A stretch of DNA of 64,000 nucleotides from Chloroflexota bacterium. Its GTDB lineage: Bacteria > Chloroflexota > Anaerolineae > JAAYEA01. The notes under the pieces are model-generated. The model saw only the letters and a program-made list of their open reading frames with translations, was not told the DNA's origin and did no database searches. Location of the stretch: contig DAITVZ010000002.1 in assembly GCA_036841525.1 (NCBI GenBank), forward strand, positions 5,693 to 69,692. Reading direction: 5' to 3'. Positions 1-64,000 of the stretch are shown here, piece after piece; within the stretch, counting starts at the first letter, position 1; each line of letters starts with the position of its first letter. The translations under genes were made by a program, and so were the position numbers.

Positions 1-152
1 GCCGCATGTGCGAGGCTATCGGGCATCCCGTGCAGCGGCTCATCCGCGTGCGTGTTGGCCCACTCGAATTGGGCGACCTGCCCAGCGGCCACTACAGGTC
101 GCTGACCAGACCGGAAATCGACCAGCTCATGAGGATGAAGGAAAAGCCATGA
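1..152 (+). CDS. rRNA pseudouridine synthase (RsuA/RluB family), C-terminal fragment; 5' end lies outside the window
   Basis: Frame-3 translation ...IGHPVQRLIRVRVGPLELGDLPSGHYRSLTRPEIDQLMRMKEKP* resembles the conserved C-terminal tail of RluB/RsuA-type pseudouridine synthases. Its TGA overlaps the cmk ATG (ATGA). rluB-cmk adjacency is common. Confidence 0.5.
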   Translation, partial: RMCEAIGHPVQRLIRVRVGPLELGDLPSGHYRSLTRPEIDQLMRMKEKP

Positions 153-826
153 CCGTCCCACGCACCATCACCATCGACGGGCCCGCCGCTTCGGGCAAGA
201 GCACCATCGGCGCCCTGCTGGCCGAGCGGCTGGGGTACCTCTACTTTGATACCGGGGTCATGTACCGAGCGGCCACCTGGGCCGCCCTCGACCATGGCAT
301 CGACATCGCTGACGAGGCCGCAGTCAGCCGCCTGGCCGAGGAGCTGGTCATCCGCGTCACCCCGCCTACCGTGAACGATGGTCGGCAGTACACGGTCTAT
401 GCCGACGATGTGGACATCACCTGGGAGATCCGCAGCCCGGAGGTCACGAGGAACGTGTCGCCGGTCTCGGCCTATGGCGGCGTGCGCACCGCCTTGACTG
501 AGCAGCAACGCCGCATCGCCGGCCAAGGCGCCGTAGTGATGGTTGGCCGCGACATCGGCACTGTCGTGCTTCCCGAGGCCGACCTCAAGATTTATCTGGA
601 CGCGACGGTGGAGACCAGGGCCATGCGCCGCCACCTGGAGAACGTCGCCCGCGGCAACGCCAGCGACTATGACCAGGTTCTGGAAGATATGCGGCGGCGC
701 GACCAGATCGATAGCACCCGCGCCATCGCGCCCCTGCGCCCCGCCGACGACGCGATCATCATCGACACCACGGGCCTCGGCATCGAAGAGGTCTTGGCCA
801 AGATCGGGACGCTGGTGCAGCGATGA
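149..826 (+). CDS. cmk: cytidylate kinase
   Basis: N-terminal P-loop IDGPAASGKST and full-length CMP-kinase architecture (225 aa). ATG at 149; the tool ORF extends upstream in frame but has no ribosome-binding site. Overlaps the next gene by 4 nt. Confidence 0.9.
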   Translation: MTVPRTITIDGPAASGKSTIGALLAERLGYLYFDTGVMYRAATWAALDHGIDIADEAAVSRLAEELVIRVTPPTVNDGRQYTVYADDVDITWEIRSPEVTRNVSPVSAYGGVRTALTEQQRRIAGQGAVVMVGRDIGTVVLPEADLKIYLDATVETRAMRRHLENVARGNASDYDQVLEDMRRRDQIDSTRAIAPLRPADDAIIIDTTGLGIEEVLAKIGTLVQR

Positions 827-1572
827 TGCGCTTTCAGCGCTTCGCCAAGTCCGTTTTTCGCGCTCTCTGCCGGGTGCTGCTCCGCCTGGATATCACTGGG
901 CTGCAGCACGTCCCCCCACAGGGGCGGCTTCTCATCATGATGAACCACGTGCACTTTTTGGACCCCATCGTCGTCAGCGCGTTTATCCGTCGGGACATGG
1001 GCATCATGTCCAAGATCGAGAACTTCTTGCCAGTGCTGGGCTATCTCGTGAAATGGTACGGGAGCTTTCCGGTTCGTCGCGGCGAGTTCGACCTGGCCGC
1101 CATACGCGCTTCGCTGGCCTATCTGGAGTCCGAGCGCGGCCTGTTGATGGCCCCGGAGGGCACGCGCTCCAAGACCGGCGGGCTGCAGCCGGGGCTCGAT
1201 GGGCTGGCGCTCTTGGCGATCCGCGGCGACGCGCCCATCTTGCCCGTGGCGATCCACGGGCACGAGGCTTTCTTGGATAACCTCAAGCGCCTGAGAAGGA
1301 CCCCCTTCCACATGACCATTGGCCAGCCCTTCCGGCTGATCCTGCCCGAAGGCGCCGAAAACGGCAACGGCCAGAGGCGGGTGCATCTTCAGCGGTCCAC
1401 TCAGGCCGCCATGTACGAGCTGGCTCGCCACCTGCCGGAGGCGTATCGCGGCGTCTATGCCGATCTGGAGAACGCCCCGCAGGGCTATATCCAGCGCATT
1501 GCGCCGTCCCACGACTCCGCCTTTCGGCCCAAGGGCAGCCAGGCCGCCCAGCGAGAAGGGGTACGCCCGTGA
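823..1572 (+). CDS. plsC: 1-acyl-sn-glycerol-3-phosphate acyltransferase (PlsC/LPLAT family)
   Basis: HX4D acyltransferase motif (NHVHFLD) and PEGTRS block. ATGA overlap with the cmk stop, so translationally coupled. Confidence 0.8.
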   Translation: MMRFQRFAKSVFRALCRVLLRLDITGLQHVPPQGRLLIMMNHVHFLDPIVVSAFIRRDMGIMSKIENFLPVLGYLVKWYGSFPVRRGEFDLAAIRASLAYLESERGLLMAPEGTRSKTGGLQPGLDGLALLAIRGDAPILPVAIHGHEAFLDNLKRLRRTPFHMTIGQPFRLILPEGAENGNGQRRVHLQRSTQAAMYELARHLPEAYRGVYADLENAPQGYIQRIAPSHDSAFRPKGSQAAQREGVRP

Positions 1573-2888
1573 GACGCAGAGCCAAGACGGCGCATGATCC
1601 GGAGCGTTACGGCTTGGTCGAGTCCGTCGCGCTTGATGGAATCGCGGAGGAGATCGGCATCCGGCCTGGGGATCGTATTGTCTCGATCAACGGCCATGTC
1701 CTGCGCGACGTCATCGATTTCCAGTTCTATGGCGCCGACGAGGGCCTCACGATTGCCACGCTCCGGGACCAGCGCGAGATCGTCTACGAGGTCGAGCGGG
1801 ACCTGGACGAGGAGCTGGGAATCGAGTTCGCCGCCCCCACGTTTGATGGCATTCGCCGCTGCCGCTGTCACTGCTCCTTCTGCTTCGTGCATCAGATGCC
1901 GCCCGGCCTGCGTCCCACCCTCTATCTGCGTGACGACGACTATCGCTACTCTTTCCTCTTTGGCAACTTTATCACGCTGGCGAATCTGGATGAGCAGGAC
2001 TGGGCCCGGCTCGCCGAACAGCGCATCAGCCCGCTTTACGTCTCGGTGCACGCGACCGACCCGGCCTTGCGCGCCTCGTTGATGGGCACGCCCCAGGCCA
2101 GTGACGTCGTCGGGCAGCTCCGGCGGCTCGGCGAGCTGGGGATCGAAGTGCACACCCAGATCGTCCTGGTTCCCGGCATCAACGATGGAGAGGCTTTGAG
2201 CCGGACCCTGGCCGATCTCGCCGGTCTTTACCCCACCGTGCAGTCCATCGCCCTCGTGCCGGTGGGGCTCACGCGCTACCATCGCGAGGGGCTGCGCACC
2301 ATGGCCGCTCAAGACTGCGCCGATCTGGCGCAGGCCATCGCTCCCTATCAAGCCAGCTTTCGCGCGAGCCTCGGCATCGATCTCGTATACCTTGCCGACG
2401 AGATCTATCTGCAAGCGAATCTCCCCATCCCGCCCGCTGAGCGATACGACGAGTTCGCGCACCTGGAAAACGGCGTCGGGCTGGTGCGCTTGCTGCTGGA
2501 CGAGTGGGACGAACTTCGCCCGCAGGTCAGCGCTGCGCAACCATCGTCCGGGCGTGTGAGCGTGGTCTGCGGCGCCCTCATCGCGCCGGTCCTCGGCCGC
2601 ATCCTCGGCGAGCTGGCCGGACTCACGGGCCTCGACTACCACCTGGTTCCTGTCATCAACCAGTTCTTCGGCCCCGGCGTGACGGTGTCCGGCCTGCTGA
2701 CCGGGCAGGACGTCGTGGCTGAGCTGCGCCGCCAGGGGATCGGCGATCGCGTGGTGCTGCCGAGGATCATGTTCGACAGCCAGGGCGCCCGCACCCTCGA
2801 TGACCTCACGGTGGAAGGCCTTCAGCACGAGTTGGGAGTGCGCGTGGACCTCGCCTCAAGCCTGAACGAGCTGCTCGCGCTGCCTTAG
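1569..2888 (+). CDS. PDZ-domain / DUF512 family protein (radical-SAM-like Cys cluster)
   Basis: N-terminal PDZ-like segment (GIRPGDRIVSINGHVL) followed by a CRCHCSFCF cysteine cluster and the DUF512 C-terminal region. GTG start overlaps the plsC stop (GTGA). Confidence 0.65.
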   Translation: MRRRAKTAHDPERYGLVESVALDGIAEEIGIRPGDRIVSINGHVLRDVIDFQFYGADEGLTIATLRDQREIVYEVERDLDEELGIEFAAPTFDGIRRCRCHCSFCFVHQMPPGLRPTLYLRDDDYRYSFLFGNFITLANLDEQDWARLAEQRISPLYVSVHATDPALRASLMGTPQASDVVGQLRRLGELGIEVHTQIVLVPGINDGEALSRTLADLAGLYPTVQSIALVPVGLTRYHREGLRTMAAQDCADLAQAIAPYQASFRASLGIDLVYLADEIYLQANLPIPPAERYDEFAHLENGVGLVRLLLDEWDELRPQVSAAQPSSGRVSVVCGALIAPVLGRILGELAGLTGLDYHLVPVINQFFGPGVTVSGLLTGQDVVAELRRQGIGDRVVLPRIMFDSQGARTLDDLTVEGLQHELGVRVDLASSLNELLALP

Positions 2889-2896
2889 GGGATCAC

Positions 2897-4114
2897 ATGC
2901 GCATCGCCTTTGTCGGACCCTTCGGATTGCGACCCAAAGGAACCATGTCCGCTCGGGCGCTTCCCCTGGCGCGCGCTCTGCACCGTCGTGGTCACGAGGT
3001 CAGCCTCTTCCTTCCGCCCTGGGACTACCCCGCCGACGCAGGGCGCACTGACGAGATCAATGGCGTCCGGGTCGTCCATGTGCCGCTTCCCACGGCCCCC
3101 TCGCCCTTCTGGCACATGGAGATCACCCGGCGGCTCGTGCGCGCCGCGGTCTCCGATCAGGCGGAGGTGGCCCACTGTTTCAAGCCCAAGGCCTATGCGG
3201 GGCTGGCGGCCTGGGCGCTGTGGCACCTTCGGCGCGCGGGGCTGTGGCGCGGAGCGGTAGTGGTGGACAGCGATGACTGGGAAGGCGCGGGTGGCTGGAA
3301 CGAGACCGGCGATTACAGTCCCTTGCAGAGGCGCCTCTTTGCCTGGCAGGAATCCTGGGGTCTGCGCCATGCCGACGCGGTGACGGTAGCCAGCGCGGCG
3401 CTGCAGACCATCGTCTGGAGCCTGGGCGTTCCCCCGGCGCGGGTCCACTATCTGCCCAATGGAGCCGGCCCCGGCGGACCTGCCGCCTCGCCGTCGGACG
3501 CGCTGGCGTTTCGCCAGCGTCACTCCCTGGGAGATTCCCCGCTCATGCTCCTCTACACCCGTTTCTTCGAGTTCTCCCTGCAGCGCGTCGTGGAGACGCT
3601 CAACCAGGTGTGGCAGGCTGTGCCCGAAGCGCGACTGCTGATCGTCGGCGAGGGATTGAAAGGCGAAGAGCGTGCGATGCTTCGGCTGCTCGAGGAGCGG
3701 GGCCACGATGTGCAGACGGTGTACCTCGGCTGGGTGCAACCCGACCAATTGCCCGTCTGCTTTGCTGCCGCGGATGTGGCCCTCCATCCCTATGATGACA
3801 CCCTCATCAATCGCACCAAGTGCTCCGCCAAGTTGGTGGACCTCTTGGCCGCGGGGGTGCCGGTGGTCGCCGATTCGGTGGGGCAGAACGCCATCTACAT
3901 CCAGCATATGCGCACGGGGCTGCTGGCGCGGCCGGCCGACCCCACCGCGTTCGCTGCCGCGGTGGTCAGCCTGCTGAAGGATAAGGAGCTAGGCCAGCGG
4001 ATTGGTCGCGCAGCCCGGGAAGAGGTACACAGCCGCTATCACTGGGACCATCTGGCCTCGATCGCCGAGCGCGCCTACGCTTCCGCCACGGCTAGTCGGC
4101 CTTCCTCCAGATAG
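2897..4114 (+). CDS. glycosyltransferase family 4 (GT-B fold)
   Basis: GT4-like N-terminal Rossmann region and a C-terminal donor-binding region (...LHPYDDTLINRTKCSAKLVDLLAAGVPVVA...GLLA). ATG with ribosome-binding site 8 nt after the upstream stop. Last gene of the cmk-plsC-DUF512-GT4 operon. Confidence 0.75.
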   Translation: MRIAFVGPFGLRPKGTMSARALPLARALHRRGHEVSLFLPPWDYPADAGRTDEINGVRVVHVPLPTAPSPFWHMEITRRLVRAAVSDQAEVAHCFKPKAYAGLAAWALWHLRRAGLWRGAVVVDSDDWEGAGGWNETGDYSPLQRRLFAWQESWGLRHADAVTVASAALQTIVWSLGVPPARVHYLPNGAGPGGPAASPSDALAFRQRHSLGDSPLMLLYTRFFEFSLQRVVETLNQVWQAVPEARLLIVGEGLKGEERAMLRLLEERGHDVQTVYLGWVQPDQLPVCFAAADVALHPYDDTLINRTKCSAKLVDLLAAGVPVVADSVGQNAIYIQHMRTGLLARPADPTAFAAAVVSLLKDKELGQRIGRAAREEVHSRYHWDHLASIAERAYASATASRPSSR

Positions 4115-4137
4115 AGGCCGGCTTGCGCCACCGGCCT
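4115..4137 (+). terminator. hairpin directly after the GT4 stop (AGGCCGG-N9-CCGGCCT); no T-tract
   Basis: 7-bp GC stem immediately 3' of the TAG at 4112-4114. The downstream gene is convergent. Confidence 0.3.
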
Positions 4138-4165
4138 GAGCAGGAGCCCTAGCCGCGGTCTCGTC

Positions 4166-4444
4166 CTAAAACTGAAGCTTGCCAAAGAAGCGCAGAAAGA
4201 GCTGCGAGGCGCGCTCGCGGCCCTCTTCGGTGATCACGACACGGCCCCCCAGGCCCGGCGCCGCTATGTAGCCCTGCTCGTAGAGCCGGTCCAGGCAATC
4301 AGGATCCCAGTGCGGACACGTGCGCGCCACATGGTACTGCTTGCAGGTCTCCAGATAGAGGAACACCAGGGCCAGTTCATCATCGCTACCCGTAAAGTCC
4401 ATCCAACCTCCCAACCGGCCGGGCCCGGCGACATCATCCTTCAC
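4166..4444 (-). CDS. hypothetical small protein (92 aa)
   Basis: ORF MKDDVAGPGRLGGWMDFTGSDDELALVFLYLETCKQYHVARTCPHWDPDCL... transcribed divergently from the sensor kinase. No recognised family; codon usage is consistent with a real gene. Confidence 0.4.
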   Translation of the reverse strand: MKDDVAGPGRLGGWMDFTGSDDELALVFLYLETCKQYHVARTCPHWDPDCLDRLYEQGYIAAPGLGGRVVITEEGRERASQLFLRFFGKLQF

Positions 4445-4538
4445 GCCGCGTGATTCTAGGCCGGTTGGGCATAATAGTCAAGCAGAGAGCCTCGCACGCC
4501 CGCGGCGTCCCTCGCTGCGCCCGGGTTGCCCGTTCCGG

Positions 4539-4566
4539 TTGACAACCTTCCCCAAACGCCTATACT
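4539..4566 (+). promoter_or_regulatory. sigma70-like promoter for the hybrid sensor kinase (TTGACA-16 nt-TATACT)
   Basis: TTGACA at 4539-4544, 16-nt spacer, TATACT at 4561-4566. A GGGAGAGGT ribosome-binding site precedes the ATG at 4640. Confidence 0.5.
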
Positions 4567-4639
4567 CGCAACACTTTCCTTGGTATCCCGTCCAGTCCCA
4601 CGCGAGCTGGCTTTGCTCGCAGGGAGAGGTAGCCGAAAC

Positions 4640-7600
4640 ATGGGCAACTATCTGGTACTGGGCCTGTCGTTGGCCTTGCAGGCCTATGGCGCTGCGGTGA
4701 TACTCCGGCTGGTGCGGCGCTTGCAGAGCCGCACGCTGGCCTGGGTGGTGGGCATCGCCGCGCTGCTCCTGGTCGCCCGGCGGGTGGCCCTCTTCTGGCA
4801 GCCCCCAGCGCTCTCGTCCTCGCCCATTTGGGTGCTCCACGAGCTCCTGGAGCTGGCGGCATCCCTCCTGGTGGTCGCCGGGATCGCCTGGGCCACGCCC
4901 CACATCATAGCCACCAAGGGGTCACGCAAGGAGCTGCAGCAGAGTCGCGACGAGACCCAGGCCGTGCTAGACTCGATCCCCGACGCGCTGCTGAGCATCG
5001 ACGGCCAGGGGAAGGTCGTCAACTACCGCGCCCCGCGGTTGGCCGCCTCGCCGTTCGAGCGTCCCCTGCCGGGGCAACACGTCCAAGAGCTTTTCCCGTC
5101 GGCAGCGCACGGCCAGTTGCAGCGAGCGCTCCAGCAGGCGTTGCTGAATGAAGAGCCGCAGACCATCGAGTACACCATGCCGTCAGCCGGCGGTGCCCGC
5201 CACCTCGAGGCCCGCGTTACGGCCGCCGGAGCAGATAGGCTGCTCATCGTCGTTCGGGACGTGACGAACCGCGAGACGGACAGGCAGGCGCTGCGCACCC
5301 AGGCCGAGCGACAGGAACGGCTGCTGGCCACCGCCCGGCAGCTGGCTGGCAGCCTGGATGTGCACGAGGTGCTTGCGCGCATCGCCGCGGAGGCGCACAG
5401 CTTGTTGCATGCACACGGCTCCACGATCTATCTGCTCGCGGCGGATGGGCAGACCATGTTTCCCGTCGTGGCGATCGACCCCAACTATGAGGCTGAGGTC
5501 ATGGCCTCGTCCATCCGAGTCGATAGCAGCTTCACCGGCCTCGCGGTGCGCGCCAAGTCGGGGCTCATCTTCAACGACGCCGCCCATAATTCGGCTGGCC
5601 ACCAGATACCCGGGACCCCGGTGGAGCAGGAAGAGCGCATCATTGCTGTCCCTTTCGTTGCAGAGGATCGGGTGCTGGGCGCCATATGCGTGGACCGCAT
5701 CGGCACCATTTTTACCAGCGAGGATCTGTCGCTGGCGGAGGCCTTCGCCGCCTATGCCACTGCCGCCCTAAAGAACGCGGCCATGTACCAGGAGCTGCAG
5801 AAAGAGATGCAGGAGCGCCAGGCCGCAGAGGAGGCGCTGCGAGCGGAAAAGACCTACTTCCAGCAGCTCTTCGACAACTCGCCGGAAGCCATCGCCATCG
5901 TGGACACGGACTCCAGGCCCCTCCGCGTCAACAACGCTTTCACCGCCCTCTTTGGCTATCGGCAGCCGGATATCGAGGGCGTTTCCCTGGACGATGCGCT
6001 GGTCCCCAGCGAGCTGCGGGAGGAGGCGCGCGCCGCCACGCGACAGACGCTGGAACGGCGCGTCCTGTCCTTTGAGAGCGTCCGCCTGCGCCGCGACGGC
6101 ACTCCTGTTCAGGTCTCTATCCTAGCCACCCCAGTCGAGTTCGAGCACATTCAGGCCAGCTATGTGATCTATCGCGATATCACCGAGCGGAGAAGGACCG
6201 AGACAGCGCTCGACCTGGAGCGTCTCTACTTCGAGCAGCTCTTCACCAACACGCCGGAGGCCATCGTCTTGATGGAGGACGGCGCGAGGATCGTCCGCGT
6301 AAACCGCGAGTACACCCGGCTCTTTGGCTATACATCAGAAGAGTCCGTGGGCGGAACCATCATGACGCTGCTCGTGCCAGAGGACCGCAGGGCAGAGGCC
6401 CAGGTGGTGCGCGAGCGCGTCTACCGCGGCGAGACCGTGATGCTGGAGACGGTGCGCAGGCGCAAAGACGGGACGATGATCGATGTCTCGCTGATCGCCA
6501 CGCCGATACGGCTTCCGGACGGGACGCTGGCGCACTATAGCATCTACCGAGATGTCACCTCCCGCAAGCGTGCCGAGGCGGCTCGGCGAGAGAGCGAGGA
6601 ACGCTTTCGCATCATGTTCGACGGCGCCCACGACCTGATGGCCATCCTGGATGACCAGATGCAGCTCCTGTGGGCCAATCGCTCCTGGCAGGGCGTCTTT
6701 GGCTTCGCCGGCCCCAGCCAGCAGTCGGCGGCAATGGGCGCCATCGCCGAGGTCCGGGCGCGGACTGGCCGGGGCGAGCGGTCATTCACCAACATCGAGT
6801 GCGTGCAGCCCCTGGCCGATGGCCGCGTGGCCCATCTCGAAATCACCATGCGCCCCTTCCGGGCCGCGGGCCGGCCCTTCTTCTACCTGATCGCCCACGA
6901 TATCACCGAGCGCAAGCGCGCGCTGGAGGTTCAGGAGCGTCTGGAGCGCCACGAGCGCCTGGCCGCCATCGGCCAGCTAGCCGCCGGGGTCGCGCACGAC
7001 TTTAACAACCTGCTCACCGGCATCATCGGCTTTGCCGAGCTCTTGCGCCATGATCCGGAGCTCCCCGAAAAGATGCGGGAGGATGTCGATTCCATCTCGC
7101 AAGAGGGGCGCCGTGGCGCGGCCCTGATACGTCAGATCCTCGATTTCAGCCGCACGTCGCTGAGCGCCCCGAGGCCGCTGGACCTCCGCGTCTGGCTGGA
7201 AGAATTGGTCAGGTTCTGGGAGCGCACACTGCCCGAGAGCGTCACCATTCGCGCCGAGCTGGCCGCAACCGAGGCGACGGTGGTGGCTGATCCCATGCAG
7301 CTTCACCGCGCGCTCACCAACCTGGCGCTTAACGCGAGCGATGCCATGCCCAACGGCGGGCCGCTGACGATCCGTCTGTCCACCCTGTGCATCCCCACCC
7401 CTGACCCTGCGCCGATCCCCGAGCTGCCCCCCGGTCGATGGGCAGGCATCGCCATCAGCGACGCCGGGCAGGGGATGTCCCCTGAGGTGATCGCGCACCT
7501 CTACGAGCCCTTCTTCACCACCAAGCCGCTCGGTCGGGGCACCGGCCTTGGCCTGGCCCAAGTGTATGGCATCGTTCGACAGCACGAGGGCTTTGTGGGT

Positions 7601-8074
7601 GTCCAGACCGCGGTAGGGCAGGGCTCCTGCTTCACCATCTATTTGCCAGCGGCGCCAGATGCCTCGCATTCCGCCGCGGCTTCCGGCGCGGAGACCATCG
7701 AGCGAGGCGATGGGGAGACCATCCTGCTCGTGGAGGACGAGCCGGTTGTCCTCGAGGCCACGCTCCAACTGCTCGCCGCGCTAGGCTACAACGTCCTGAC
7801 CGCCCGCGATGGGCGAGAGGCTTTGACCGTCTTTGACCAGCACAGAGCCCAGATCGACCTGGTCATCTCGGACTGGGTGATGCCTTCGATGGGAGCCGCC
7901 GAGCTTTGCGCGCTGCTGCGGGAGCGGGATCCCGCAGTGCGCGTGGTTATCAGCACCGGCTACCCGCTCGGCGAGCAGGACATCGTCGCGCAGGGCCTCG
8001 CCGGCTGGGTGCAGAAACCCTTCCATATGCAGGACCTTTCCCAGACCGTGCGCCAAGCACTGTCCGGCCGGTAG
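4640..8074 (+). CDS. hybrid sensor histidine kinase / response regulator (TM, PAS, GAF, 3x PAS, HisKA, HATPase_c, REC)
   Basis: Three N-terminal hydrophobic helices. Repeated PAS cores (LDSIPDALLSIDGQG; FQQLFDNSPEAIAIVD; FEQLFTNTPEAIVLME; FRIMFDGAHDLMAIL). A GAF-like block. H-box LAAGVAHDFNNLLTGI. N/G boxes (NLALNASDAM, GTGLGLA). C-terminal receiver domain (ILLVEDEPVV...DLVISDWVMP). ATG at 4640 with ribosome-binding site. Confidence 0.85.
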   Translation: MGNYLVLGLSLALQAYGAAVILRLVRRLQSRTLAWVVGIAALLLVARRVALFWQPPALSSSPIWVLHELLELAASLLVVAGIAWATPHIIATKGSRKELQQSRDETQAVLDSIPDALLSIDGQGKVVNYRAPRLAASPFERPLPGQHVQELFPSAAHGQLQRALQQALLNEEPQTIEYTMPSAGGARHLEARVTAAGADRLLIVVRDVTNRETDRQALRTQAERQERLLATARQLAGSLDVHEVLARIAAEAHSLLHAHGSTIYLLAADGQTMFPVVAIDPNYEAEVMASSIRVDSSFTGLAVRAKSGLIFNDAAHNSAGHQIPGTPVEQEERIIAVPFVAEDRVLGAICVDRIGTIFTSEDLSLAEAFAAYATAALKNAAMYQELQKEMQERQAAEEALRAEKTYFQQLFDNSPEAIAIVDTDSRPLRVNNAFTALFGYRQPDIEGVSLDDALVPSELREEARAATRQTLERRVLSFESVRLRRDGTPVQVSILATPVEFEHIQASYVIYRDITERRRTETALDLERLYFEQLFTNTPEAIVLMEDGARIVRVNREYTRLFGYTSEESVGGTIMTLLVPEDRRAEAQVVRERVYRGETVMLETVRRRKDGTMIDVSLIATPIRLPDGTLAHYSIYRDVTSRKRAEAARRESEERFRIMFDGAHDLMAILDDQMQLLWANRSWQGVFGFAGPSQQSAAMGAIAEVRARTGRGERSFTNIECVQPLADGRVAHLEITMRPFRAAGRPFFYLIAHDITERKRALEVQERLERHERLAAIGQLAAGVAHDFNNLLTGIIGFAELLRHDPELPEKMREDVDSISQEGRRGAALIRQILDFSRTSLSAPRPLDLRVWLEELVRFWERTLPESVTIRAELAATEATVVADPMQLHRALTNLALNASDAMPNGGPLTIRLSTLCIPTPDPAPIPELPPGRWAGIAISDAGQGMSPEVIAHLYEPFFTTKPLGRGTGLGLAQVYGIVRQHEGFVGVQTAVGQGSCFTIYLPAAPDASHSAAASGAETIERGDGETILLVEDEPVVLEATLQLLAALGYNVLTARDGREALTVFDQHRAQIDLVISDWVMPSMGAAELCALLRERDPAVRVVISTGYPLGEQDIVAQGLAGWVQKPFHMQDLSQTVRQALSGR

Positions 8075-8123
8075 CACCCCTGACCGCACCGGCCTATCGC
8101 GCCTCTGCTGTGGACCGGGCCAA

Positions 8124-8151
8124 TTGACAGGTTCGGGCAATCGGGTATCAT
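8124..8151 (+). promoter_or_regulatory. sigma70-like promoter upstream of the MFS pair (TTGACA-16 nt-TATCAT)
   Basis: TTGACA at 8124-8129, 16-nt spacer, TATCAT at 8146-8151. Confidence 0.45.
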
Positions 8152-8245
8152 TGGCGCAGGTTCGAGCGTCCGTGATGCTCGGTAGCCCCCACTTTGGTGC
8201 CACGGAGGCACGCCTATCACTACCTATTGGCAGCAGCTCCGCGGC

Positions 8246-9487
8246 ATGCGCCGCGATGTCAAGCTCTATATGCTGGCCACCGCCGTGGCAGGGTTTTCGA
8301 TCCTGGAGGGCATCTATCCGGTCTTGCTCAATCTCTACCTGCTGCGGCTGGGCTATGGCGCAGCGTTCGTCGGCGTCGTCGGCGCCACTGGGATGCTCGG
8401 CTATGCGCTCTTTTCCTTCCCGGCGGGGATCGTCTCCCGGAGCATTGGAATTCGCCGGGGCTTGCTCTGGGGGCTCGGCATTGCCACCCTGAGCCACATC
8501 CTGCTGCCCGCCGGCGAGTTTCTGCCGCTGAGCGCGCGCGCTCCTTGGATTCTCGCCTGCTACCTTGTCGCCACCCTGGGCTTGTCGCTGTACTTTGTCT
8601 CGGCGGGGCCGTTTCTGGTGGGAGCCTCGCGGCCAGAGAACCGCAACATGGCCTTCTCCGCCCGGATGACCACCAGCATCCTGGCGGGATTCGTGGGCAG
8701 CCTAGCCGCCGGCGCGGCGCCAGGCTGGACCGCTGCCCTGCTGGGTCTATCCACAAGTGACCCTGCCGCGTACCGTTATCCCCTGATGGCGGCAGGCGTT
8801 CTCTGCCTCGTCGCCGTGGCGATGCTAACCACCACGAGCGAGGTGCAGGCCAGCGAGACGGCCCACGATGCGCAGGCCAGCCGCACAAGCTCCCGGGCCA
8901 TTGCTGTGCTCGTTGTCGTCATGTCCGGGATCGCCATGCTGCGCACCGCGGGCCTGGCCGCCTCGCGCATGTTCTTCAACGTCTACCTAGATGACGGACT
9001 GGGGATCCCCACTGCCCAGATCGGGATGATCTTCGCCGGGGTTCAGTTGGCCGCGCTTCCTGTCGCCATGGCCATGCCCGCGCTGGCTGCGCGCTTGGGC
9101 AGTTTTCGCGTCATCGTCGGCGGGTCGCTGGGCATCGCGGCGAGCATGCTCCCGCTGGCCTTGGTGCCCCACTGGCTGGCCGGAAGCATCGGCCGATTTG
9201 GCACCTACGCCTTCTCGGCCATCGCCGATTCGGCTCTGGGCGTATACCAACTCGAGATCGTGCCCGCGCGCTGGCGAGCCATCATCTCAGGGGCGGCCAC
9301 CACGGCGCTGGGCCTGAGTTGGGCTCTGGTCTCCTACCTGGGAGGCCGAGTCATCGCCACGGCCGGATTCCGGCCCCTCTTCCTGGCCACCGGCTTGCTG
9401 ACCACTCTGGGAACCTTTCTTTTCTGGCTCTATTTCCGCCGCCCTCGTGGCGAGTTTGCGGCGCAACACGCCCAACCAGGAGAGTAG
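8246..9487 (+). CDS. MFS transporter (12 TM predicted)
   Basis: Multiple hydrophobic spans and an MFS-like loop (GxxxDRxGRR-like: SRSIGIRRG). Start shown is the first ATG; a GGAGG at 8204-8208 plus an in-frame ATC at 8216 suggest a possible upstream non-canonical start. Confidence 0.75.
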   Translation: MRRDVKLYMLATAVAGFSILEGIYPVLLNLYLLRLGYGAAFVGVVGATGMLGYALFSFPAGIVSRSIGIRRGLLWGLGIATLSHILLPAGEFLPLSARAPWILACYLVATLGLSLYFVSAGPFLVGASRPENRNMAFSARMTTSILAGFVGSLAAGAAPGWTAALLGLSTSDPAAYRYPLMAAGVLCLVAVAMLTTTSEVQASETAHDAQASRTSSRAIAVLVVVMSGIAMLRTAGLAASRMFFNVYLDDGLGIPTAQIGMIFAGVQLAALPVAMAMPALAARLGSFRVIVGGSLGIAASMLPLALVPHWLAGSIGRFGTYAFSAIADSALGVYQLEIVPARWRAIISGAATTALGLSWALVSYLGGRVIATAGFRPLFLATGLLTTLGTFLFWLYFRRPRGEFAAQHAQPGE

Positions 9488-9541
9488 ATCATCGCTGGCT
9501 ATCTGAACACCCTCCGCCGCTTCAGTCGCGATGTTCGGCTG

Positions 9542-21516: not shown

Positions 21517-21550
21517 CCAAGGCCCGGCTCGCCATGGAGCTGGGCCTTGG
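21517..21550 (+). terminator. hairpin after the selenoprotein stop (CCAAGGCCC-N16-GGGCCTTGG), weak U-tract
   Basis: 9-bp inverted repeat 25 nt after the TAG at 21490-21492, followed by TGCTTTCG. Confidence 0.3.
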
Positions 21551-21661
21551 TGCTTTCGCCGCCGGCGCCCATCCTCGCGATGAAAGCGGGCCAGCAACTT
21601 GGGGATTTCCTCTGTGTTCTGTATAATGGATGGTAGCTACAGCGGGGACGCGAGGAGCCAG

Positions 21662-22432
21662 ATGACCGCAACGCCAGTGACCGGGGATGCCCCCCTCACA
21701 ACCCTTCGATATCCACGCAGGAGGATCGTGCGCAGCGTTCTGCGCCGCCTAATACAGGTCGGCTTCTCGCTGCTGACCGACTTTGAGATCAGGGGTCAGG
21801 AGAACCTCCCACGGCAAGGCCCCTTGCTGGTGGTGGCTAATCACTTCGCCTTCGTCGACCCCGCCGCGGTCATCCGCGCCGTGCCCTGGCCCATCGAGTT
21901 CGTGGGCGGCTTTCACATGCCCAACGCCCCTTCCTTCGTGACCTGGATACCCAAGATTTGGGGTTTCCTGCCGGTCTTTCGCGGCGCTTATTCTCGCCAG
22001 GCCCTGCGCGACGCTGAGGCGATCCTGGCCCAGAGGGGCGTGCTTGGGATTTTCCCCGAGGCCGGCAGTTGGGCCTCGGTGCTGCGCCCGGCGCGCCCAG
22101 GCACCGCCTTTCTCGCCGACCGCACCGGCGCGCAGATCCTGCCCATCGGGCTCGACGGCCTCGTCGAGGTTTTCCCCCGCTTGCGGCACGGGCGCCGGTC
22201 CCACGTCACCGTCAATATCGGCAAGCCTTTCGGTCCCCTGGCCGCCGGCGGGCACGGACGCCAGCACCGGGAGCAGCTCGAGGAGATCGGCCACAGCATC
22301 ATGCGACGTATCGCCGAGTTGATCCCTCCGGAGAAGCGCGGCCACTACTCGGACGATGCCGCCATTCGGGCCGCCGCGCAGGGCACCGAAATCTACCCCT
22401 TTGACCAGGCGCCGGACGAGGCCAAACCCTAG
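21662..22432 (+). CDS. lysophospholipid acyltransferase (PlsC/LPLAT family)
   Basis: HX4D motif (ANHFAFVD) and FPEAG block. A near-perfect -10 (TGTATAAT at 21619-21626) and a GAGGAG ribosome-binding site lie upstream. ATG at 21662. Confidence 0.8.
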   Translation: MTATPVTGDAPLTTLRYPRRRIVRSVLRRLIQVGFSLLTDFEIRGQENLPRQGPLLVVANHFAFVDPAAVIRAVPWPIEFVGGFHMPNAPSFVTWIPKIWGFLPVFRGAYSRQALRDAEAILAQRGVLGIFPEAGSWASVLRPARPGTAFLADRTGAQILPIGLDGLVEVFPRLRHGRRSHVTVNIGKPFGPLAAGGHGRQHREQLEEIGHSIMRRIAELIPPEKRGHYSDDAAIRAAAQGTEIYPFDQAPDEAKP

Positions 22433-22477
22433 CCGCGCCCGCTCCGACCCCAGAATACCGTCCCCGAGGAGAGCTAC

Positions 22478-23848
22478 ATGCAGAATCGAGATGTGACGCC
22501 AGCCTCACGCCGCAGCCAGTGGGCCTGGTACTTGTATGACTTTGGCAACTCGGCCTACGCCGCGGTAGTGCTTCTGGCCGTCTATGCCGCCTACTTTCAG
22601 GGCCAGGTCGTGGGAGGCGCCGAGGGTTCCCGGCTCTGGGGCCTGTCCGTCGGCCTCGCCATGCTGGTCGTGGCCCTGTCCTCGCCGATTTTGGGCACCA
22701 TCGCCGACTTTTCCGGCAGCAAGAAGCGCTTCCTCTTTTTCTTCACGGCGGTCTCTTGCGTATTCACCGCGCTCCTCTTCTTCGTGAAGCCCGGCGATGT
22801 CCTCACGGGCATGGTGTTCTTCATTGTGGCGGAGGTCGGCTATCGCAGCGCGCAGGTCTTCTATAACGCCCTGCTCCCCGAGATCGCCACGCCTGAAGAG
22901 CTGGGGCGCGTCTCCGGCAACGGCTGGGCCATCGGCTCGGCAGGCGGCATCGTCTGCCTGCTCATCATCCTACCCCTGATCATGCTGGTCAAGGGCACGG
23001 TGATCGTGCGGGTCTCTTTCCTGATCACCGCCATCTTTTTCGCGGCATCGACCATCCCCATATGGCTTTGGCTCAAGGAAAAGGCCGAGCCGCAGCCTTT
23101 GCCCCAGGGAGAGACCTACCTCAGCATCGGCTGGAAGCGGCTCGTGCGTACCTTCCGGGCTGTGACGCGCTATCGCGAGTTCGTCAAGTTCATGGTGGCT
23201 TTCCTGGTCTACAACGACGGCATCATCATGGCCCTGGACTTTGCCGCCATCCTCGGCGCCGTGCTCTATGGGCTGAACCAGCAGCAGCTTATCATCATGA
23301 TGATCATCGTCCAGTTCACCAGCGTCGCGGGCGCCTGGCTCTTTGGCCTGCTGGCTGAGCGCCTCAGCTTTAAGCGCGCGCTGGTCGCTGCCCTGATCGT
23401 GATGCTGGGCTCCATCGTCTGGATGTTCCTCAACAGATCGGCCATCGCCTTCTTCGCCGTCGCGGCGCTGGCAGGGTTCGCCCTCACTGGGGTCCAGTCG
23501 CTCAGCCGCGCCATGGCGGGCATCTTTGCCCCCGCAGGTCGCAGCGCCGAGTTCTATGGTTTCTTTGCGACCTCAGGGCGCACCTCGTCCTTCATCGGCC
23601 CCACCATCTATGGTTGGATCGCCCTCGCCGCCGCGCGCTGGTACGAGGGTCAGGGCCAGGTCCTCCTGGCGGCTGAGCAGTCCGGCCATCGGGTAGCCAT
23701 CCTTTCCATCGGGCTCTTCCTCATCGTGGGCCTGGTGTTGCTCACCTTTGTCGATCCGGCCAAGGGCCTCGCCGCAGCCGCCCTCCCCGAACCAGGCCAA
23801 ACCAGCGACACTGCGCCGGTGGGATCCAAGGTCGGCCTCTCCGGCTGA
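22478..23848 (+). CDS. MFS transporter (UMF1/Atg22-like subfamily)
   Basis: N-terminal WAWYLYDFGNSAYAAVV signature and 12 hydrophobic spans. Confidence 0.8.
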   Translation: MQNRDVTPASRRSQWAWYLYDFGNSAYAAVVLLAVYAAYFQGQVVGGAEGSRLWGLSVGLAMLVVALSSPILGTIADFSGSKKRFLFFFTAVSCVFTALLFFVKPGDVLTGMVFFIVAEVGYRSAQVFYNALLPEIATPEELGRVSGNGWAIGSAGGIVCLLIILPLIMLVKGTVIVRVSFLITAIFFAASTIPIWLWLKEKAEPQPLPQGETYLSIGWKRLVRTFRAVTRYREFVKFMVAFLVYNDGIIMALDFAAILGAVLYGLNQQQLIIMMIIVQFTSVAGAWLFGLLAERLSFKRALVAALIVMLGSIVWMFLNRSAIAFFAVAALAGFALTGVQSLSRAMAGIFAPAGRSAEFYGFFATSGRTSSFIGPTIYGWIALAAARWYEGQGQVLLAAEQSGHRVAILSIGLFLIVGLVLLTFVDPAKGLAAAALPEPGQTSDTAPVGSKVGLSG

Positions 23849-23853
23849 CGCAA

Positions 23854-23889
23854 CATGGCCTCCCGAGCAGATCCGCTCGGGAGGCCATG
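23854..23889. terminator. bidirectional hairpin terminator (15-bp perfect stem CATGGCCTCCCGAGC / GCTCGGGAGGCCATG, loop AGATCC)
   Basis: Perfect 15-bp inverted repeat 6 nt after the MFS stop, between convergent genes. No strong T-tract. Confidence 0.55.
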
Positions 23890-23914
23890 GCTTGTCCTCG
23901 GCGCAACGGCCGGC

Positions 23915-25006
23915 TCAGGTGTACCGGCCAAACTCGTGATAGGCCGTCAGCAGCGCCGCGATGTTCTCCGGCGGCGTGTCCGCCTGGATATTGTGCGCTG
24001 TGCCCAGGATATAGCCGCCTCCCGGCGCCAGCGCGGCGATGCGTTCCTGCACCTCCCATGCGACCTGCTCCGGCGTGCCAAAAGGCAGCGTCCGCTGAAT
24101 CGAGATTCCGCCATGGAATCCCAGGCGCTGACCATACTCGGCCTTGAGCGCCCTGTGATCCATGCCGGCCGCCTCGGGTTGCAGCGACTGGAGCACGTCC
24201 AGCCCCCGCTCGATCAGCAACGGCACCAGCGCTCGCACCGAGCCGCAGGTGTGATGCATGACGCTGACCCCGTGGCGCCTGGCAATGGCGCAATAGTCGG
24301 CAAAGCCCCTCCCCAGGAACTCCGCCCACATTCTGGGCGAGACCAGCGGGCCCGCTTGCGAGCCAAAGTCGTCGCCCGTGAGCAAGATATCCAACTGGCC
24401 GCGCGCGGCAGTAAGGATCCGCTCCTCATACTCGCCGTAGAACTGGCTGATCCGGCCCAAAACCGCGTGGGCCATTTCGGGCCGCTCCACCATATCCATC
24501 AGGATGCGCTCGACCCCGCGCAGGTACATGGCGGGCTTGAGCTGAGCGACCCGATTGAGCCGGTCGCCCATAAACACCGCGGCGCGCCCGGCTCGGTGAA
24601 CCGCTTCGCACTGCGCCGCGATCGCGCTATAGTCGAACCAGTCCGCCGACGGCCAACCGGCGTAAGCCTCCACTTCGGCGACGCTATCGGCGGCGGCCAG
24701 CGGGGACTCGGCCACCTCCATGTACTGCTCCAGGCCATGCGCCACCTGCACGCTCACTGGCCGGCGCAGCACCCCCCAGATGTCCCGGTCGCAGCCATCG
24801 GCTCGCCGCTCCAACGCCGGACCGATGTAGCCAGGCCCTTCGATGTACCGCAGGTCCACATCATGCTCATCCAGGAATTCGGCATAGGTCCGGCCGGTAG
24901 CGCGCTCGATGCTACGGATGCACCCGCTGGACGCCCAAAAGTCGATGGGTACCCGGTCAGGCTCCCTGTGTTGTAGCGCCAGCTTGACCCTCGTGCGAGA
25001 ATCCAT
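23915..25006 (-). CDS. URO-D superfamily protein (MtaA/CmuA-like)
   Basis: N-terminal RVKLALQHREPDRVPIDFW, LVSPRMWAEF and HTCGSVRALVPLLIERGLDVLQSLQ blocks. The start is placed at MDSRT..., 54 nt inside the tool ORF. Confidence 0.8.
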   Translation of the reverse strand: MDSRTRVKLALQHREPDRVPIDFWASSGCIRSIERATGRTYAEFLDEHDVDLRYIEGPGYIGPALERRADGCDRDIWGVLRRPVSVQVAHGLEQYMEVAESPLAAADSVAEVEAYAGWPSADWFDYSAIAAQCEAVHRAGRAAVFMGDRLNRVAQLKPAMYLRGVERILMDMVERPEMAHAVLGRISQFYGEYEERILTAARGQLDILLTGDDFGSQAGPLVSPRMWAEFLGRGFADYCAIARRHGVSVMHHTCGSVRALVPLLIERGLDVLQSLQPEAAGMDHRALKAEYGQRLGFHGGISIQRTLPFGTPEQVAWEVQERIAALAPGGGYILGTAHNIQADTPPENIAALLTAYHEFGRYT

Positions 25007-25060
25007 GACGACCGCTCGGCCTCCCCTCTTTTCCGCGCCCGCGAGCGCGCCCCCAACCAA

Positions 25061-26350
25061 CTACTCGCGCCTGCGGCCTTGCCCGATCTCGGCGCCCTGC
25101 TCGATCAGCGTCCGCTGCAATGCCTTGATGTCCACCTGCTTGGGCTCCACTCCCGCCCTGGCGCAGAGCGCCGCTGAGGTACCTGCCGCTTGCCCCAGAC
25201 ACATACACGGCCCGATGGAGCGCCACGACTCGAAAGCTGGCTGATCGCTAGACATGCACCGCCCCGCCACCAACATCCCGTCCACGTCCTTGGGCAACAT
25301 GCAGCGATAGGGGATCTCGTAGCCCTCGTGTTCGAGGAAGCGCCGATACCCATAGTAGTGAATGATCGGCTTGGAGGCCATGGCCATGCTGTCCTCGAAG
25401 CGCGCCCCGCCCAACACGTCTTCCGCGGTGATCTTGTACAGCCCCTCGATGAAGCGGGTCTGGCGGATCCCCAGCATCGGCCCCGTCTCGACGATCTCGG
25501 CATCGGCTAACTGCGGGTCGTGCGCCTTGCGCGCTTTCAGGTCTTCATAGACGGCCAGCCTGGTGCGTATCTCTGCATCCGTCAGCTCCCGCGCATCGAC
25601 GGCGTTGATCGGCCCCGCCTTGGGCCCCCAGAGGCATGGCGCCGAATAGACCCCCGCACCGTGCACGTGGTGCTCGTTCGGGAGCCCCGCCACCTTGTAG
25701 ATCAGGATATCGATCAGCCGCGGCGCCTCGTCATGGACCGTCTGCCAGTACGCTGCTCCAGCCCTAATCGCCACGTCTCCGTCGCCGCTGGCGTCGATGA
25801 TTACCTTCGCGTAGGCCGCCTGCCGCCCGGACTTGTTCTCCCAGATCACGCCAACCACGCGCCGCCCCTCGCGGATGACGTCGCAAAAGTACGTGTGGAA
25901 CAGGACCTCAGCGCCCGCCTCGGTGACCATCTTGAGCATGACATACTTGAGTTTCTCCGTGTCCACGCCATAGCTGAAGGACAGCTGGCCCGGCGCCGTC
26001 GGATAAACCTTCTGCTTGTTATGCGTGGTGATGCCCAGCCCGCCCAGCTCTTTCAGGCGCAGGATCACCTCTTCGCCGATGCCTCGGGTCGTCTGCAGGC
26101 CGTCCGGCTCGCGCTCATTCCGGAACCCGTTGATCTGCGGCATGATGGCAGCCGTGGCCGTGCCGCCAAAGAAGGGAAAGCGCTCGATGATCAGCGTCTT
26201 GGCCCCGTTTCGCGCGGCGGCCACCGCCGCCGCGAATCCCGCCGCCCCGCCTCCGACGATGATGACATCGTATTCGCCATAGACCGGCAGCTCTTTGGCG
26301 GGCTCCACATAGGTGCGTCCAGTGCTCACTCGTCCTCCTGACTCGATCAT
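25061..26350 (-). CDS. FAD-dependent oxidoreductase (PF12831-like)
   Basis: N-terminal dinucleotide-binding motif DVIIVGGGAAGFAAAVAAARNG and a GD motif (IDASGDGDVA). About 430 aa. Confidence 0.8.
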   Translation of the reverse strand: MIESGGRVSTGRTYVEPAKELPVYGEYDVIIVGGGAAGFAAAVAAARNGAKTLIIERFPFFGGTATAAIMPQINGFRNEREPDGLQTTRGIGEEVILRLKELGGLGITTHNKQKVYPTAPGQLSFSYGVDTEKLKYVMLKMVTEAGAEVLFHTYFCDVIREGRRVVGVIWENKSGRQAAYAKVIIDASGDGDVAIRAGAAYWQTVHDEAPRLIDILIYKVAGLPNEHHVHGAGVYSAPCLWGPKAGPINAVDARELTDAEIRTRLAVYEDLKARKAHDPQLADAEIVETGPMLGIRQTRFIEGLYKITAEDVLGGARFEDSMAMASKPIIHYYGYRRFLEHEGYEIPYRCMLPKDVDGMLVAGRCMSSDQPAFESWRSIGPCMCLGQAAGTSAALCARAGVEPKQVDIKALQRTLIEQGAEIGQGRRRE

Positions 26351-26366
26351 TCTACCCCGCTCGGCT

Positions 26367-26804
26367 CTAGTCCAAATGCTTCTCTAGAAGCAGCGCCTCG
26401 TCCTCAAACCCATGTCTTCTGTAGAAGGCGATGGCGCGCGCGTTATCGGGCATGGTGCTCACCGAGACCTCCGCGCAACCCAGCGCCGCCGCGCGCCGCA
26501 CGAGCTCGTCCATCAAGGCGCCGCCTATTCCCCGGCCCCGCGCTCCCTCTCGCACCACCAGCTCCTCGATCAGGACCGAGCTGCCGGCATGATAGAGCCC
26601 CGGGCGGCAGGAGTAGCTCAGCATGCCGACGGGCCGCGCACCCTCTTGGGCGATCAGCACGGCGCTCCCAGGAAACCCGAGGTATGACCCCACATACTCG
26701 GCCGTGACGGGGCTCTCCTCCCCCTCACCGCGGGCCAACTCGCGCACCAGGTCCGCGATCGTCTCGGCATCGCCAGGCTCCGCTTGGCGGATCACGCACG
26801 CCAT
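26367..26804 (-). CDS. GNAT family N-acetyltransferase
   Basis: Acetyl-CoA binding motif RGRGIGGALMDELVRRA (Q/RxxGxG/A) in a 145-aa protein. Confidence 0.85.
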   Translation of the reverse strand: MACVIRQAEPGDAETIADLVRELARGEGEESPVTAEYVGSYLGFPGSAVLIAQEGARPVGMLSYSCRPGLYHAGSSVLIEELVVREGARGRGIGGALMDELVRRAAALGCAEVSVSTMPDNARAIAFYRRHGFEDEALLLEKHLD

Positions 26805-26825
26805 CCTCTTTCCCCTTCCCTTATG

Positions 26826-28040
26826 TCAATCCTGTGACGTGCCATGCTGGTACACCGCACCGCTTGTGATCAGCGCGGCGACCCGCTCAGGCGCATAGCC
26901 CAGCAGGTCCGTCAGCACCTGGGTCGTGTGCTCCCCCAGAAGCGGGGCGTGCTCGCGCACCTCGCCCGGCGTCTCGGACATGTGAAATGATGACCCCGCA
27001 ATCTTGAGCCGGCCGATATCGGGCTGGTCGAGATCAACCACCATCTTGCGATGGTTGACGTTCGGGTCATGGACCACCTGGTCGATGGTGTTGATCTGCG
27101 AGCACGGCAACTCGTGCCGGGCCAGGATGCTCAACCATTCGCCAGTCGCCTTGGTCGCCATGACCTCTTCCAGGATCGGCAACAGCTCGTCGGCATGCTC
27201 CACCCGCGACGGGTTGGTTTGGAAGCGCGGGAGCGCTGCCAAATCAGGGCGCTCGATGGCCTGGCAGTAGCGGACCCACAGCTCGTCGTTGCCGATAGGC
27301 ACCGACAGCCAGCCGTCCGCCGTTCGGAAGACCTGGAACGGCACGATGGTGGGGTGGCGCGTCCCCAGCGCATGCGGAATCTGCCCGGACACCGTGTATC
27401 GCACAATGGCATTCTCGAGCATATAGATCAGCGAGTCCACCATGGCGATGTCCACGCGCTGCCCCTGCCCGGTCCGCTCGCGGTGCCAGAGCGCCGCGAG
27501 GATGGCGATAGCGCAGTGGTGGCCCGCCATCACATCCCCGATCGAGCTGCCGACCCGCACCGGCGGGCCGCCCTCCGTCCCGGTGATGCTCATCAGGCCG
27601 CTGAACGCCTGGGCCACGAGGTCGTAGGCTGGCCGGTTGGCGTATTCGGGGAGCGCGTCATTGCCGAACCCCGAGATGGAGGCATAGATGATCCGCGGGT
27701 TGATGGCGTGAGCCCGCTCGTATGAGAACCCTAACCGCTCCATGGTGCCCACCCGAAAGTTCTCCAGAAGCACATCAGAGACCGCGATGAGGTCGTGAAC
27801 GATCTCTCGCGCTTCGGGCTTTTTGAGGTCCAGCACGATCCCCTTCTTGTTGCGGTTGATGCTCACATAATACGCGCTCTTGCCGTCGACAAAGGGACCA
27901 AACGTCCTCGAGTCATCCCCCCACGGCGGCTCAACGTGGATAATCTCGGCCCCTAGGTCTCCCAAGATCATAGAGGTCGTCGGAGCCGCCAGAATCCGCC
28001 CCAGGTCGAGCACCCGCACGTTCTCCAGCGCCTTCGGCAT
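26826..28040 (-). CDS. CoA-transferase family III (CaiB/BaiF-type)
   Basis: N-terminal LENVRVLDLGRILAAPTTSMILGDLGAEIIHVEPP signature of family III CoA-transferases. Start at MPKALE..., 123 nt inside the tool ORF. Confidence 0.85.
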   Translation of the reverse strand: MPKALENVRVLDLGRILAAPTTSMILGDLGAEIIHVEPPWGDDSRTFGPFVDGKSAYYVSINRNKKGIVLDLKKPEAREIVHDLIAVSDVLLENFRVGTMERLGFSYERAHAINPRIIYASISGFGNDALPEYANRPAYDLVAQAFSGLMSITGTEGGPPVRVGSSIGDVMAGHHCAIAILAALWHRERTGQGQRVDIAMVDSLIYMLENAIVRYTVSGQIPHALGTRHPTIVPFQVFRTADGWLSVPIGNDELWVRYCQAIERPDLAALPRFQTNPSRVEHADELLPILEEVMATKATGEWLSILARHELPCSQINTIDQVVHDPNVNHRKMVVDLDQPDIGRLKIAGSSFHMSETPGEVREHAPLLGEHTTQVLTDLLGYAPERVAALITSGAVYQHGTSQD

Positions 28041-28093
28041 TGCTCCCTCCCCTAACTCGGTTGGCCTGCAGTATACGGCAGAGGGCGGCATTC

Positions 28094-28133
28094 CGCAACA
28101 AAGGGGCCTCCTGAAGTGATCAGGAGGCCCCTT
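28094..28133 (-). terminator. intrinsic terminator on the minus strand after the isomerase gene (14-bp stem AAGGGGCCTCCTGA / TCAGGAGGCCCCTT plus U-tract)
   Basis: Perfect 14-bp inverted repeat at 28101-28133. On the minus transcript it is followed by UUUGUUG (complement of 28094-28100). Confidence 0.55.
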
Positions 28134-28163
28134 CGGAAGGAGACTAGCGCGTTCCCGGCTCAA

Positions 28164-28937
28164 CTAGCTAAACCGGCTCCGCAAGCCCGCCAGGGCCTGT
28201 TCCGCAGCAGAGAGGGGGTCCAGGCCGGGGCCAAAGAGGTCCACCACGTAAGGGCCGCCATAGCCGATAGCGTCCAGCGCCTGCCTCACCGCCGCCCAGT
28301 CGATATCGCCGTCGCCAAAGAGCAGGTGCCGATGCACCCGCCCCTTGATGTCCTCCAGGTGCAGGTGAACGATATCGGACCCAAGAGCCCTGATGGTAGA
28401 GCAGAGGTCGGCGTCGGTGATCTGGGCGTGCCCGATATCCAGGTTGACCTTCAGGCACGGCGACCCAACCAGCCGCATCATCTCCGCCATCTCCTGGCTG
28501 CTTCCCACCACCAACAGCGGCTCGGGCTCCAGGGCGATGGTGACATCCGCCCGCTCCGCCAGCGCGCAGAGGGCCTTGAAGCGCTCCACATGTTCAGCCC
28601 ACTGACGGGCCTGGTCGACGCTCTTTTCCGCGTTGAGCACCACTATCCCAGCGCCGAGCCAGCGCGCAACCTGCACCGCCCGCTTCTGGTTCTCCCGCCG
28701 CCGGTCGGGCGGCTCGCTATCGCCATGGTAGCTCACGGACGCCAGTCCGATGCCCAGGCGATCGAGGGTCCGGCGCAGCTCCCGGCAGCGCGCCTCGTAC
28801 AAGAGCTCGGGGCGAACATCGTCGCGCTCCAGGCAGAGCTCCACGCAGCCGTAGCCCAGCCGGAACAGCTCCTGCGCAGTGCGCTCCACCGGCCAATCGC
28901 CAAAACTGCCAGTGCGGTACCCGAATCGTTCAGTCAT
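28164..28937 (-). CDS. sugar phosphate isomerase/epimerase (xylose isomerase-like TIM barrel)
   Basis: AP-endonuclease-2/xylose-isomerase-like TIM-barrel blocks (GYGCVEL..., ALEPEP, NLDIGHAQI, HLHLEDI). Start at MTERFGY, 258 nt inside the tool ORF. Confidence 0.75.
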   Translation of the reverse strand: MTERFGYRTGSFGDWPVERTAQELFRLGYGCVELCLERDDVRPELLYEARCRELRRTLDRLGIGLASVSYHGDSEPPDRRRENQKRAVQVARWLGAGIVVLNAEKSVDQARQWAEHVERFKALCALAERADVTIALEPEPLLVVGSSQEMAEMMRLVGSPCLKVNLDIGHAQITDADLCSTIRALGSDIVHLHLEDIKGRVHRHLLFGDGDIDWAAVRQALDAIGYGGPYVVDLFGPGLDPLSAAEQALAGLRSRFS

Positions 28938-28944
28938 CAGCGTG

Positions 28945-30234
28945 TCATCCTTCCCCTGCAATCGTCGGCGCGCCAGCTTGGCGGCTCGTGTCGACGCTTG
29001 CGGCATCCTTGAGCGCCATATAGGCATATAGGGTGGTCCACTTGTTCGGCTCTCCCACCTTCCCCGACTTGACCCAGACAGCCGAATGCTGCTCCTCCAG
29101 CGGATAGCGACCCTCTGCGTCCCGCTTGCTGGCCAGGCGCTCCCAGGCGTCCGCCAAGGCAGGGTGCTTGCCGTATCCCATGCGGCTAAGTGCATGCAGC
29201 GGCTCCAGCAAGTTGCCCCAGAAGAGAAAAGGGAACTGCAACCGCACCAACTCGTCTCGAATCAACTGGTCAGGTGGGCTCATGCGGTACAGAACTCGGC
29301 GCCTCAGAAAGTACTCCACGACCTGCTGGCATCGCCGCGTACCCCACAACTCGGGCAGAGCGGCGAAACAGCTCAGCGCCTTGGTTGACCCTCGGATGCA
29401 GCTCTTGGTGCGAGGGCTGAACGAGTCACGGTCGCAGAGATACCCCCCGTCCCAGCGCGTGTCGCTCAGCAGAACCTGAACGCGCTCCTCGATCCGGGGG
29501 TCGTCTCGGTAGCCGAGCATCACAAAGCTGCGCAGGTTATAGGCGTAGAGACAGGACTGGTGATTGCGATAGTCGGGCGGATGTTCCCAGCGAGGACGGT
29601 CCTGGGCCACGGGCGGCAGCGTCAGGTAACGGTCCACCGCGCGCGCAATGCGCTCGTCGCTCCGATCCATGCCCAGCTCCGCCAGATAGCCAAGCGTCAA
29701 GTGCGTCGAATTGGGCCAGCGATAGTCTACGCCCGCGCCCTTGCCCTGGTAGAGCCAGTACCCATCGGGGTGCATCTTGGCGAACAACTTGCGCACCGGT
29801 TCGCTCGCAGGGATCTGCGCCTTGGCGGCCAATACCTCGGGATCGTTTTGCAGCCGATCGAGCAGCTCGCGCAACGCTCGGTAGCGCACGGAAGGCTCGC
29901 TCTCCTCCAGCAACCAGGCCAGGACCGTATCCGGGATCATCACATCCAGCCTCCTCGCCTGGCCGCCGTGCAATTGCCTCAGGCGCTCCAGCGCCCGCCC
30001 ATAGCTGGCGTTCTGCTCGCTCCATCCCACCAGCCTGACACAGGGGAACTCGGCGCACTCGTGGCAGTGGCCTAACCCCCTTTGGTCCACGCAGCATTGC
30101 AGGATCCAGCAGTCTGCGGACCAGTGCTTTGCCCGGTCGCCATGGCAGCCCTGGCACACCATGTTGCGCGCCACGGCCTCGGCTACCCCCTCGCCCTCTT
30201 TCAACCAACCCATCTGTTGGAACGACGCAATCAC
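28945..30234 (-). CDS. DUF3795-like Cys-rich zinc-ribbon domain fused to an alpha/alpha-toroid (prenyltransferase/squalene-oxidase-repeat-like) domain
   Basis: N-terminus CQGCHGDRAKHW...CWILQCCVDQRGLGHCHECAEFPC matches the DUF3795 cysteine pattern. The remainder is paralogous to the 32222-33247 product (shared blocks WLLxxxxPxVRY, GYWxxxG, KWxT near the C-terminus). Confidence 0.6.
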   Translation of the reverse strand: MIASFQQMGWLKEGEGVAEAVARNMVCQGCHGDRAKHWSADCWILQCCVDQRGLGHCHECAEFPCVRLVGWSEQNASYGRALERLRQLHGGQARRLDVMIPDTVLAWLLEESEPSVRYRALRELLDRLQNDPEVLAAKAQIPASEPVRKLFAKMHPDGYWLYQGKGAGVDYRWPNSTHLTLGYLAELGMDRSDERIARAVDRYLTLPPVAQDRPRWEHPPDYRNHQSCLYAYNLRSFVMLGYRDDPRIEERVQVLLSDTRWDGGYLCDRDSFSPRTKSCIRGSTKALSCFAALPELWGTRRCQQVVEYFLRRRVLYRMSPPDQLIRDELVRLQFPFLFWGNLLEPLHALSRMGYGKHPALADAWERLASKRDAEGRYPLEEQHSAVWVKSGKVGEPNKWTTLYAYMALKDAASVDTSRQAGAPTIAGEG

Positions 30235-30266
30235 TGTGACGCCCTCCCGGCATGCAAGCAGCCCGA

Positions 30267-31436
30267 CTACCTATAGAAGCTCAACGCTCTCTCGATGTGC
30301 TCAGCCGCCTCGGCGTCCTTGTCTCGCGCCCGCACGATCAGCGCCGCGATCTTGCGCCGGACCTCCGGCCTGGCCAGGTTACGTACCCGGTCCTCGCTCC
30401 GCCCGATCCCGCCCACGGCATCCCAGATCTGCCACATCAGGTCGTGCTCGCCAGCATAGCACGCCGCCGCCCGCAGCAGGTCCTCCGCCATCCCATAGGG
30501 CAGGTGCTCGATCGCCTCCATCAGAAACTGCCCGCCGTACCAGCGGCCCTCGGCCACCACCCCTACCGCCGAGTCGTGGACATTGAACCGCTGCCACAGC
30601 GCCGCCATGTCCTCGGTCGCAAACTCGCTGTCGCGCTCCAGGTGCTCTGCCCAGGCCGTGTAGGCTGCCAAGCCATTATGCCGGACGGCATGGTCGTACC
30701 GGGTCACCAGCGGCGTACGCGCCACCTGGAGGGCCCACTGCAGTGCGTCGCGGTATAGCTCCTTCAGCGGCGGACACGGCTGCTTCTCGCCAACAATGAT
30801 CGGCGACTGGGTGTCCTTGAACCAGTCGCGCTTGCGGAACTCGCCGGTCGGCTCGTACTCGAGGCCGGCGTTGAAGGGAGGCATCTGCTGGAAGCAGTTC
30901 CAGCCGATGAGCACGTCGCCGTCCTCGTCATACCCGGTGACCACGCAGCACTCGGGCGGGCCGATGACGCCAAAAGCTAACGCCGGCACGCCCCGGCGGA
31001 TGCTCTCCCCGATCCGTTGTCGCCAGGCCGCCTCGTTATCCGCCCCCTCGACGGGCTGCAGGACCTCGAAGCCGTAGCCGACGCTCCGAAATGCTCGCGC
31101 AAAGGGAGCCATCGGATCGTCGGACATGTACATGATCTCCACGTTGTCCTCGTGCCAGCCAGGCCGCCACGAGAGCTGAAAGGCGCAGCCCGTCACGCCC
31201 ATCAGGTACGAGTAGGTGCAGTGTACCCGGCAGGGCTCCCGCCCCTTGGCGTGCTTGCAGCCCCAGTCGGGCTCGCCCAGGTACTCGAGAACCGCCCGCA
31301 TGCTTGACGGGAAACAGACGTCCTCAGGGCACCGCGCCTTGTCCCGCTGTTGGGTCTGGTCATAGAAGCCCACAAAGGGCACGCCCTCCAGCACGACCCG
31401 CGAGGGTGTCAGCTTGGCCAGATTCTCCCCAGTCAT
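30267..31436 (-). CDS. Cys-rich hypothetical protein, possible papain-like (C39/BtrH_N-like) fold with a helical C-terminal domain
   Basis: Q-x6-C...DVCFPSSMRAVLEYLG resembles the Gln-oxyanion/Cys-nucleophile region of C39/BtrH_N-type papain-like domains, and further Cys residues are present (a likely partner-histidine region was not identified). Start at MTGENLAKL, 216 nt inside the tool ORF, with a GGAAAGGGGGA ribosome-binding site. Confidence 0.5.
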   Translation of the reverse strand: MTGENLAKLTPSRVVLEGVPFVGFYDQTQQRDKARCPEDVCFPSSMRAVLEYLGEPDWGCKHAKGREPCRVHCTYSYLMGVTGCAFQLSWRPGWHEDNVEIMYMSDDPMAPFARAFRSVGYGFEVLQPVEGADNEAAWRQRIGESIRRGVPALAFGVIGPPECCVVTGYDEDGDVLIGWNCFQQMPPFNAGLEYEPTGEFRKRDWFKDTQSPIIVGEKQPCPPLKELYRDALQWALQVARTPLVTRYDHAVRHNGLAAYTAWAEHLERDSEFATEDMAALWQRFNVHDSAVGVVAEGRWYGGQFLMEAIEHLPYGMAEDLLRAAACYAGEHDLMWQIWDAVGGIGRSEDRVRNLARPEVRRKIAALIVRARDKDAEAAEHIERALSFYR

Positions 31437-31481
31437 AGTGTCCCCCTTTCCTGTGGCGCTGGTTAACCGACCCACAGACAC

Positions 31482-31510
31482 ATCATAGCACACATGTTCG
31501 CATCTGTCAA
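31482..31510 (-). promoter_or_regulatory. sigma70-like promoter on the minus strand for the Cys-rich gene (TTGACA-17 nt-TATGAT)
   Basis: The reverse complement of 31482-31510 reads TTGACA gatgcgaacatgtgtgc TATGAT. It lies about 45 nt upstream of the ATG at 31436. Confidence 0.55.
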
Positions 31511-31581
31511 GGTGGCTTTTGTGGGCCGGGGAGCGGGCCGATCCCAGGCCGCTGCGCGGCTGCGAGGCAGGGGGCTCCAAC

Positions 31582-40959: not shown

Positions 40960-41727
40960 CTACCGCAGCGCGAACTCGACCGCCACCACCGCCGTCACCT
41001 TGATCTGGCCCGGAGCCAGCGTGTCATCGCCGGTATAGCCGCTTCCCGCCGCGTTCTGGATGACGTTCTGCGTCATGCCCGAGGCATAGGCCGAACCCCA
41101 CCAGCTGCCATAGCCCGACCACCAGCTCGCCTGCCCCTCGGTGATCTTGAGCGGCTCCCCGATCTCTTGCCCCAGGTCTCCCGCCAGCGCCTCGGCCTTT
41201 TCTCGCGCCGCGGTGATGGCCAGCGCCCGCGCCTCGTCGCGGTGCTTGCGCAGCTCGGTGGTGCGGAACTGGATGCCGTGCACATAGTTGGCCCCCGAGG
41301 CCAGCACATCGCTGAGCAGCGCCTCGAACTGGCTGATGTCCCGCAGCGTCACCACCACCGTCTTGCGCACGAAATAGCCGAGGAAGCTCTGCTTCTCATA
41401 GCTGTCCCGATAGCGCGGCTCGATGCTGATGTGGTCGATCTGCACCAGCTTGGGCTCGATGCCATATCGCTCGGTCAGGTCGAGAACCGCGGCCACGCGC
41501 TGATCGTTCTCGGCCTTGGCCTCCTCCAGGTCCATGTTGGAGGTCTCCACGCCCAGCGTCAGGATCACTTCATCCGGCACGACGCGCACCTCCGCCTCGC
41601 CGCTGACGCTGATGCTCCGTCCCGAACTCGCCGGCTTGTCCATGTTGACGGTGCAGCCAGCCAGGGCCAGCGCCGCCACCGCCAGGCCCACCCATGCCCA
41701 CCGCGTCCAGCTCGTTGTGTGTCCCAT
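40960..41727 (-). CDS. SIMPL domain (DUF541) lipoprotein
   Basis: Signal peptide plus lipobox (LAGC) and SIMPL-family blocks (ISVSGEAEVRVVPDEV...TLGVE..., QASWWSGYG). Confidence 0.8.
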   Translation of the reverse strand: MGHTTSWTRWAWVGLAVAALALAGCTVNMDKPASSGRSISVSGEAEVRVVPDEVILTLGVETSNMDLEEAKAENDQRVAAVLDLTERYGIEPKLVQIDHISIEPRYRDSYEKQSFLGYFVRKTVVVTLRDISQFEALLSDVLASGANYVHGIQFRTTELRKHRDEARALAITAAREKAEALAGDLGQEIGEPLKITEGQASWWSGYGSWWGSAYASGMTQNVIQNAAGSGYTGDDTLAPGQIKVTAVVAVEFALR

Positions 41728-41849
41728 GTCACCCTCCTATCCAACTCTCGACCCTGCGTCCATTGTCCACCTATAGGCTCGTGGGAGCAACTTGGCGCTC
41801 TGCGACCTTTGCGTACACTGTATGGCATCGCAGCCAGGAGGAACCCGCC

Positions 41850-43019
41850 ATGCCGACCAGCCTCAAGACCCTATCCACCCATAGCCCGGCCCTGGATACG
41901 TTGCTGGAAAAGCACCGCGCCTTCTGGCGGCGTGACGCCAAGGGCTTTCTGCGCGCCGTGAGCGTGTTTGCGCCCTCGGAGCCCTCCCGGCTGCCCCAGC
42001 GCGACGGCCGCGCCATAACCCAGGCCGCGCGCTTGACCCCCGACATGTTCGATGTGGGCTTGCTTATCGACGACGTGCTGGCCTGGGATCCCTCCCAGAA
42101 CGACCCGCTGCTCGCCGCCAGGCAGCAGGTGCTAGCCTTCCCTGGTGTGGGCGACCTGTTGCCGCTCAGCCGCGCCTTTTTCAAGATCCCCTGGCTGGAG
42201 GCGATGCTTGGCTGCCCCATCACCATGACCGAAGGGCAGATTTGGGTCGGCCACTATGAGGGCACAGCCGAGGACGCCATCCGTCGCGGCGTCCATTTCG
42301 AGGGCAATCCGTGGTTTCAGCTTTATGTCGAGTTTTTGCATCAGCTTCAGGCTCGCCTGGAGCCCCGCTACCTAGCCTCGGCCAACACGCTGCTCCGCGG
42401 CACCTGCGACCTGGTCGCCGCCATCCTGGGGGTGAAGGAAGCCTGCGTCGGCTGGATCGAGCAGCCGCGACTCATGGCCCGCCTCTTGCGCGTCTGCACC
42501 GATGCCAACCTGGCTGTGATCGAGGCCGGGCGCAAGGCGCTGCGCCCCTTCCAGGGCGGCTACATGAGCGCTTTTGGCGTCTGGGCGCCCGAATACGTGG
42601 TTCGCACCCAGGCTGACCACTCCACCCTGCTCTCGCCGCGCATGTACCGTGAGCAGATCCTCCCCTTCGACCGCGAGGTGATCGCCGCCGCGCCGCACTG
42701 CATCTTTCACATCCACAACAACGGCTACCACATCGCCCCAGACCTGGTGCAGGTCCCCGAACTGGACGCCATCGAGGTGGTGGTGGACCCCTATCCCACC
42801 GGTGCGCGCAAGGCGTACGAGATCGTGATGATGCAGATGATCCTGCAACACAAGGCGTTGCTGATCGACGGAAACTTTCCCAGCTATGAGGAAGCGGAGT
42901 GGGTGCTGGCCCAGTTGGATAGGCGCGGCCTGTACTATAACGTGCAGCTCTCCGCCGAGACGCTGTCTGCTCTACCAGAGGGCGCGCCGCATAGCGAGAT
43001 GTGGCTACTTGAGGAGTGA
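41850..43019 (+). CDS. URO-D superfamily protein (MtaA/CmuA-like)
   Basis: LLSPRMYREQILPF and HIHNNGYHIAPDLVQVPELDAIEVVVD blocks shared with the other URO-D-like paralogs. ATG at 41850 with AGGAGG ribosome-binding site; the tool ORF has a spurious upstream extension. Confidence 0.7.
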   Translation: MPTSLKTLSTHSPALDTLLEKHRAFWRRDAKGFLRAVSVFAPSEPSRLPQRDGRAITQAARLTPDMFDVGLLIDDVLAWDPSQNDPLLAARQQVLAFPGVGDLLPLSRAFFKIPWLEAMLGCPITMTEGQIWVGHYEGTAEDAIRRGVHFEGNPWFQLYVEFLHQLQARLEPRYLASANTLLRGTCDLVAAILGVKEACVGWIEQPRLMARLLRVCTDANLAVIEAGRKALRPFQGGYMSAFGVWAPEYVVRTQADHSTLLSPRMYREQILPFDREVIAAAPHCIFHIHNNGYHIAPDLVQVPELDAIEVVVDPYPTGARKAYEIVMMQMILQHKALLIDGNFPSYEEAEWVLAQLDRRGLYYNVQLSAETLSALPEGAPHSEMWLLEE

Positions 43020-43040
43020 TCGCGAAACGAGGCGGCGCGG

Positions 43041-44042
43041 CTAGGCGTGCGCCCGCGCCTCCTCGATGAGCGCCAGCATGTTAGCAATGGGCACGTCGCT
43101 CTGGATCGCTTGCGCCGGCGAGGTGATGTACCCGCCGCCACGGCCCATGCGAGAGACCACCTCGCGCACCTCTGCACGCACCTGCGCCGGCGTGCCAAAG
43201 GGCAGGGTCTGCTGCGTGCTGATCCCGCCCCAAAAGGTCAGCTTGCCGCCGTACCGCTCCTTGAGCCGATAGATGTCCATGCACTCGGGCTGCACGGGGT
43301 TCAGCACGTCCACGCCGATCTCGATCAAGTCGGGCAGGATCGCCTCGATGTTGCCGCAGGAATGCAGCCAGACGTCCTTGCCCTCAGCATGCACCAGATC
43401 GTATTCGCGCTGCTCCCCCGGGGCGATCAGGTCGCGCCACGCGTTGGGTGACATGAGCAGGCCATGTTGCGAGCCCCAGTCGCTGCCCAGCAGGATGCCA
43501 TCGATGCCCTCGTAACCCAGCAGGTTCTCCAGCATGACCATGTTCTTGTCGATGATCTTGTTCAGCATCCGCCGCGCAAAGTCCTTGTGCCCGCCAATGT
43601 CGCCCAGGAAATTCTCGATCCCGCGCGCGCTGTTGGCCTTCTCAAAGTGGCTGCCATAGATCATCACCAGCACGTAGCAACTGGTCTCTTCTTTCAGGCG
43701 AATCAGCTCTTCCTGATAGGCCGTATAGCTGCCGTGGCCACGCGTCTTAGGCAAGACCACCGGGTCATCAAAGTCCCGGTAACTGGCGGGGATATCGTGC
43801 CAGCCCCACCAAGGCGCCGAGATCGCGTGCACATGGTTGCCCATCGCCACGGACAAGTCGGCCCCGGGAAAGTGCGGGGCGACGATCTCTTGGGCGTCGC
43901 GCGTCAGGTTGATAAAGTAGGGCACATGGCCGATCTCCTGGTGCGCGATCGCCGCCTGGACCACCTGCCTGCGTGTCAACACGATGTAGCTGCCTCCCGT
44001 TGTCTGGTCGCCCTGCCGATCAGCGCTTGCACAGCTCTTCAT
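43041..44042 (-). CDS. URO-D superfamily protein (MtaA/CmuA-like)
   Basis: VLTRRQVVQAAIAHQEIGHVPYF N-terminus, LLMSPNAWRDLIAP and HSCGNIEAILPDLIEIGVDVLNPVQ blocks. The first ATG overlaps the upstream gene by 23 nt, so the true start may lie downstream. Confidence 0.75.
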   Translation of the reverse strand: MKSCASADRQGDQTTGGSYIVLTRRQVVQAAIAHQEIGHVPYFINLTRDAQEIVAPHFPGADLSVAMGNHVHAISAPWWGWHDIPASYRDFDDPVVLPKTRGHGSYTAYQEELIRLKEETSCYVLVMIYGSHFEKANSARGIENFLGDIGGHKDFARRMLNKIIDKNMVMLENLLGYEGIDGILLGSDWGSQHGLLMSPNAWRDLIAPGEQREYDLVHAEGKDVWLHSCGNIEAILPDLIEIGVDVLNPVQPECMDIYRLKERYGGKLTFWGGISTQQTLPFGTPAQVRAEVREVVSRMGRGGGYITSPAQAIQSDVPIANMLALIEEARAHA

Positions 44043-45081
44043 AGACCTGCTGGTAATACAGCACCGCGTCCACCGGCGTGTTCGGGGGGATGTGGTTCCC
44101 CACGGCCAGGAAATAGCCGGGGCAGCGCTTCCCGATCGACATACACCGCTCTACCTCGGCGCGGATGGCGGCCTTGTCGCCGCCTAGCAGGATGCGGGTA
44201 TCGGCATTGCCGATGAAAAAGTGCGTGCGTCCATATCTCTCGGCGATATACCCCATGTCGGTGGTCGGCTCCATCACGAACCCGCTGATCCCGCAGGCGG
44301 CGATATCGTCGATGAACATCGTATAGTTGCCATCCGAGGTGAAGGCGATCTTTTTGCCGGACTCGACCAGCGGCGCAAAGAGCTTCTTATAGTTGGGAAA
44401 GATGTACTCCCGATACCACTTGGGCGAGATGAAGGGCCCCGCGCTCCAGACGATGTCGTCGTGCACCATGACCATGGGCAGGTCCGCCGCGCCCAGGGCG
44501 TCATAGTACTGCTGTATCCACCGCGCATAGCGGTTCGCCACCTCGCCAAAGGCGACGGGATCGGTCCCCGCCGCCAGCAGCAACAGGTCCCACCCAAAGA
44601 GGCCGATCATCCCCGAGATCATGGTGATATAGACGCCGGTCATGTTGACCTGATTGGGGTTGTTCCGCGCATTGCGGGCATAGGCCTCCTCGAAGCGCGC
44701 CTTGAGCTCGCCCAAATCCTTCTGCCCCAGCGACTCCCAGGGATCGAAGCGCAGCACGTCCTCGGGCGTCTGAAAGTGGGGGCTGGCCCTGGGTATCCGC
44801 CAGTCCACCCCACCCGCCGCATAGACCGCATGGCCCATATCCGTATAGTACTCGCCCAGTTCCCCGTGGCTGATCAGCGTGGACCAGGCAAAGTCGAAAT
44901 CCCAGGCCCGCTCGAGCGCCCGCCCGGCCCGCTGCTTTTTCACCTGCGAGCTCTCCGGGCCTGCTTTGATCCCCGTTACGGCCTCGATGACCCCCCAGTG
45001 CGTGGTCACCGAGTACTCGGTGTGCGGCACCCTCGCCGGCATTTCCAGGTTGATCGCGGCCCATCCATCTTGATAGGACAT
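44020..45081 (-). CDS. URO-D-like superfamily protein
   Basis: N-terminus WAAINLEMPARVPHTEY matches the URO-D-like N-terminal pattern. FISPKWYREYIFP is similar to the LSPRMYRE block of the paralogs. 353 aa. Confidence 0.6.
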   Translation of the reverse strand: MSYQDGWAAINLEMPARVPHTEYSVTTHWGVIEAVTGIKAGPESSQVKKQRAGRALERAWDFDFAWSTLISHGELGEYYTDMGHAVYAAGGVDWRIPRASPHFQTPEDVLRFDPWESLGQKDLGELKARFEEAYARNARNNPNQVNMTGVYITMISGMIGLFGWDLLLLAAGTDPVAFGEVANRYARWIQQYYDALGAADLPMVMVHDDIVWSAGPFISPKWYREYIFPNYKKLFAPLVESGKKIAFTSDGNYTMFIDDIAACGISGFVMEPTTDMGYIAERYGRTHFFIGNADTRILLGGDKAAIRAEVERCMSIGKRCPGYFLAVGNHIPPNTPVDAVLYYQQVYEELCKR

Positions 45082-45107
45082 GTGAGTGAGTACCTCCTGT
45101 GGCTAGT

Positions 45108-46367
45108 TCACTGCGGACCAGGGGTGCGCAGCACCTCTTCCATGGCGATCTCGGCCCATTCCCAGAGGCGTTTCGGCTGGTAGCGCACCGTGGAGATGTC
45201 CTTCATGATCACCTCGACGTTGCACCCGCGTGACTTGTCCAGCGCCTCGCGCAGCATCTTGCGCGCCAGGCCGGGACGCCAATCGTCCTCGGCCAGCAAC
45301 GCCGGCGTGGGCTTGTAGGAGAACACATAATCGCGCCCGATCTCGCGCGCGCCGCGGGCCACGTCCACCCAGGGGCTCATGGAGACCTTGCGCAGGTTGG
45401 GGATGCGCCTAAGGATGCCCATCTTGATGTCCAGCGGCTCGCAGCAGCCATAGTAGGTCAGGCCCCAGCGCTCCAGCCAGCGCATCTCGTGCCGCAGGGC
45501 GAACTCCCAGTGCTGCTCCGGCGACACTCCCGAGAAGATCTGGGCCGTGGCGCAGCCCCAGAGGTTGTGCGGCAGGGGGTGGGCGGCGTCATAGGGCGAG
45601 CCGGGCAGCTCGCGGGTATAGCCGTAGGCTCCGGAACCGATGCGCGTATTGTCGTCGTTGCGCGTGAGCAAGTTGAGCGACACCCACTGCTCCAGCTCGG
45701 CCATGTAGGCGTCCACCAGCCGCGCCATGATGGCGTTGACCATCTCGGGACGCAGCACCAGGTCCATCATCGCCTCGGTCACGCCCCACCAGCGGATCAG
45801 CTCATCCCAGGGGGCGAACCAGCGCCCCTTGATTCCCACCTTGCGCACCGGCATAATGTCGCCAAAGAGCTCGACCATGGCCTGGTAGCGCTCCTCGGTC
45901 GCGGCCACCTCGTGGGTCACCACCGGCGTCTTGATCTTGACGATATCCTCCGGCTCGACGATTTGGCGGTGAAAGTGTCTGGAGACGACGCTGCTGGTCG
46001 GGTCCGTGCGGGCGATATCCACATCTTCGGTGAGGCCCAGCCCGGTGCTGCGAATCTGCAGGGGACACGAAAGGTAGCCGTCCACCACCATGTCGCACGG
46101 AAAGTGACGCCATTGGTAGAGCAGTCGCCGCAGGCCCTGCTCCAGCTCGCGCGCCCAGGGGTCGGCGCAGCGCAAGGTCAGCTCGTCATCGGCGCTCATC
46201 TCGTTCCAGCAGACCTCGTTGATCCAGACCAGCGGGCGGACCGGCTCCAGGTCGTTGAGCCGGCGCCATAGCTCCGCCTTCTCCCGGTGCACTGGCAGCC
46301 CCGCGATTCCGGCCTGCTGCTCGGCCAGGCGACATAGGATGTCTCGGTCCTCTTGTGGGATCCTCAT
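45108..46367 (-). CDS. distant URO-D-like / methyltransferase-fold hypothetical protein
   Basis: 419 aa. The C-terminal YYGCCEPLDIKMGILRRIPNLRKVSMS resembles the HxCG...L..L...G.D block of the MtaA/URO-D fold. Clustered with three URO-D-like genes. Assignment is tentative. Confidence 0.45.
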   Translation of the reverse strand: MRIPQEDRDILCRLAEQQAGIAGLPVHREKAELWRRLNDLEPVRPLVWINEVCWNEMSADDELTLRCADPWARELEQGLRRLLYQWRHFPCDMVVDGYLSCPLQIRSTGLGLTEDVDIARTDPTSSVVSRHFHRQIVEPEDIVKIKTPVVTHEVAATEERYQAMVELFGDIMPVRKVGIKGRWFAPWDELIRWWGVTEAMMDLVLRPEMVNAIMARLVDAYMAELEQWVSLNLLTRNDDNTRIGSGAYGYTRELPGSPYDAAHPLPHNLWGCATAQIFSGVSPEQHWEFALRHEMRWLERWGLTYYGCCEPLDIKMGILRRIPNLRKVSMSPWVDVARGAREIGRDYVFSYKPTPALLAEDDWRPGLARKMLREALDKSRGCNVEVIMKDISTVRYQPKRLWEWAEIAMEEVLRTPGPQ

Positions 46368-46423
46368 GCTCCGCCCTCACCTCCCGCGACTTGGCCGCAG
46401 TATAGCCGGATCGCCCCAGAAGC

Positions 46424-46457
46424 AAAAACGGGCGCCGCGATGATCGCAGCGCCCGTT
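46424..46457 (-). terminator. rho-independent terminator on the minus strand after the permease gene (about 15-bp stem AACGGGCGCCGCGAU / AUCGCAGCGCCCGUU, then U5)
   Basis: Long inverted repeat with one mismatch at 46427-46457. The minus transcript continues UUUUUGCUUC (complement of 46421-46426). Begins 19 nt after the stop. Confidence 0.65.
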
Positions 46458-46475
46458 CAGCTCGCGGCCTGGCCG

Positions 46476-48752
46476 CTAGCGTCCGTTGCCCTCAGCCTCC
46501 TCGGCGACCACATAATCCTCTTCGTCTTCGATGGCCTTGATCTGGCGGCGCAGCCAAGAGACGGCCACCGGCTCGTAGCGCCGGCACAGCAGCACCGAGC
46601 AGGGAGCCTGCTCCGCCACCCAGTCATCCACGGAGCCAAAGAGTCGCGTGCTCAAGGACCACTCCTCGGAGGCGCCCAGTACAACCAGGTCATACGGCTC
46701 GCTGCGCGCCTCGGCCAGAATGCCCTCGGGCAACGACGCGCTCTCGCGCACACGCAGCGACACCCATGGCGGAACTTGTCCCAGAACCTCCTCGATCACC
46801 TCCGTCAGCAAGGCGGTCTTGTCCTCTAGCTCTTCCTGCAGTTCATCCTGGTCTGCCCGCGCGGACGGGCGCACAAGCCGCAGCGCGGTCACCTGGGCTC
46901 CCTTGGCCAGCGCGATCTCATAGGCGAGGCGCACCGCCAGGCGCGCATGCGTCGAGCCACCGATGGGGACGAGGATCTGCCGGACATCGTTCAGGCCGCG
47001 ATCCAGCAGGACCGCCACGTTCGTGGGCGCCCTCTGCAGCACGGCTTTCACCGGGTTTTCCGCCAAGGCTTCCCCCTTGAGGGGGCCTGGCCACCCCGCG
47101 AGCAGCAGCTTGACATTGTTGCGATTGCGCAGCTCCGCTAGTATTCCCTCGGCGATGGTGCGGGCGCTGCGCAGCTTGGTGTAGACGGCCAGGTTGTTCT
47201 GCAGGGCATAGGTGGATACCTCGGCCAACAGGGCCTTCTGCTGGTCCTTGGCTTGTCGAACGACCTGCGGCCCTCGCCTCCTCGATGATGGCGCCTTGTA
47301 CACCGAAAGGACGCACGCATAGGTATCCTCGCTGGCCTCGGCAAAAATCGCCGCCAGGCGCACCAGCGCCTGAGCCGTCTGGGGATGAGCCGCGGCGATG
47401 AGCAGCCGGTCCCTGGCCGGCTCGGCGCTCTTGAGCACCGAGGCAGTCCAGGTCGAGACCTTTGGGCCCAGGATGCGCAGCAACGTAAGGAGGACGAGCA
47501 ACACGGCCCCGAAAAGGATCGCGCGCCAGTCCGCAAAGGCGATGATCAGCACGCAGGCGACCCCTGCCGCGTACACGGTCCATGGGTAGAAGGGCACCTT
47601 GAACGGCCGCTTCAGGTCGGGGTGCAACTTCCTCAGGCGGATGAGCGACAGGCTGCCCCAGAACAGCACGAACAGATACCCAGAGCTCGAGATATAGCTC
47701 AGCAGGTCGACCAGGCCGATGAGAGCGACCAGTGCGCTGACTGCGCCGACGACGATTACGGCCACGTAGGGCGTGCGAAACCGGCTGAGCCTGGAGAACG
47801 CGCGCGGCCAGACCCGGTCGCGCCCCAGCGTGAACGCCTCGCGAGTGGCGCTGAGCATGGCCGAGTTGATCGTCGTGATAGTCGCGATGATGCCCAGCAC
47901 GGCCATGATCGCCACACCTATTCCTGGGGCAAAACGTGCGGCAGCGTCGGTCAGCGCCGTCTCCGAGCCAGCCAGCTCTTGCCAGGGAACGGTCCCCTGG
48001 GTCACCAGGGAGACGGTCATATAGATCACGGTTACCAGCGTCAAGCTCGTCAGGATGCCCACGGGGATTGCCCGGTCGGGGTTCTTGATCTCTTCGGCGT
48101 CATCGACGATCACCTCGAACCCCACATAGGCGTTGTAGAGGAGCGCCACGGTGGCGAGCATGGCGGCAAGATTGCGCCAGAGGCCGTCAAAGACGAAGAA
48201 CCTGCCCTCGGGGATGAAGACGTCCCAGGCAAAGCCATGGGGGCTCGCGAAGCCAGCGATGATATACCAGCCAAAGCCCACCAGCAGCAAGCCGCCCAGG
48301 ATGATCTGCGCGTTTCCGACCTTGGTCACGCCGAGGATGTTCAACACGGTGAAAACCAGGATGATCGCGATGGCGGTGGGGACAATGGGCAATCCTGGAA
48401 GAAAGACCCGCAAGGAGTAGGCAAAGCCAACTCCGGAGAGCGCCGCGTAAAAGGTGCTGGAGAGGCAGTCCATGGACCCCGTGAGGTAGTGGAGCAAGCC
48501 GGTGCCATAGGCCTCCCGCACGTAGCTCATGGCCCCGCCCGCTTCTGGGAACGCGGTCCCCAGCTCGCAATAGTTGATGGCCACGGCGTAGCTGAGCACG
48601 CCGCCAATAAGCAGCGCCAGGATGGCGGCCGGCCCGGCCATGCCCGCGGCATGGCCCGTGAGCACAAAGATCTCCGCAGCGATGGTGCCCGCCGCGCCCA
48701 ACATAATCACTTGAGGCAGGCCCAACTGCCTCCTCAACCTGCGGCCACTCAT
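46476..48752 (-). CDS. APC-family amino acid permease fused to two C-terminal universal stress protein (UspA) domains
   Basis: About 12 TM spans with APC-like blocks (PEAGGAMSYVREAYG). The C-terminal roughly 290 aa carry two Usp-like alpha/beta units (VLLDRGLNDVRQILVPIGGSTHA; DLVVLGASEEW). Start at the second Met (MSGRRL), 87 nt inside the tool ORF. Confidence 0.8.
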   Translation of the reverse strand: MSGRRLRRQLGLPQVIMLGAAGTIAAEIFVLTGHAAGMAGPAAILALLIGGVLSYAVAINYCELGTAFPEAGGAMSYVREAYGTGLLHYLTGSMDCLSSTFYAALSGVGFAYSLRVFLPGLPIVPTAIAIILVFTVLNILGVTKVGNAQIILGGLLLVGFGWYIIAGFASPHGFAWDVFIPEGRFFVFDGLWRNLAAMLATVALLYNAYVGFEVIVDDAEEIKNPDRAIPVGILTSLTLVTVIYMTVSLVTQGTVPWQELAGSETALTDAAARFAPGIGVAIMAVLGIIATITTINSAMLSATREAFTLGRDRVWPRAFSRLSRFRTPYVAVIVVGAVSALVALIGLVDLLSYISSSGYLFVLFWGSLSLIRLRKLHPDLKRPFKVPFYPWTVYAAGVACVLIIAFADWRAILFGAVLLVLLTLLRILGPKVSTWTASVLKSAEPARDRLLIAAAHPQTAQALVRLAAIFAEASEDTYACVLSVYKAPSSRRRGPQVVRQAKDQQKALLAEVSTYALQNNLAVYTKLRSARTIAEGILAELRNRNNVKLLLAGWPGPLKGEALAENPVKAVLQRAPTNVAVLLDRGLNDVRQILVPIGGSTHARLAVRLAYEIALAKGAQVTALRLVRPSARADQDELQEELEDKTALLTEVIEEVLGQVPPWVSLRVRESASLPEGILAEARSEPYDLVVLGASEEWSLSTRLFGSVDDWVAEQAPCSVLLCRRYEPVAVSWLRRQIKAIEDEEDYVVAEEAEGNGR

Positions 48753-48840
48753 CCAGAGTTCCTCCACTCTCTTGCGCGTGCCGTCCGCAAAGCCGCCAGG
48801 CGGCCCGCCTGCACTTCGCCGCCCCGACCAGCCGGACACG

Positions 48841-49020
48841 CAAAAGGCTCCAAGGCCTCGGCCTGGAGCCAGCAGACACGCCTATGCATCCGCTTCTCTC
48901 ACCGCCGACGGAGTTAGCTGACGGGTTAGGGCTGAAAGCTGCCCCTCTCGCGCTAGCGAGATGCACCCCAATGGTGGTTCCTCCGCTCCCCGGCGCCTTG
49001 TCGGCTGCCCGGGATTAGGC
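48841..49020 (-). ncRNA. cis-regulatory leader RNA with intrinsic terminator; candidate cyclic-di-AMP (ydaO/kimA-type) riboswitch
   Basis: A roughly 330-nt 5' leader on the minus strand. It contains the blocks CCUAAUCCCGGG, CCGGGGAGCGG, GGGGUGCAUC and CCCUAACCCGUCAGCUAACUCCG, reminiscent of the conserved ydaO segments (AAUC, GGGGAGC, GGGGUGAAUC, CUAACCCG). It ends in the terminator hairpin GGCUCCAGGCCGAGGCCUUGGAGCC plus UUUUG at 48841-48870, about 85 nt before the permease start. Confidence 0.4.
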
Positions 49021-49043
49021 ACGCAGACTGTTTCCAGCGATTA

Positions 49044-49072
49044 ACGATACACCCGAACGCCCTAGCCGTCAA
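49044..49072 (-). promoter_or_regulatory. sigma70-like promoter on the minus strand driving the leader RNA (TTGACG-17 nt-TATCGT)
   Basis: Reverse complement reads TTGACG gctagggcgttcgggtg TATCGT. Located just after the upstream gene stop (49090). Confidence 0.45.
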
Positions 49073-49089
49073 ATGCCTCGGCCACCTGC

Positions 49090-50373
49090 TCACTGCAAGA
49101 ACTTGAGCTTCAGGGCCTCGATCTCGCCGTCGCCGATGGGCACGAGTTTGCCCAGGGGCAGGATGTCCAGCACCGACTTGGCGCTGAACTCGGCCACCTC
49201 CAGCCGGTCAAAGGCTTGCAGAACGTCGCCCCCGACGGACAGCACGCAGTCGTTCTGCACAAACATCACCGGCGTCTCGCCGGAGAGGGCCGCGGCGATC
49301 CTGCCCGGATCGCGATATTGCGCCCCATAGGAGATCAAGGGGATATCGCGCAGCAGAATATAGCTCTCCGGTATAGTCCTCGTATCGAAGGGCTGCCCGG
49401 CGATGGCAAAGGCCATCACATGGGGTGGCTGGGCGATGAGGATCGCCCCGATCTCCGGGTGCGCCTCATAGATCGCCTGATGCAAGCGCGCCGAGCGGCT
49501 GGGGTGCTTTCCACGCTCCCTTCTGCCCTCCCGGATCAGCACCAGATCCTCGATCTCCATGGAGCGCCGATCTTGGCCGGTCGGCGTGATGATAAAGCTA
49601 TCCGCATCCACCCGGGCAGAGGCCACTCCCTCGGTGCTGATCATCAGATACCGATCGCAGGCCCGGTGCACGATCTCGACGATCCGGCCCCGAACCTCCC
49701 GCTCCGGACTCGTGTGCTCTGCCGGGTCAAACTCGGGCAGAAGGCTCTCCCGCCCATCGAAATAGGCGATCTGCTCCTCGCTCAGGCGATGGACAGGGCC
49801 CAGACCCCGCGCCTGCAGCAACGTGCGGGCACAGAAATCCAGTGTCTCCAGCCGCTGAAAGGCAGCCCGGAGGTCCTCGCCGCCCGCGGCGATGCCGTGG
49901 TTCTCCAACAAGACCGTCTCATAGCCCTGCGCAAAGGTCTCCGCGATCACCTCTCCGAGCGCCTCGCTGCCGGGCAACGCGTAAGGCGCATAGCCCACCG
50001 CCCCGCATATCCGCCGGGCCTGCGGGATGATGTCGGTCACCGGCGTCTCTCGCATGATGCTGAACGACACCAGCGCCGGGGGGTGCGCGTGCACGATGGC
50101 GCGGAGGTCGGGCCGCCGCGCATAGATGGCGCGATGGAAGGGGTACTCGGAGGAGGGGCGGTGCGGCCCGACGATGCGGCCATCCGCCTGCACGCACATG
50201 ATGTCCTTGGGCGTGAGCGCGCCTTTGTCCACCCCCGCCGGCGTGATCCAGATGTCGTCGTTGGTGTCCCGAATGGACAGGTTCCCCCCGGAGAGGGTGG
50301 TCATGTTGTTACGATAGATGCGCTCCATGATGGCGACCAATTGGTCGCGCGGGTGCAGCAGGTGGAATCTCAT
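49090..50373 (-). CDS. tandem-fused class II aldolase/adducin-domain protein (two aldolase-II-like units; fuculose-/ribulose-phosphate aldolase-like)
   Basis: First unit carries the SGGNLSIRD N-terminal motif and the metal-binding histidine block HAHPPAL. Second unit (residues about 215-427) repeats the fold (ISTEGVASAR...IITPTG..., HPEIGAILIAQPPHV). Confidence 0.75.
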   Translation of the reverse strand: MRFHLLHPRDQLVAIMERIYRNNMTTLSGGNLSIRDTNDDIWITPAGVDKGALTPKDIMCVQADGRIVGPHRPSSEYPFHRAIYARRPDLRAIVHAHPPALVSFSIMRETPVTDIIPQARRICGAVGYAPYALPGSEALGEVIAETFAQGYETVLLENHGIAAGGEDLRAAFQRLETLDFCARTLLQARGLGPVHRLSEEQIAYFDGRESLLPEFDPAEHTSPEREVRGRIVEIVHRACDRYLMISTEGVASARVDADSFIITPTGQDRRSMEIEDLVLIREGRRERGKHPSRSARLHQAIYEAHPEIGAILIAQPPHVMAFAIAGQPFDTRTIPESYILLRDIPLISYGAQYRDPGRIAAALSGETPVMFVQNDCVLSVGGDVLQAFDRLEVAEFSAKSVLDILPLGKLVPIGDGEIEALKLKFLQ

Positions 50374-50398
50374 CGTCGCCTCCGGCTCGCAAGCCAGG

Positions 50399-50923
50399 TC
50401 AACCAGCGCGGCGCACGGCCTCCACGAGATCCGCCAGGGTCAAGCATTCGGCCTCGGCATAGCGCGCCACCATCTCGCCGAGATGGGCGCGCTGCGGTCC
50501 CAGCGCCGCCTGCAACGCGACCAGGGCCCCGTCGCCTTGCTCGGCAAAGCGCTCGAGCTCCGGCAGGGGTATCCGCTGCCCGAGCAAGGCCAGCGCATCG
50601 GCGCCGCGCAGTGAGCGATCCAGGCGCGAGAGGAGCGGCAGACCGGCGCGATGGTCGTGCGCCGCGATGGCCCGCAGCCCCTCGGGCGGCAGGCTCTCGC
50701 CCAGCATCTCGGCGGCCACGAGGCCATGCCGCGAGAGGTCCGCGGACGTGGCAGGGAGGTCGATGTCGTGGAGGATGCCCACGGTCTCCCACAGCTCGCC
50801 GTCCTCGCCGAATCGCCGCGCGAGCTCGCGCATGATCCGCCCCACCAAGAGCGAATGCTCCGCCTTGGGGGACTCGCCCAGCTCCCGCCGCATGACTGCC
50901 ACGGCCTCCGCCACGCTCAGCAT
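50399..50923 (-). CDS. HD-domain phosphohydrolase-like protein
   Basis: H...HD metal-binding signature (LLVGRIMRELARRFGED...VGILHDIDLP) in a 174-aa protein. Confidence 0.65.
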   Translation of the reverse strand: MLSVAEAVAVMRRELGESPKAEHSLLVGRIMRELARRFGEDGELWETVGILHDIDLPATSADLSRHGLVAAEMLGESLPPEGLRAIAAHDHRAGLPLLSRLDRSLRGADALALLGQRIPLPELERFAEQGDGALVALQAALGPQRAHLGEMVARYAEAECLTLADLVEAVRRAG

Positions 50924-50935
50924 TCCCCCTCCGCC

Positions 50936-51793
50936 CTAACCCAGTGCTTTGACCCACGCCTCGAAGAGCGAAGGCCAACCGGCAACGGCGCCGCCCTTCA
51001 CGCCCAGGCCAAAACCATGCCCGCCGCGCTCAAAGAGATGCATCTCGACCGGAACCTTGGCGGCGCGCAGGCCCTGGAAGAAGGACACGCTCCCCTCCAC
51101 CGGCAGGTGGTCATCGCACGCCTGCACGATAAAGGCCGGCGGCGTCTGCGCCGAGATGGCCATGAGGTGCTTCTCGCGAATCCCCGGGTAGACGGGCAGC
51201 AGGAAATCGGGGCGAGAGCTGAAGCGTTCCACCGCGTCAGCGGCATCAGCTCGCCCCTCGGCCCAGTTCGTGCCGAGGCTGGCCACCAGGTGCCCACCGG
51301 CCGAGAACCCCATCGCGCCGATCCTCTTTGGATCCAGGCCCCAAGCCTGCGCGCGGCTGCGCGCGATCTGCATGGCGCGGCGCGCATCGGCCTCGCCGGC
51401 GGCGATCGCGTTCACACGGTCATCGGGGCTGCCGGTGCGGTACTTGACCACAAAGGCCGCCACGCCCAGCCCGTTCAGCCAGCGCGCCACATCCCAGCCC
51501 TCCTTGTCGATGGCAAGGTGCTGGAAAGCGCCGCCGGGGAAAACCACAATGGCCATGCCGGTCGCCTGATCCTGCGGCGGCAGGAAGGCTTGCATGGTGG
51601 GGCGCGTCACCCCCTTGATCGCTCGATTGCGCTGGTGGCCGGGGCCCTCGAGCTCTCGCACCAGCACCTGCTCTTCCGCGGCGCAGTTCCAGCCGGGAAC
51701 CTCGCCGGGCCACAGAGGCTCGGCAACCTGAAGCATTGGATCCGTGCTGTCCCAGGCGAACGGGCTGGGTCGCGCGGGTAGATTGGTGGCCAT
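50936..51793 (-). CDS. alpha/beta hydrolase (esterase/lipase, fold-3-like)
   Basis: Nucleophile elbow GFSAGGHL and an HGGG-like oxyanion region (VVFPGGAF). Start at MATNLP, 144 nt inside the tool ORF, with a GAGGAG ribosome-binding site. Confidence 0.8.
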   Translation of the reverse strand: MATNLPARPSPFAWDSTDPMLQVAEPLWPGEVPGWNCAAEEQVLVRELEGPGHQRNRAIKGVTRPTMQAFLPPQDQATGMAIVVFPGGAFQHLAIDKEGWDVARWLNGLGVAAFVVKYRTGSPDDRVNAIAAGEADARRAMQIARSRAQAWGLDPKRIGAMGFSAGGHLVASLGTNWAEGRADAADAVERFSSRPDFLLPVYPGIREKHLMAISAQTPPAFIVQACDDHLPVEGSVSFFQGLRAAKVPVEMHLFERGGHGFGLGVKGGAVAGWPSLFEAWVKALG

Positions 51794-51860
51794 GGCATCT
51801 CCTCGGGCTAGGTTGTCTCGCCGGCCTGACCCATGGGGGCCAAGCTGGCTCGCGAGCTGC

Positions 51861-51889
51861 ATCATATCCCGGGAGCGGCGCAGCGACAA
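51861..51889 (-). promoter_or_regulatory. sigma70-like promoter on the minus strand for the alpha/beta hydrolase gene (TTGTCG-17 nt-TATGAT)
   Basis: Reverse complement reads TTGTCG ctgcgccgctcccggga TATGAT. A hairpin GGCGGGG-N14-CCCCGCC (51898-51925) just upstream may terminate the small ORF. Confidence 0.4.
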
Positions 51890-51952
51890 ATGGCAGAGGC
51901 GGGGCCTGGCACGCAGAACCCCGCCTCTGAGCGTCACTTGGTCCGTCTTTGG

Positions 51953-52174
51953 CTAGCCGAGCGCCCTCAGGTCCGCGTCGATGGCCGCGAGCTTTTCCCT
52001 GGTCAGCCCCGCTGCCGCCGCTTCTGGATAGTACGAGACGGACTTGAGCGTCTCATAGTACACGTCATAGATGTTCGGATGCCTGGACGCGCCAGGGATG
52101 TGCTTCTCCACCACCGCCTTGGCTCGCTCATCGGCGAGCAAGTCCTTGATCGTCGAGTTCATCGAGAACGCCAT
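51953..52174 (-). CDS. hypothetical small protein (73 aa)
   Basis: ORF MAFSMNSTIKDLLADERAKAVVEKHIPGASRHPNIYDVYYETLKSVSYYPEAAAAGL... lies between two hydrolase genes, with a hairpin downstream. No recognised family. Confidence 0.35.
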   Translation of the reverse strand: MAFSMNSTIKDLLADERAKAVVEKHIPGASRHPNIYDVYYETLKSVSYYPEAAAAGLTREKLAAIDADLRALG

Positions 52175-52258
52175 CTCTCTCCTCTCTTTCCTTGATAGTT
52201 GTGATGCTGGTCACTCGTATCTGGTCCGACACCGGCTGTTTCGTGCGCCGGCGCTGCC

Positions 52259-54430
52259 CTAACCCAGAGCGCCCTGCAGCGCCATCAGGGCCCGGATATC
52301 TCCCGCGATCTTGATCTTGCCGGTCATGTAGGCCACCATCGGGTTCAGCTCGCCCCGGAGGAGCTTCATGGCGTCCTCCGCCTGCATGGTGACCGTCGCC
52401 GTCGCCTCTCCAGCCCCGGGGCCGGCCTCTGCGCGGCAAGCGCCGCTCTCAAAGACGAAGCGATACAGCCGCCCCTCGCCCAGGTCGAACTTGAGCACGG
52501 CGTTGAGGCCGGGGTTCTTGCCGTTCAGCTTGGCCGCCAACGCCAGAAAGGCCTCGGGCACCACGGGTTGAGGCGGAGCAGGCGGCTCCGGCGCGCGCTG
52601 CGGCGCCACGCCTTGCTGAGCAGCCGTCACGCCAGTGGGCTGAGCCCAGCGCTCGCGCAAAAAGTGCGCGGCCATCTTGGGGCGGCGGTCCCGCGTGAAA
52701 ACGCCCTTTCGGTTCATCCCTCCGGCGCGCATCGGGCTCTGCCCGACCTTAAAGTCGGCGAAATTCCAGACGTGCAGCCCCGCCACATAGGGCCGCGCCG
52801 CCGCCACATCCAGATAGCGTCGCAGCATCTCCACCTGGTACTCCTCGCTCCAGACCTCCGGCGGGTCAGCATGCACGCCAGCGAGCGAGTCGGCGCCGAA
52901 TTCGCTGATCACGATGGGCTTGCCCAACTGCTGGTGCAGCCCATCCAGCTCTTGCGCCAGCATCCGGGCCCCCTCATCGAGCTGCCCGGCCTGGACGTAC
53001 CAGCCCCAGTAGCGGTTGATGAACACCACATCCGCCAGCGCCATCCACTCCACCGGGCACCCCATCACCGCCGCCGATGTGGCTGGCCGGGTGGGATCCA
53101 GATCGCGCACCACGCTGTAAAGCTCGCGGAAGAAGGCGAGGGCCGAGGCGTCCGCCGCGTTGGGCTCGTTCCGCCCGCCGTCGCCGCCCATCATCCGCCG
53201 CATCGCGTTGGGAGGCATCGGCTCGTTGGCCACGCTCCACATGATCACGCTGGGATGGTTCTTGTCGCGCGCCACCAGCTCGCGCAGTTGCCGCTTGCAC
53301 AGCCCCAAGCGCGTCTGGATATTCTCCTCGCCGTCCTCGAAGAACAGCCCCACCGCCGGGATCTCGTCCACCACCAGGGTGCCCTCGCGATCGGCGATGT
53401 CCATGGCCTCATCCGAGTAGGGATAATGGGAGGTCCGGTACGAGTTGGCGCCGATCCACTTGAAGAGCGCGGCGTCCTTGATGATCAGGGGCATGTTCAG
53501 ACCGCGGCCGTGCACCGGGAAATCCTCGTGCTTGCCAAAGCCCTTCAGCATAATCGGCTTGCCATTGAGCAGCAGTCGATCGCCTTGCACGCTGATGGTC
53601 CGGATGCCCACGGGCAGCCGATAGCGATCGATGACCTCCCCCGCGTCAAGCGTCACCTCCAGATCGTAGAGGAAGGGGTTGTCCGGGGACCAGAGGCGCG
53701 CCTTGGGCACGCGGATCGCCGCCTCCGCGACGCTCCCTTGGAAGGACAGAGGCGCGTCGGCCTCGAAACCCTGCCCCCGCACCCTCACACGTCCGGCGCC
53801 GCCCTCGCCACGTTGGATGACCTCGACGTCCACGATGCCATCCTCGCCGACCAGCACCGTGTTCACGGTGACGTCCTCGATGCGCCTAGGGGGGACCGCG
53901 AAAAGGATCACGGGGCGATGCAAGCCCCCGTAGGGGAAAAAGTCGAAATTGGTGCTGGGGAACCCGCTCATAAAGCCACCGAAACCGCCGCGGGCCACGT
54001 TGCCTGGCGGCACCCGCGTCGGCTTGAGCTCGTTCTCCACACCGATGGCGATGAGGTTTTCTGCACCCCACCTGACCTGCGGGGTGATCTCCAGGTCGAA
54101 GGGCAAGTGCCCGCCCTCGTGCGAGCCCACTATCTCCCCGTTGATCCACACCTTGGCAGCATAGTTGGCGGAGCCAACGCGCACGAACAGCTCCTGGCCA
54201 TTCCATCCACTGGGCACATAGAACGCGCGCGCATACCAGGCCAACCCCATATAGTCGCGCGTGTCCTGGAACTGCTCGTTCCAACTCCCCGGCACCGCGA
54301 TCTGGCGCGGAGCGCTCAGCCCGTGCTGCCAGCCCTCCGCCTCGCCGACCTGCCCGGGATCGAGCTGGAACCCCCAGAAACCCGACAGGTCCAGCAAGTT
54401 GCGAATATCGTTCTGCTGCGGGTAGAGCAT
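52259..54430 (-). CDS. GH2 beta-glucuronidase-like enzyme with C-terminal SCP2 sterol-carrier domain
   Basis: The N-terminus MLYPQQNDIRNLLDLSGFWGFQLD...IAVPGSWNEQF parallels the E. coli GusA start (MLRPVETPTREIKKLDGLWAFSLD...IAVPGSFNDQF). The GH2 catalytic region includes WSVANE. The last roughly 110 aa form an SCP2 fold (YMTGKIKIAGDIRALMAL). Start at MLYPQQ with an AAGGAGGT ribosome-binding site, 141 nt inside the tool ORF. Confidence 0.8.
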   Translation of the reverse strand: MLYPQQNDIRNLLDLSGFWGFQLDPGQVGEAEGWQHGLSAPRQIAVPGSWNEQFQDTRDYMGLAWYARAFYVPSGWNGQELFVRVGSANYAAKVWINGEIVGSHEGGHLPFDLEITPQVRWGAENLIAIGVENELKPTRVPPGNVARGGFGGFMSGFPSTNFDFFPYGGLHRPVILFAVPPRRIEDVTVNTVLVGEDGIVDVEVIQRGEGGAGRVRVRGQGFEADAPLSFQGSVAEAAIRVPKARLWSPDNPFLYDLEVTLDAGEVIDRYRLPVGIRTISVQGDRLLLNGKPIMLKGFGKHEDFPVHGRGLNMPLIIKDAALFKWIGANSYRTSHYPYSDEAMDIADREGTLVVDEIPAVGLFFEDGEENIQTRLGLCKRQLRELVARDKNHPSVIMWSVANEPMPPNAMRRMMGGDGGRNEPNAADASALAFFRELYSVVRDLDPTRPATSAAVMGCPVEWMALADVVFINRYWGWYVQAGQLDEGARMLAQELDGLHQQLGKPIVISEFGADSLAGVHADPPEVWSEEYQVEMLRRYLDVAAARPYVAGLHVWNFADFKVGQSPMRAGGMNRKGVFTRDRRPKMAAHFLRERWAQPTGVTAAQQGVAPQRAPEPPAPPQPVVPEAFLALAAKLNGKNPGLNAVLKFDLGEGRLYRFVFESGACRAEAGPGAGEATATVTMQAEDAMKLLRGELNPMVAYMTGKIKIAGDIRALMALQGALG

Positions 54431-54602
54431 CGGTACCTCCTTGTTCCCATGCCGGATGGCCCCTATTATCCGCAGCCAGGCCGATCTGTCAAGTCCTGCC
54501 GGGGCGGCAACTTGACGATCGGGCGATTGCGTGCTTAACTGGCCTGGCAGCCGCGCGGACGCCTTCGCCACGGCAGCTTCGGCATCAGGATGGGAGGTCC
54601 AG

Positions 54603-55529
54603 ATGACCCTATCGCCCTGCCCAGAGCGAACAGTTCAGGCCAACGGAATCGAGATCTGCTACGAGGCCTTCGGCAGCCCCAGCGACCCGCCTTTACTGCT
54701 GATCATGGGCCTCGGCGGACAGATGATCTCCTGGGACGATGGTTTCTGCCAGGCGCTCGCCGACCAAGGCCTCTATGTCATCCGCTTTGATAACCGCGAC
54801 GCGGGCCGCTCCACCCGCTTTGACCAGGCGCCCTCGCCCAGCACCACCGACATGATACGCGCGACCCTGTTCAGAAGCCCCCTCCACGCGCCCTACACGC
54901 TGCGCGACATGGCCGACGATGCCGCCGGGCTTCTCTCGGCGCTGGGCATCGAGTCAGCTCACCTCGCGGGGATCTCCATGGGCGGCATGATCGCCCAGAC
55001 GGTGGCGATCCATCACCCCGACAAGGTTCGCTCGCTGATCTCCATGATGTCCAGTGTGGGCGACCCGGAGCGGGGGCTGTTGGTGCGACCCAAGATCCTG
55101 CTGGCTTTGCTACAGGCGGGCCCTCGAGACCGTGAGGCGCAGCAGGAGCGGGCTGTCGAGATCATGCGGATGATCAGCGGGCCCGGATTTCCCATCGATG
55201 AGGAGCGCGTCCGGGCTGGCGCCGCTCGCTCCTTCGAGCGAGGCGCCCCGCCCAGCGGCACGGCGCGCCAGTTGGCCGCCATCGTGGCCTCGGGGAGCCG
55301 CCGCCAGGCGCTTGGCGGCATCACCGCGCCGACTTTGGTCATCCACGGCGAGGCCGACCCCCTCCTCTCCGTCGAGGGTGGCATCGCCACGGCCAAGGCC
55401 ATCCCTGGCGCCAAGTTGCTGATTATCCCCGGCATGGGCCACGGCATCCCGCACGCCGCCGCGCCACAGATCGTTGATGCCATCATCGAACACATCACCG
55501 CTGCCGAGAAAGGAATCGTCCATGGCTGA
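54603..55529 (+). CDS. alpha/beta hydrolase
   Basis: HGxGG-like region (LLLIMGLGGQ) and nucleophile elbow GISMGGMIA. ATG at 54603 with a GGGAGG ribosome-binding site. Confidence 0.8.
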   Translation: MTLSPCPERTVQANGIEICYEAFGSPSDPPLLLIMGLGGQMISWDDGFCQALADQGLYVIRFDNRDAGRSTRFDQAPSPSTTDMIRATLFRSPLHAPYTLRDMADDAAGLLSALGIESAHLAGISMGGMIAQTVAIHHPDKVRSLISMMSSVGDPERGLLVRPKILLALLQAGPRDREAQQERAVEIMRMISGPGFPIDEERVRAGAARSFERGAPPSGTARQLAAIVASGSRRQALGGITAPTLVIHGEADPLLSVEGGIATAKAIPGAKLLIIPGMGHGIPHAAAPQIVDAIIEHITAAEKGIVHG

Positions 55530-56964
55530 TCGCGTCGATCGCTCCTTGGCCAACCTGCTGGAGGCCCCGCGGGATAGCGAGGATCACGCCCTTGCGGCGC
55601 GCTACGCGCCGGTCATCCGCTTCAACGACCGCGAGCCCTTCTTGCCCTTGGCCGCGGGCTATACCATCTTTCGCGAAACGGGCGACTCGCCCTCTTTTCG
55701 CCAAGGCCGCCACATCGCGCTGGTCGCGCCGGGGCAGCCGCCAGCCGCTCTGGCCATCGAGTATGCCATCTGGTGGGACTGGGATATCGGTCATCTCTAC
55801 GAGCTGGAACACGCCTGGGTCTACGTGGATGAGCGAGGCCAGGTGGTCCGCTGCGAGGCGAGCTGGCACGGCGGCCACCACGACATGCGCTGGCAGGGCC
55901 GCATCGAGCTGGAGGGCGACCACCCCGTGCTCTATAGCGAGCCGGGCAAGCACGCCTTTGCGCCGACCACCGACTGGTTCGCCGAGCGCCGCGCCAAGCT
56001 TCCGCGTTCGGAGACCAGCGAACTGGCTGGGATGAGCGGGGTGCTCATGGCCACTTACTTGGAGGGTCACGTCCACCCCGCGCCGCTGCACACCACCCTG
56101 GTGCGCACCTTCCTCCAGCAGCACGCCTTCGAGCCCGCCCCCTCCTTCGGCAAGCGTTTTGCGATCACCGCCGACATGCTGGTCCCCTGGCCAGCGCTGG
56201 AGGCCTGGATGCCCCAGCGAATCAATCACTGGCTGGAGCGCCTCGAGCGCGAGATCCCCAGGGTGGACTACCGCTTCTTGCGCATCGGCCACCGCGGCGC
56301 CCGAGCCCACGCGCCCGATAACACCATCGCCGGATTCCGCAAGGCGGTGGGGCTAGGCGCGGATATGGTCGAGATCGATGTGCAGCGCACGGCCGACGGC
56401 GAGATCGTCGTCGTGCACGACGGCAGCCTGTCCGATGCGGCGGGGCGGCACTGGCCCATTGGCAAGAGCACTCTCGCCCAGCTCAGAGCCATCGACCTGG
56501 GCGGCGGCGAGCGGATCCCCACCCTCTCGGAGGCGCTGCTCCATTGCCGCGACGCCGGGCTGGGTGTCTACATCGAGATCAAGGATGGCGGCGCCGTCCG
56601 CGGCGTGGTGGATTTCCTCGTCGAGCACGAACTGGAACAGCACTTCTGGGTCGGCTCTTTCCGCCCAGACTGGCTGGCCGAGGCCAAGGCTGTCGCGCCA
56701 CAGGTCGTAACCTCCATCCTCTTTGGCTCCGCCGAGCTGGATCCCGTCAAGCTGGCCCAGTCCATCGGCGCCGACTATGTGCATCCTTGCTGGGGCGGCC
56801 GTCCCAACTCGAGCCAACTGGTGACGCCCCAATGGATGGCCCGGGTGCGCGAGGCCGGGCTGGGCGTGGTCATCTGGAACGAGGAGCGCCCATCCGAGAT
56901 CGCCGCGCTGCGGCAGATCGGCGTGGATGGGGTCTGCAGCGACGCTCCCGAACTGCTCAGATAG
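55522..56964 (+). CDS. two-domain protein: N-terminal domain of unknown function plus C-terminal glycerophosphodiester phosphodiesterase (GDPD) domain
   Basis: The C-terminal roughly 230 aa carry GDPD blocks (IGHRGARAHAPDNT, ADMVEIDVQRTADGEIVVVHD, GVYIEIK). The N-terminal roughly 250 aa are unassigned. The start overlaps the upstream stop by 8 nt. Confidence 0.7.
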   Translation: MADRVDRSLANLLEAPRDSEDHALAARYAPVIRFNDREPFLPLAAGYTIFRETGDSPSFRQGRHIALVAPGQPPAALAIEYAIWWDWDIGHLYELEHAWVYVDERGQVVRCEASWHGGHHDMRWQGRIELEGDHPVLYSEPGKHAFAPTTDWFAERRAKLPRSETSELAGMSGVLMATYLEGHVHPAPLHTTLVRTFLQQHAFEPAPSFGKRFAITADMLVPWPALEAWMPQRINHWLERLEREIPRVDYRFLRIGHRGARAHAPDNTIAGFRKAVGLGADMVEIDVQRTADGEIVVVHDGSLSDAAGRHWPIGKSTLAQLRAIDLGGGERIPTLSEALLHCRDAGLGVYIEIKDGGAVRGVVDFLVEHELEQHFWVGSFRPDWLAEAKAVAPQVVTSILFGSAELDPVKLAQSIGADYVHPCWGGRPNSSQLVTPQWMARVREAGLGVVIWNEERPSEIAALRQIGVDGVCSDAPELLR

Positions 56965-56972
56965 GAGTCGAT

Positions 56973-58271
56973 ATGCCCGACCGGCCCAACATCCTGCTTA
57001 TCCTGGCCGACCAGCTCTACTCCGGCGCCCTGAGCGCCGTCGGCAACCCCTGGGTCAGCACCCCACACCTGGATTCCTTGGCCCTGGGCGGCGCGCGCTT
57101 CTGCCGCGCCTACTGCACCGCGCCGGTGTGCGGCCCCGCCCGCGCCAGCCTCCTCACCGGGCGCATGCCCCACGCCCTCGGGGTGGACTATAACCACGAT
57201 CCCCTCAGCCCCGCTGTTCCAGACCTGGGCCACCTCATCCGCCGCGCGGGCTATGATACGGCCTATGTGGGCAAGTGGGGGCTCAAGACCCAGCCGGGCT
57301 CGCCGGGGTTCGACTTTCCGCCGCTTCCCGCCGGGACGCGCCTGCGCTTGGGGCTGGAGAGCGACGACGCCATCGCCGACACAGCGGCGGCCTATATCCG
57401 CGAGCCAAGGGAACGCCCCTTCCTACTGGCCGTGGGCCTCACCAACCCCCATGATATCTGCTACTGGGTGATGAACGAGGATCTGGGCATCCCCACCGAG
57501 GGCGCGCTGCCGCCCTTGCCGCCCAATTTCGGCATCCTGGCCGACGAGCCGGAATTCGTCCAGCGCTGTCGGGCGCGGCTTCATTACGGCCAGGAGGTCT
57601 CGTATACCCTCAAGTGGGATGAGGCGCGCTGGCGCAGGTATCTCTATACCTATTACCGCCTGGTGGAGCGCGTCGATGCCAGCATCGGGCGCATCTTGGA
57701 CGCGCTGCGAGAGGCTGGGCACGAAGAGGACACCCTCGTGGTCCTCACCAGCGACCATGGCGAGGGCGTCGCCGCCCACCATTGGGTGGTCAAGCTGGTG
57801 TTCTACGAGGAGCCGGCGGTGATCCCCTTGCTGCTGCGCTGGCCGAGGGTGATCCCCGCTGGCTGGACGGACAGCCAGCGCCTGGTCTCCGGTCTGGATC
57901 TTCTGCCTACGCTCTGCGCAGTGGCCGGAGCGACGCCGCCTGAGGGGATCGAGGGTCGCAGTCTGCTCTCGCTTCTGTCAAGTTCAGATCAGACCATTCA
58001 CGATTATGTCATTTCCGAGCTGCAGCCTGACCCCGAGCACCGGGACTTGGGCGGACGCATGTTGGTGACGCCCCGCTGCAAGTATTGCGCCTTCTCCGAG
58101 GGCGCTCGACCTGAGCTGCTCTTCGATCTGGCCGCCGACCCTGGTGAGACGCACAACCTGGCTACCGACCCCGATCACGCCACGGCTCTTTTGGAGCACC
58201 GCCGCCTGCTGCGCGAGTGGATGAGCGCCCACGGCGATCCGCTGGCCCTGCCCACCCTCCAACAAGGATAG
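56973..58271 (+). CDS. sulfatase (formylglycine-dependent, Cys-type)
   Basis: Sulfatase signature CTAPVCGPARASLLTGR (C-x-P-x-R) near the N-terminus and GKW metal/substrate block. 432 aa. AGGAG ribosome-binding site. Confidence 0.85.
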   Translation: MPDRPNILLILADQLYSGALSAVGNPWVSTPHLDSLALGGARFCRAYCTAPVCGPARASLLTGRMPHALGVDYNHDPLSPAVPDLGHLIRRAGYDTAYVGKWGLKTQPGSPGFDFPPLPAGTRLRLGLESDDAIADTAAAYIREPRERPFLLAVGLTNPHDICYWVMNEDLGIPTEGALPPLPPNFGILADEPEFVQRCRARLHYGQEVSYTLKWDEARWRRYLYTYYRLVERVDASIGRILDALREAGHEEDTLVVLTSDHGEGVAAHHWVVKLVFYEEPAVIPLLLRWPRVIPAGWTDSQRLVSGLDLLPTLCAVAGATPPEGIEGRSLLSLLSSSDQTIHDYVISELQPDPEHRDLGGRMLVTPRCKYCAFSEGARPELLFDLAADPGETHNLATDPDHATALLEHRRLLREWMSAHGDPLALPTLQQG

Positions 58272-58275
58272 CGAC

Positions 58276-59100
58276 ATGCCCGAGCTGCCCGACCTCGAAG
58301 TGCTCCGCGAGCGCCTGGCCCCCCGCCTGGTGGGCCAGATCATCGCCGGCGTCCGCGTGCGCCGCCCCCTGATCGTGCGCAATCTCCTAGGCGGCGAGCT
58401 GTACGACCGGCTGTCCAACCAGGTGTTCGCGGAGGTGGCTCGTCGGGGCAAGTTCTTGCTCTTGCGGCTCAATGGCGGGCTCACCCTCGTGGTGAACCCC
58501 ATGCTCGCCGGGCGGCTTCGCTACGGGCCGCCCCTGCCCCGCGATCGCGCCCGCGACGCCCTGATTCTGTCCCTGGGCAATGGCCAGGAGCTGCGTTACC
58601 ACGACGCCAAAGACATGGGCAAGGTCTACCTGACGAAGGACCTCGAGCAGGTGCCCACCTACGCGGGCCTGGGGCCCGAAGCCGACGACCCGGCCGTCAC
58701 TCTGGATATCTTTGCCGAGCGGCTGCGCAGGCATCCCGGCGAGATCAAGACCGCGCTGCTCAGCCAGCGCTTCCTCGCCGGCATCGGCAACGCCTATGCG
58801 GACGAGATCCTCTGGCGAACCGGGCTCTATCCCTTTCGCCGGGTCAACAGCTTGAGCGCCGCTGAGGTCGCCGCGCTGTTCACCGCCATGCGGGAGGCCT
58901 TGGCGGAGGCCATCTCGATCCTGCGAGAGCGAGTGGGCGAGGAGACCGATGTGGAGGTTCGCGACTTTATGTCGGTGCATGGCAAGGCCGGCCAGCCGTG
59001 CCCCCGCTGCGGCAGCCCCATCAGCGAGGTCACCCGGGAGCGCCGCGCGACGCATTTCTGCCGGACCTGCCAGCCGGGGCTGCTCGTGGGCAGGGGTTAG
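58276..59100 (+). CDS. Fpg/Nei family DNA glycosylase (formamidopyrimidine-DNA glycosylase-like)
   Basis: N-terminal MPELPDLEV (catalytic Pro2/Glu3), an H2TH region and a C-terminal zinc finger CPRCGSPI...CRTCQ. Confidence 0.85.
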   Translation: MPELPDLEVLRERLAPRLVGQIIAGVRVRRPLIVRNLLGGELYDRLSNQVFAEVARRGKFLLLRLNGGLTLVVNPMLAGRLRYGPPLPRDRARDALILSLGNGQELRYHDAKDMGKVYLTKDLEQVPTYAGLGPEADDPAVTLDIFAERLRRHPGEIKTALLSQRFLAGIGNAYADEILWRTGLYPFRRVNSLSAAEVAALFTAMREALAEAISILRERVGEETDVEVRDFMSVHGKAGQPCPRCGSPISEVTRERRATHFCRTCQPGLLVGRG

Positions 59101-59199
59101 GACACATCGTCTCTCGCGGTGAGCCAGAGCGGGCGCCGCGCCTTCTCACTCCTATACCAGATGTCACATTTCGAGATCACGATACCGTGGAGGATCACC

Positions 59200-60051
59200 A
59201 TGCGCATTGGAATCATGGCCCGCACCTTTGTCCGTCCCACCCTGCAGGAGAACCTGGATGCCGTCCAGGCCCACAGTATTCGCTGTGTGCAGTACGGCTT
59301 TAGCTGCGCGGGGCTCCCCGAGATGCCCGAGCGGATCGATCCGGCGCTCTGCGACCTCATTCGGCGCGAGATGGAGGCGCGAGGCATCACCATGTCCGCC
59401 ATCTCGGGAACCTTCAACATGATCCACCCCGACCTGGGGGTCCGGCAGGATGGGCTGCGGCGGCTCGAGGCGCTCGCCGCCGCTTGCGGGCGCCTCGGGA
59501 CGTCCGTTATCACCCTCTGCACCGGCACGCGCAACCTCGAAAGCATGTGGCGGCGTCACCCCGACAACGATTCTGCGGAGGCTTGGCGGGATATGCTCGC
59601 CTCCATGGCCCGGGCGCTGCGCAGCGCCGAGGACCACGGCGTCACCCTCGCCTTCGAGCCAGAGGTGTCCAACGTGGTCGATTCGGCGCACAAGGCCCGC
59701 CGGCTGCTCGATGAGATGCGCTCGCCTTACCTCAAGGTGGTGATGGACGCGGCCAACATCTTTCACGCGGGGGAGCTGGTGCGGATGCGCGAGATCGTGG
59801 ATGAGGCGTTCGACCTGCTCGGCGGCGACGTGGCCCTAGCCCACGCCAAGGACCTCGACCGCGACGGTGAGGCAGGGCATATCGCCGCGGGCAAGGGGCG
59901 GCTCGACTATGATCAGTATCTCTCCAGGCTCGCCGCCCTGCCTGGCGACCTGTCGCTGATCCTGCACGGGCTAGCCGAGAGCGAGGTAGACGGCTGCGTT
60001 GCCTTCCTGGCGGCCAGCCCGCATCTCTCCCGAGCGGACACGCCAGTCTGA
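59200..60051 (+). CDS. sugar phosphate isomerase/epimerase (xylose isomerase-like TIM barrel)
   Basis: AP-endo-2/XI-like TIM-barrel blocks (VTLAFEPE, VVMDAANIF, LAHAKD). ATG at 59200 with a GTGGAGGA ribosome-binding site. Confidence 0.8.
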   Translation: MRIGIMARTFVRPTLQENLDAVQAHSIRCVQYGFSCAGLPEMPERIDPALCDLIRREMEARGITMSAISGTFNMIHPDLGVRQDGLRRLEALAAACGRLGTSVITLCTGTRNLESMWRRHPDNDSAEAWRDMLASMARALRSAEDHGVTLAFEPEVSNVVDSAHKARRLLDEMRSPYLKVVMDAANIFHAGELVRMREIVDEAFDLLGGDVALAHAKDLDRDGEAGHIAAGKGRLDYDQYLSRLAALPGDLSLILHGLAESEVDGCVAFLAASPHLSRADTPV

Positions 60052-60070
60052 GCCCAACGCGCCGGGAGCT

Positions 60071-60943
60071 CTACACCATCTCGAGCATGTATCGCCCCAG
60101 CTCGTACGTCCGGCGCACCGCGCCGTCCCGCAGCGGATCGGGCAGCGGTCGGATCGCGGAGGCGACCTCGAAGGTAAAGTCACCTCCATAGTGGATCGCC
60201 CGCAAGGCCTCCAGCACGACCGGCCACTGGATGGTGCCCGTGTACGGCAGCAAGTGCTGGTCGGATCGGCCATCGTTGTCCTGGATGTGCACGGCCTTCA
60301 GCCGATCCCCCAGCGCGCGGATCGCTGCGCCCTGGTCCAGGCGCTGTATATGCGCGTGCCCGGTGTCCCAGCAGATTCCTACCCGAGACGAGCGAAAGCC
60401 ATCCACCAAGTCGATCAGCTCGGCGGTGCCGGCGCAGTAGAGCCGGCGCATCCCGCGGCTTTCGGCGTAACCCTCGTTGATGTTCTCCAGCGCCAGGCCC
60501 ACCCCGGCGCGATCCGCCGTCGGCAACAGCGCGCCGAACCAATCCAGGTTGCGCTGCTTGAGCCCGGCCAGGTGCGCGGCGTCCCAGGCGCCGGGATAGC
60601 TCTCGGGCTCAAAGACCACCCAGGGCGCGCCGATGATCCCCGCCCCCTCAATGGAGCGGTGGCTCATCTCCGTGAGCCAGCAACAGCGCTCGTCGCCGAC
60701 GAACTTGGCAAAGATGGGGCCGTGGGACTGGCTGAAACTGACGCCGAGCTCATCGGCCCGGCGCCGAATCTCGTGCAGCCACTCTCGCCACCCTTCGCCG
60801 ATAAACGGCGAGCCCTGGTGGGTCCAGTCCGTAAAGTTGAAATCGAGGTGGCGGAAGCCAGCGGCGACGCAGCGTTCCATTGCCTGGAGCTGCGTCACCC
60901 GCGAAGGGTCATAGAGCACGTTCAGCGAGGTCGAGAGATCCAT
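60071..60943 (-). CDS. sugar phosphate isomerase/epimerase (xylose isomerase-like TIM barrel)
   Basis: TIM-barrel blocks (GLALENI, ICWDTGHAHI, HIQDNDG). Start at MDLSTSL with an AGGAGGAAG ribosome-binding site, 105 nt inside the tool ORF. Confidence 0.8.
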   Translation of the reverse strand: MDLSTSLNVLYDPSRVTQLQAMERCVAAGFRHLDFNFTDWTHQGSPFIGEGWREWLHEIRRRADELGVSFSQSHGPIFAKFVGDERCCWLTEMSHRSIEGAGIIGAPWVVFEPESYPGAWDAAHLAGLKQRNLDWFGALLPTADRAGVGLALENINEGYAESRGMRRLYCAGTAELIDLVDGFRSSRVGICWDTGHAHIQRLDQGAAIRALGDRLKAVHIQDNDGRSDQHLLPYTGTIQWPVVLEALRAIHYGGDFTFEVASAIRPLPDPLRDGAVRRTYELGRYMLEMV

Positions 60944-61086
60944 GCTTCCTCCTGCGATAGCCGCGCCAACCAGGGCCAGTGCCTTAATGCGCAGTCGCAC
61001 CGCGTCCGAGGCATCCCATAAGCAATGACTCCTACCGGCCTGAGGCACAGTAGGAGCCAGGAGACAAGCGAGAGAACGGGACGTTT

Positions 61087-61162
61087 TGGCGCGCCCGGCA
61101 GGACTCGAACCTGCAGCCTGCTGATTCGAAGTCAGACGCTCTGTCCTTTGAGCTACGGGCGC
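61087..61162 (-). tRNA. tRNA-Arg (anticodon UCG), 76 nt with genome-encoded CCA
   Basis: The reverse complement folds as a cloverleaf: acceptor GCGCCCG/CGGGCGC; D-arm GCTC-AAAGGACA-GAGC; anticodon stem-loop TCTGA-CTTCGAA-TCAGC (anticodon TCG); 5-nt variable loop; T-arm GCAGG-TTCGAGT-CCTGC; discriminator G then CCA. Confidence 0.85.
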
Positions 61163-61282
61163 GCGGCAGGTACGGGCGCATTATAGCACCCTTGCCGCCC
61201 GGCGGCAAATCCCTCCCTGGCTTTGCCCTCAACCGGATTCCGTGCTATCCTGCACCCTGACCAGTACATCAAGGAGGACAAG

Positions 61283-62050
61283 ATGGGCGTCTATGAGGAT
61301 TTCGCCGAGTTCTATGCCCAAGGCCCCTATACGCGTTTCAGCGCCAACATGGCTGAGCTGATCCAGCCGGTCCTGGCCAGCTTGGGCGCCTCCCCTTCGA
61401 TGGTGCTCGACGTAGCCTGCGGCGAGGGGACGTTCGCCATCGAGATGGCGCGCAAGGGCTACTTTGTCACGGGCATTGACCGCTCCAGCCGCATGCTTGA
61501 CCTCGCGCAGGCCAAGGCCAAGGCCGCGGGGGTCAAGGTCAATTTCATGCCGCGCAACATGGTTCACCTCATCTTTGACGACTCGTTCGATCTCACCACC
61601 TGCTGGTTCGATAGCCTGAACTATATCTGGACCACCGTCGAGCTGGAGTCCTGTTTTGAAGGGATCTTCCGCGGCCTGCATGCCGGTGGGTGGTTCATCT
61701 TTGACATCAATACCATCTATGGGCTCTCGGTGCGCAACGTCCAGCACCCAGCCCACGTCGAGGTCGACACCCGTGACGCTTTCGCCATCCACCAGCCCAG
61801 CTATGACTATGAGCTAAACATGGCCCAGACCAAGATCACCCTCTTTCGCCGCAAGGGATTGGACTGGGATCGCGTGGAGGAACTCCATATCCAGCATGGC
61901 TTTGCCTGGTACGAGATTCGTAACGCCCTACAGAAGGCGGGGTTCCGCATCGTCGGCAACTGGGGCAGTCTCAGAGACATGAGCCCAGTGGAGAAGAACA
62001 GCCCGCGTATTTGGGTCGCCGCGCAAAAGCCGCCCGCGCAGACCGTCTAG
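61283..62050 (+). CDS. class I SAM-dependent methyltransferase
   Basis: Motif I VLDVACGEGTF, an acidic motif II (GIDRS) and post-I blocks. A promoter-like TTGCCC-17-TATCCT lies upstream. AAGGAGG ribosome-binding site. Confidence 0.8.
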   Translation: MGVYEDFAEFYAQGPYTRFSANMAELIQPVLASLGASPSMVLDVACGEGTFAIEMARKGYFVTGIDRSSRMLDLAQAKAKAAGVKVNFMPRNMVHLIFDDSFDLTTCWFDSLNYIWTTVELESCFEGIFRGLHAGGWFIFDINTIYGLSVRNVQHPAHVEVDTRDAFAIHQPSYDYELNMAQTKITLFRRKGLDWDRVEELHIQHGFAWYEIRNALQKAGFRIVGNWGSLRDMSPVEKNSPRIWVAAQKPPAQTV

Positions 62051-62076
62051 CCGCCACTCCGAGCCCAAGGAGCGCC

Positions 62077-63528
62077 ATGAACCTGGTCATCTTTCTGCCC
62101 GACGAGATGCGCGCCGAGAGCCTGTCCTGCTACGGGCACCCCCTGGTCCGCACTCCCTACTATGATCGGTTATGTGAAGAGGGAGTACGCTTTGACCAAT
62201 GTTATGTCCAGCATACAGTCTGTACTCCATCCCGATGCAGCCTGATGACCGGCTGGTACCCTCATGTGGCCGGGCACCGAACGCTCTGGCACCTGCTCCG
62301 CCCGCACGAGCCCAGCCTGCTCCGCGACCTCAGATCCGCCGGCTACCACATCGAGTGGCACGGCAAGAACGACCTATACTCCCCCGGCTCCTTTCCGCTA
62401 GCCCTGGACACCTACACCCACGAACCCGGTGGGCATGCGGGCCCCAACCCCTATGCCATCGACGACCCGCACTACTACAGCTTTGACTACCGGCCCTTTC
62501 CGGGCAGCCTGCACGAGACGGGCGACATGCGCAACGTGCAAAAGGGCATCGACTTTCTCCATTCGCGAGCGGCCCAGGCCGCGCCATTTGTGCTTTATCT
62601 CCCGCTCTCGATGCCGCACCCCCCTTATGCCGCGCCGGAGCCCTTTCACAGCATGTACGACCCGGCTGACCTGCCGCCGCTGCGCCCAGCCGGCCTGCCC
62701 AACAAGCCCGACTACTATGATCTGATCCGCCGCTACCGCCGTCTGGATGAGCTCGATGAGCCGTTCTTCCGTCGGATTCAGGCCACCTATCTGGGCATGT
62801 GCACCTATTGCGACTGGATGCTGGGCCAGCTCTTGCGCGCCCTGGACGAGTCGGGCCTGGCTGACGATACCGCCCTCATCGTCTCCGCCGATCATGGCGA
62901 CTGGGCTGGCGACTATGGTTTGGTGGAAAAGTGGCCCAGCGCCCTCGACGAGGCGCTCACCCGCGTCCCCCTGATCATCCGCGCGCCCAATGGCAAGGGG
63001 GGCCACGTGGTGCGCGAGCCCATGGAGCTCCTGGACGTCATGGCCACCTGCTATGACCTTGCCGGCGTCAGGCCGCAGCATACCCACTTTTCTCGCTCGC
63101 TCATGCCCCAGCTTGGCGGCGCCGCAGGCGATTCGCGGCGCGCCGTCTTTGCCGAGGGCGGCTACGACCGTCACGAGCCCTTTGCCTTCGAGGGCCGCAC
63201 CGCCAGCCGCGGCGCCTCCCAAGCGATCTTTGCCGATCGTGCCCAGATCTATTACCCCAAGGGCCTGCAACAGCAGGAGCATCCCGATTCGGTCTGCCGC
63301 TCGGTCATGATCCGCCTCGGCGACCACAAGCTGGTGCTGCGCACCCACGGCGTGAACGAGCTCTACGACCTGAAGCGCGACCCGCGCGAGCTGGACAACC
63401 GCTACGACGACCCCGCGCTGGCCTCGATCCGGGCGGATCTGAAGCAACGCCTGCTCGATTGGTATGTGTCCACAGCCGATGTGGTCCCCTGGGACGAGGA
63501 TCCCAGGGGGCTCCCTCCACAAAGGTGA
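62077..63528 (+). CDS. sulfatase (formylglycine-dependent, Cys-type)
   Basis: Signature CTPSRCSLMTG (C-x-P-S-R), GKW-like block HGKNDLY, and the C-terminal sulfatase region. 483 aa. Confidence 0.85.
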   Translation: MNLVIFLPDEMRAESLSCYGHPLVRTPYYDRLCEEGVRFDQCYVQHTVCTPSRCSLMTGWYPHVAGHRTLWHLLRPHEPSLLRDLRSAGYHIEWHGKNDLYSPGSFPLALDTYTHEPGGHAGPNPYAIDDPHYYSFDYRPFPGSLHETGDMRNVQKGIDFLHSRAAQAAPFVLYLPLSMPHPPYAAPEPFHSMYDPADLPPLRPAGLPNKPDYYDLIRRYRRLDELDEPFFRRIQATYLGMCTYCDWMLGQLLRALDESGLADDTALIVSADHGDWAGDYGLVEKWPSALDEALTRVPLIIRAPNGKGGHVVREPMELLDVMATCYDLAGVRPQHTHFSRSLMPQLGGAAGDSRRAVFAEGGYDRHEPFAFEGRTASRGASQAIFADRAQIYYPKGLQQQEHPDSVCRSVMIRLGDHKLVLRTHGVNELYDLKRDPRELDNRYDDPALASIRADLKQRLLDWYVSTADVVPWDEDPRGLPPQR

Positions 63529-63547
63529 ACCGCGCCGCGGAGGCCCG

Positions 63548-64000
63548 ATGATCAGGATCGCCTGCTACCCCAAGTGCTTCGAGTACGAGATCGGCCTGCA
63601 TCACACCATGACCGTCTATGACTGGATCGCCATGGCGCGGGCCGAGCTGCCCGCGGAAGGCCTCGAGATGTACGAGCGCTTTCTGCCCAGCACGGATCGC
63701 GGCGAGGTCGAGCGGCTGCGCGACGCCATCCGGGAGGCGGGGTTTGCCATGCCCATGTTCATCGCTTCCCCCGACCTGGCCCAGCCCGATGCCAGCGCCC
63801 GGCAGAGGGCCGTGGAGCACCAGGCGGCCATGATGCGGGTGGCCGCCCAGTTGGGAGGGCCAGGAGTGGTCTGCCGGGTGCTCTCCGGCCAGTGCCGCCC
63901 GGAGGTGAGTCGCGAACAGGGTGTGGAGTGGGTCGTGGAGTGCATCCTTCAGCTTGTGCCGCTGGCGCGCGAGTTGGATGTGGTGTTGGGCATGGAGAAC
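63548..64000 (+). CDS. sugar phosphate isomerase/epimerase (xylose isomerase-like TIM barrel), 3'-truncated by the window end
   Basis: ATG at 63548; the open frame runs to the window end. MIRIACYPKCFEYEIG...VVLGMEN resembles the N-terminal half of XI-like TIM-barrel proteins. This is the fifth such gene in the window. Confidence 0.55.
   Translation, partial: MIRIACYPKCFEYEIGLHHTMTVYDWIAMARAELPAEGLEMYERFLPSTDRGEVERLRDAIREAGFAMPMFIASPDLAQPDASARQRAVEHQAAMMRVAAQLGGPGVVCRVLSGQCRPEVSREQGVEWVVECILQLVPLARELDVVLGMEN

Follow-up and report, generated by a model that had tools for sequence, protein, structure and literature searches.

The closest described relatives of the locus reported here include MtaA, MtbA and MtsA (PDB code 4ay7; models TIGR01463 and NF040654), the methylcobamide:coenzyme M methyltransferases, and HemE/UroD (PDB codes 4exq, 1j93, 2eja and 4wsh), a family defined by the N-terminal substrate-binding motif RQAGR. 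Known corrinoid methyltransferase systems are normally clustered with their corrinoid protein. Together with MtaA and MetE, the superfamily holds the corrinoid-dependent O-demethylases OdmB and VdmB, which belong with its O-, S- and halogen-demethylases (PMC10418091). Systems of the OdmB/VdmB type are four-component operons of anaerobes (MT I, corrinoid protein, MT II and activator) directed at aryl methyl ethers, while type 1 mlp gene clusters (Kountz and Balskus 2023) place several MtaA-superfamily paralogues side by side in non-methanogens; the latter encode proteins >25% identical to coenzyme M methyltransferases plus a corrinoid protein and are associated with methyl-sulfur or methyl-selenide metabolism.

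The locus lies in a 64-kb window, the whole stretch of DNA analysed, from a Chloroflexota (Anaerolineae-like) MAG of anaerobic digesters. It comprises four consecutive ORFs at 41850-46367, one on the plus strand followed by three on the minus strand, and the ORF check bore out the coordinates and strands given for them in an earlier note on this DNA. Gene A (41850-43019, plus strand, 389 aa) encodes a divergent URO-D-fold protein of a rare subfamily and converges with gene B, the two stops lying 21 nt apart. Gene B (43041-44042, minus strand, 333 aa, or 313 aa from an alternative GTG start at 43982) encodes an HxCG-type URO-D protein, gene C (44020-45081, minus strand, 353 aa) a URO-D family protein of a highly conserved 352-aa subfamily, and gene D (45108-46367, minus strand, 419 aa), the first of the D-C-B series, a cytoplasmic URO-D-fold protein. 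The GC3 of A-D (0.82-0.89) is as high as that of real genes of the window. D and C are 26 nt apart, and C and B, depending on the B start used, share 23 nt or leave a gap of 38 nt; these short gaps and overlaps suit co-transcription, and D, C and B would fit a single minus-strand operon.

All four proteins have the URO-D/MtaA/MetE fold, a (β/α)8 barrel closer to UroD and MtaA structures than to other TIM barrels, which confirms at fold level the URO-D/MtaA-like nature ascribed to them in the earlier note. Assignment to the URO-D sequence family itself holds for B and C (PF01208 scores of 72 and 80.1 bits; gathering threshold 23.9 bits) but not for A (18.4 bits), some relatives of which exceed the threshold, nor for D, which returned no match in Pfam, NCBIfam or PDB sequences. 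Searches of PDB sequences with D, A and an A-family profile gave nothing useful. Two further copies outside the cluster, already reported in the earlier note, are real and bring the URO-D-fold genes of the window to six: E (13960-15204, plus strand, 414 aa; PF01208 80.6 bits) and F (23915-25060, minus strand, 381 aa, ATG at 25006; 72.9 bits), both of the HxCG type. The best PDB matches of C and B are UroD (4wsh, E = 2e-6) and MtaA (4ay7, E = 6e-6), respectively, and weak local matches to MtaA came from B, E and F only (E = 6e-6 to 5e-3). C aligns with the HxCG type at an hhalign E-value of 9e-22, and in its C-terminal half B shows 32-40% identity to E and F; B and C share 26% identity, while BLAST essentially fails to link A and D to the others, such that the term paralogs is apt at superfamily level and no further. 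Recent tandem duplication is ruled out because pairwise identities within the cluster do not exceed 26% and each gene has orthologues of 60-80% identity in other phyla. Each of A-D is a member of its own old subfamily. For C, 3088 homologues were collected, the best 120 of which (64-84% identity) span Anaerolineae, Armatimonadota, KSB1, Planctomycetota and Latescibacterota; the D family is likewise large and has no curated model. The C and D families together comprise thousands of sequences from at least ten phyla, their carriers including Planctomycetota, Verrucomicrobiota/Akkermansiaceae, Bacteroidales, Spirochaetota and Chloroflexota. The size and strong conservation of the families of C and D had been overlooked in the earlier note, and a literature search found nothing on the A-D subfamilies, nor on URO-D-like proteins encoded at fucose or glycan loci.

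Major differences from MtaA were observed at the metal-ligand positions. The zinc triad His-x-Cys...Cys, which the earlier note had put forward as a check for MtaA, is absent from every one of the six copies. In B, the His and Cys of HSCG align with the zinc ligands of MtaA and the second Cys with Gln (4ay7 alignment); E (HCCG...H) and F (HTCG...H) carry a third-position His, which aligns with the UroD His in E and with the second zinc Cys of MtaA in F. Within the alignment of the HxCG type, H-x-C is invariant and the third-position His nearly so. C displays T-x-D where MtaA has H-x-C (ligand positions T, D, N/H), A has H287-x-H289 instead, and D has G, C(C) and E, with a conserved Cys-Cys-Glu...Glu. 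Of the blocks once described as common to all copies, HxCG is therefore restricted to B, E and F and absent from A, C and D, and LLSPRMYRE is exact in A and E only, the others presenting looser SP-x-x-[WY] variants. The best scores with the MtaA/CmuA models TIGR01463, NF004889, NF040654 and NF041608 were 58.7 (B), 53.6 (E), 48.3 (F) and 39.4 bits (C), with none for A and D, against curated cut-offs of 235-600 bits. In contrast with MtaA, MtbA and MtsA, the cluster has neither a corrinoid protein next to it nor coenzyme M metabolism, and its context is that of glycan utilisation. Although the juxtaposition of several superfamily members recalls type 1 mlp clusters, the corrinoid protein and the methyl-sulfur or methyl-selenide context of those clusters are missing. 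A-D also differ from MetE and the short "core-MetE" (Pfam Meth_synt_2) in conserved residues and in lacking any Meth_synt_1 or Meth_synt_2 match. None of A-D is a UroD or a canonical MtaA, both identities being ruled out by model scores, motifs and context.

The surroundings of the D and C families were compared in 80 species genomes from at least eight phyla (D) and 77 metagenome loci (C), with neighbouring genes called by a simple ORF method and labelled through cluster representatives and HMMs built for this analysis; GH29 counts are based on an HMM grown from a Pfam-verified seed. Near D, 38 GH29 genes occur in 25 of the 80 loci, 12 of them directly adjacent and all of these on the same strand as D, and GH29 makes up 7.7-8% of the neighbour genes at positions ±1 to ±3 and ~3% at ±4 to ±5. 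CUT2-type sugar ABC permeases are found in 21 D loci and the ATPases in 17, FucP-like MFS transporters in nine (seven at +1) and the rhaM mutarotase in five. Further URO-D-fold genes lie in 19 of the 80 loci, 11 directly adjacent to D, as illustrated by an operon (L034) with the order GH29, URO-D, D, URO-D, rhaM, ABC and by a similar example (L029). GH29 directly adjoins C in eight of the 77 loci, while a D-family gene does so in five (L106, L121, L128, L137 and L155), three of which have the D-then-C order of the window. Overall, GH29 is present in about one-third of D loci and one-tenth of C loci, the remaining neighbours being very diverse. One D-family protein carries a fused NPCBM carbohydrate-binding domain. 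Thus, in distant lineages D adjoins genes for C-family proteins, HxCG-type URO-D proteins, GH29 α-L-fucosidases and monosaccharide importers. The repeated position of both families beside fucosidases and sugar importers points to a step in sugar breakdown rather than to haem synthesis or classical methyl transfer.

Glycan-related genes are also present in the window, comprising a GH95 α-L-fucosidase-family gene (34772-37069, plus strand; PF22124 604 bits, PF14498, PF21307) ~5 kb from the cluster, two GH2 genes, BNR_2, a sulfatase and MFS transporters. E directly follows a GH2 β-galactosidase gene and two MFS transporter genes, and F is located downstream of a PF12831 FAD oxidoreductase. Glycoside hydrolases, fucosidases above all, and sugar importers had not been picked out as informative context in the earlier note. 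No convincing SECIS-like hairpin emerged when the RNA following the in-frame TGA of the UGSC gene was folded.

No corrinoid protein, activator or pterin-type methyltransferase came up when the main ORFs of the window, all but a few small ones, were scanned with Pfam, and motif scans likewise detected no corrinoid protein. Of 160 D/C homologue loci, five (L059, L087, L091, L123 and L171) encode a corrinoid protein (PF02310 plus PF02607), in each case no more than two genes away from the D or C anchor, and the other ~97% encode none; two ORFs beside the corrinoid genes of L123 and L171, apparently spurious antisense ORFs, were discarded. L059 has D, an A-like gene and the corrinoid protein in that order, and genes for the RACo activator, DUF2284, DUF1638, MetE-like and MttB proteins occur near A or D relatives. 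These few relatives of D, C and A, with a corrinoid protein no more than two genes off or a RACo-type activator nearby, resemble OdmB/VdmB systems. This contrasts with the absence of such partners from the window and from ~97% of homologue loci, with the sugar context, and with the many aerobic lineages among D/C carriers (Pirellulales, Poribacteria and Acidobacteriota). The earlier reading of the cluster as methyl-transfer chemistry, drawn from its permease, SIMPL and MttB neighbours, is thus supported in part: methyl transfer is a live possibility, whereas the context invoked for it has no corrinoid partner.

Taken together, these observations lead us to propose, tentatively, that D-C-B with A constitute an accessory module of fucose/deoxyhexose-glycan utilisation with a putative role in sugar O-demethylation. 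The link of the module to sugar utilisation is well supported, while the candidate demethylation step is a hypothesis that we regard as rather doubtful. A-D are four non-orthologous cytoplasmic enzymes of the URO-D/MtaA/MetE fold and would act inside the cell on imported sugar set free by fucosidases. Catalysis may occur at the usual site of the superfamily, the C-terminal ends of the barrel strands, with predicted sites formed by the His-x-Cys...His(Gln) metal site in the B/E/F type, Cys-Cys-Glu...Glu in D, Thr-x-Asp in C and His-x-His in A. The likeliest chemistry would be alkyl (methyl) transfer, as is usual in the superfamily. The invariant H-x-C and nearly invariant His of the HxCG type and the closeness of the five corrinoid proteins to their anchors speak for it; the scarcity of corrinoid partners, the aerobic carriers and the missing MtaA triad speak against it. 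The module may remove O-methyl groups from methylated deoxyhexoses, for example O-methyl-fucose, with a thiol or a corrinoid protein encoded at another site as the methyl acceptor, upon which plain fucose could enter the ordinary catabolic route; as in OdmB and VdmB, a methyl group would be removed from an ether substrate in catabolism. It is conceivable, if unlikely, that the D and C families with HxCG-type URO-D proteins form a widespread, unrecognised O-methyl/alkyl-removal system for fucose and other deoxyhexoses. Such a system might serve deoxyhexoses of algal, plant, mucin or microbial glycans, through a corrinoid carrier encoded elsewhere or MetE-like cobalamin-independent transfer between URO-D-fold subunits. 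Fucose-containing glycans such as fucoidans, mucins, pectins and microbial slime constitute a major reservoir of carbon in oceans, guts and digesters, and the position of C and D suggests a missing step in their breakdown. Were methyl ethers removed from sugars in this way, the use of methylated sugars without oxygen-dependent P450 enzymes would be explained, the first oxygen-independent sugar O-demethylase would be at hand and the known chemistry of the UroD/MtaA/MetE superfamily would be widened. Even if the chemistry proves to be another, the C and D families offer clear, inexpensive targets for biochemical work.

One alternative, which we consider possible though somewhat doubtful, is that the proteins are sugar-converting enzymes, either metal-dependent or cofactor-free, in a non-canonical catabolic route for fucose/deoxyhexose, for example with isomerase, epimerase, lactonase or dehydratase-type steps for which the URO-D barrel was recruited without methyl transfer. 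The association with GH29, CUT2 importers, rhaM mutarotase and FucP-like MFS transporters fits this equally, as do several Planctomycetota operons made up solely of URO-D-fold genes, a mutarotase, a transporter and GH29, the scarcity of corrinoid partners and the aerobes among the carriers. In addition, enzymes of non-phosphorylative deoxy-sugar-acid routes are found near C (aldo-keto reductase and fuconate-dehydratase-like MR_MLE, each in six loci) and near A relatives (Amidohydro_2, HpcH_HpaI aldolase, FAH and GFO_IDH), and TIM-barrel metal enzymes are commonly sugar isomerases. However, we know of no URO-D superfamily member with chemistry of these types. Fucose isomerase genes lie alongside D in two loci, where D is therefore no replacement for FucI, and D operons usually lack downstream catabolic genes, a pattern more in line with an accessory step than with a main pathway. 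Sugar conversion would also leave unexplained the five corrinoid proteins so close to their anchors.

Alternatively, A-D could be chance neighbours, unrelated members of a large, expanded superfamily with no joint function, which appears quite unlikely. The comparison of neighbourhoods that the earlier note had advised found the complete A-B-C-D block in the source species only, and D relatives at 71-79% identity (L015-L022) have no C, B or A alongside; A is moreover on the opposite strand, and carriers hold many URO-D-fold copies, with six in this window alone. Against chance stand the recurrence of D-C adjacency in five of 77 distant metagenome loci and of D-C pairing at +2 in Poribacteria, the HxCG-type URO-D genes near D in 19 of 80 loci of several phyla, mostly on the same strand, and the tight spacing of D, C and B.

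It is very improbable that the proteins serve the nearby MttB as classical MtaA-like (MT2) or MT1 partners in corrinoid-dependent demethylation of quaternary amines or small methylated compounds. The MttB-family gene (33277-34749, on the strand opposite to D-C-B; PF06253 162 bits, without in-frame stop) lies ~7 kb away, an MttB gene is found near an A relative in L177, MtaA is the best PDB match of B and the DNA is of anaerobic-digester origin. Nevertheless, scores with the NCBIfam MtaA/MtbA/CmuA models (25-59 bits) are far below cut-off, the zinc triad is incomplete or missing in all copies, and GH95, FAD-oxidoreductase, BNR and SIMPL genes intervene between MttB and the cluster. The window revealed no corrinoid protein for either the MttB-family or the URO-D genes, and across the 157 loci analysed MttB does not recur beside D or C. 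In known bacterial MttB-family systems (MtgB, MtcB and MtyB), furthermore, the methyl group goes on to an MT2 of the pterin type rather than to a URO-D-type protein. A role as HemE isoenzymes in haem or tetrapyrrole synthesis, suggested by the Pfam family name and by UroD entries being the top structural matches of C and D, is effectively refuted by TIGR01464 scores of 21.7 (C) and 24.7 bits (E) and no match for A, B, D and F (equivalog cut-off 302.95 bits), by a regular-expression search that found RQAGR in none of A-F, by the lack of tetrapyrrole-synthesis genes among the scanned window ORFs and by the glycan-related neighbourhoods.

Two further neighbours once considered part of the functional context are better set apart from the sugar-utilisation module. 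The SIMPL lipoprotein gene is not a recurrent neighbour in other lineages, and a link to it is rejected for that reason. The riboswitch, a c-di-AMP (ydaO) element (48889-49031, minus strand; RF00379, 80.6 bits), precedes a permease of the APC family with a fused Usp domain, and an intrinsic-terminator-like hairpin (46426-46458, minus strand), with a 15-bp stem that includes 10 G-C pairs and a T run behind it, separates the permease stop (46476) from the start of D (46367). This strong terminator and the c-di-AMP element rule out a functional tie of the cluster to the permease, which is therefore a separate transcription unit, probably of osmotic function.

Four neighbouring genes, which the earlier note had described as a cluster of URO-D/MtaA-like paralogues, are real at the positions reported, as judged by ORF listing and codon-position GC. 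Gene A (41850-43019, 389 aa) lies on the plus strand, and genes D (45108-46367, 419 aa), C (44020-45081, 353 aa) and B (43041-44042, 333 aa, shortened to 313 aa if the GTG at 43982 is the start) follow one another on the minus strand, with a gap of 26 nt between D and C and then an overlap of 23 nt (or a gap of 38 nt) between C and B. A is convergent with B, with a stop-to-stop distance of 21 nt. Two further copies outside the cluster, E (13960-15204, plus strand) and F (23915-25060, minus strand), were confirmed by Pfam (PF01208 URO-D, 80.6 and 72.9 bits, respectively). The order D-C-B/A is retained in all six metagenome places returned, as far as each contig extends. The source is an Anaerolineae-like Chloroflexota MAG, recurrent in anaerobic-digester metagenomes.

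The PF01208 URO-D model recognises B (72 bits) and C (80 bits), while A scores 18.4 bits, under the 23.9 cut-off, and D displays zero matches in Pfam, NCBIfam and PDB sequences. When the families were set, profile against profile, beside aligned URO-D proteins of the HxCG type (the B, E and F kind, which carry His-x-Cys-Gly), the E values were 9e-22 for C, 3e-5 for D and a weak 5e-4 for A. A and D are URO-D-like at the level of fold, structural conclusions being based on predicted models. The superfamily assignment is correct for all four genes, though sequence models overlook two of them (A and D). Conversely, the sequence blocks proposed as common to all copies are more restricted: only B (HSCG), E (HCCG) and F (HTCG) carry the HxCG...P block, and LLSPRMYRE is exact in A and E only. 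Paralogy holds at the superfamily level, but the genes are not close paralogues. BLAST identities are 32-40% across the C-terminal halves of B, E and F and 26% between B and C, and A and D are barely detectable against the other copies. D has 5591 homologous matches, of which the best 120 (67-79% identity, plus one near-identical at 99%) are all unnamed and without a Pfam domain; the family comprises 2155 clusters at 50% identity and occurs in at least 589 species genomes. C has 3088 matches (best 120 at 64-84% identity, nearly all of 352 aa), and the A family is rare (136 matches, 50-68% identity). Local duplication was rejected as the origin of the cluster, as each gene has close orthologues elsewhere; together with the low mutual identity, this marks A-D as four old subfamilies brought together.

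Identity with MtaA, MtbA or CmuA was rejected (NCBIfam scores of 25-59 bits against cut-offs of 235-600), as was identity with hemE (22-25 bits against a cut-off of 303), and the RQAGR motif of UroD is absent from all six proteins (A-F). The MtaA zinc ligands (His-x-Cys ... Cys), which had been named as a check on the methyltransferase assignment, do not form a complete triad in any copy. The corresponding positions are H-x-C ... H in E and F, H-x-C ... Q in B, T-x-D ... N/H in C, H-x-H in A, where both residues are invariant within the family, and G-C-C ... E in D. Among HxCG-type proteins the His, the Cys and the next Gly are invariant, and the third-position His is nearly so, with B as an exception. 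The wide D family (31-59% identity) displays a conserved core comprising Y306-G307-C308-C309-E310, E385, E76 and R326; D thus retains its own, distinct conserved site where the superfamily active site usually sits.

The neighbourhoods of D relatives were analysed in 80 species-genome loci, with five neighbours per side, from Chloroflexota, Planctomycetota, Verrucomicrobiota (including Akkermansiaceae), Lentisphaerota, Kiritimatiellia, Spirochaetota, Bacteroidales, Acidobacteriota, Poribacteria, Hydrogenedentota and Nitrospirota. ORFs were called, by simple longest-ORF calls that are poor in some high-GC loci, and then clustered; clusters were named by Pfam scans of representatives and counted with an HMM grown on a Pfam-verified seed, so that family labels derive from cluster representatives and HMMs built in this analysis. 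GH29 alpha-L-fucosidases were detected by HMM in 25 of the 80 loci (38 genes); 12 directly adjoin D, all 12 on the same strand. Their raw share of genes is 7.7-8% at positions ±1 to ±3 and ~3% at ±4 to ±5. Sugar transport is represented by CUT2-type ABC permeases (21/80 loci), fused double ATPases (17/80), FucP-like MFS transporters (9/80, seven at +1) and SSF transporters (7/80), and rhaM mutarotase is present in five loci. Additional URO-D-fold genes occur in 19 loci, directly adjoining D in 11. One operon (L034) reads GH29, URO-D(HGCG), D, URO-D(HSCG), rhaM, ABC, and like operons are found at L024, L029 and L063 (Planctomycetota, Lentisphaerota). Other direct neighbours of D are varied, including sugar transporters, GFO_IDH, GH38, GH78, GH3 and a glycyl-radical enzyme, and fucose isomerase was observed at two loci. 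A single fusion protein (P0247, 595 aa) joins an N-terminal NPCBM/NEW2 carbohydrate-binding domain to a D-family domain (residues 178-593), which hints at a carbohydrate substrate. In an Anaerolineae MAG (L022:7499-9904) D directly follows a PFL-like glycyl-radical enzyme gene, possibly of diol-dehydratase type, and on a 250-kb contig (L178:5131-9975) genes for an epimerase, a nucleotidyltransferase (ManC-like) and a type I phosphomannose isomerase precede it; Chloroflexota D genes are therefore also found beside nucleotide-sugar and glycyl-radical genes.

Around C, 77 metagenome loci were usable, though many were short. GH29 directly adjoins C in eight of them and a D-family gene does so in five (L106, L121, L128, L137 and L155). 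Three of these five have the D-then-C order of the window, and in L137 a URO-D gene precedes D and C. GHL6, aldo-keto reductase, MR_MLE and further URO-D genes were each found near C in 6/77 loci. A C-like gene stands two places past D in two Poribacteria genomes, and on a 250-kb contig a CUT1 ABC transporter is followed by a C homologue and another URO-D gene, 8 kb from D. The recurrence of these adjacencies in distant loci marks both pairings, D with C and D with an HxCG-type gene, as conserved linkages across distant lineages. The full four-gene block, in contrast, is confined to the species of the window, and D relatives of 71-79% identity have no C, B or A nearby. The six A loci examined present two themes, deoxy-sugar-acid catabolism (Amidohydro_2, HpcH_HpaI aldolase, FAH, GFO_IDH, sulfatase and other URO-D genes) and genes that accompany corrinoid systems (a RACo-type activator, DUF2284 in two instances, and MttB in one).

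Known activities of the superfamily include uroporphyrinogen decarboxylation, zinc-thiolate alkyl transfer (MetE, MtaA, epoxyalkane:CoM transferase) and corrinoid-dependent O-, S- and halogen-demethylation (PMC10418091). From gene neighbourhoods, a tie between the cluster families and sugar, especially fucoside, utilisation is well supported. The typical operon combines one to three URO-D-fold genes with a fucosidase and a monosaccharide importer, in some cases also with a mutarotase, and has no downstream catabolic enzymes, a make-up that fits an accessory step in which an imported modified sugar would be converted to an ordinary sugar. Methyl ethers are a common sugar modification for which we know of no oxygen-independent removal enzyme, the sole sugar demethylase described, to our knowledge, being a P450 acting on 6-O-methyl-galactose. 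On both grounds the favoured reading, held tentatively, is that URO-D-fold proteins would O-demethylate methylated deoxyhexoses, with a thiol, or a corrinoid protein encoded at another locus, as the methyl acceptor. The fold itself is known; what appears new in the literature searched is the subfamilies (D having no curated model), their altered active-site residues, their mutual linkage and their association with fucosidases and sugar importers.

No corrinoid protein was identified in the window by Pfam over all major ORFs or by a B12-binding motif scan of all frames. In all 2.1 Mb of homologue loci the motif scan revealed five true corrinoid proteins (Pfam confirmed 3/3 scanned), all five no more than two genes away from the anchor, D or C. 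A Nitrospirales MAG (L059:654-3880) has D, a distant relative of the A family and a corrinoid protein (PF02310 + PF02607) in that order; the A-like protein (373 aa, E=1e-13 to the A profile) has FYHLDGPG where A has FHIHNNG, and this is the sole locus found with the three genes in series. At L087 and L091 D is followed by DUF1638 and a corrinoid protein on the opposite strand, L087 also containing a MetE-like gene; at L123 and L171 a corrinoid protein adjoins C or lies two genes off, and at L010 a MetE-like gene and cobalamin-synthesis genes are near D. The corrinoid link is thus rare (~3% of loci) and positionally tight. This near absence of corrinoid partners, together with aerobic carriers and the sugar-acid enzymes near C and A, speaks for the main rival to O-demethylation, a non-methyl chemistry, for instance at an isomerase, epimerase or lactonase step of a fucose route not yet recognised; we consider this rival only slightly less probable than O-demethylation. 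A partnership with the MttB-family gene and chance juxtaposition rank lower, and haem synthesis is effectively excluded.

The riboswitch-controlled permease, previously taken as context of the cluster, belongs elsewhere. The riboswitch (48889-49031, minus strand) is a c-di-AMP (ydaO-class) element (RF00379, 80.6 bits) followed by a terminator-like hairpin (48870-48846) and, downstream, by an APC-family permease with a C-terminal Usp domain (46476-48839, minus strand, 787 aa). A second strong terminator with a 15-bp stem (46458-46426) closes this unit and splits the permease from D. The unit probably serves osmolyte or potassium uptake, unrelated to the URO-D cluster. Elsewhere in the window, Pfam shows mostly glycan genes: GH95, two GH2, BNR_2, a sulfatase, MFS transporters, two PF12831 FAD oxidoreductases, MR_MLE, xylose-isomerase-like barrels and a double class II aldolase. 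One PF12831 protein (37627-40047, minus strand, 806 aa) has a long C-terminal extension and adjoins the BNR_2 sialidase-like gene; the other (25061-26350, minus strand) lies directly upstream of F, and the family is uncharacterised in glycan loci. Two unusual fusions were observed on the minus strand, a 427-aa protein with two class II aldolase/adducin domains (49090-50373) and a GH2 glycosidase that carries an SCP2 sterol-carrier domain at its C-terminus (52259-54571).

The MttB-family gene (33277-34749, plus strand; PF06253, 162 bits) has no in-frame stop, scores far under the cut-off of the pyrrolysine-type TIGR02369 and has no corrinoid protein nearby. Directly upstream, a 375-aa protein with no Pfam match (32120-33247, plus strand) shares 26% identity with its paralogue, a 429-aa protein (28945-30234, minus strand) with a Cys-rich DUF3795 at its N-terminus. 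A 461-aa ORF (30267-31652, minus strand) displays gene-like codon bias and is without Pfam or NCBIfam match. At 19723-21492 (plus strand) two same-frame ORFs match consecutive parts of UGSC (PF24696), split only by a TGA at 20140-20142 (reading ...VAVGH-TGA-STCAP...). A simple fold of the next 60 nt gave no convincing SECIS-like hairpin (z-score +1.6); the pair probably encodes one selenocysteine-containing protein of about 550-590 aa.

Follow-up and report, generated by a model that had tools for sequence, protein, structure and literature searches.

In an uncultured Anaerolineae (Chloroflexota) bacterium, the leader of a permease-Usp gene in the window (the whole 64-kb stretch of DNA analyzed here) carries a ydaO/kimA-class c-di-AMP riboswitch, which we read, with a probability of about 0.88, as a transcriptional OFF switch on that gene. 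The direction of the switch is assigned from the published behavior of the class and would be OFF here as well. Published work describes members of the class as OFF switches whose terminator is favored by the bound ligand (PMC9960051), and experiments on the B. thuringiensis kdp leader have demonstrated c-di-AMP-promoted termination (PMC6488665). The arrangement of the leader, an aptamer followed after 18 nt by a hairpin and U-tract that lie about 85-90 nt before the ATG, fits the OFF-switch model.

The leader lies in a self-contained transcription unit

The first-pass annotation of this DNA had placed 337 nt of noncoding sequence between an aldolase gene and the permease gene. By coordinates this is exact: on the minus strand, the aldolase ORF stops with UGA at 49092-49090, the permease ATG is at 48752, and 337 nt (48753-49089) separate the two. 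The upstream neighbor of the leader is a class II aldolase ORF on the minus strand, and the upstream operon has the order hydrolase-HD-aldolase. The features of the unit other than the leader RNA are as follows.

49044-49072, minus strand: sigma-70-like promoter, TTGACG (-35, 49072-49067), 17-nt spacer, TATCGT (-10, 49049-49044), 9 of 12 consensus matches
48761-48765, minus strand: Shine-Dalgarno (SD) sequence GGAGG, 8 nt ahead of ATG 48752
46476-48752, minus strand: regulated gene, encoding a 758-aa APC-superfamily permease with tandem Usp domains (Pfam)
46416-46458, minus strand: gene-end intrinsic terminator, a 15-bp stem followed by UUUUUGCUU, 18 nt past the permease stop codon

The promoter had also been proposed from the sequence. 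TTGACG-17-TATCGT is present at 49072-49044 on the minus strand and is the sole promoter-like site in 48600-49300 (700 nt); shuffled sequences gave 0.0 +/- 0.1 such sites. From this consensus match, transcription would start near 49037-49038. A consensus scan found no terminator from the aldolase stop to the aptamer. For protein cluster P0001, the gene caller used a TTG start nine codons downstream of ATG 48752; we kept the ATG because orthologues align from residue 1 and because its SD spacing is better. The terminator at the gene end indicates that the permease gene is a self-contained transcription unit, whose order is promoter, riboswitch, attenuator, one gene and terminator. As this gene-end terminator also has a short U-tract, terminators of this kind appear to be used in this genome.

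The leader element is a canonical, intact RF00379 aptamer

The whole window was scanned against Rfam 15 at gathering thresholds, which returned two matches, one tRNA and RF00379. The second match is the following feature.

48889-49031, minus strand: c-di-AMP riboswitch aptamer (ydaO/kimA class, RF00379), 143 nt, 80.6 bits

The earlier suggestion of a ydaO-type c-di-AMP riboswitch, made without database searches and with an Infernal comparison to RF00379 as the recommended check, is therefore supported. The match is full length (model positions 1-134 of 134), and its 80.6 bits are well above the gathering score, which is 38; the E-value is 3.7e-17. The cmscan alignment flagged zero non-canonical pairs, and all seven nested helices are canonical. 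The blocks that had been quoted as resembling the class, AAUCCC, CGGGGAGCGG, GGGGUGCAUC and CCUAACCCGUCAGCUAACUCCG, all occur in the leader, and each aligns to the conserved RF00379 segment to which it had been likened. The helices, all on the minus strand, are assigned as follows.

48903-49021, minus strand: P1 closing helix, UGCC (49021-49018) with GGCG (48906-48903); helix 1 covaries in 84 relatives
48987-49014, minus strand: P2, UCCC/GGGA, with an 18-nt lineage-specific hairpin insert
48908-48986, minus strand: P3 long-range helix, GCGGAG (48986-48981) with CUCCGU (48913-48908), 6 of 6 pairs
48923-48976, minus strand: 3' half of the pseudo-dimeric core, comprising P4, the GGG/CCC helix, P5 and P6
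48976-48969, minus strand: P4, short hairpin (RF00379 model structure)
48968-48966 with 48925-48923, minus strand: GGG/CCC helix (RF00379 model structure)
48960-48947, minus strand: P5 hairpin, CUCGC-UAGC-GCGAG
48944-48929, minus strand: P6 hairpin, GGGC-AGCUUUCA-GCCC
48896-48938, minus strand: pseudoknot, P6 loop CUUUCA (48938-48933) with 3' tail UGAGAG (48901-48896), 6 bp

The P2 insert reads GGC-A-GCC GACAA GGC-GCC. P3 has an A-U pair in place of the consensus G-C, and across relatives helix 3 is 97.8% paired.

Relatives were gathered by scanning metagenome contigs for the 18-nt core of the aptamer, used as bait. A lineage covariance model (R1) was built from the window and ten near relatives, and 86 matches were aligned; R1 scores the window aptamer at 129.5 bits. 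Among columns conserved in at least 85% of 84 relatives, the window matches 46 of 47, or 28 of 29 when the 18-mer bait is left aside. The sole mismatch is a C for A at 48907, common to 9 of the 84 relatives. The conserved junction nucleotides AAU, GGAACC, GGGGUG.AU and AACCCGUCAGCUAAC, assessed through conservation, are all found in the window. At one further departure from the Rfam consensus, GCAUC for GAAUC, 8 of 57 relatives have CA or UA at the site.

The pairing scheme is preserved as well. Its 27 nested pairs are 95.6% paired across the 84 relatives, with compensatory two-sided changes in 19 of the 27; these values were reached by none of 500 shuffles, and structures slid by 1-3 columns gave 38-55% pairing. 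For the pseudoknot, a permutation test over 68 distinct loop/tail combinations showed that P6 loops form on average 6.66 bp with their own tail, compared with 5.07 +/- 0.12 bp for permuted tails. The covariation between P6 loop and 3' tail is visible in combinations such as CUUUC/GAAAG, CCUUC/GAAGG, CCCUUA/UAAGGG, CUUGG/CCAAG and UUCGC/GCGAA. All the sequence and structure tests applied place the leader element in RF00379, and by these measures it is a canonical, intact aptamer of the family.

An intrinsic terminator follows the aptamer

The hairpin and U-tract that had been noted about 85 nt before the start codon are present, and the expression platform comprises the following elements.

48836-48870, minus strand: intrinsic terminator (attenuator), hairpin 48870-48846 followed by UUUUGCGUGU (48845-48836)
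48871-48894, minus strand: predicted linker hairpin between aptamer and terminator, AGCGGAUGC ... GUGUCUGCU, dG -10.6 kcal/mol
48863-49037, minus strand: candidate antiterminator A, 49037-49016 with 48884-48863, predicted

The terminator hairpin, GGCUCCAGGCCGAGGCCUUGGAGCC, has a 10-bp stem with one bulge and a dG of -18.1 kcal/mol. It starts 18 nt past the aptamer and lies about 85-90 nt ahead of the ATG. Its U-tract is short, with 4 U followed by GCGUGU.

A hairpin that was not conserved in related genomes had been named in advance as evidence against a riboswitch. The one divergent leader available keeps it. This leader, L119, is the sole divergent homologue found (78% identical over 197 nt; RF00379, 88.1 bits), and its terminator is a perfect 9-bp stem, GCUCCAGGC-CUGU-GCCUGGAGC-UUUUU, which differs from that of the window in its loop and lacks the bulged U and the outermost G-C pair. 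No ORF start was found in the 176 nt between the L119 terminator and the contig end, and none of the metagenome loci L170-L209 was a closer relative.

Two antiterminators were considered. Candidate A would join the 5'-terminal 22 nt of the inferred transcript, a segment that contains the P1 5' strand, to the linker together with the terminator 5' half. Its duplex is predicted at -25.4 kcal/mol; the means for shuffled sequences are -14 to -16, and 0.15-0.45% of shuffles reach the value of the duplex. The segment 49037-49016 has its best partner anywhere in the leader at 48884-48863, and the nascent transcript, folded at a length of 178 nt, contains the duplex in its minimum-energy structure. 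Constrained folding placed the corresponding ON-A state at -83.1 and the OFF state at -86.2 kcal/mol, 3 kcal/mol apart. Candidate A was not reproduced in the L119 leader. Candidate B would pair GGAGC (48989-48985), from the P2/P3 junction and the P3 5' strand, with GCUCC (48869-48865) of the terminator 5' half; at the homologous site it outranks all other local competitors in each leader (-15.7 kcal/mol in the window and -12.3 kcal/mol in L119), but constrained folding of the window places it 11 kcal/mol above the OFF state. In the equilibrium energy model the terminator forms with 95% probability regardless; therefore, any switching must be kinetic, that is, co-transcriptional. Candidate A is our best current guess, a tentative working hypothesis drawn from folding models.

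We propose the following course of events. Transcription would start at the promoter near 49037, and the first ~150 nt would fold into the pseudo-dimeric aptamer, with seven nested helices and a pseudoknot that joins the P6 loop to the 3' tail. At high c-di-AMP, the ligand would lock P1, P3 and the pseudoknot, the 48870-48836 hairpin and U-tract would form, and RNA polymerase would terminate about 85-90 nt ahead of the start codon, leaving the importer off. At low c-di-AMP, which the literature links to K+ or osmolyte limitation, 5' strands of the unliganded aptamer would pair with the terminator 5' half, 49037-49016 with 48884-48863 being the best candidate; this antiterminator would allow the polymerase to read through, and the APC-Usp transporter would be expressed.

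The most serious competitor, although we consider it unlikely, is that the RNA is a genuine sensor but acts mainly on translation or mRNA stability, the hairpin being incidental or a partial terminator. In a translational variant, the SD would be hidden by long-range pairing, for example with a pyrimidine-rich aptamer strand (ACUCCG) or through GGCACGCGCA near the ribosome-binding site. The C. glutamicum nlpC riboswitch offers a precedent, as a class member proposed to act on translation without a canonical terminator (PMC9960051). In the window, a 93-nt GC-rich spacer separates the terminator from the ATG, the U-tract is short, and in the full-length minimum-energy fold UGCGUGCC, in the P1 5' region, is paired to GGCACGCGCA, which immediately precedes the SD. 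However, predicted folds place the SD itself in a small hairpin loop, where it is not sequestered. Moreover, the hairpin and U-tract stand 18 nt past the aptamer and are kept in L119 despite 22% divergence, and a terminator of the same style ends the permease gene. These observations favor termination as the main level of control.

The regulated gene encodes an amino-acid-type permease fused to tandem Usp domains

The description of the downstream gene as an APC-permease/Usp fusion proved correct, as Pfam detects AA_permease_2 and tandem Usp domains. The permease spans residues 10-413 and the two Usp domains approximately 455-724. PF13520 (AA_permease_2) matches at 7e-45 with 154 bits, PF00324 at 132 bits, and PF00582 (Usp) at 4e-24 in 2 stretches. 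With AA_permease and AA_permease_2 both above the Pfam threshold, the protein belongs to the APC superfamily. The nearest NCBIfam models, TIGR00909 (217 bits, under its equivalog-style cutoff) and BcaP, both match below their cutoffs.

A phmmer search against PDB (E <= 1e-3) retrieved 36 chains. The best was GkApcT (5oqt/6f34, 1e-35), and the others included plant and animal cationic amino-acid transporters, ApcT, LAT1 and AdiC. B. subtilis YdaO, the namesake of the riboswitch class, is the APC-fold K+ importer KimA. A KimA-type K+ importer was considered for the window protein and rejected: KimA (6s3k) is not among the 36 chains, and the riboswitch-associated permease of metagenome locus L090, used as a positive control, matches only KimA (2e-63). 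The matches to GkApcT and CAT proteins without KimA lead us to class the permease as an amino-acid/organocation-type transporter, and its substrate is probably an amino acid or an organic cation/osmolyte rather than K+.

Targets of related riboswitches were tallied by Pfam in 69 ORFs downstream of riboswitches that share the aptamer core. The tally includes Na_H_Exchanger (Na+/H+ exchangers; 10 of 69 ORFs), AA_permease (APC permeases; 8 of 69), NLPC_P60 (NlpC/P60; 6 of 69), PG_binding_1 (5 of 69) and KdpA (4 of 69). The AA_permease targets include GkApcT-type (L108) and CAT-type (the L124 group) proteins in unrelated metagenome contigs. At L108, the aptamer scores 86.1 bits against RF00379, and the permease is 32% identical to that of the window and matches GkApcT at 3e-55. 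In Bacillales and Clostridia, more than half of the target genes of the class encode ion, osmoprotectant or amino-acid transporters, and in Actinobacteria the targets are almost all cell-wall related (PMC9960051). The window permease and the targets of the core-sharing riboswitches fit this published regulon.

Two-tier control of c-di-AMP targets, by RNA and by protein, is known for KimA and KtrA in Bacillus. A similar arrangement here, in which the riboswitch would be a recent recruit and the fused tandem Usp domains would add a second sensor, at the level of the protein, for c-di-AMP or another, related adenine nucleotide, seems improbable. S. aureus KdpD(USP) binds c-di-AMP through the motif SXS-X20-FTAXY (PMC4686210), and a regular-expression search found neither this motif nor FTAxY in either Usp domain of the window protein. 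Thus, the Usp domains were rejected as a KdpD-type c-di-AMP receptor, and the missing motif likewise disfavors two-tier sensing. The ATP motif G-2x-G-9x-G(S/T) has no exact match in the Usp domains, the nearest being GASEEWSLSTRLFGS at residue 693, which has Glu in place of the second Gly. No ligand is known for Usp domains fused to permeases (PMC8214093). If two-tier sensing did operate, it would use a non-KdpD-type pocket, and the locus would give a lead to the ligand that has long been sought for Usp domains of transporter fusions.

The riboswitch-permease pairing is restricted to one lineage

Protein relatives of the permease all come from Chloroflexota, class Anaerolineae. NLS79804.1, from the Chloroflexi MAG GCA_012689325.1, falls in the same cluster as the window permease at an identity of at least 90%, and the next-closest proteins are about 65% identical. 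The locus recurs in nine contigs from independent samples (L081-L089), in all of which the leader is nearly identical. Their leaders show 4 SNPs in total, none in paired positions: they lie upstream of P1 or in the bulge or loop of the P2 insert, two of them, in L086/L088, being on the bulge and in the loop of that insert. Being nearly identical, these leaders are uninformative for covariation.

From 80 loci encoding permease relatives, 49 were Anaerolineae orthologues from other species with 44-72% identity. Neither RF00379 (0 of 49) nor R1 at E <= 1 (0 of 49) detected a riboswitch at these loci, and blastn found no similarity to the leader among them. Synteny around the permease orthologues is not conserved. 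Absence of the riboswitch from all 49 orthologous loci indicates that the riboswitch-permease pairing is lineage-specific. Because of this absence, and because the same-species contigs are near-identical, covariation lends no support to the expression platform. A search of the 64-kb window for a diadenylate cyclase (DAC domain) or a c-di-AMP phosphodiesterase, by motif and by Pfam over ~45 ORFs, returned none.

This distribution bears on another explanation, namely that the 48870-48836 hairpin primarily terminates the hydrolase-HD-aldolase operon and that the riboswitch is a decaying or orphan element with no current role on the permease. It would agree with the lack of a terminator between the aldolase stop and the aptamer, and the missing riboswitch at every orthologous locus suggests that the gene has no general need for one. 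Nevertheless, we regard it as very unlikely. An element that retains 46 of 47 conserved positions, with all helices and the pseudoknot intact, does not look like one in decay; the aldolase and the aptamer are separated by a promoter-like site; and the leader is near-identical in the nine independent-sample contigs, its few SNPs all at unpaired positions.

Variant ligand specificities are known in other riboswitch classes, and the window aptamer shows three or four deviations at upper-case Rfam consensus positions (GCAUC for GAAUC, AG for UA before P6, and C for A between P3 and P1). That an RF00379-like fold is here an ON switch or has altered ligand specificity is nonetheless the least credible reading of all, as the same variants occur in other members (GAAUC site, 8 of 57; C at the P3/P1 junction, 9 of 84), the target gene fits the c-di-AMP regulon, and published members are described as OFF switches (PMC9960051).

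Significance and comparison with known systems

A targeted literature search found no papers on c-di-AMP riboswitches in Chloroflexota/Anaerolineae, and the present element adds a confidently annotated one to this group. It supports the view that c-di-AMP governs the uptake of organic osmolytes or amino acids besides K+, and its lineage-specific presence illustrates the turnover of riboswitch-gene pairings. Current understanding is unchanged, and a standard Rfam-based annotation pipeline should flag the element.

The closest characterized system is the B. subtilis ydaO (kimA) riboswitch (RF00379). The window element belongs to the same aptamer family, with every helix, the conserved junction nucleotides and the pseudoknot, and in both cases an intrinsic terminator follows within the 5' UTR of a gene for an APC-superfamily transporter; the switch is presumed OFF here. 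In contrast to that system, the window target is GkApcT/CAT-like rather than KimA-like and bears two C-terminal Usp domains, the host belongs to Chloroflexota (Anaerolineae) and not to Firmicutes, and P2 carries an 18-nt hairpin insert. In the B. thuringiensis kdpFABC riboswitch, c-di-AMP promotes termination in the leader and read-through occurs when c-di-AMP falls (PMC6488665); the cargo there is a K+ ATPase, whereas here it is an amino-acid-type permease, and the mechanism demonstrated there is inferred here.

The metagenomic loci L108, L124, L130, L138 and L156 have RF00379 aptamers directly upstream of GkApcT/CAT-type permeases, as in the window. They come from different organisms, none is orthologous to the window gene, and no Usp fusion was seen among them, the L108 ORF stopping at the contig end. 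The USP domain of S. aureus KdpD, a protein receptor for c-di-AMP (PMC4686210, PMC8214093), resembles the present case in that a Usp domain is carried on a component of ion/osmolyte homeostasis under c-di-AMP control. Unlike KdpD, both window Usp domains lack SXS-X20-FTAXY, and nothing indicates that they bind c-di-AMP.

Compared with the characterized examples, the cargo is a Usp-fused amino-acid-type permease rather than KimA, Ktr, Kdp or a cell-wall hydrolase. The differences in host phylum, cargo, P2 insert and restriction to one lineage are matters of detail.

Gene context of the riboswitch-controlled permease

The permease under riboswitch control, an APC transporter fused to tandem Usp domains, lies among the following features of the window.

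Features of the window outside the riboswitch and permease
13960-15204 (+), URO-D-like (MtaA/CmuA-type methyltransferase-like) paralogue
23915-25060 (-), URO-D-like (MtaA/CmuA-type) paralogue
33277-34749 (+), MTTB-superfamily gene
43041-44042 (-), URO-D-like (MtaA/CmuA-type) paralogue
44020-45081 (-), URO-D-like (MtaA/CmuA-type) paralogue
45108-46367 (-), ORF of 419 aa, flanked by the permease terminator on one side and the two neighbouring URO-D-like genes on the other
46416-46458 (-), very strong intrinsic terminator at the gene end, 18 nt past the permease stop codon
49090-50373 (-), class II aldolase/adducin gene upstream of the permease, 427 aa
61087-61162 (-), tRNA-Arg, anticodon UCG

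The gene-end terminator consists of a 15-bp stem, with 10 G-C pairs, followed by UUUUUGCUU. The 419-aa ORF beyond it had no match in Pfam or NCBIfam and no homologue among 80 related loci. On the upstream side, the 427-aa protein carries the class II aldolase/adducin domain twice in tandem (PF00596, two stretches, 258 bits). Its gene is preceded by genes for an alpha/beta hydrolase and an HD-domain protein of 174 aa, and the three apparently form one operon.

Two of the URO-D genes are located a short way downstream of the permease. The presence of four URO-D-like paralogues and one MTTB-superfamily gene in this 64-kb window points to a corrinoid-dependent pathway that would demethylate methylated amines or quaternary-amine osmolytes.

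Predicted long-range pairing in the leader

In the predicted fold of the full-length window leader, 48774-48783 pairs with 49015-49023 (minus strand). The former, GGCACGCGCA, is directly upstream of the Shine–Dalgarno (SD) sequence, and the latter, UGCGUGCC, includes the 5' strand of P1, the closing helix of the aptamer. UUGCGUGU, a near-copy of UGCGUGCC, is located after the terminator. The predicted pairing may reflect long-range contact within transcripts that read through the terminator, or may have arisen by chance in GC-rich RNA.

Related metagenome loci

Further observations were made in metagenome loci with c-di-AMP riboswitch sequences. One of them, L205, carries the 18-nt core of the aptamer together with a CdaA-like diadenylate cyclase ORF.

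Feature of locus L205
3613-4446 (+), CdaA-like diadenylate cyclase ORF (DGAVII ... GTRHRAA)

At L095:1316-2125 (-), three full-length c-di-AMP riboswitch aptamers are arranged in tandem, each scoring 105-109 bits with the lineage covariance model R1, spaced ~310-350 nt apart and followed by a single 395-aa ORF.

Four other loci (L164, L134, L099 and L157) share a conserved element 3' of the riboswitch terminator, ~60-150 nt downstream of the aptamers, which comprises a pyrimidine-rich stretch and a long hairpin (ACUUCUUCUCCUCCUUUUCGAUAGGUUGUCUCCUCCCGUCGGCGUCUGCGGGAGGACGACAACC...). At the gathering score, the element matched no Rfam family. Two of these loci, L134 and L157, have tRNA genes 240-310 nt downstream on the same strand.

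In L126, L139 and L146, the 3' tail of the pseudoknot doubles as the 5' strand of the first post-aptamer hairpin, and pseudoknot and hairpin are therefore mutually exclusive. The released 3' strand of the hairpin is pyrimidine-rich and resembles an anti-SD sequence, suggesting that the expression platform of these three loci is translational, unlike that of the window.

Follow-up and report, generated by a model that had tools for sequence, protein, structure and literature searches.

The window analysed here, a 64,000-nucleotide stretch of Chloroflexota DNA, encodes on its minus strand a protein in which, judging by its sequence, a complete β-glucuronidase (GUS) of glycoside hydrolase family 2 (GH2) is joined through a disordered linker to a C-terminal SCP2 domain. 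This fusion has a single origin within an Anaerolineae GUS clade. We consider it possible, at a probability of about 0.4, that the tail captures hydrophobic aglycones or amphipathic glucuronides. The anatomy given in the original prediction, a GusA-like GH2 GUS followed by a Pro/Ala-rich linker and a C-terminal SCP2 domain, proved correct throughout in Pfam, NCBIfam, PDB and fold searches.

The gene and its glucuronidase body

Translation of the open reading frame (52259..54430, minus strand, stop codon included) affords a protein of 723 residues, encoded by 723 codons and terminated by TAG. We place the gene start at the ATG at 54430. This assignment is supported by a Shine–Dalgarno sequence AGGAGG read 5 nt upstream (54436..54441, minus), by a sigma-70-like promoter match about 35 nt 5′ of the start codon (TTGACA-16-GATAAT, 54465..54492, minus; 11/12, a consensus match alone), and by the public-collection protein P0001, which also has 723 residues and is 100% identical. 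Promoter-like sites were observed twice in the region, compared with 0.3 expected from shuffles. The 90%-identity cluster of P0001 contains fragments of Chloroflexota MAGs from NCBI. Since the promoter-like site, the AGGAGG and P0001 all favour the ATG at 54430, we rejected a longer reading frame that starts with GTG and extends to 54571.

Residues 1–597 contain the three GH2 domains, each scoring above its Pfam gathering score: the N-terminal sugar-binding domain (residues 14–180; 53891..54391, minus; PF02837 Glyco_hydro_2_N, 2.5e-19, 70.3 bits), the immunoglobulin-like β-sandwich (residues 183–277; 53600..53884, minus; PF00703 Glyco_hydro_2, 2.1e-13, 51.4 bits) and the TIM-barrel catalytic domain (residues 280–596; 52643..53593, minus; PF02836 Glyco_hydro_2_C, 1.3e-67, 228.6 bits). 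The protein reaches 598.4 bits against the NCBIfam β-glucuronidase equivalog NF007538 (cutoff 544), and stays far under the cutoffs of LacZ4, GalA and the other NCBIfam equivalogs. The body shares 43% identity with E. coli GusA over 565 aligned residues, and a PDB sequence search returned the solved GUS enzymes 6xxw (E=4e-135) and 3k46 (E=5e-132). Alignments to solved GUS structures stop at about residue 599.

By HMMER alignment to E. coli GUS, the catalytic acid/base is E403 within the motif N402-E403-P404 (codon 53222..53224, minus, checked; E. coli E413). The catalytic nucleophile aligns with E504 of the E. coli enzyme and corresponds to E510 (codon 52901..52903, minus, checked). A simple pairwise alignment had placed the equivalent of E413 at a second NEP (residues 421–423), which is not conserved and was judged to be an artefact of gap placement. 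The NxKG motif for recognition of the glucuronate carboxylate is N573-R574-K575-G576 (52703..52714, minus, translating as NRKG; E. coli N566/K568), and N412, Y468 and Y472 of the E. coli enzyme are represented by N402, Y474 and Y478. Further active-site residues are D163, located in the N-terminal sugar-binding domain, H335, W555 and R568. Among 56 fusion proteins, D163, N402, E403, P404, Y474, Y478, E510, N573, K575 and G576 are invariant. Published criteria for GUS enzymes comprise more than 25% identity with a significant alignment, three GH2 domains, two catalytic Glu residues, the Asn/Tyr residues and the glucuronate-carboxylate-binding NxKG motif (PMC6712278, PMC12660308); all those that concern sequence are found in the fusion body. 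The N-terminus does not resemble a signal peptide, and the enzyme is predicted to be a cytoplasmic, retaining exo-β-D-glucuronidase.

Two loops differ from those of E. coli GusA. Directly after the NEP motif, at E. coli position 416, the site of Loop 2 (PMC6712278), residues 405–430 (53141..53218, minus) form a clade-specific insertion that exceeds the GusA sequence by about 19 aa, falls below a pLDDT of 50 at residues 417–421 of the AF2 model, and is also found in tail-less relatives. The Loop 1 region (E. coli 352–388) counts 23 aa in the fusion protein compared to 37 aa in GusA and is therefore 14 aa shorter. By this comparison of loop lengths, which assigns none of the formal classes mini-Loop 1, Loop 2 or mini-Loop 1,2, the fusion protein lacks the extended Loop 1, inserted at E. 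coli position 356, that marks enzymes of the E. coli type (PMC6712278). Efficient processing of small-molecule glucuronides by gut GUS enzymes goes with a full Loop 1 (PMC6712278).

Linker and SCP2 tail

Residues 598–623 (26 aa; 52562..52639, minus) form an Ala/Pro-rich linker that, by its composition and low pLDDT, is probably flexible; the AF2 model gives pLDDT values below 50 at residues 600–617. Across 72 fusions the linker measures 18–46 aa, contains 19% Ala and 19% Pro, and has zero conserved positions, which makes it conserved in composition and not by position. The linker segment APQRAPEPPAPPQPVVPE and the SCP2 motif YMTGKIKIAGDIRALMAL, both quoted in the original prediction, are present in the translated protein as written.

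The tail (residues 624–723; 52262..52561, minus) is a canonical SCP2 domain according to Pfam, PDB sequence search and AF2/Foldseek, with a predicted capacity to bind a hydrophobic ligand in an internal cavity. PF02036 matches residues 641–722 (1.3e-13, 51.6 bits, gathering score 21.3), covering profile positions 18–100 of 101. In the PDB, the tail profile matches the SCP2 structures 1qnd and 1c44 at about 7e-11, and the sequence search also returned SCP2L of MFE-2, SCP2 and 7tl5. The AF2 model of the tail, with a core pLDDT of about 90, is an α/β fold of five strands and four helices in the order H-E-E-E-E-H-H-E-H. Its best Foldseek match is 1ikt (1.7e-7), followed by alkylsulfatases and UbiJ, and every one of the 46 matches at E ≤ 1e-3 is an SCP2-fold chain. 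The best of these matches are SCP2 proteins that bind lipids, namely 1ikt (deposited as "liganded"), 1pz4 with bound C16 fatty acid, complexes of SdsA1 with 1-dodecanol and decane-sulfonate, and UbiJ; SCP2-fold domains of Eis acetyltransferases were found as well. With 17.7 bits against a cutoff of 27, the tail falls outside the Pfam family PF14864 Alkyl_sulf_C, so that its likeness to alkylsulfatases is one of fold alone. All four Pfam families named in the original prediction (PF02836, PF02837, PF00703 and PF02036) were thus detected, SCP2 was recovered by Pfam, PDB sequence search and fold search alike, and the modelled α/β fold argues against the possibility, also raised there, that the tail is a GH2 β-sandwich.

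An exhaustive search placed the nearest tail relatives outside GUS in fatty-acyl/steroid-CoA enzymes; these SCP2 modules belong to a bacterial MFE-2-like SDR-SCP2x3-hydratase, to an acyl-CoA synthetase-SCP2x2 and to a thiolase/ChsH2-OB-SCP2. The closest stand-alone relative (P0121, 65% identity) is encoded 14 bp downstream of a GT2–methyltransferase–GT-C (PMT_2/DUF2142) cluster. In the same lineage, L022 contains a fusion of a 2-hydroxyacid dehydrogenase, SCP2 and a class II aldolase in this order, and in P0197 SCP2 follows a URO-D domain. On average the SCP2 cores carry almost no net charge (median −0.5), with pI values of 4.3–9.6.

The tail occurs in 72 of the 120 best homolog clusters (90% identity), and all taxonomically named tail-bearing clusters among these 120 belong to Anaerolineae (Chloroflexota). 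Six species-representative MAGs of Anaerolineae also encode the fusion. The 72 clusters derive from many samples and have an identical in-frame architecture, and databases annotate these proteins as "beta-glucuronidase" and nothing more. The earlier description of GH2-SCP2 fusions as uncommon stands insofar as the searched literature library contained no description of a GUS-SCP2 architecture and no solved GH2 structure matched the tail in the PDB sequence search; it does not stand for this clade, where the fusion is a recurrent and conserved family.

On the GUS tree, tail-less forms are interleaved with fusions, and some of them end in linker-like, Pro/Ala/Ser-rich stubs of 15–44 aa. The trees of the tail and of GUS are congruent, with a Mantel r of 0.41 that 0 of 999 permutations attained. 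In the closest pair the SCP2 cores are 89% identical, the GUS bodies 80% and the linkers 40%. Across the 56 fusion proteins G710 is invariant, and more than 12 further positions in SCP2 reach a conservation of 90% or higher. The fusion has a single origin, and these comparisons indicate, at the level of sequence, that the tail co-diverged with the enzyme body, is under purifying selection and was lost repeatedly; the repeated loss shows that many lineages can do without it. Tail-less relatives at 63–69% identity are otherwise the same enzyme, and no GUS-domain columns were found that strongly track the presence of the tail.

Genomic context and the role of the tail

About 85 nt downstream of the fusion gene lies a conserved 73-aa reading frame (51953..52174, minus) with its own purine-rich ribosome-binding site. 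Its identity is 90% to a gene called at the corresponding place in L090 and 54% to the counterpart in L006; it has no match in Pfam, NCBIfam or PDB, and is possibly a co-transcribed partner in some lineages. Further downstream is an α/β-hydrolase esterase (BD-FAE/Abhydrolase_3; 50936..51937, minus), syntenic in the closest relative (L090 4258-5058) and most similar to the pectin acetylesterase PaeX, yet under the PaeX cutoff. The true start of this esterase is probably internal to the maximal reading frame, inside which a promoter-like site is located at 51889..51861. This esterase, a LacZ-type GH2, a GH95 fucosidase and two SGSH-like sulfatases make the window rich in genes for glycan degradation. 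In one sub-clade a LacI-type sugar regulator adjoins the fusion gene. These glycan-degrading genes and the LacI neighbour point to soluble oligosaccharide substrates. We compared 14 fusion neighbourhoods (the window, L001/L002, L003, L004, L005, L087, L088, the P0056 locus, L089, L090, L091, L006 and L022, with L006 and L022 read by ORF or Pfam). None contains sterol, hopanoid, fatty-acid or other lipid genes, and none reveals a conserved gene partner beyond close relatives. In the window, no GusB/GusC-type or uronate-catabolism genes are adjacent to the fusion gene. In one of the 14, L005, the fusion gene has PMT_2-like genes as flanking neighbours.

As the most probable role, at the value of about 0.4 given above, we propose that the tethered SCP2 domain binds hydrophobic ligands, much as a carbohydrate-binding module (CBM) binds carbohydrates. 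By binding the apolar aglycone of amphipathic β-glucuronides, the tail would increase their local concentration at the active site; alternatively, it might carry off the insoluble aglycone product. The GUS body would perform the chemistry unaided, and the tail would alter which substrates arrive there, with long-chain alkyl, steroid, triterpenoid, hopanoid or other lipid glucuronides as candidates. A precedent is provided by the C-terminal SCP2-like domain of type III alkylsulfatases, which are hydrolases for amphipathic substrates (PMC5426288); the role suggested here is the one put forward for these domains and for those of peroxisomal MFE-2/SCPx. The proposal is favoured by the canonical SCP2 tail, its nearest relatives in lipid enzymes, the disordered linker, the tail-independent GUS columns and the conservation of the tail. 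Against it stand the glycan-degrading context, the lack of lipid genes in the 14 neighbourhoods, the Loop 1 region, which falls 14 aa short of that in E. coli GusA, the same-lineage fusions of SCP2 to enzymes with hydrophilic substrates (L022, P0197) and the repeated loss of the tail. The earlier suggestion that the enzyme acts on lipid, steroid or hopanoid glucuronides agrees with the canonical SCP2 domain and its lipid-enzyme relatives; the 14 neighbourhoods devoid of lipid genes, the glycan-degrading window and SCP2 on a dehydrogenase/aldolase of the same lineage speak against it. Such substrates are a plausible inference and not a supported finding. A more specific version appears doubtful to us, namely that these proteins are dedicated lipid-glucuronide hydrolases in which the tethered SCP2 domain would be a built-in "activator protein" that extracts a membrane- or micelle-embedded glucuronide lipid for the GH2 site. 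Such a lipid could be a glucuronide of a hopanoid, steroid or triterpenoid, a glucuronosyl glycerolipid or an acylated glucuronide glycolipid.

The SCP2 fold could instead be a non-lipid module for oligomerisation, stabilisation or autoinhibition by capping of the active site, in an enzyme that processes imported, soluble, glucuronate-capped oligosaccharides in the cytoplasm. We rate this explanation as unlikely, even though the glycan-degrading window, the LacI regulator of one sub-clade and the PaeX-like carbohydrate acetylesterase that is syntenic in L090 speak for it. The partners of SCP2 in L022 and P0197 are not lipid enzymes, Eis domains are among the fold matches, and the large dimer interface of alkylsulfatases is built by all three domains including the SCP2-like one (PMC5426288). 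However, a long, disordered linker of 18–46 aa is ill-suited to a fixed interface, and a docking surface predicts GUS positions that co-vary with the tail, whereas no GUS column strongly tracks its presence. The tail-less relatives, which are otherwise the same enzyme, also speak against this explanation, as does the sequence of the tail, which is nearest to SCP2 of lipid enzymes and not to Eis-type or structural SCP2 folds. Membrane-surface targeting is less probable still. By this account, SCP2 would dock the soluble enzyme on the inner membrane face, where membrane glucuronide lipids or lipid-linked glycan intermediates would be hydrolysed. SCP2 proteins interact with membranes, and GT-C enzymes use polyprenyl-phosphate-linked sugars as substrates. 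Consistent with such docking are the position of the P0121 gene next to a GT-C cluster, the PMT_2-like neighbours of the fusion gene in L005, the isoprenoid-quinone-binding SCP2 protein UbiJ among the fold matches, and the nature of SCP2 proteins as lipid-transfer proteins, an activity described in an earlier report (PMC2529247). The PMT_2 association is limited to one of 14 neighbourhoods, however, no amphipathic or transmembrane segment was noted, and the near-neutral SCP2 cores imply that the family as a whole has no conserved cationic face for membrane binding.

That the true substrate is some other glycoside or uronide, such as a galacturonide, seems quite improbable. The β-galacturonidases 6ncw and 7vqm, which share the GH2 fold, appear among the PDB matches, an unusual insertion of about 19 aa lies beside the active site at the Loop 2 position, and the downstream esterase is akin to pectin acetylesterase. 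On the opposing side, characterised GUS enzymes match at E values of about 1e-132, compared to 5e-57 for galacturonidase; only the GUS equivalog exceeds its curated cutoff, with LacZ4, GalA and the others far below theirs, and the published GUS signature residues are all present and invariant. We give almost no credence to the view that the tail is a functionless evolutionary leftover or an artefact of assembly or gene calling. The interleaving of tail-less forms with fusions and the Pro/Ala/Ser-rich stubs of 15–44 aa do indicate that loss is tolerated. On the other hand, 72 independent clusters from many samples have one in-frame architecture, the SCP2 cores of the closest pair have remained 89% identical (bodies 80%) while the linker drifted to 40%, G710 and more than 12 further positions are conserved, and the domain folds confidently in the AF2 model.

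Much work on β-glucuronidases concerns their use as reporter enzymes and their part in the reactivation of drugs and hormones in the gut. Their accessory features, such as loops and C-terminal domains, serve to predict substrate class, and an SCP2-tailed GUS falls outside this scheme. If the tail recruits hydrophobic aglycones, it would represent a new accessory module of glycoside hydrolases, lipid-binding in place of carbohydrate-binding. Lipidic glucuronides would then be substrates in the sediments, mats and bioreactors where Anaerolineae thrive, and the fusion would suggest a modular route to glycosidases for glycoconjugates of low solubility, for instance saponins and steroid glucuronides. 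Should the tail be a built-in activator, the protein would be a bacterial single-polypeptide analogue of saposin/GM2-activator and glycosidase systems, and the first case in which a lipid-transfer domain does for a glycoside hydrolase what a CBM does. A non-lipid role would widen the known use of the SCP2 fold in bacteria.

Comparison with known systems

With E. coli GusA/UidA and the solved GUS enzymes 3k46, 6xxw, 4jhz and 4jkm, the fusion protein has the three-domain GH2 body in common (residues 1–597), including the catalytic Glu pair, the NxKG motif and the Tyr/Asn/Asp/His/Trp/Arg residues of the active site. Like GusA, it starts with "MLxP" and has no signal-peptide-like N-terminus. Apart from the shorter Loop 1 region and the insertion at the Loop 2 position, the difference is the linker of about 26 aa and the 100-aa SCP2 domain, for which no solved GH2 gave a match. 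The Loop 2 enzymes in a human gut GUS set bear signal peptides (PMC6712278), in contrast to the fusion protein. Large GUS enzymes from gut Bacteroides (6d8g, 5uj6 and 8dhl; chains of 878–889 aa) also append C-terminal accessory domains to a GH2 GUS core; their alignments run no further than about residue 599 and leave the tail, which has an α/β SCP2 fold, without a match.

By sequence and by fold, the tail most closely matches MFE-2/HSD17B4 (1ikt) and SCPx/SCP2 (1c44, 1qnd). There, too, a C-terminal SCP2 is attached to catalytic domains and a role in handling hydrophobic ligands is proposed. These enzymes act on acyl-CoA thioesters in β-oxidation, whereas the partner of the present tail is a glycosidase. 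The tail has ...LQGALG as its C-terminus in place of a peroxisomal targeting tripeptide. The lysosomal GM2 activator and saposins present glycolipids to soluble exoglycosidases. They are a conceptual analogue alone, in that a small lipid-binding protein lifts an amphipathic glycoconjugate to a soluble glycosidase; the folds are unrelated, the components are separate polypeptides of the eukaryotic lysosome, and we claim no homology.

The type III alkylsulfatases SdsA1, Pisa1, SdsAP and YjcS consist of a metallo-β-lactamase fold, a dimerisation domain and a C-terminal SCP2-like domain. Their catalytic fold and chemistry are unrelated to GH2, and their SCP2-like domain forms part of the packed dimer (PMC5426288), whereas the fusion tail is carried on a disordered linker. 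Nevertheless, both are hydrolases that end in an SCP2-fold domain, with query-normalised TM-scores of 0.57–0.68 at 1.9–3.4 Å. With amphipathic alkyl sulfates such as SDS as the substrates of SdsA1, Pisa1 and SdsAP, these enzymes provide the best analogue for how the fusion protein may work.

Enzyme body, SCP2 tail and start of the fusion gene

The GUS-SCP2 gene comprises 723 codons on the minus strand (52259–54430, including the TAG stop) in a window with a G+C content of about 65% throughout. Its maximal open reading frame reaches a GTG at 54571. We assigned the start to the ATG at 54430 because AGGAGG stands 5 nt ahead of this codon, because this perfect Shine–Dalgarno sequence and a TTGACA-16-GATAAT match about 35 nt upstream of the ATG both lie inside the would-be GTG extension, because P0001, a 100% identical protein in public assemblies, has 723 residues, and because the homologs all start with MLYP. 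On these grounds the GTG start was rejected, and the gene seems to be served by a promoter of its own. At 90% identity P0001 clusters with two NCBI fragments (NLS77381.1 and NLS76240.1) from a "Chloroflexi bacterium" MAG.

The original prediction described a GusA-like GH2 enzyme followed by a Pro/Ala-rich linker and a C-terminal SCP2 domain, and Pfam, PDB searches and structure prediction all bear out this anatomy. Pfam detects the three GH2 domains (Glyco_hydro_2_N, residues 14–180; Glyco_hydro_2, 183–277; Glyco_hydro_2_C, 280–596, E = 1.3e-67) together with SCP2 (PF02036, residues 641–722, E = 1.3e-13, 51.6 bits against a threshold of 21.3). The protein scores 598 bits against the NCBIfam β-glucuronidase equivalog NF007538 (cutoff 544), while its scores for the β-galactosidase and other GH2 equivalogs are each far under the respective cutoff. 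The closest solved structures are all β-glucuronidases (6xxw, E = 4e-135; E. coli GUS 3k46/3k4a, about 5e-132). These alignments cover residues 1–599 only, and no solved GH2 matches the tail.

Published criteria for β-glucuronidases ask for an identity to reference enzymes above 25%, three Pfam domains, both catalytic glutamates, N/Y residues and an NxKG motif (PMC12660308; PMC6712278), and every one of these features is present in the window protein. It is 43% identical to E. coli GusA, the sequence of which we rebuilt from the PDB-search alignment, with the numbering checked on E413, E504, N566 and K568. It contains N402-E403 (acid/base), E510 (nucleophile), Y474, Y478 and N573-R574-K575-G576 (NxKG) as well as D163, H335, W555 and R568, and the signature residues are invariant or nearly so among 56 aligned fusion proteins. 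Judged by its sequence, the body is a bona fide β-glucuronidase with complete catalytic machinery. Compared with E. coli GusA, its Loop 1 region is 14 residues shorter, and about 19 residues are inserted where Loop 2 lies, right behind the catalytic NEP (residues 405–430; 53141–53218, minus strand). This insertion is clade-specific, is common to tail-less clade members and holds a Gly-rich low-confidence segment; in the window protein only, it includes a decoy second "NEP" (residues 421–423) that misleads simple pairwise alignment. The N-terminus resembles that of cytoplasmic GusA and shows no signal-peptide character.

The tail alone matches the SCP2-like domain of MFE-2 (1ikt, 8e-7) and SCP2 (1c44) in a PDB sequence search, and a profile built from 37 tails matches SCP2 structures at about 7e-11. 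An AlphaFold2 model of residues 599–723 has a core pLDDT of about 90 and the α/β topology H-E-E-E-E-H-H-E-H. In a Foldseek search of the PDB with this model, all 46 matches at E ≤ 1e-3 were SCP2-fold chains, including liganded MFE-2 SCP2L, archaeal AF1534, rabbit and human SCP2, mosquito SCP2 with a C16 fatty acid, and UbiJ. The α/β model and these matches rule out the alternative that the tail is a GH2-type β-sandwich, so that neither observation that could have overturned the prediction, a tail lacking a detectable SCP2 domain or one with a β-sandwich fold, was made. The full-length model (pLDDT 82.8) is confident on either side of residues 600–617, where pLDDT falls below 50; because the tail makes up only 14% of the residues, the pTM of 0.84 is uninformative as to its docking onto the body. 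By sequence and model, the tail is a canonical, folded SCP2 domain on a flexible tether. GUS and SCP2 are both well-known families, and the predicted protein shows each sequence or fold feature tested for either.

Extent and descent of the fusion

Among the best 120 homolog clusters at 90% identity, 72 have at least 90 residues of tail following the GUS body, almost always with a PF02036 annotation; the remaining 48 end 0–44 residues past the body. Fusion proteins with a source name come from "Anaerolineae bacterium" MAGs, and the six of the best 80 loci on one-genome-per-species GTDB contigs that extend through the tail are all from Anaerolineae/Anaerolineales MAGs. Tail-less relatives at GTDB species-representative loci belong to Caldilineaceae, Chloroflexia, Thermomicrobiales, Bacteroidota and others. 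These two counts, 72 among the top 120 clusters and 6 among the top 80 species-representative loci, give family size as a lower bound. Queries with the tail alone did not extend it: the tail alignment has no run of 7–10 columns conserved enough for a genome scan, word-index searches recovered a few short proteins but missed the known fusions, and clustering of the representative library at 50% identity leaves the fusions in very few clusters. The combination had been predicted to be uncommon. This holds insofar as a targeted literature search found no GH2 or glucuronidase fused to SCP2 and no solved GH2 matched the tail, but not for its frequency among the best clusters. The fusion is thus undescribed in the literature searched but widespread, and source databases label these proteins only "β-glucuronidase".

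Across the 72 fusions, mean pairwise identity is 47% for the SCP2 core versus 64% for the GUS body, while the linker (18–46 residues, 19% Ala and 19% Pro) has no positional conservation. P0002, the nearest relative of the window protein, shares 89% identity with it in the SCP2 core, 80% in the GUS body and 40% in the linker. Fusion and tail-less forms are intermixed when the GUS body is used to build a neighbour-joining tree; the tail tree reproduces the GUS-body clades (F1 0.67–1.0; Mantel r = 0.41, reached in 0 of 999 permutations), and several tail-less proteins retain Pro/Ala/Ser-rich stubs. The simplest reading, inferred from admittedly crude trees, is one ancestral fusion followed by vertical co-divergence under purifying selection and by repeated loss. 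A search by tblastn with 72 SCP2 cores at 85 loci for the split form, a separate SCP2 gene beside a tail-less GUS, found none in the 3-kb flanks; the sole trace of a stand-alone SCP2 was a marginal match in one locus (L009, E = 5e-4). Mutual information between GUS-body columns and tail presence reached 0.34 (permutation 95% level 0.24) in a statistic uncontrolled for phylogeny, and the highest-scoring columns are variable and of surface type, so that we see no convincing signal of columns tracking the tail. In its behaviour the tail resembles an optional extra module, and it is dispensable in many lineages.

Genomic surroundings

A 73-residue ORF with its own purine-rich ribosome-binding site (51953–52174, minus) lies about 85 nt downstream of the fusion gene in the window and about 85–96 nt downstream across loci. 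Homologs follow the GUS-SCP2 gene in the locus of the closest relative (L090, 3876–4097) and in that of a more distant Anaerolineae MAG (L006, 4696–4902). Pfam, NCBIfam and the PDB gave no match to the encoded peptide, which is conserved at 90% identity in the closest relative, against 80% for the enzyme itself, and at 54% in L006. This is probably a real small-protein gene. It is followed by a BD-FAE/Abhydrolase_3 esterase (50936–51937, minus), closest to pectin acetylesterase PaeX, below the model cutoff. Divergent and upstream of the fusion gene lies an Abhydrolase_1 esterase (macrolide-esterase-like, also below cutoff), and this four-gene arrangement is kept in L090.

The window further encodes a LacZ-type GH2 β-galactosidase (1050 residues; 10784–13936, plus), a GH95 α-L-fucosidase (34772–37069, plus) and two SGSH-like sulfatases (56544–58271 and 62011–63528, both plus). 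These glycan-degrading products, the PaeX-like esterase among them, look cytoplasmic and suggest that uronic-acid-containing glycans bearing sulfate, fucose or acetyl groups are used; the window is a glycan-utilisation neighbourhood. It contains no lipid or sterol genes, and no GusBC-type or Uxa/Uxu genes are adjacent to the fusion genes. Also encoded are MFS transporters (one with an MFS_2 match), an enolase-superfamily protein, a CoA-transferase, and a class II aldolase of 427 residues with two Aldolase_II stretches (49090–50373, minus), 2 kb downstream of the fusion gene. In a GDPD phosphodiesterase ORF (55474–56964, plus), about 270 N-terminal residues lack a Pfam match, and the start is uncertain since the ORF at its full length runs into the end of the α/β hydrolase gene upstream. 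Three URO-D-family paralogs (13960–15204, plus; 43041–44042 and 44020–45081, minus) and an MttB-family, trimethylamine methyltransferase-like gene (33277–34749, plus) may serve methyl-transfer or demethylation metabolism. A URO-D gene is also found near the fusion gene in another locus (L001), and P0197 is a URO-D-SCP2 fusion.

No operon partner is conserved across 14 fusion neighbourhoods, and neighbours are common only to close relatives: esterases and the 73-residue ORF in the window's own sub-clade, and a LacI-family regulator throughout one 28-member, all-fusion sub-clade. This regulator lies directly downstream of GUS-SCP2 (L003, 10286–11308; L087, 8472–9494; L088, 8380–9318; P0056 locus, 8317–9339); its DNA-binding domain went undetected in L088. 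E. coli gusA is controlled by the TetR-type repressor GusR. In one MAG an IS200/IS605-type element (Y1 transposase fragments and an OrfB/TnpB-like gene; L088, 4249–5933) lies 68 bp upstream of GUS-SCP2.

Possible roles of the SCP2 tail

When the tail was searched exhaustively with HMMER against 1.84 billion representatives, 717 proteins matched at E ≤ 1e-3, among them the GUS fragments P0126 and P0137. The best multidomain non-GUS matches are MFE-2-like SDR-SCP2(×3–4)-MaoC hydratases, acyl-CoA synthetase-SCP2×2, thiolase/ChsH2-OB-SCP2, SDR-SCP2×2 and URO-D-SCP2. Fatty-acyl or steroid-CoA enzymes make up most of this list, and the comparison supports assignment of the tail to the hydrophobic-ligand-binding SCP2 type. 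The bacterial MFE-2-like proteins P0124, P0132 and P0161, known here as search matches, have an unusual architecture of three to four tandem SCP2 repeats between SDR and hydratase, and one protein of 2131 residues has eight stretches matching the tail. The closest stand-alone relative (P0121; L086, 3554–3964; 136 residues, 65% identity) has its gene right behind a GT2–methyltransferase–GT-C (PMT_2/DUF2142) cluster, at a distance of 14 bp, which may point to polyprenyl-linked sugars as ligands. In L005 the fusion gene, too, has PMT_2-like genes on its flanks; the link was not replicated in other loci.

Lipid, steroid or hopanoid glucuronides had been put forward as possible substrates. In the reading we favor, with a probability of roughly 0.4, the SCP2 tail would bind the aglycone of an amphipathic β-glucuronide, or the aglycone once released, and holding this apolar moiety would improve access of the enzyme to poorly soluble substrates; the genomic context lends no support to lipids as substrates. 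A less probable role for SCP2 is that of a non-lipid structural or regulatory module on an enzyme acting on oligosaccharides, which would suit the glycan-utilisation context and SCP2 fusions such as that to URO-D. It would also suit a protein encoded about 1 kb upstream of the GUS-SCP2 gene of the same MAG (L022, 22–2034, plus, cut at the locus edge), in which SCP2 (54.5 bits) stands between a D-2-hydroxyacid dehydrogenase and a class II aldolase on Ala/Pro/Ser-rich linkers; in this lineage SCP2 is therefore also attached to non-lipid, hydrophilic-substrate enzymes. Targeting of the enzyme to membrane surfaces is unlikely, as a conserved basic face by which SCP2 could bind membranes was looked for and not found. 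Next to the GUS signature residues a non-glucuronide substrate seems improbable, and next to the predicted SCP2 fold we give almost no credence to a tail that is a functionless remnant.

Binding of an apolar moiety by the tail, as we propose it, would make this a lipid-carrier accessory module on a glycoside hydrolase, noteworthy to specialists of these enzymes. The C-terminal domains of the alkylsulfatases SdsA1, Pisa1, SdsAP and YjcS match the tail model with query-normalised TM-scores of up to 0.68, and alkylsulfatases with an SCP2-like domain act on SDS-type amphiphiles (PMC5426288). The role proposed for the tail would be analogous to that of the SCP2-like domains on alkylsulfatases and on MFE-2/SCPx.
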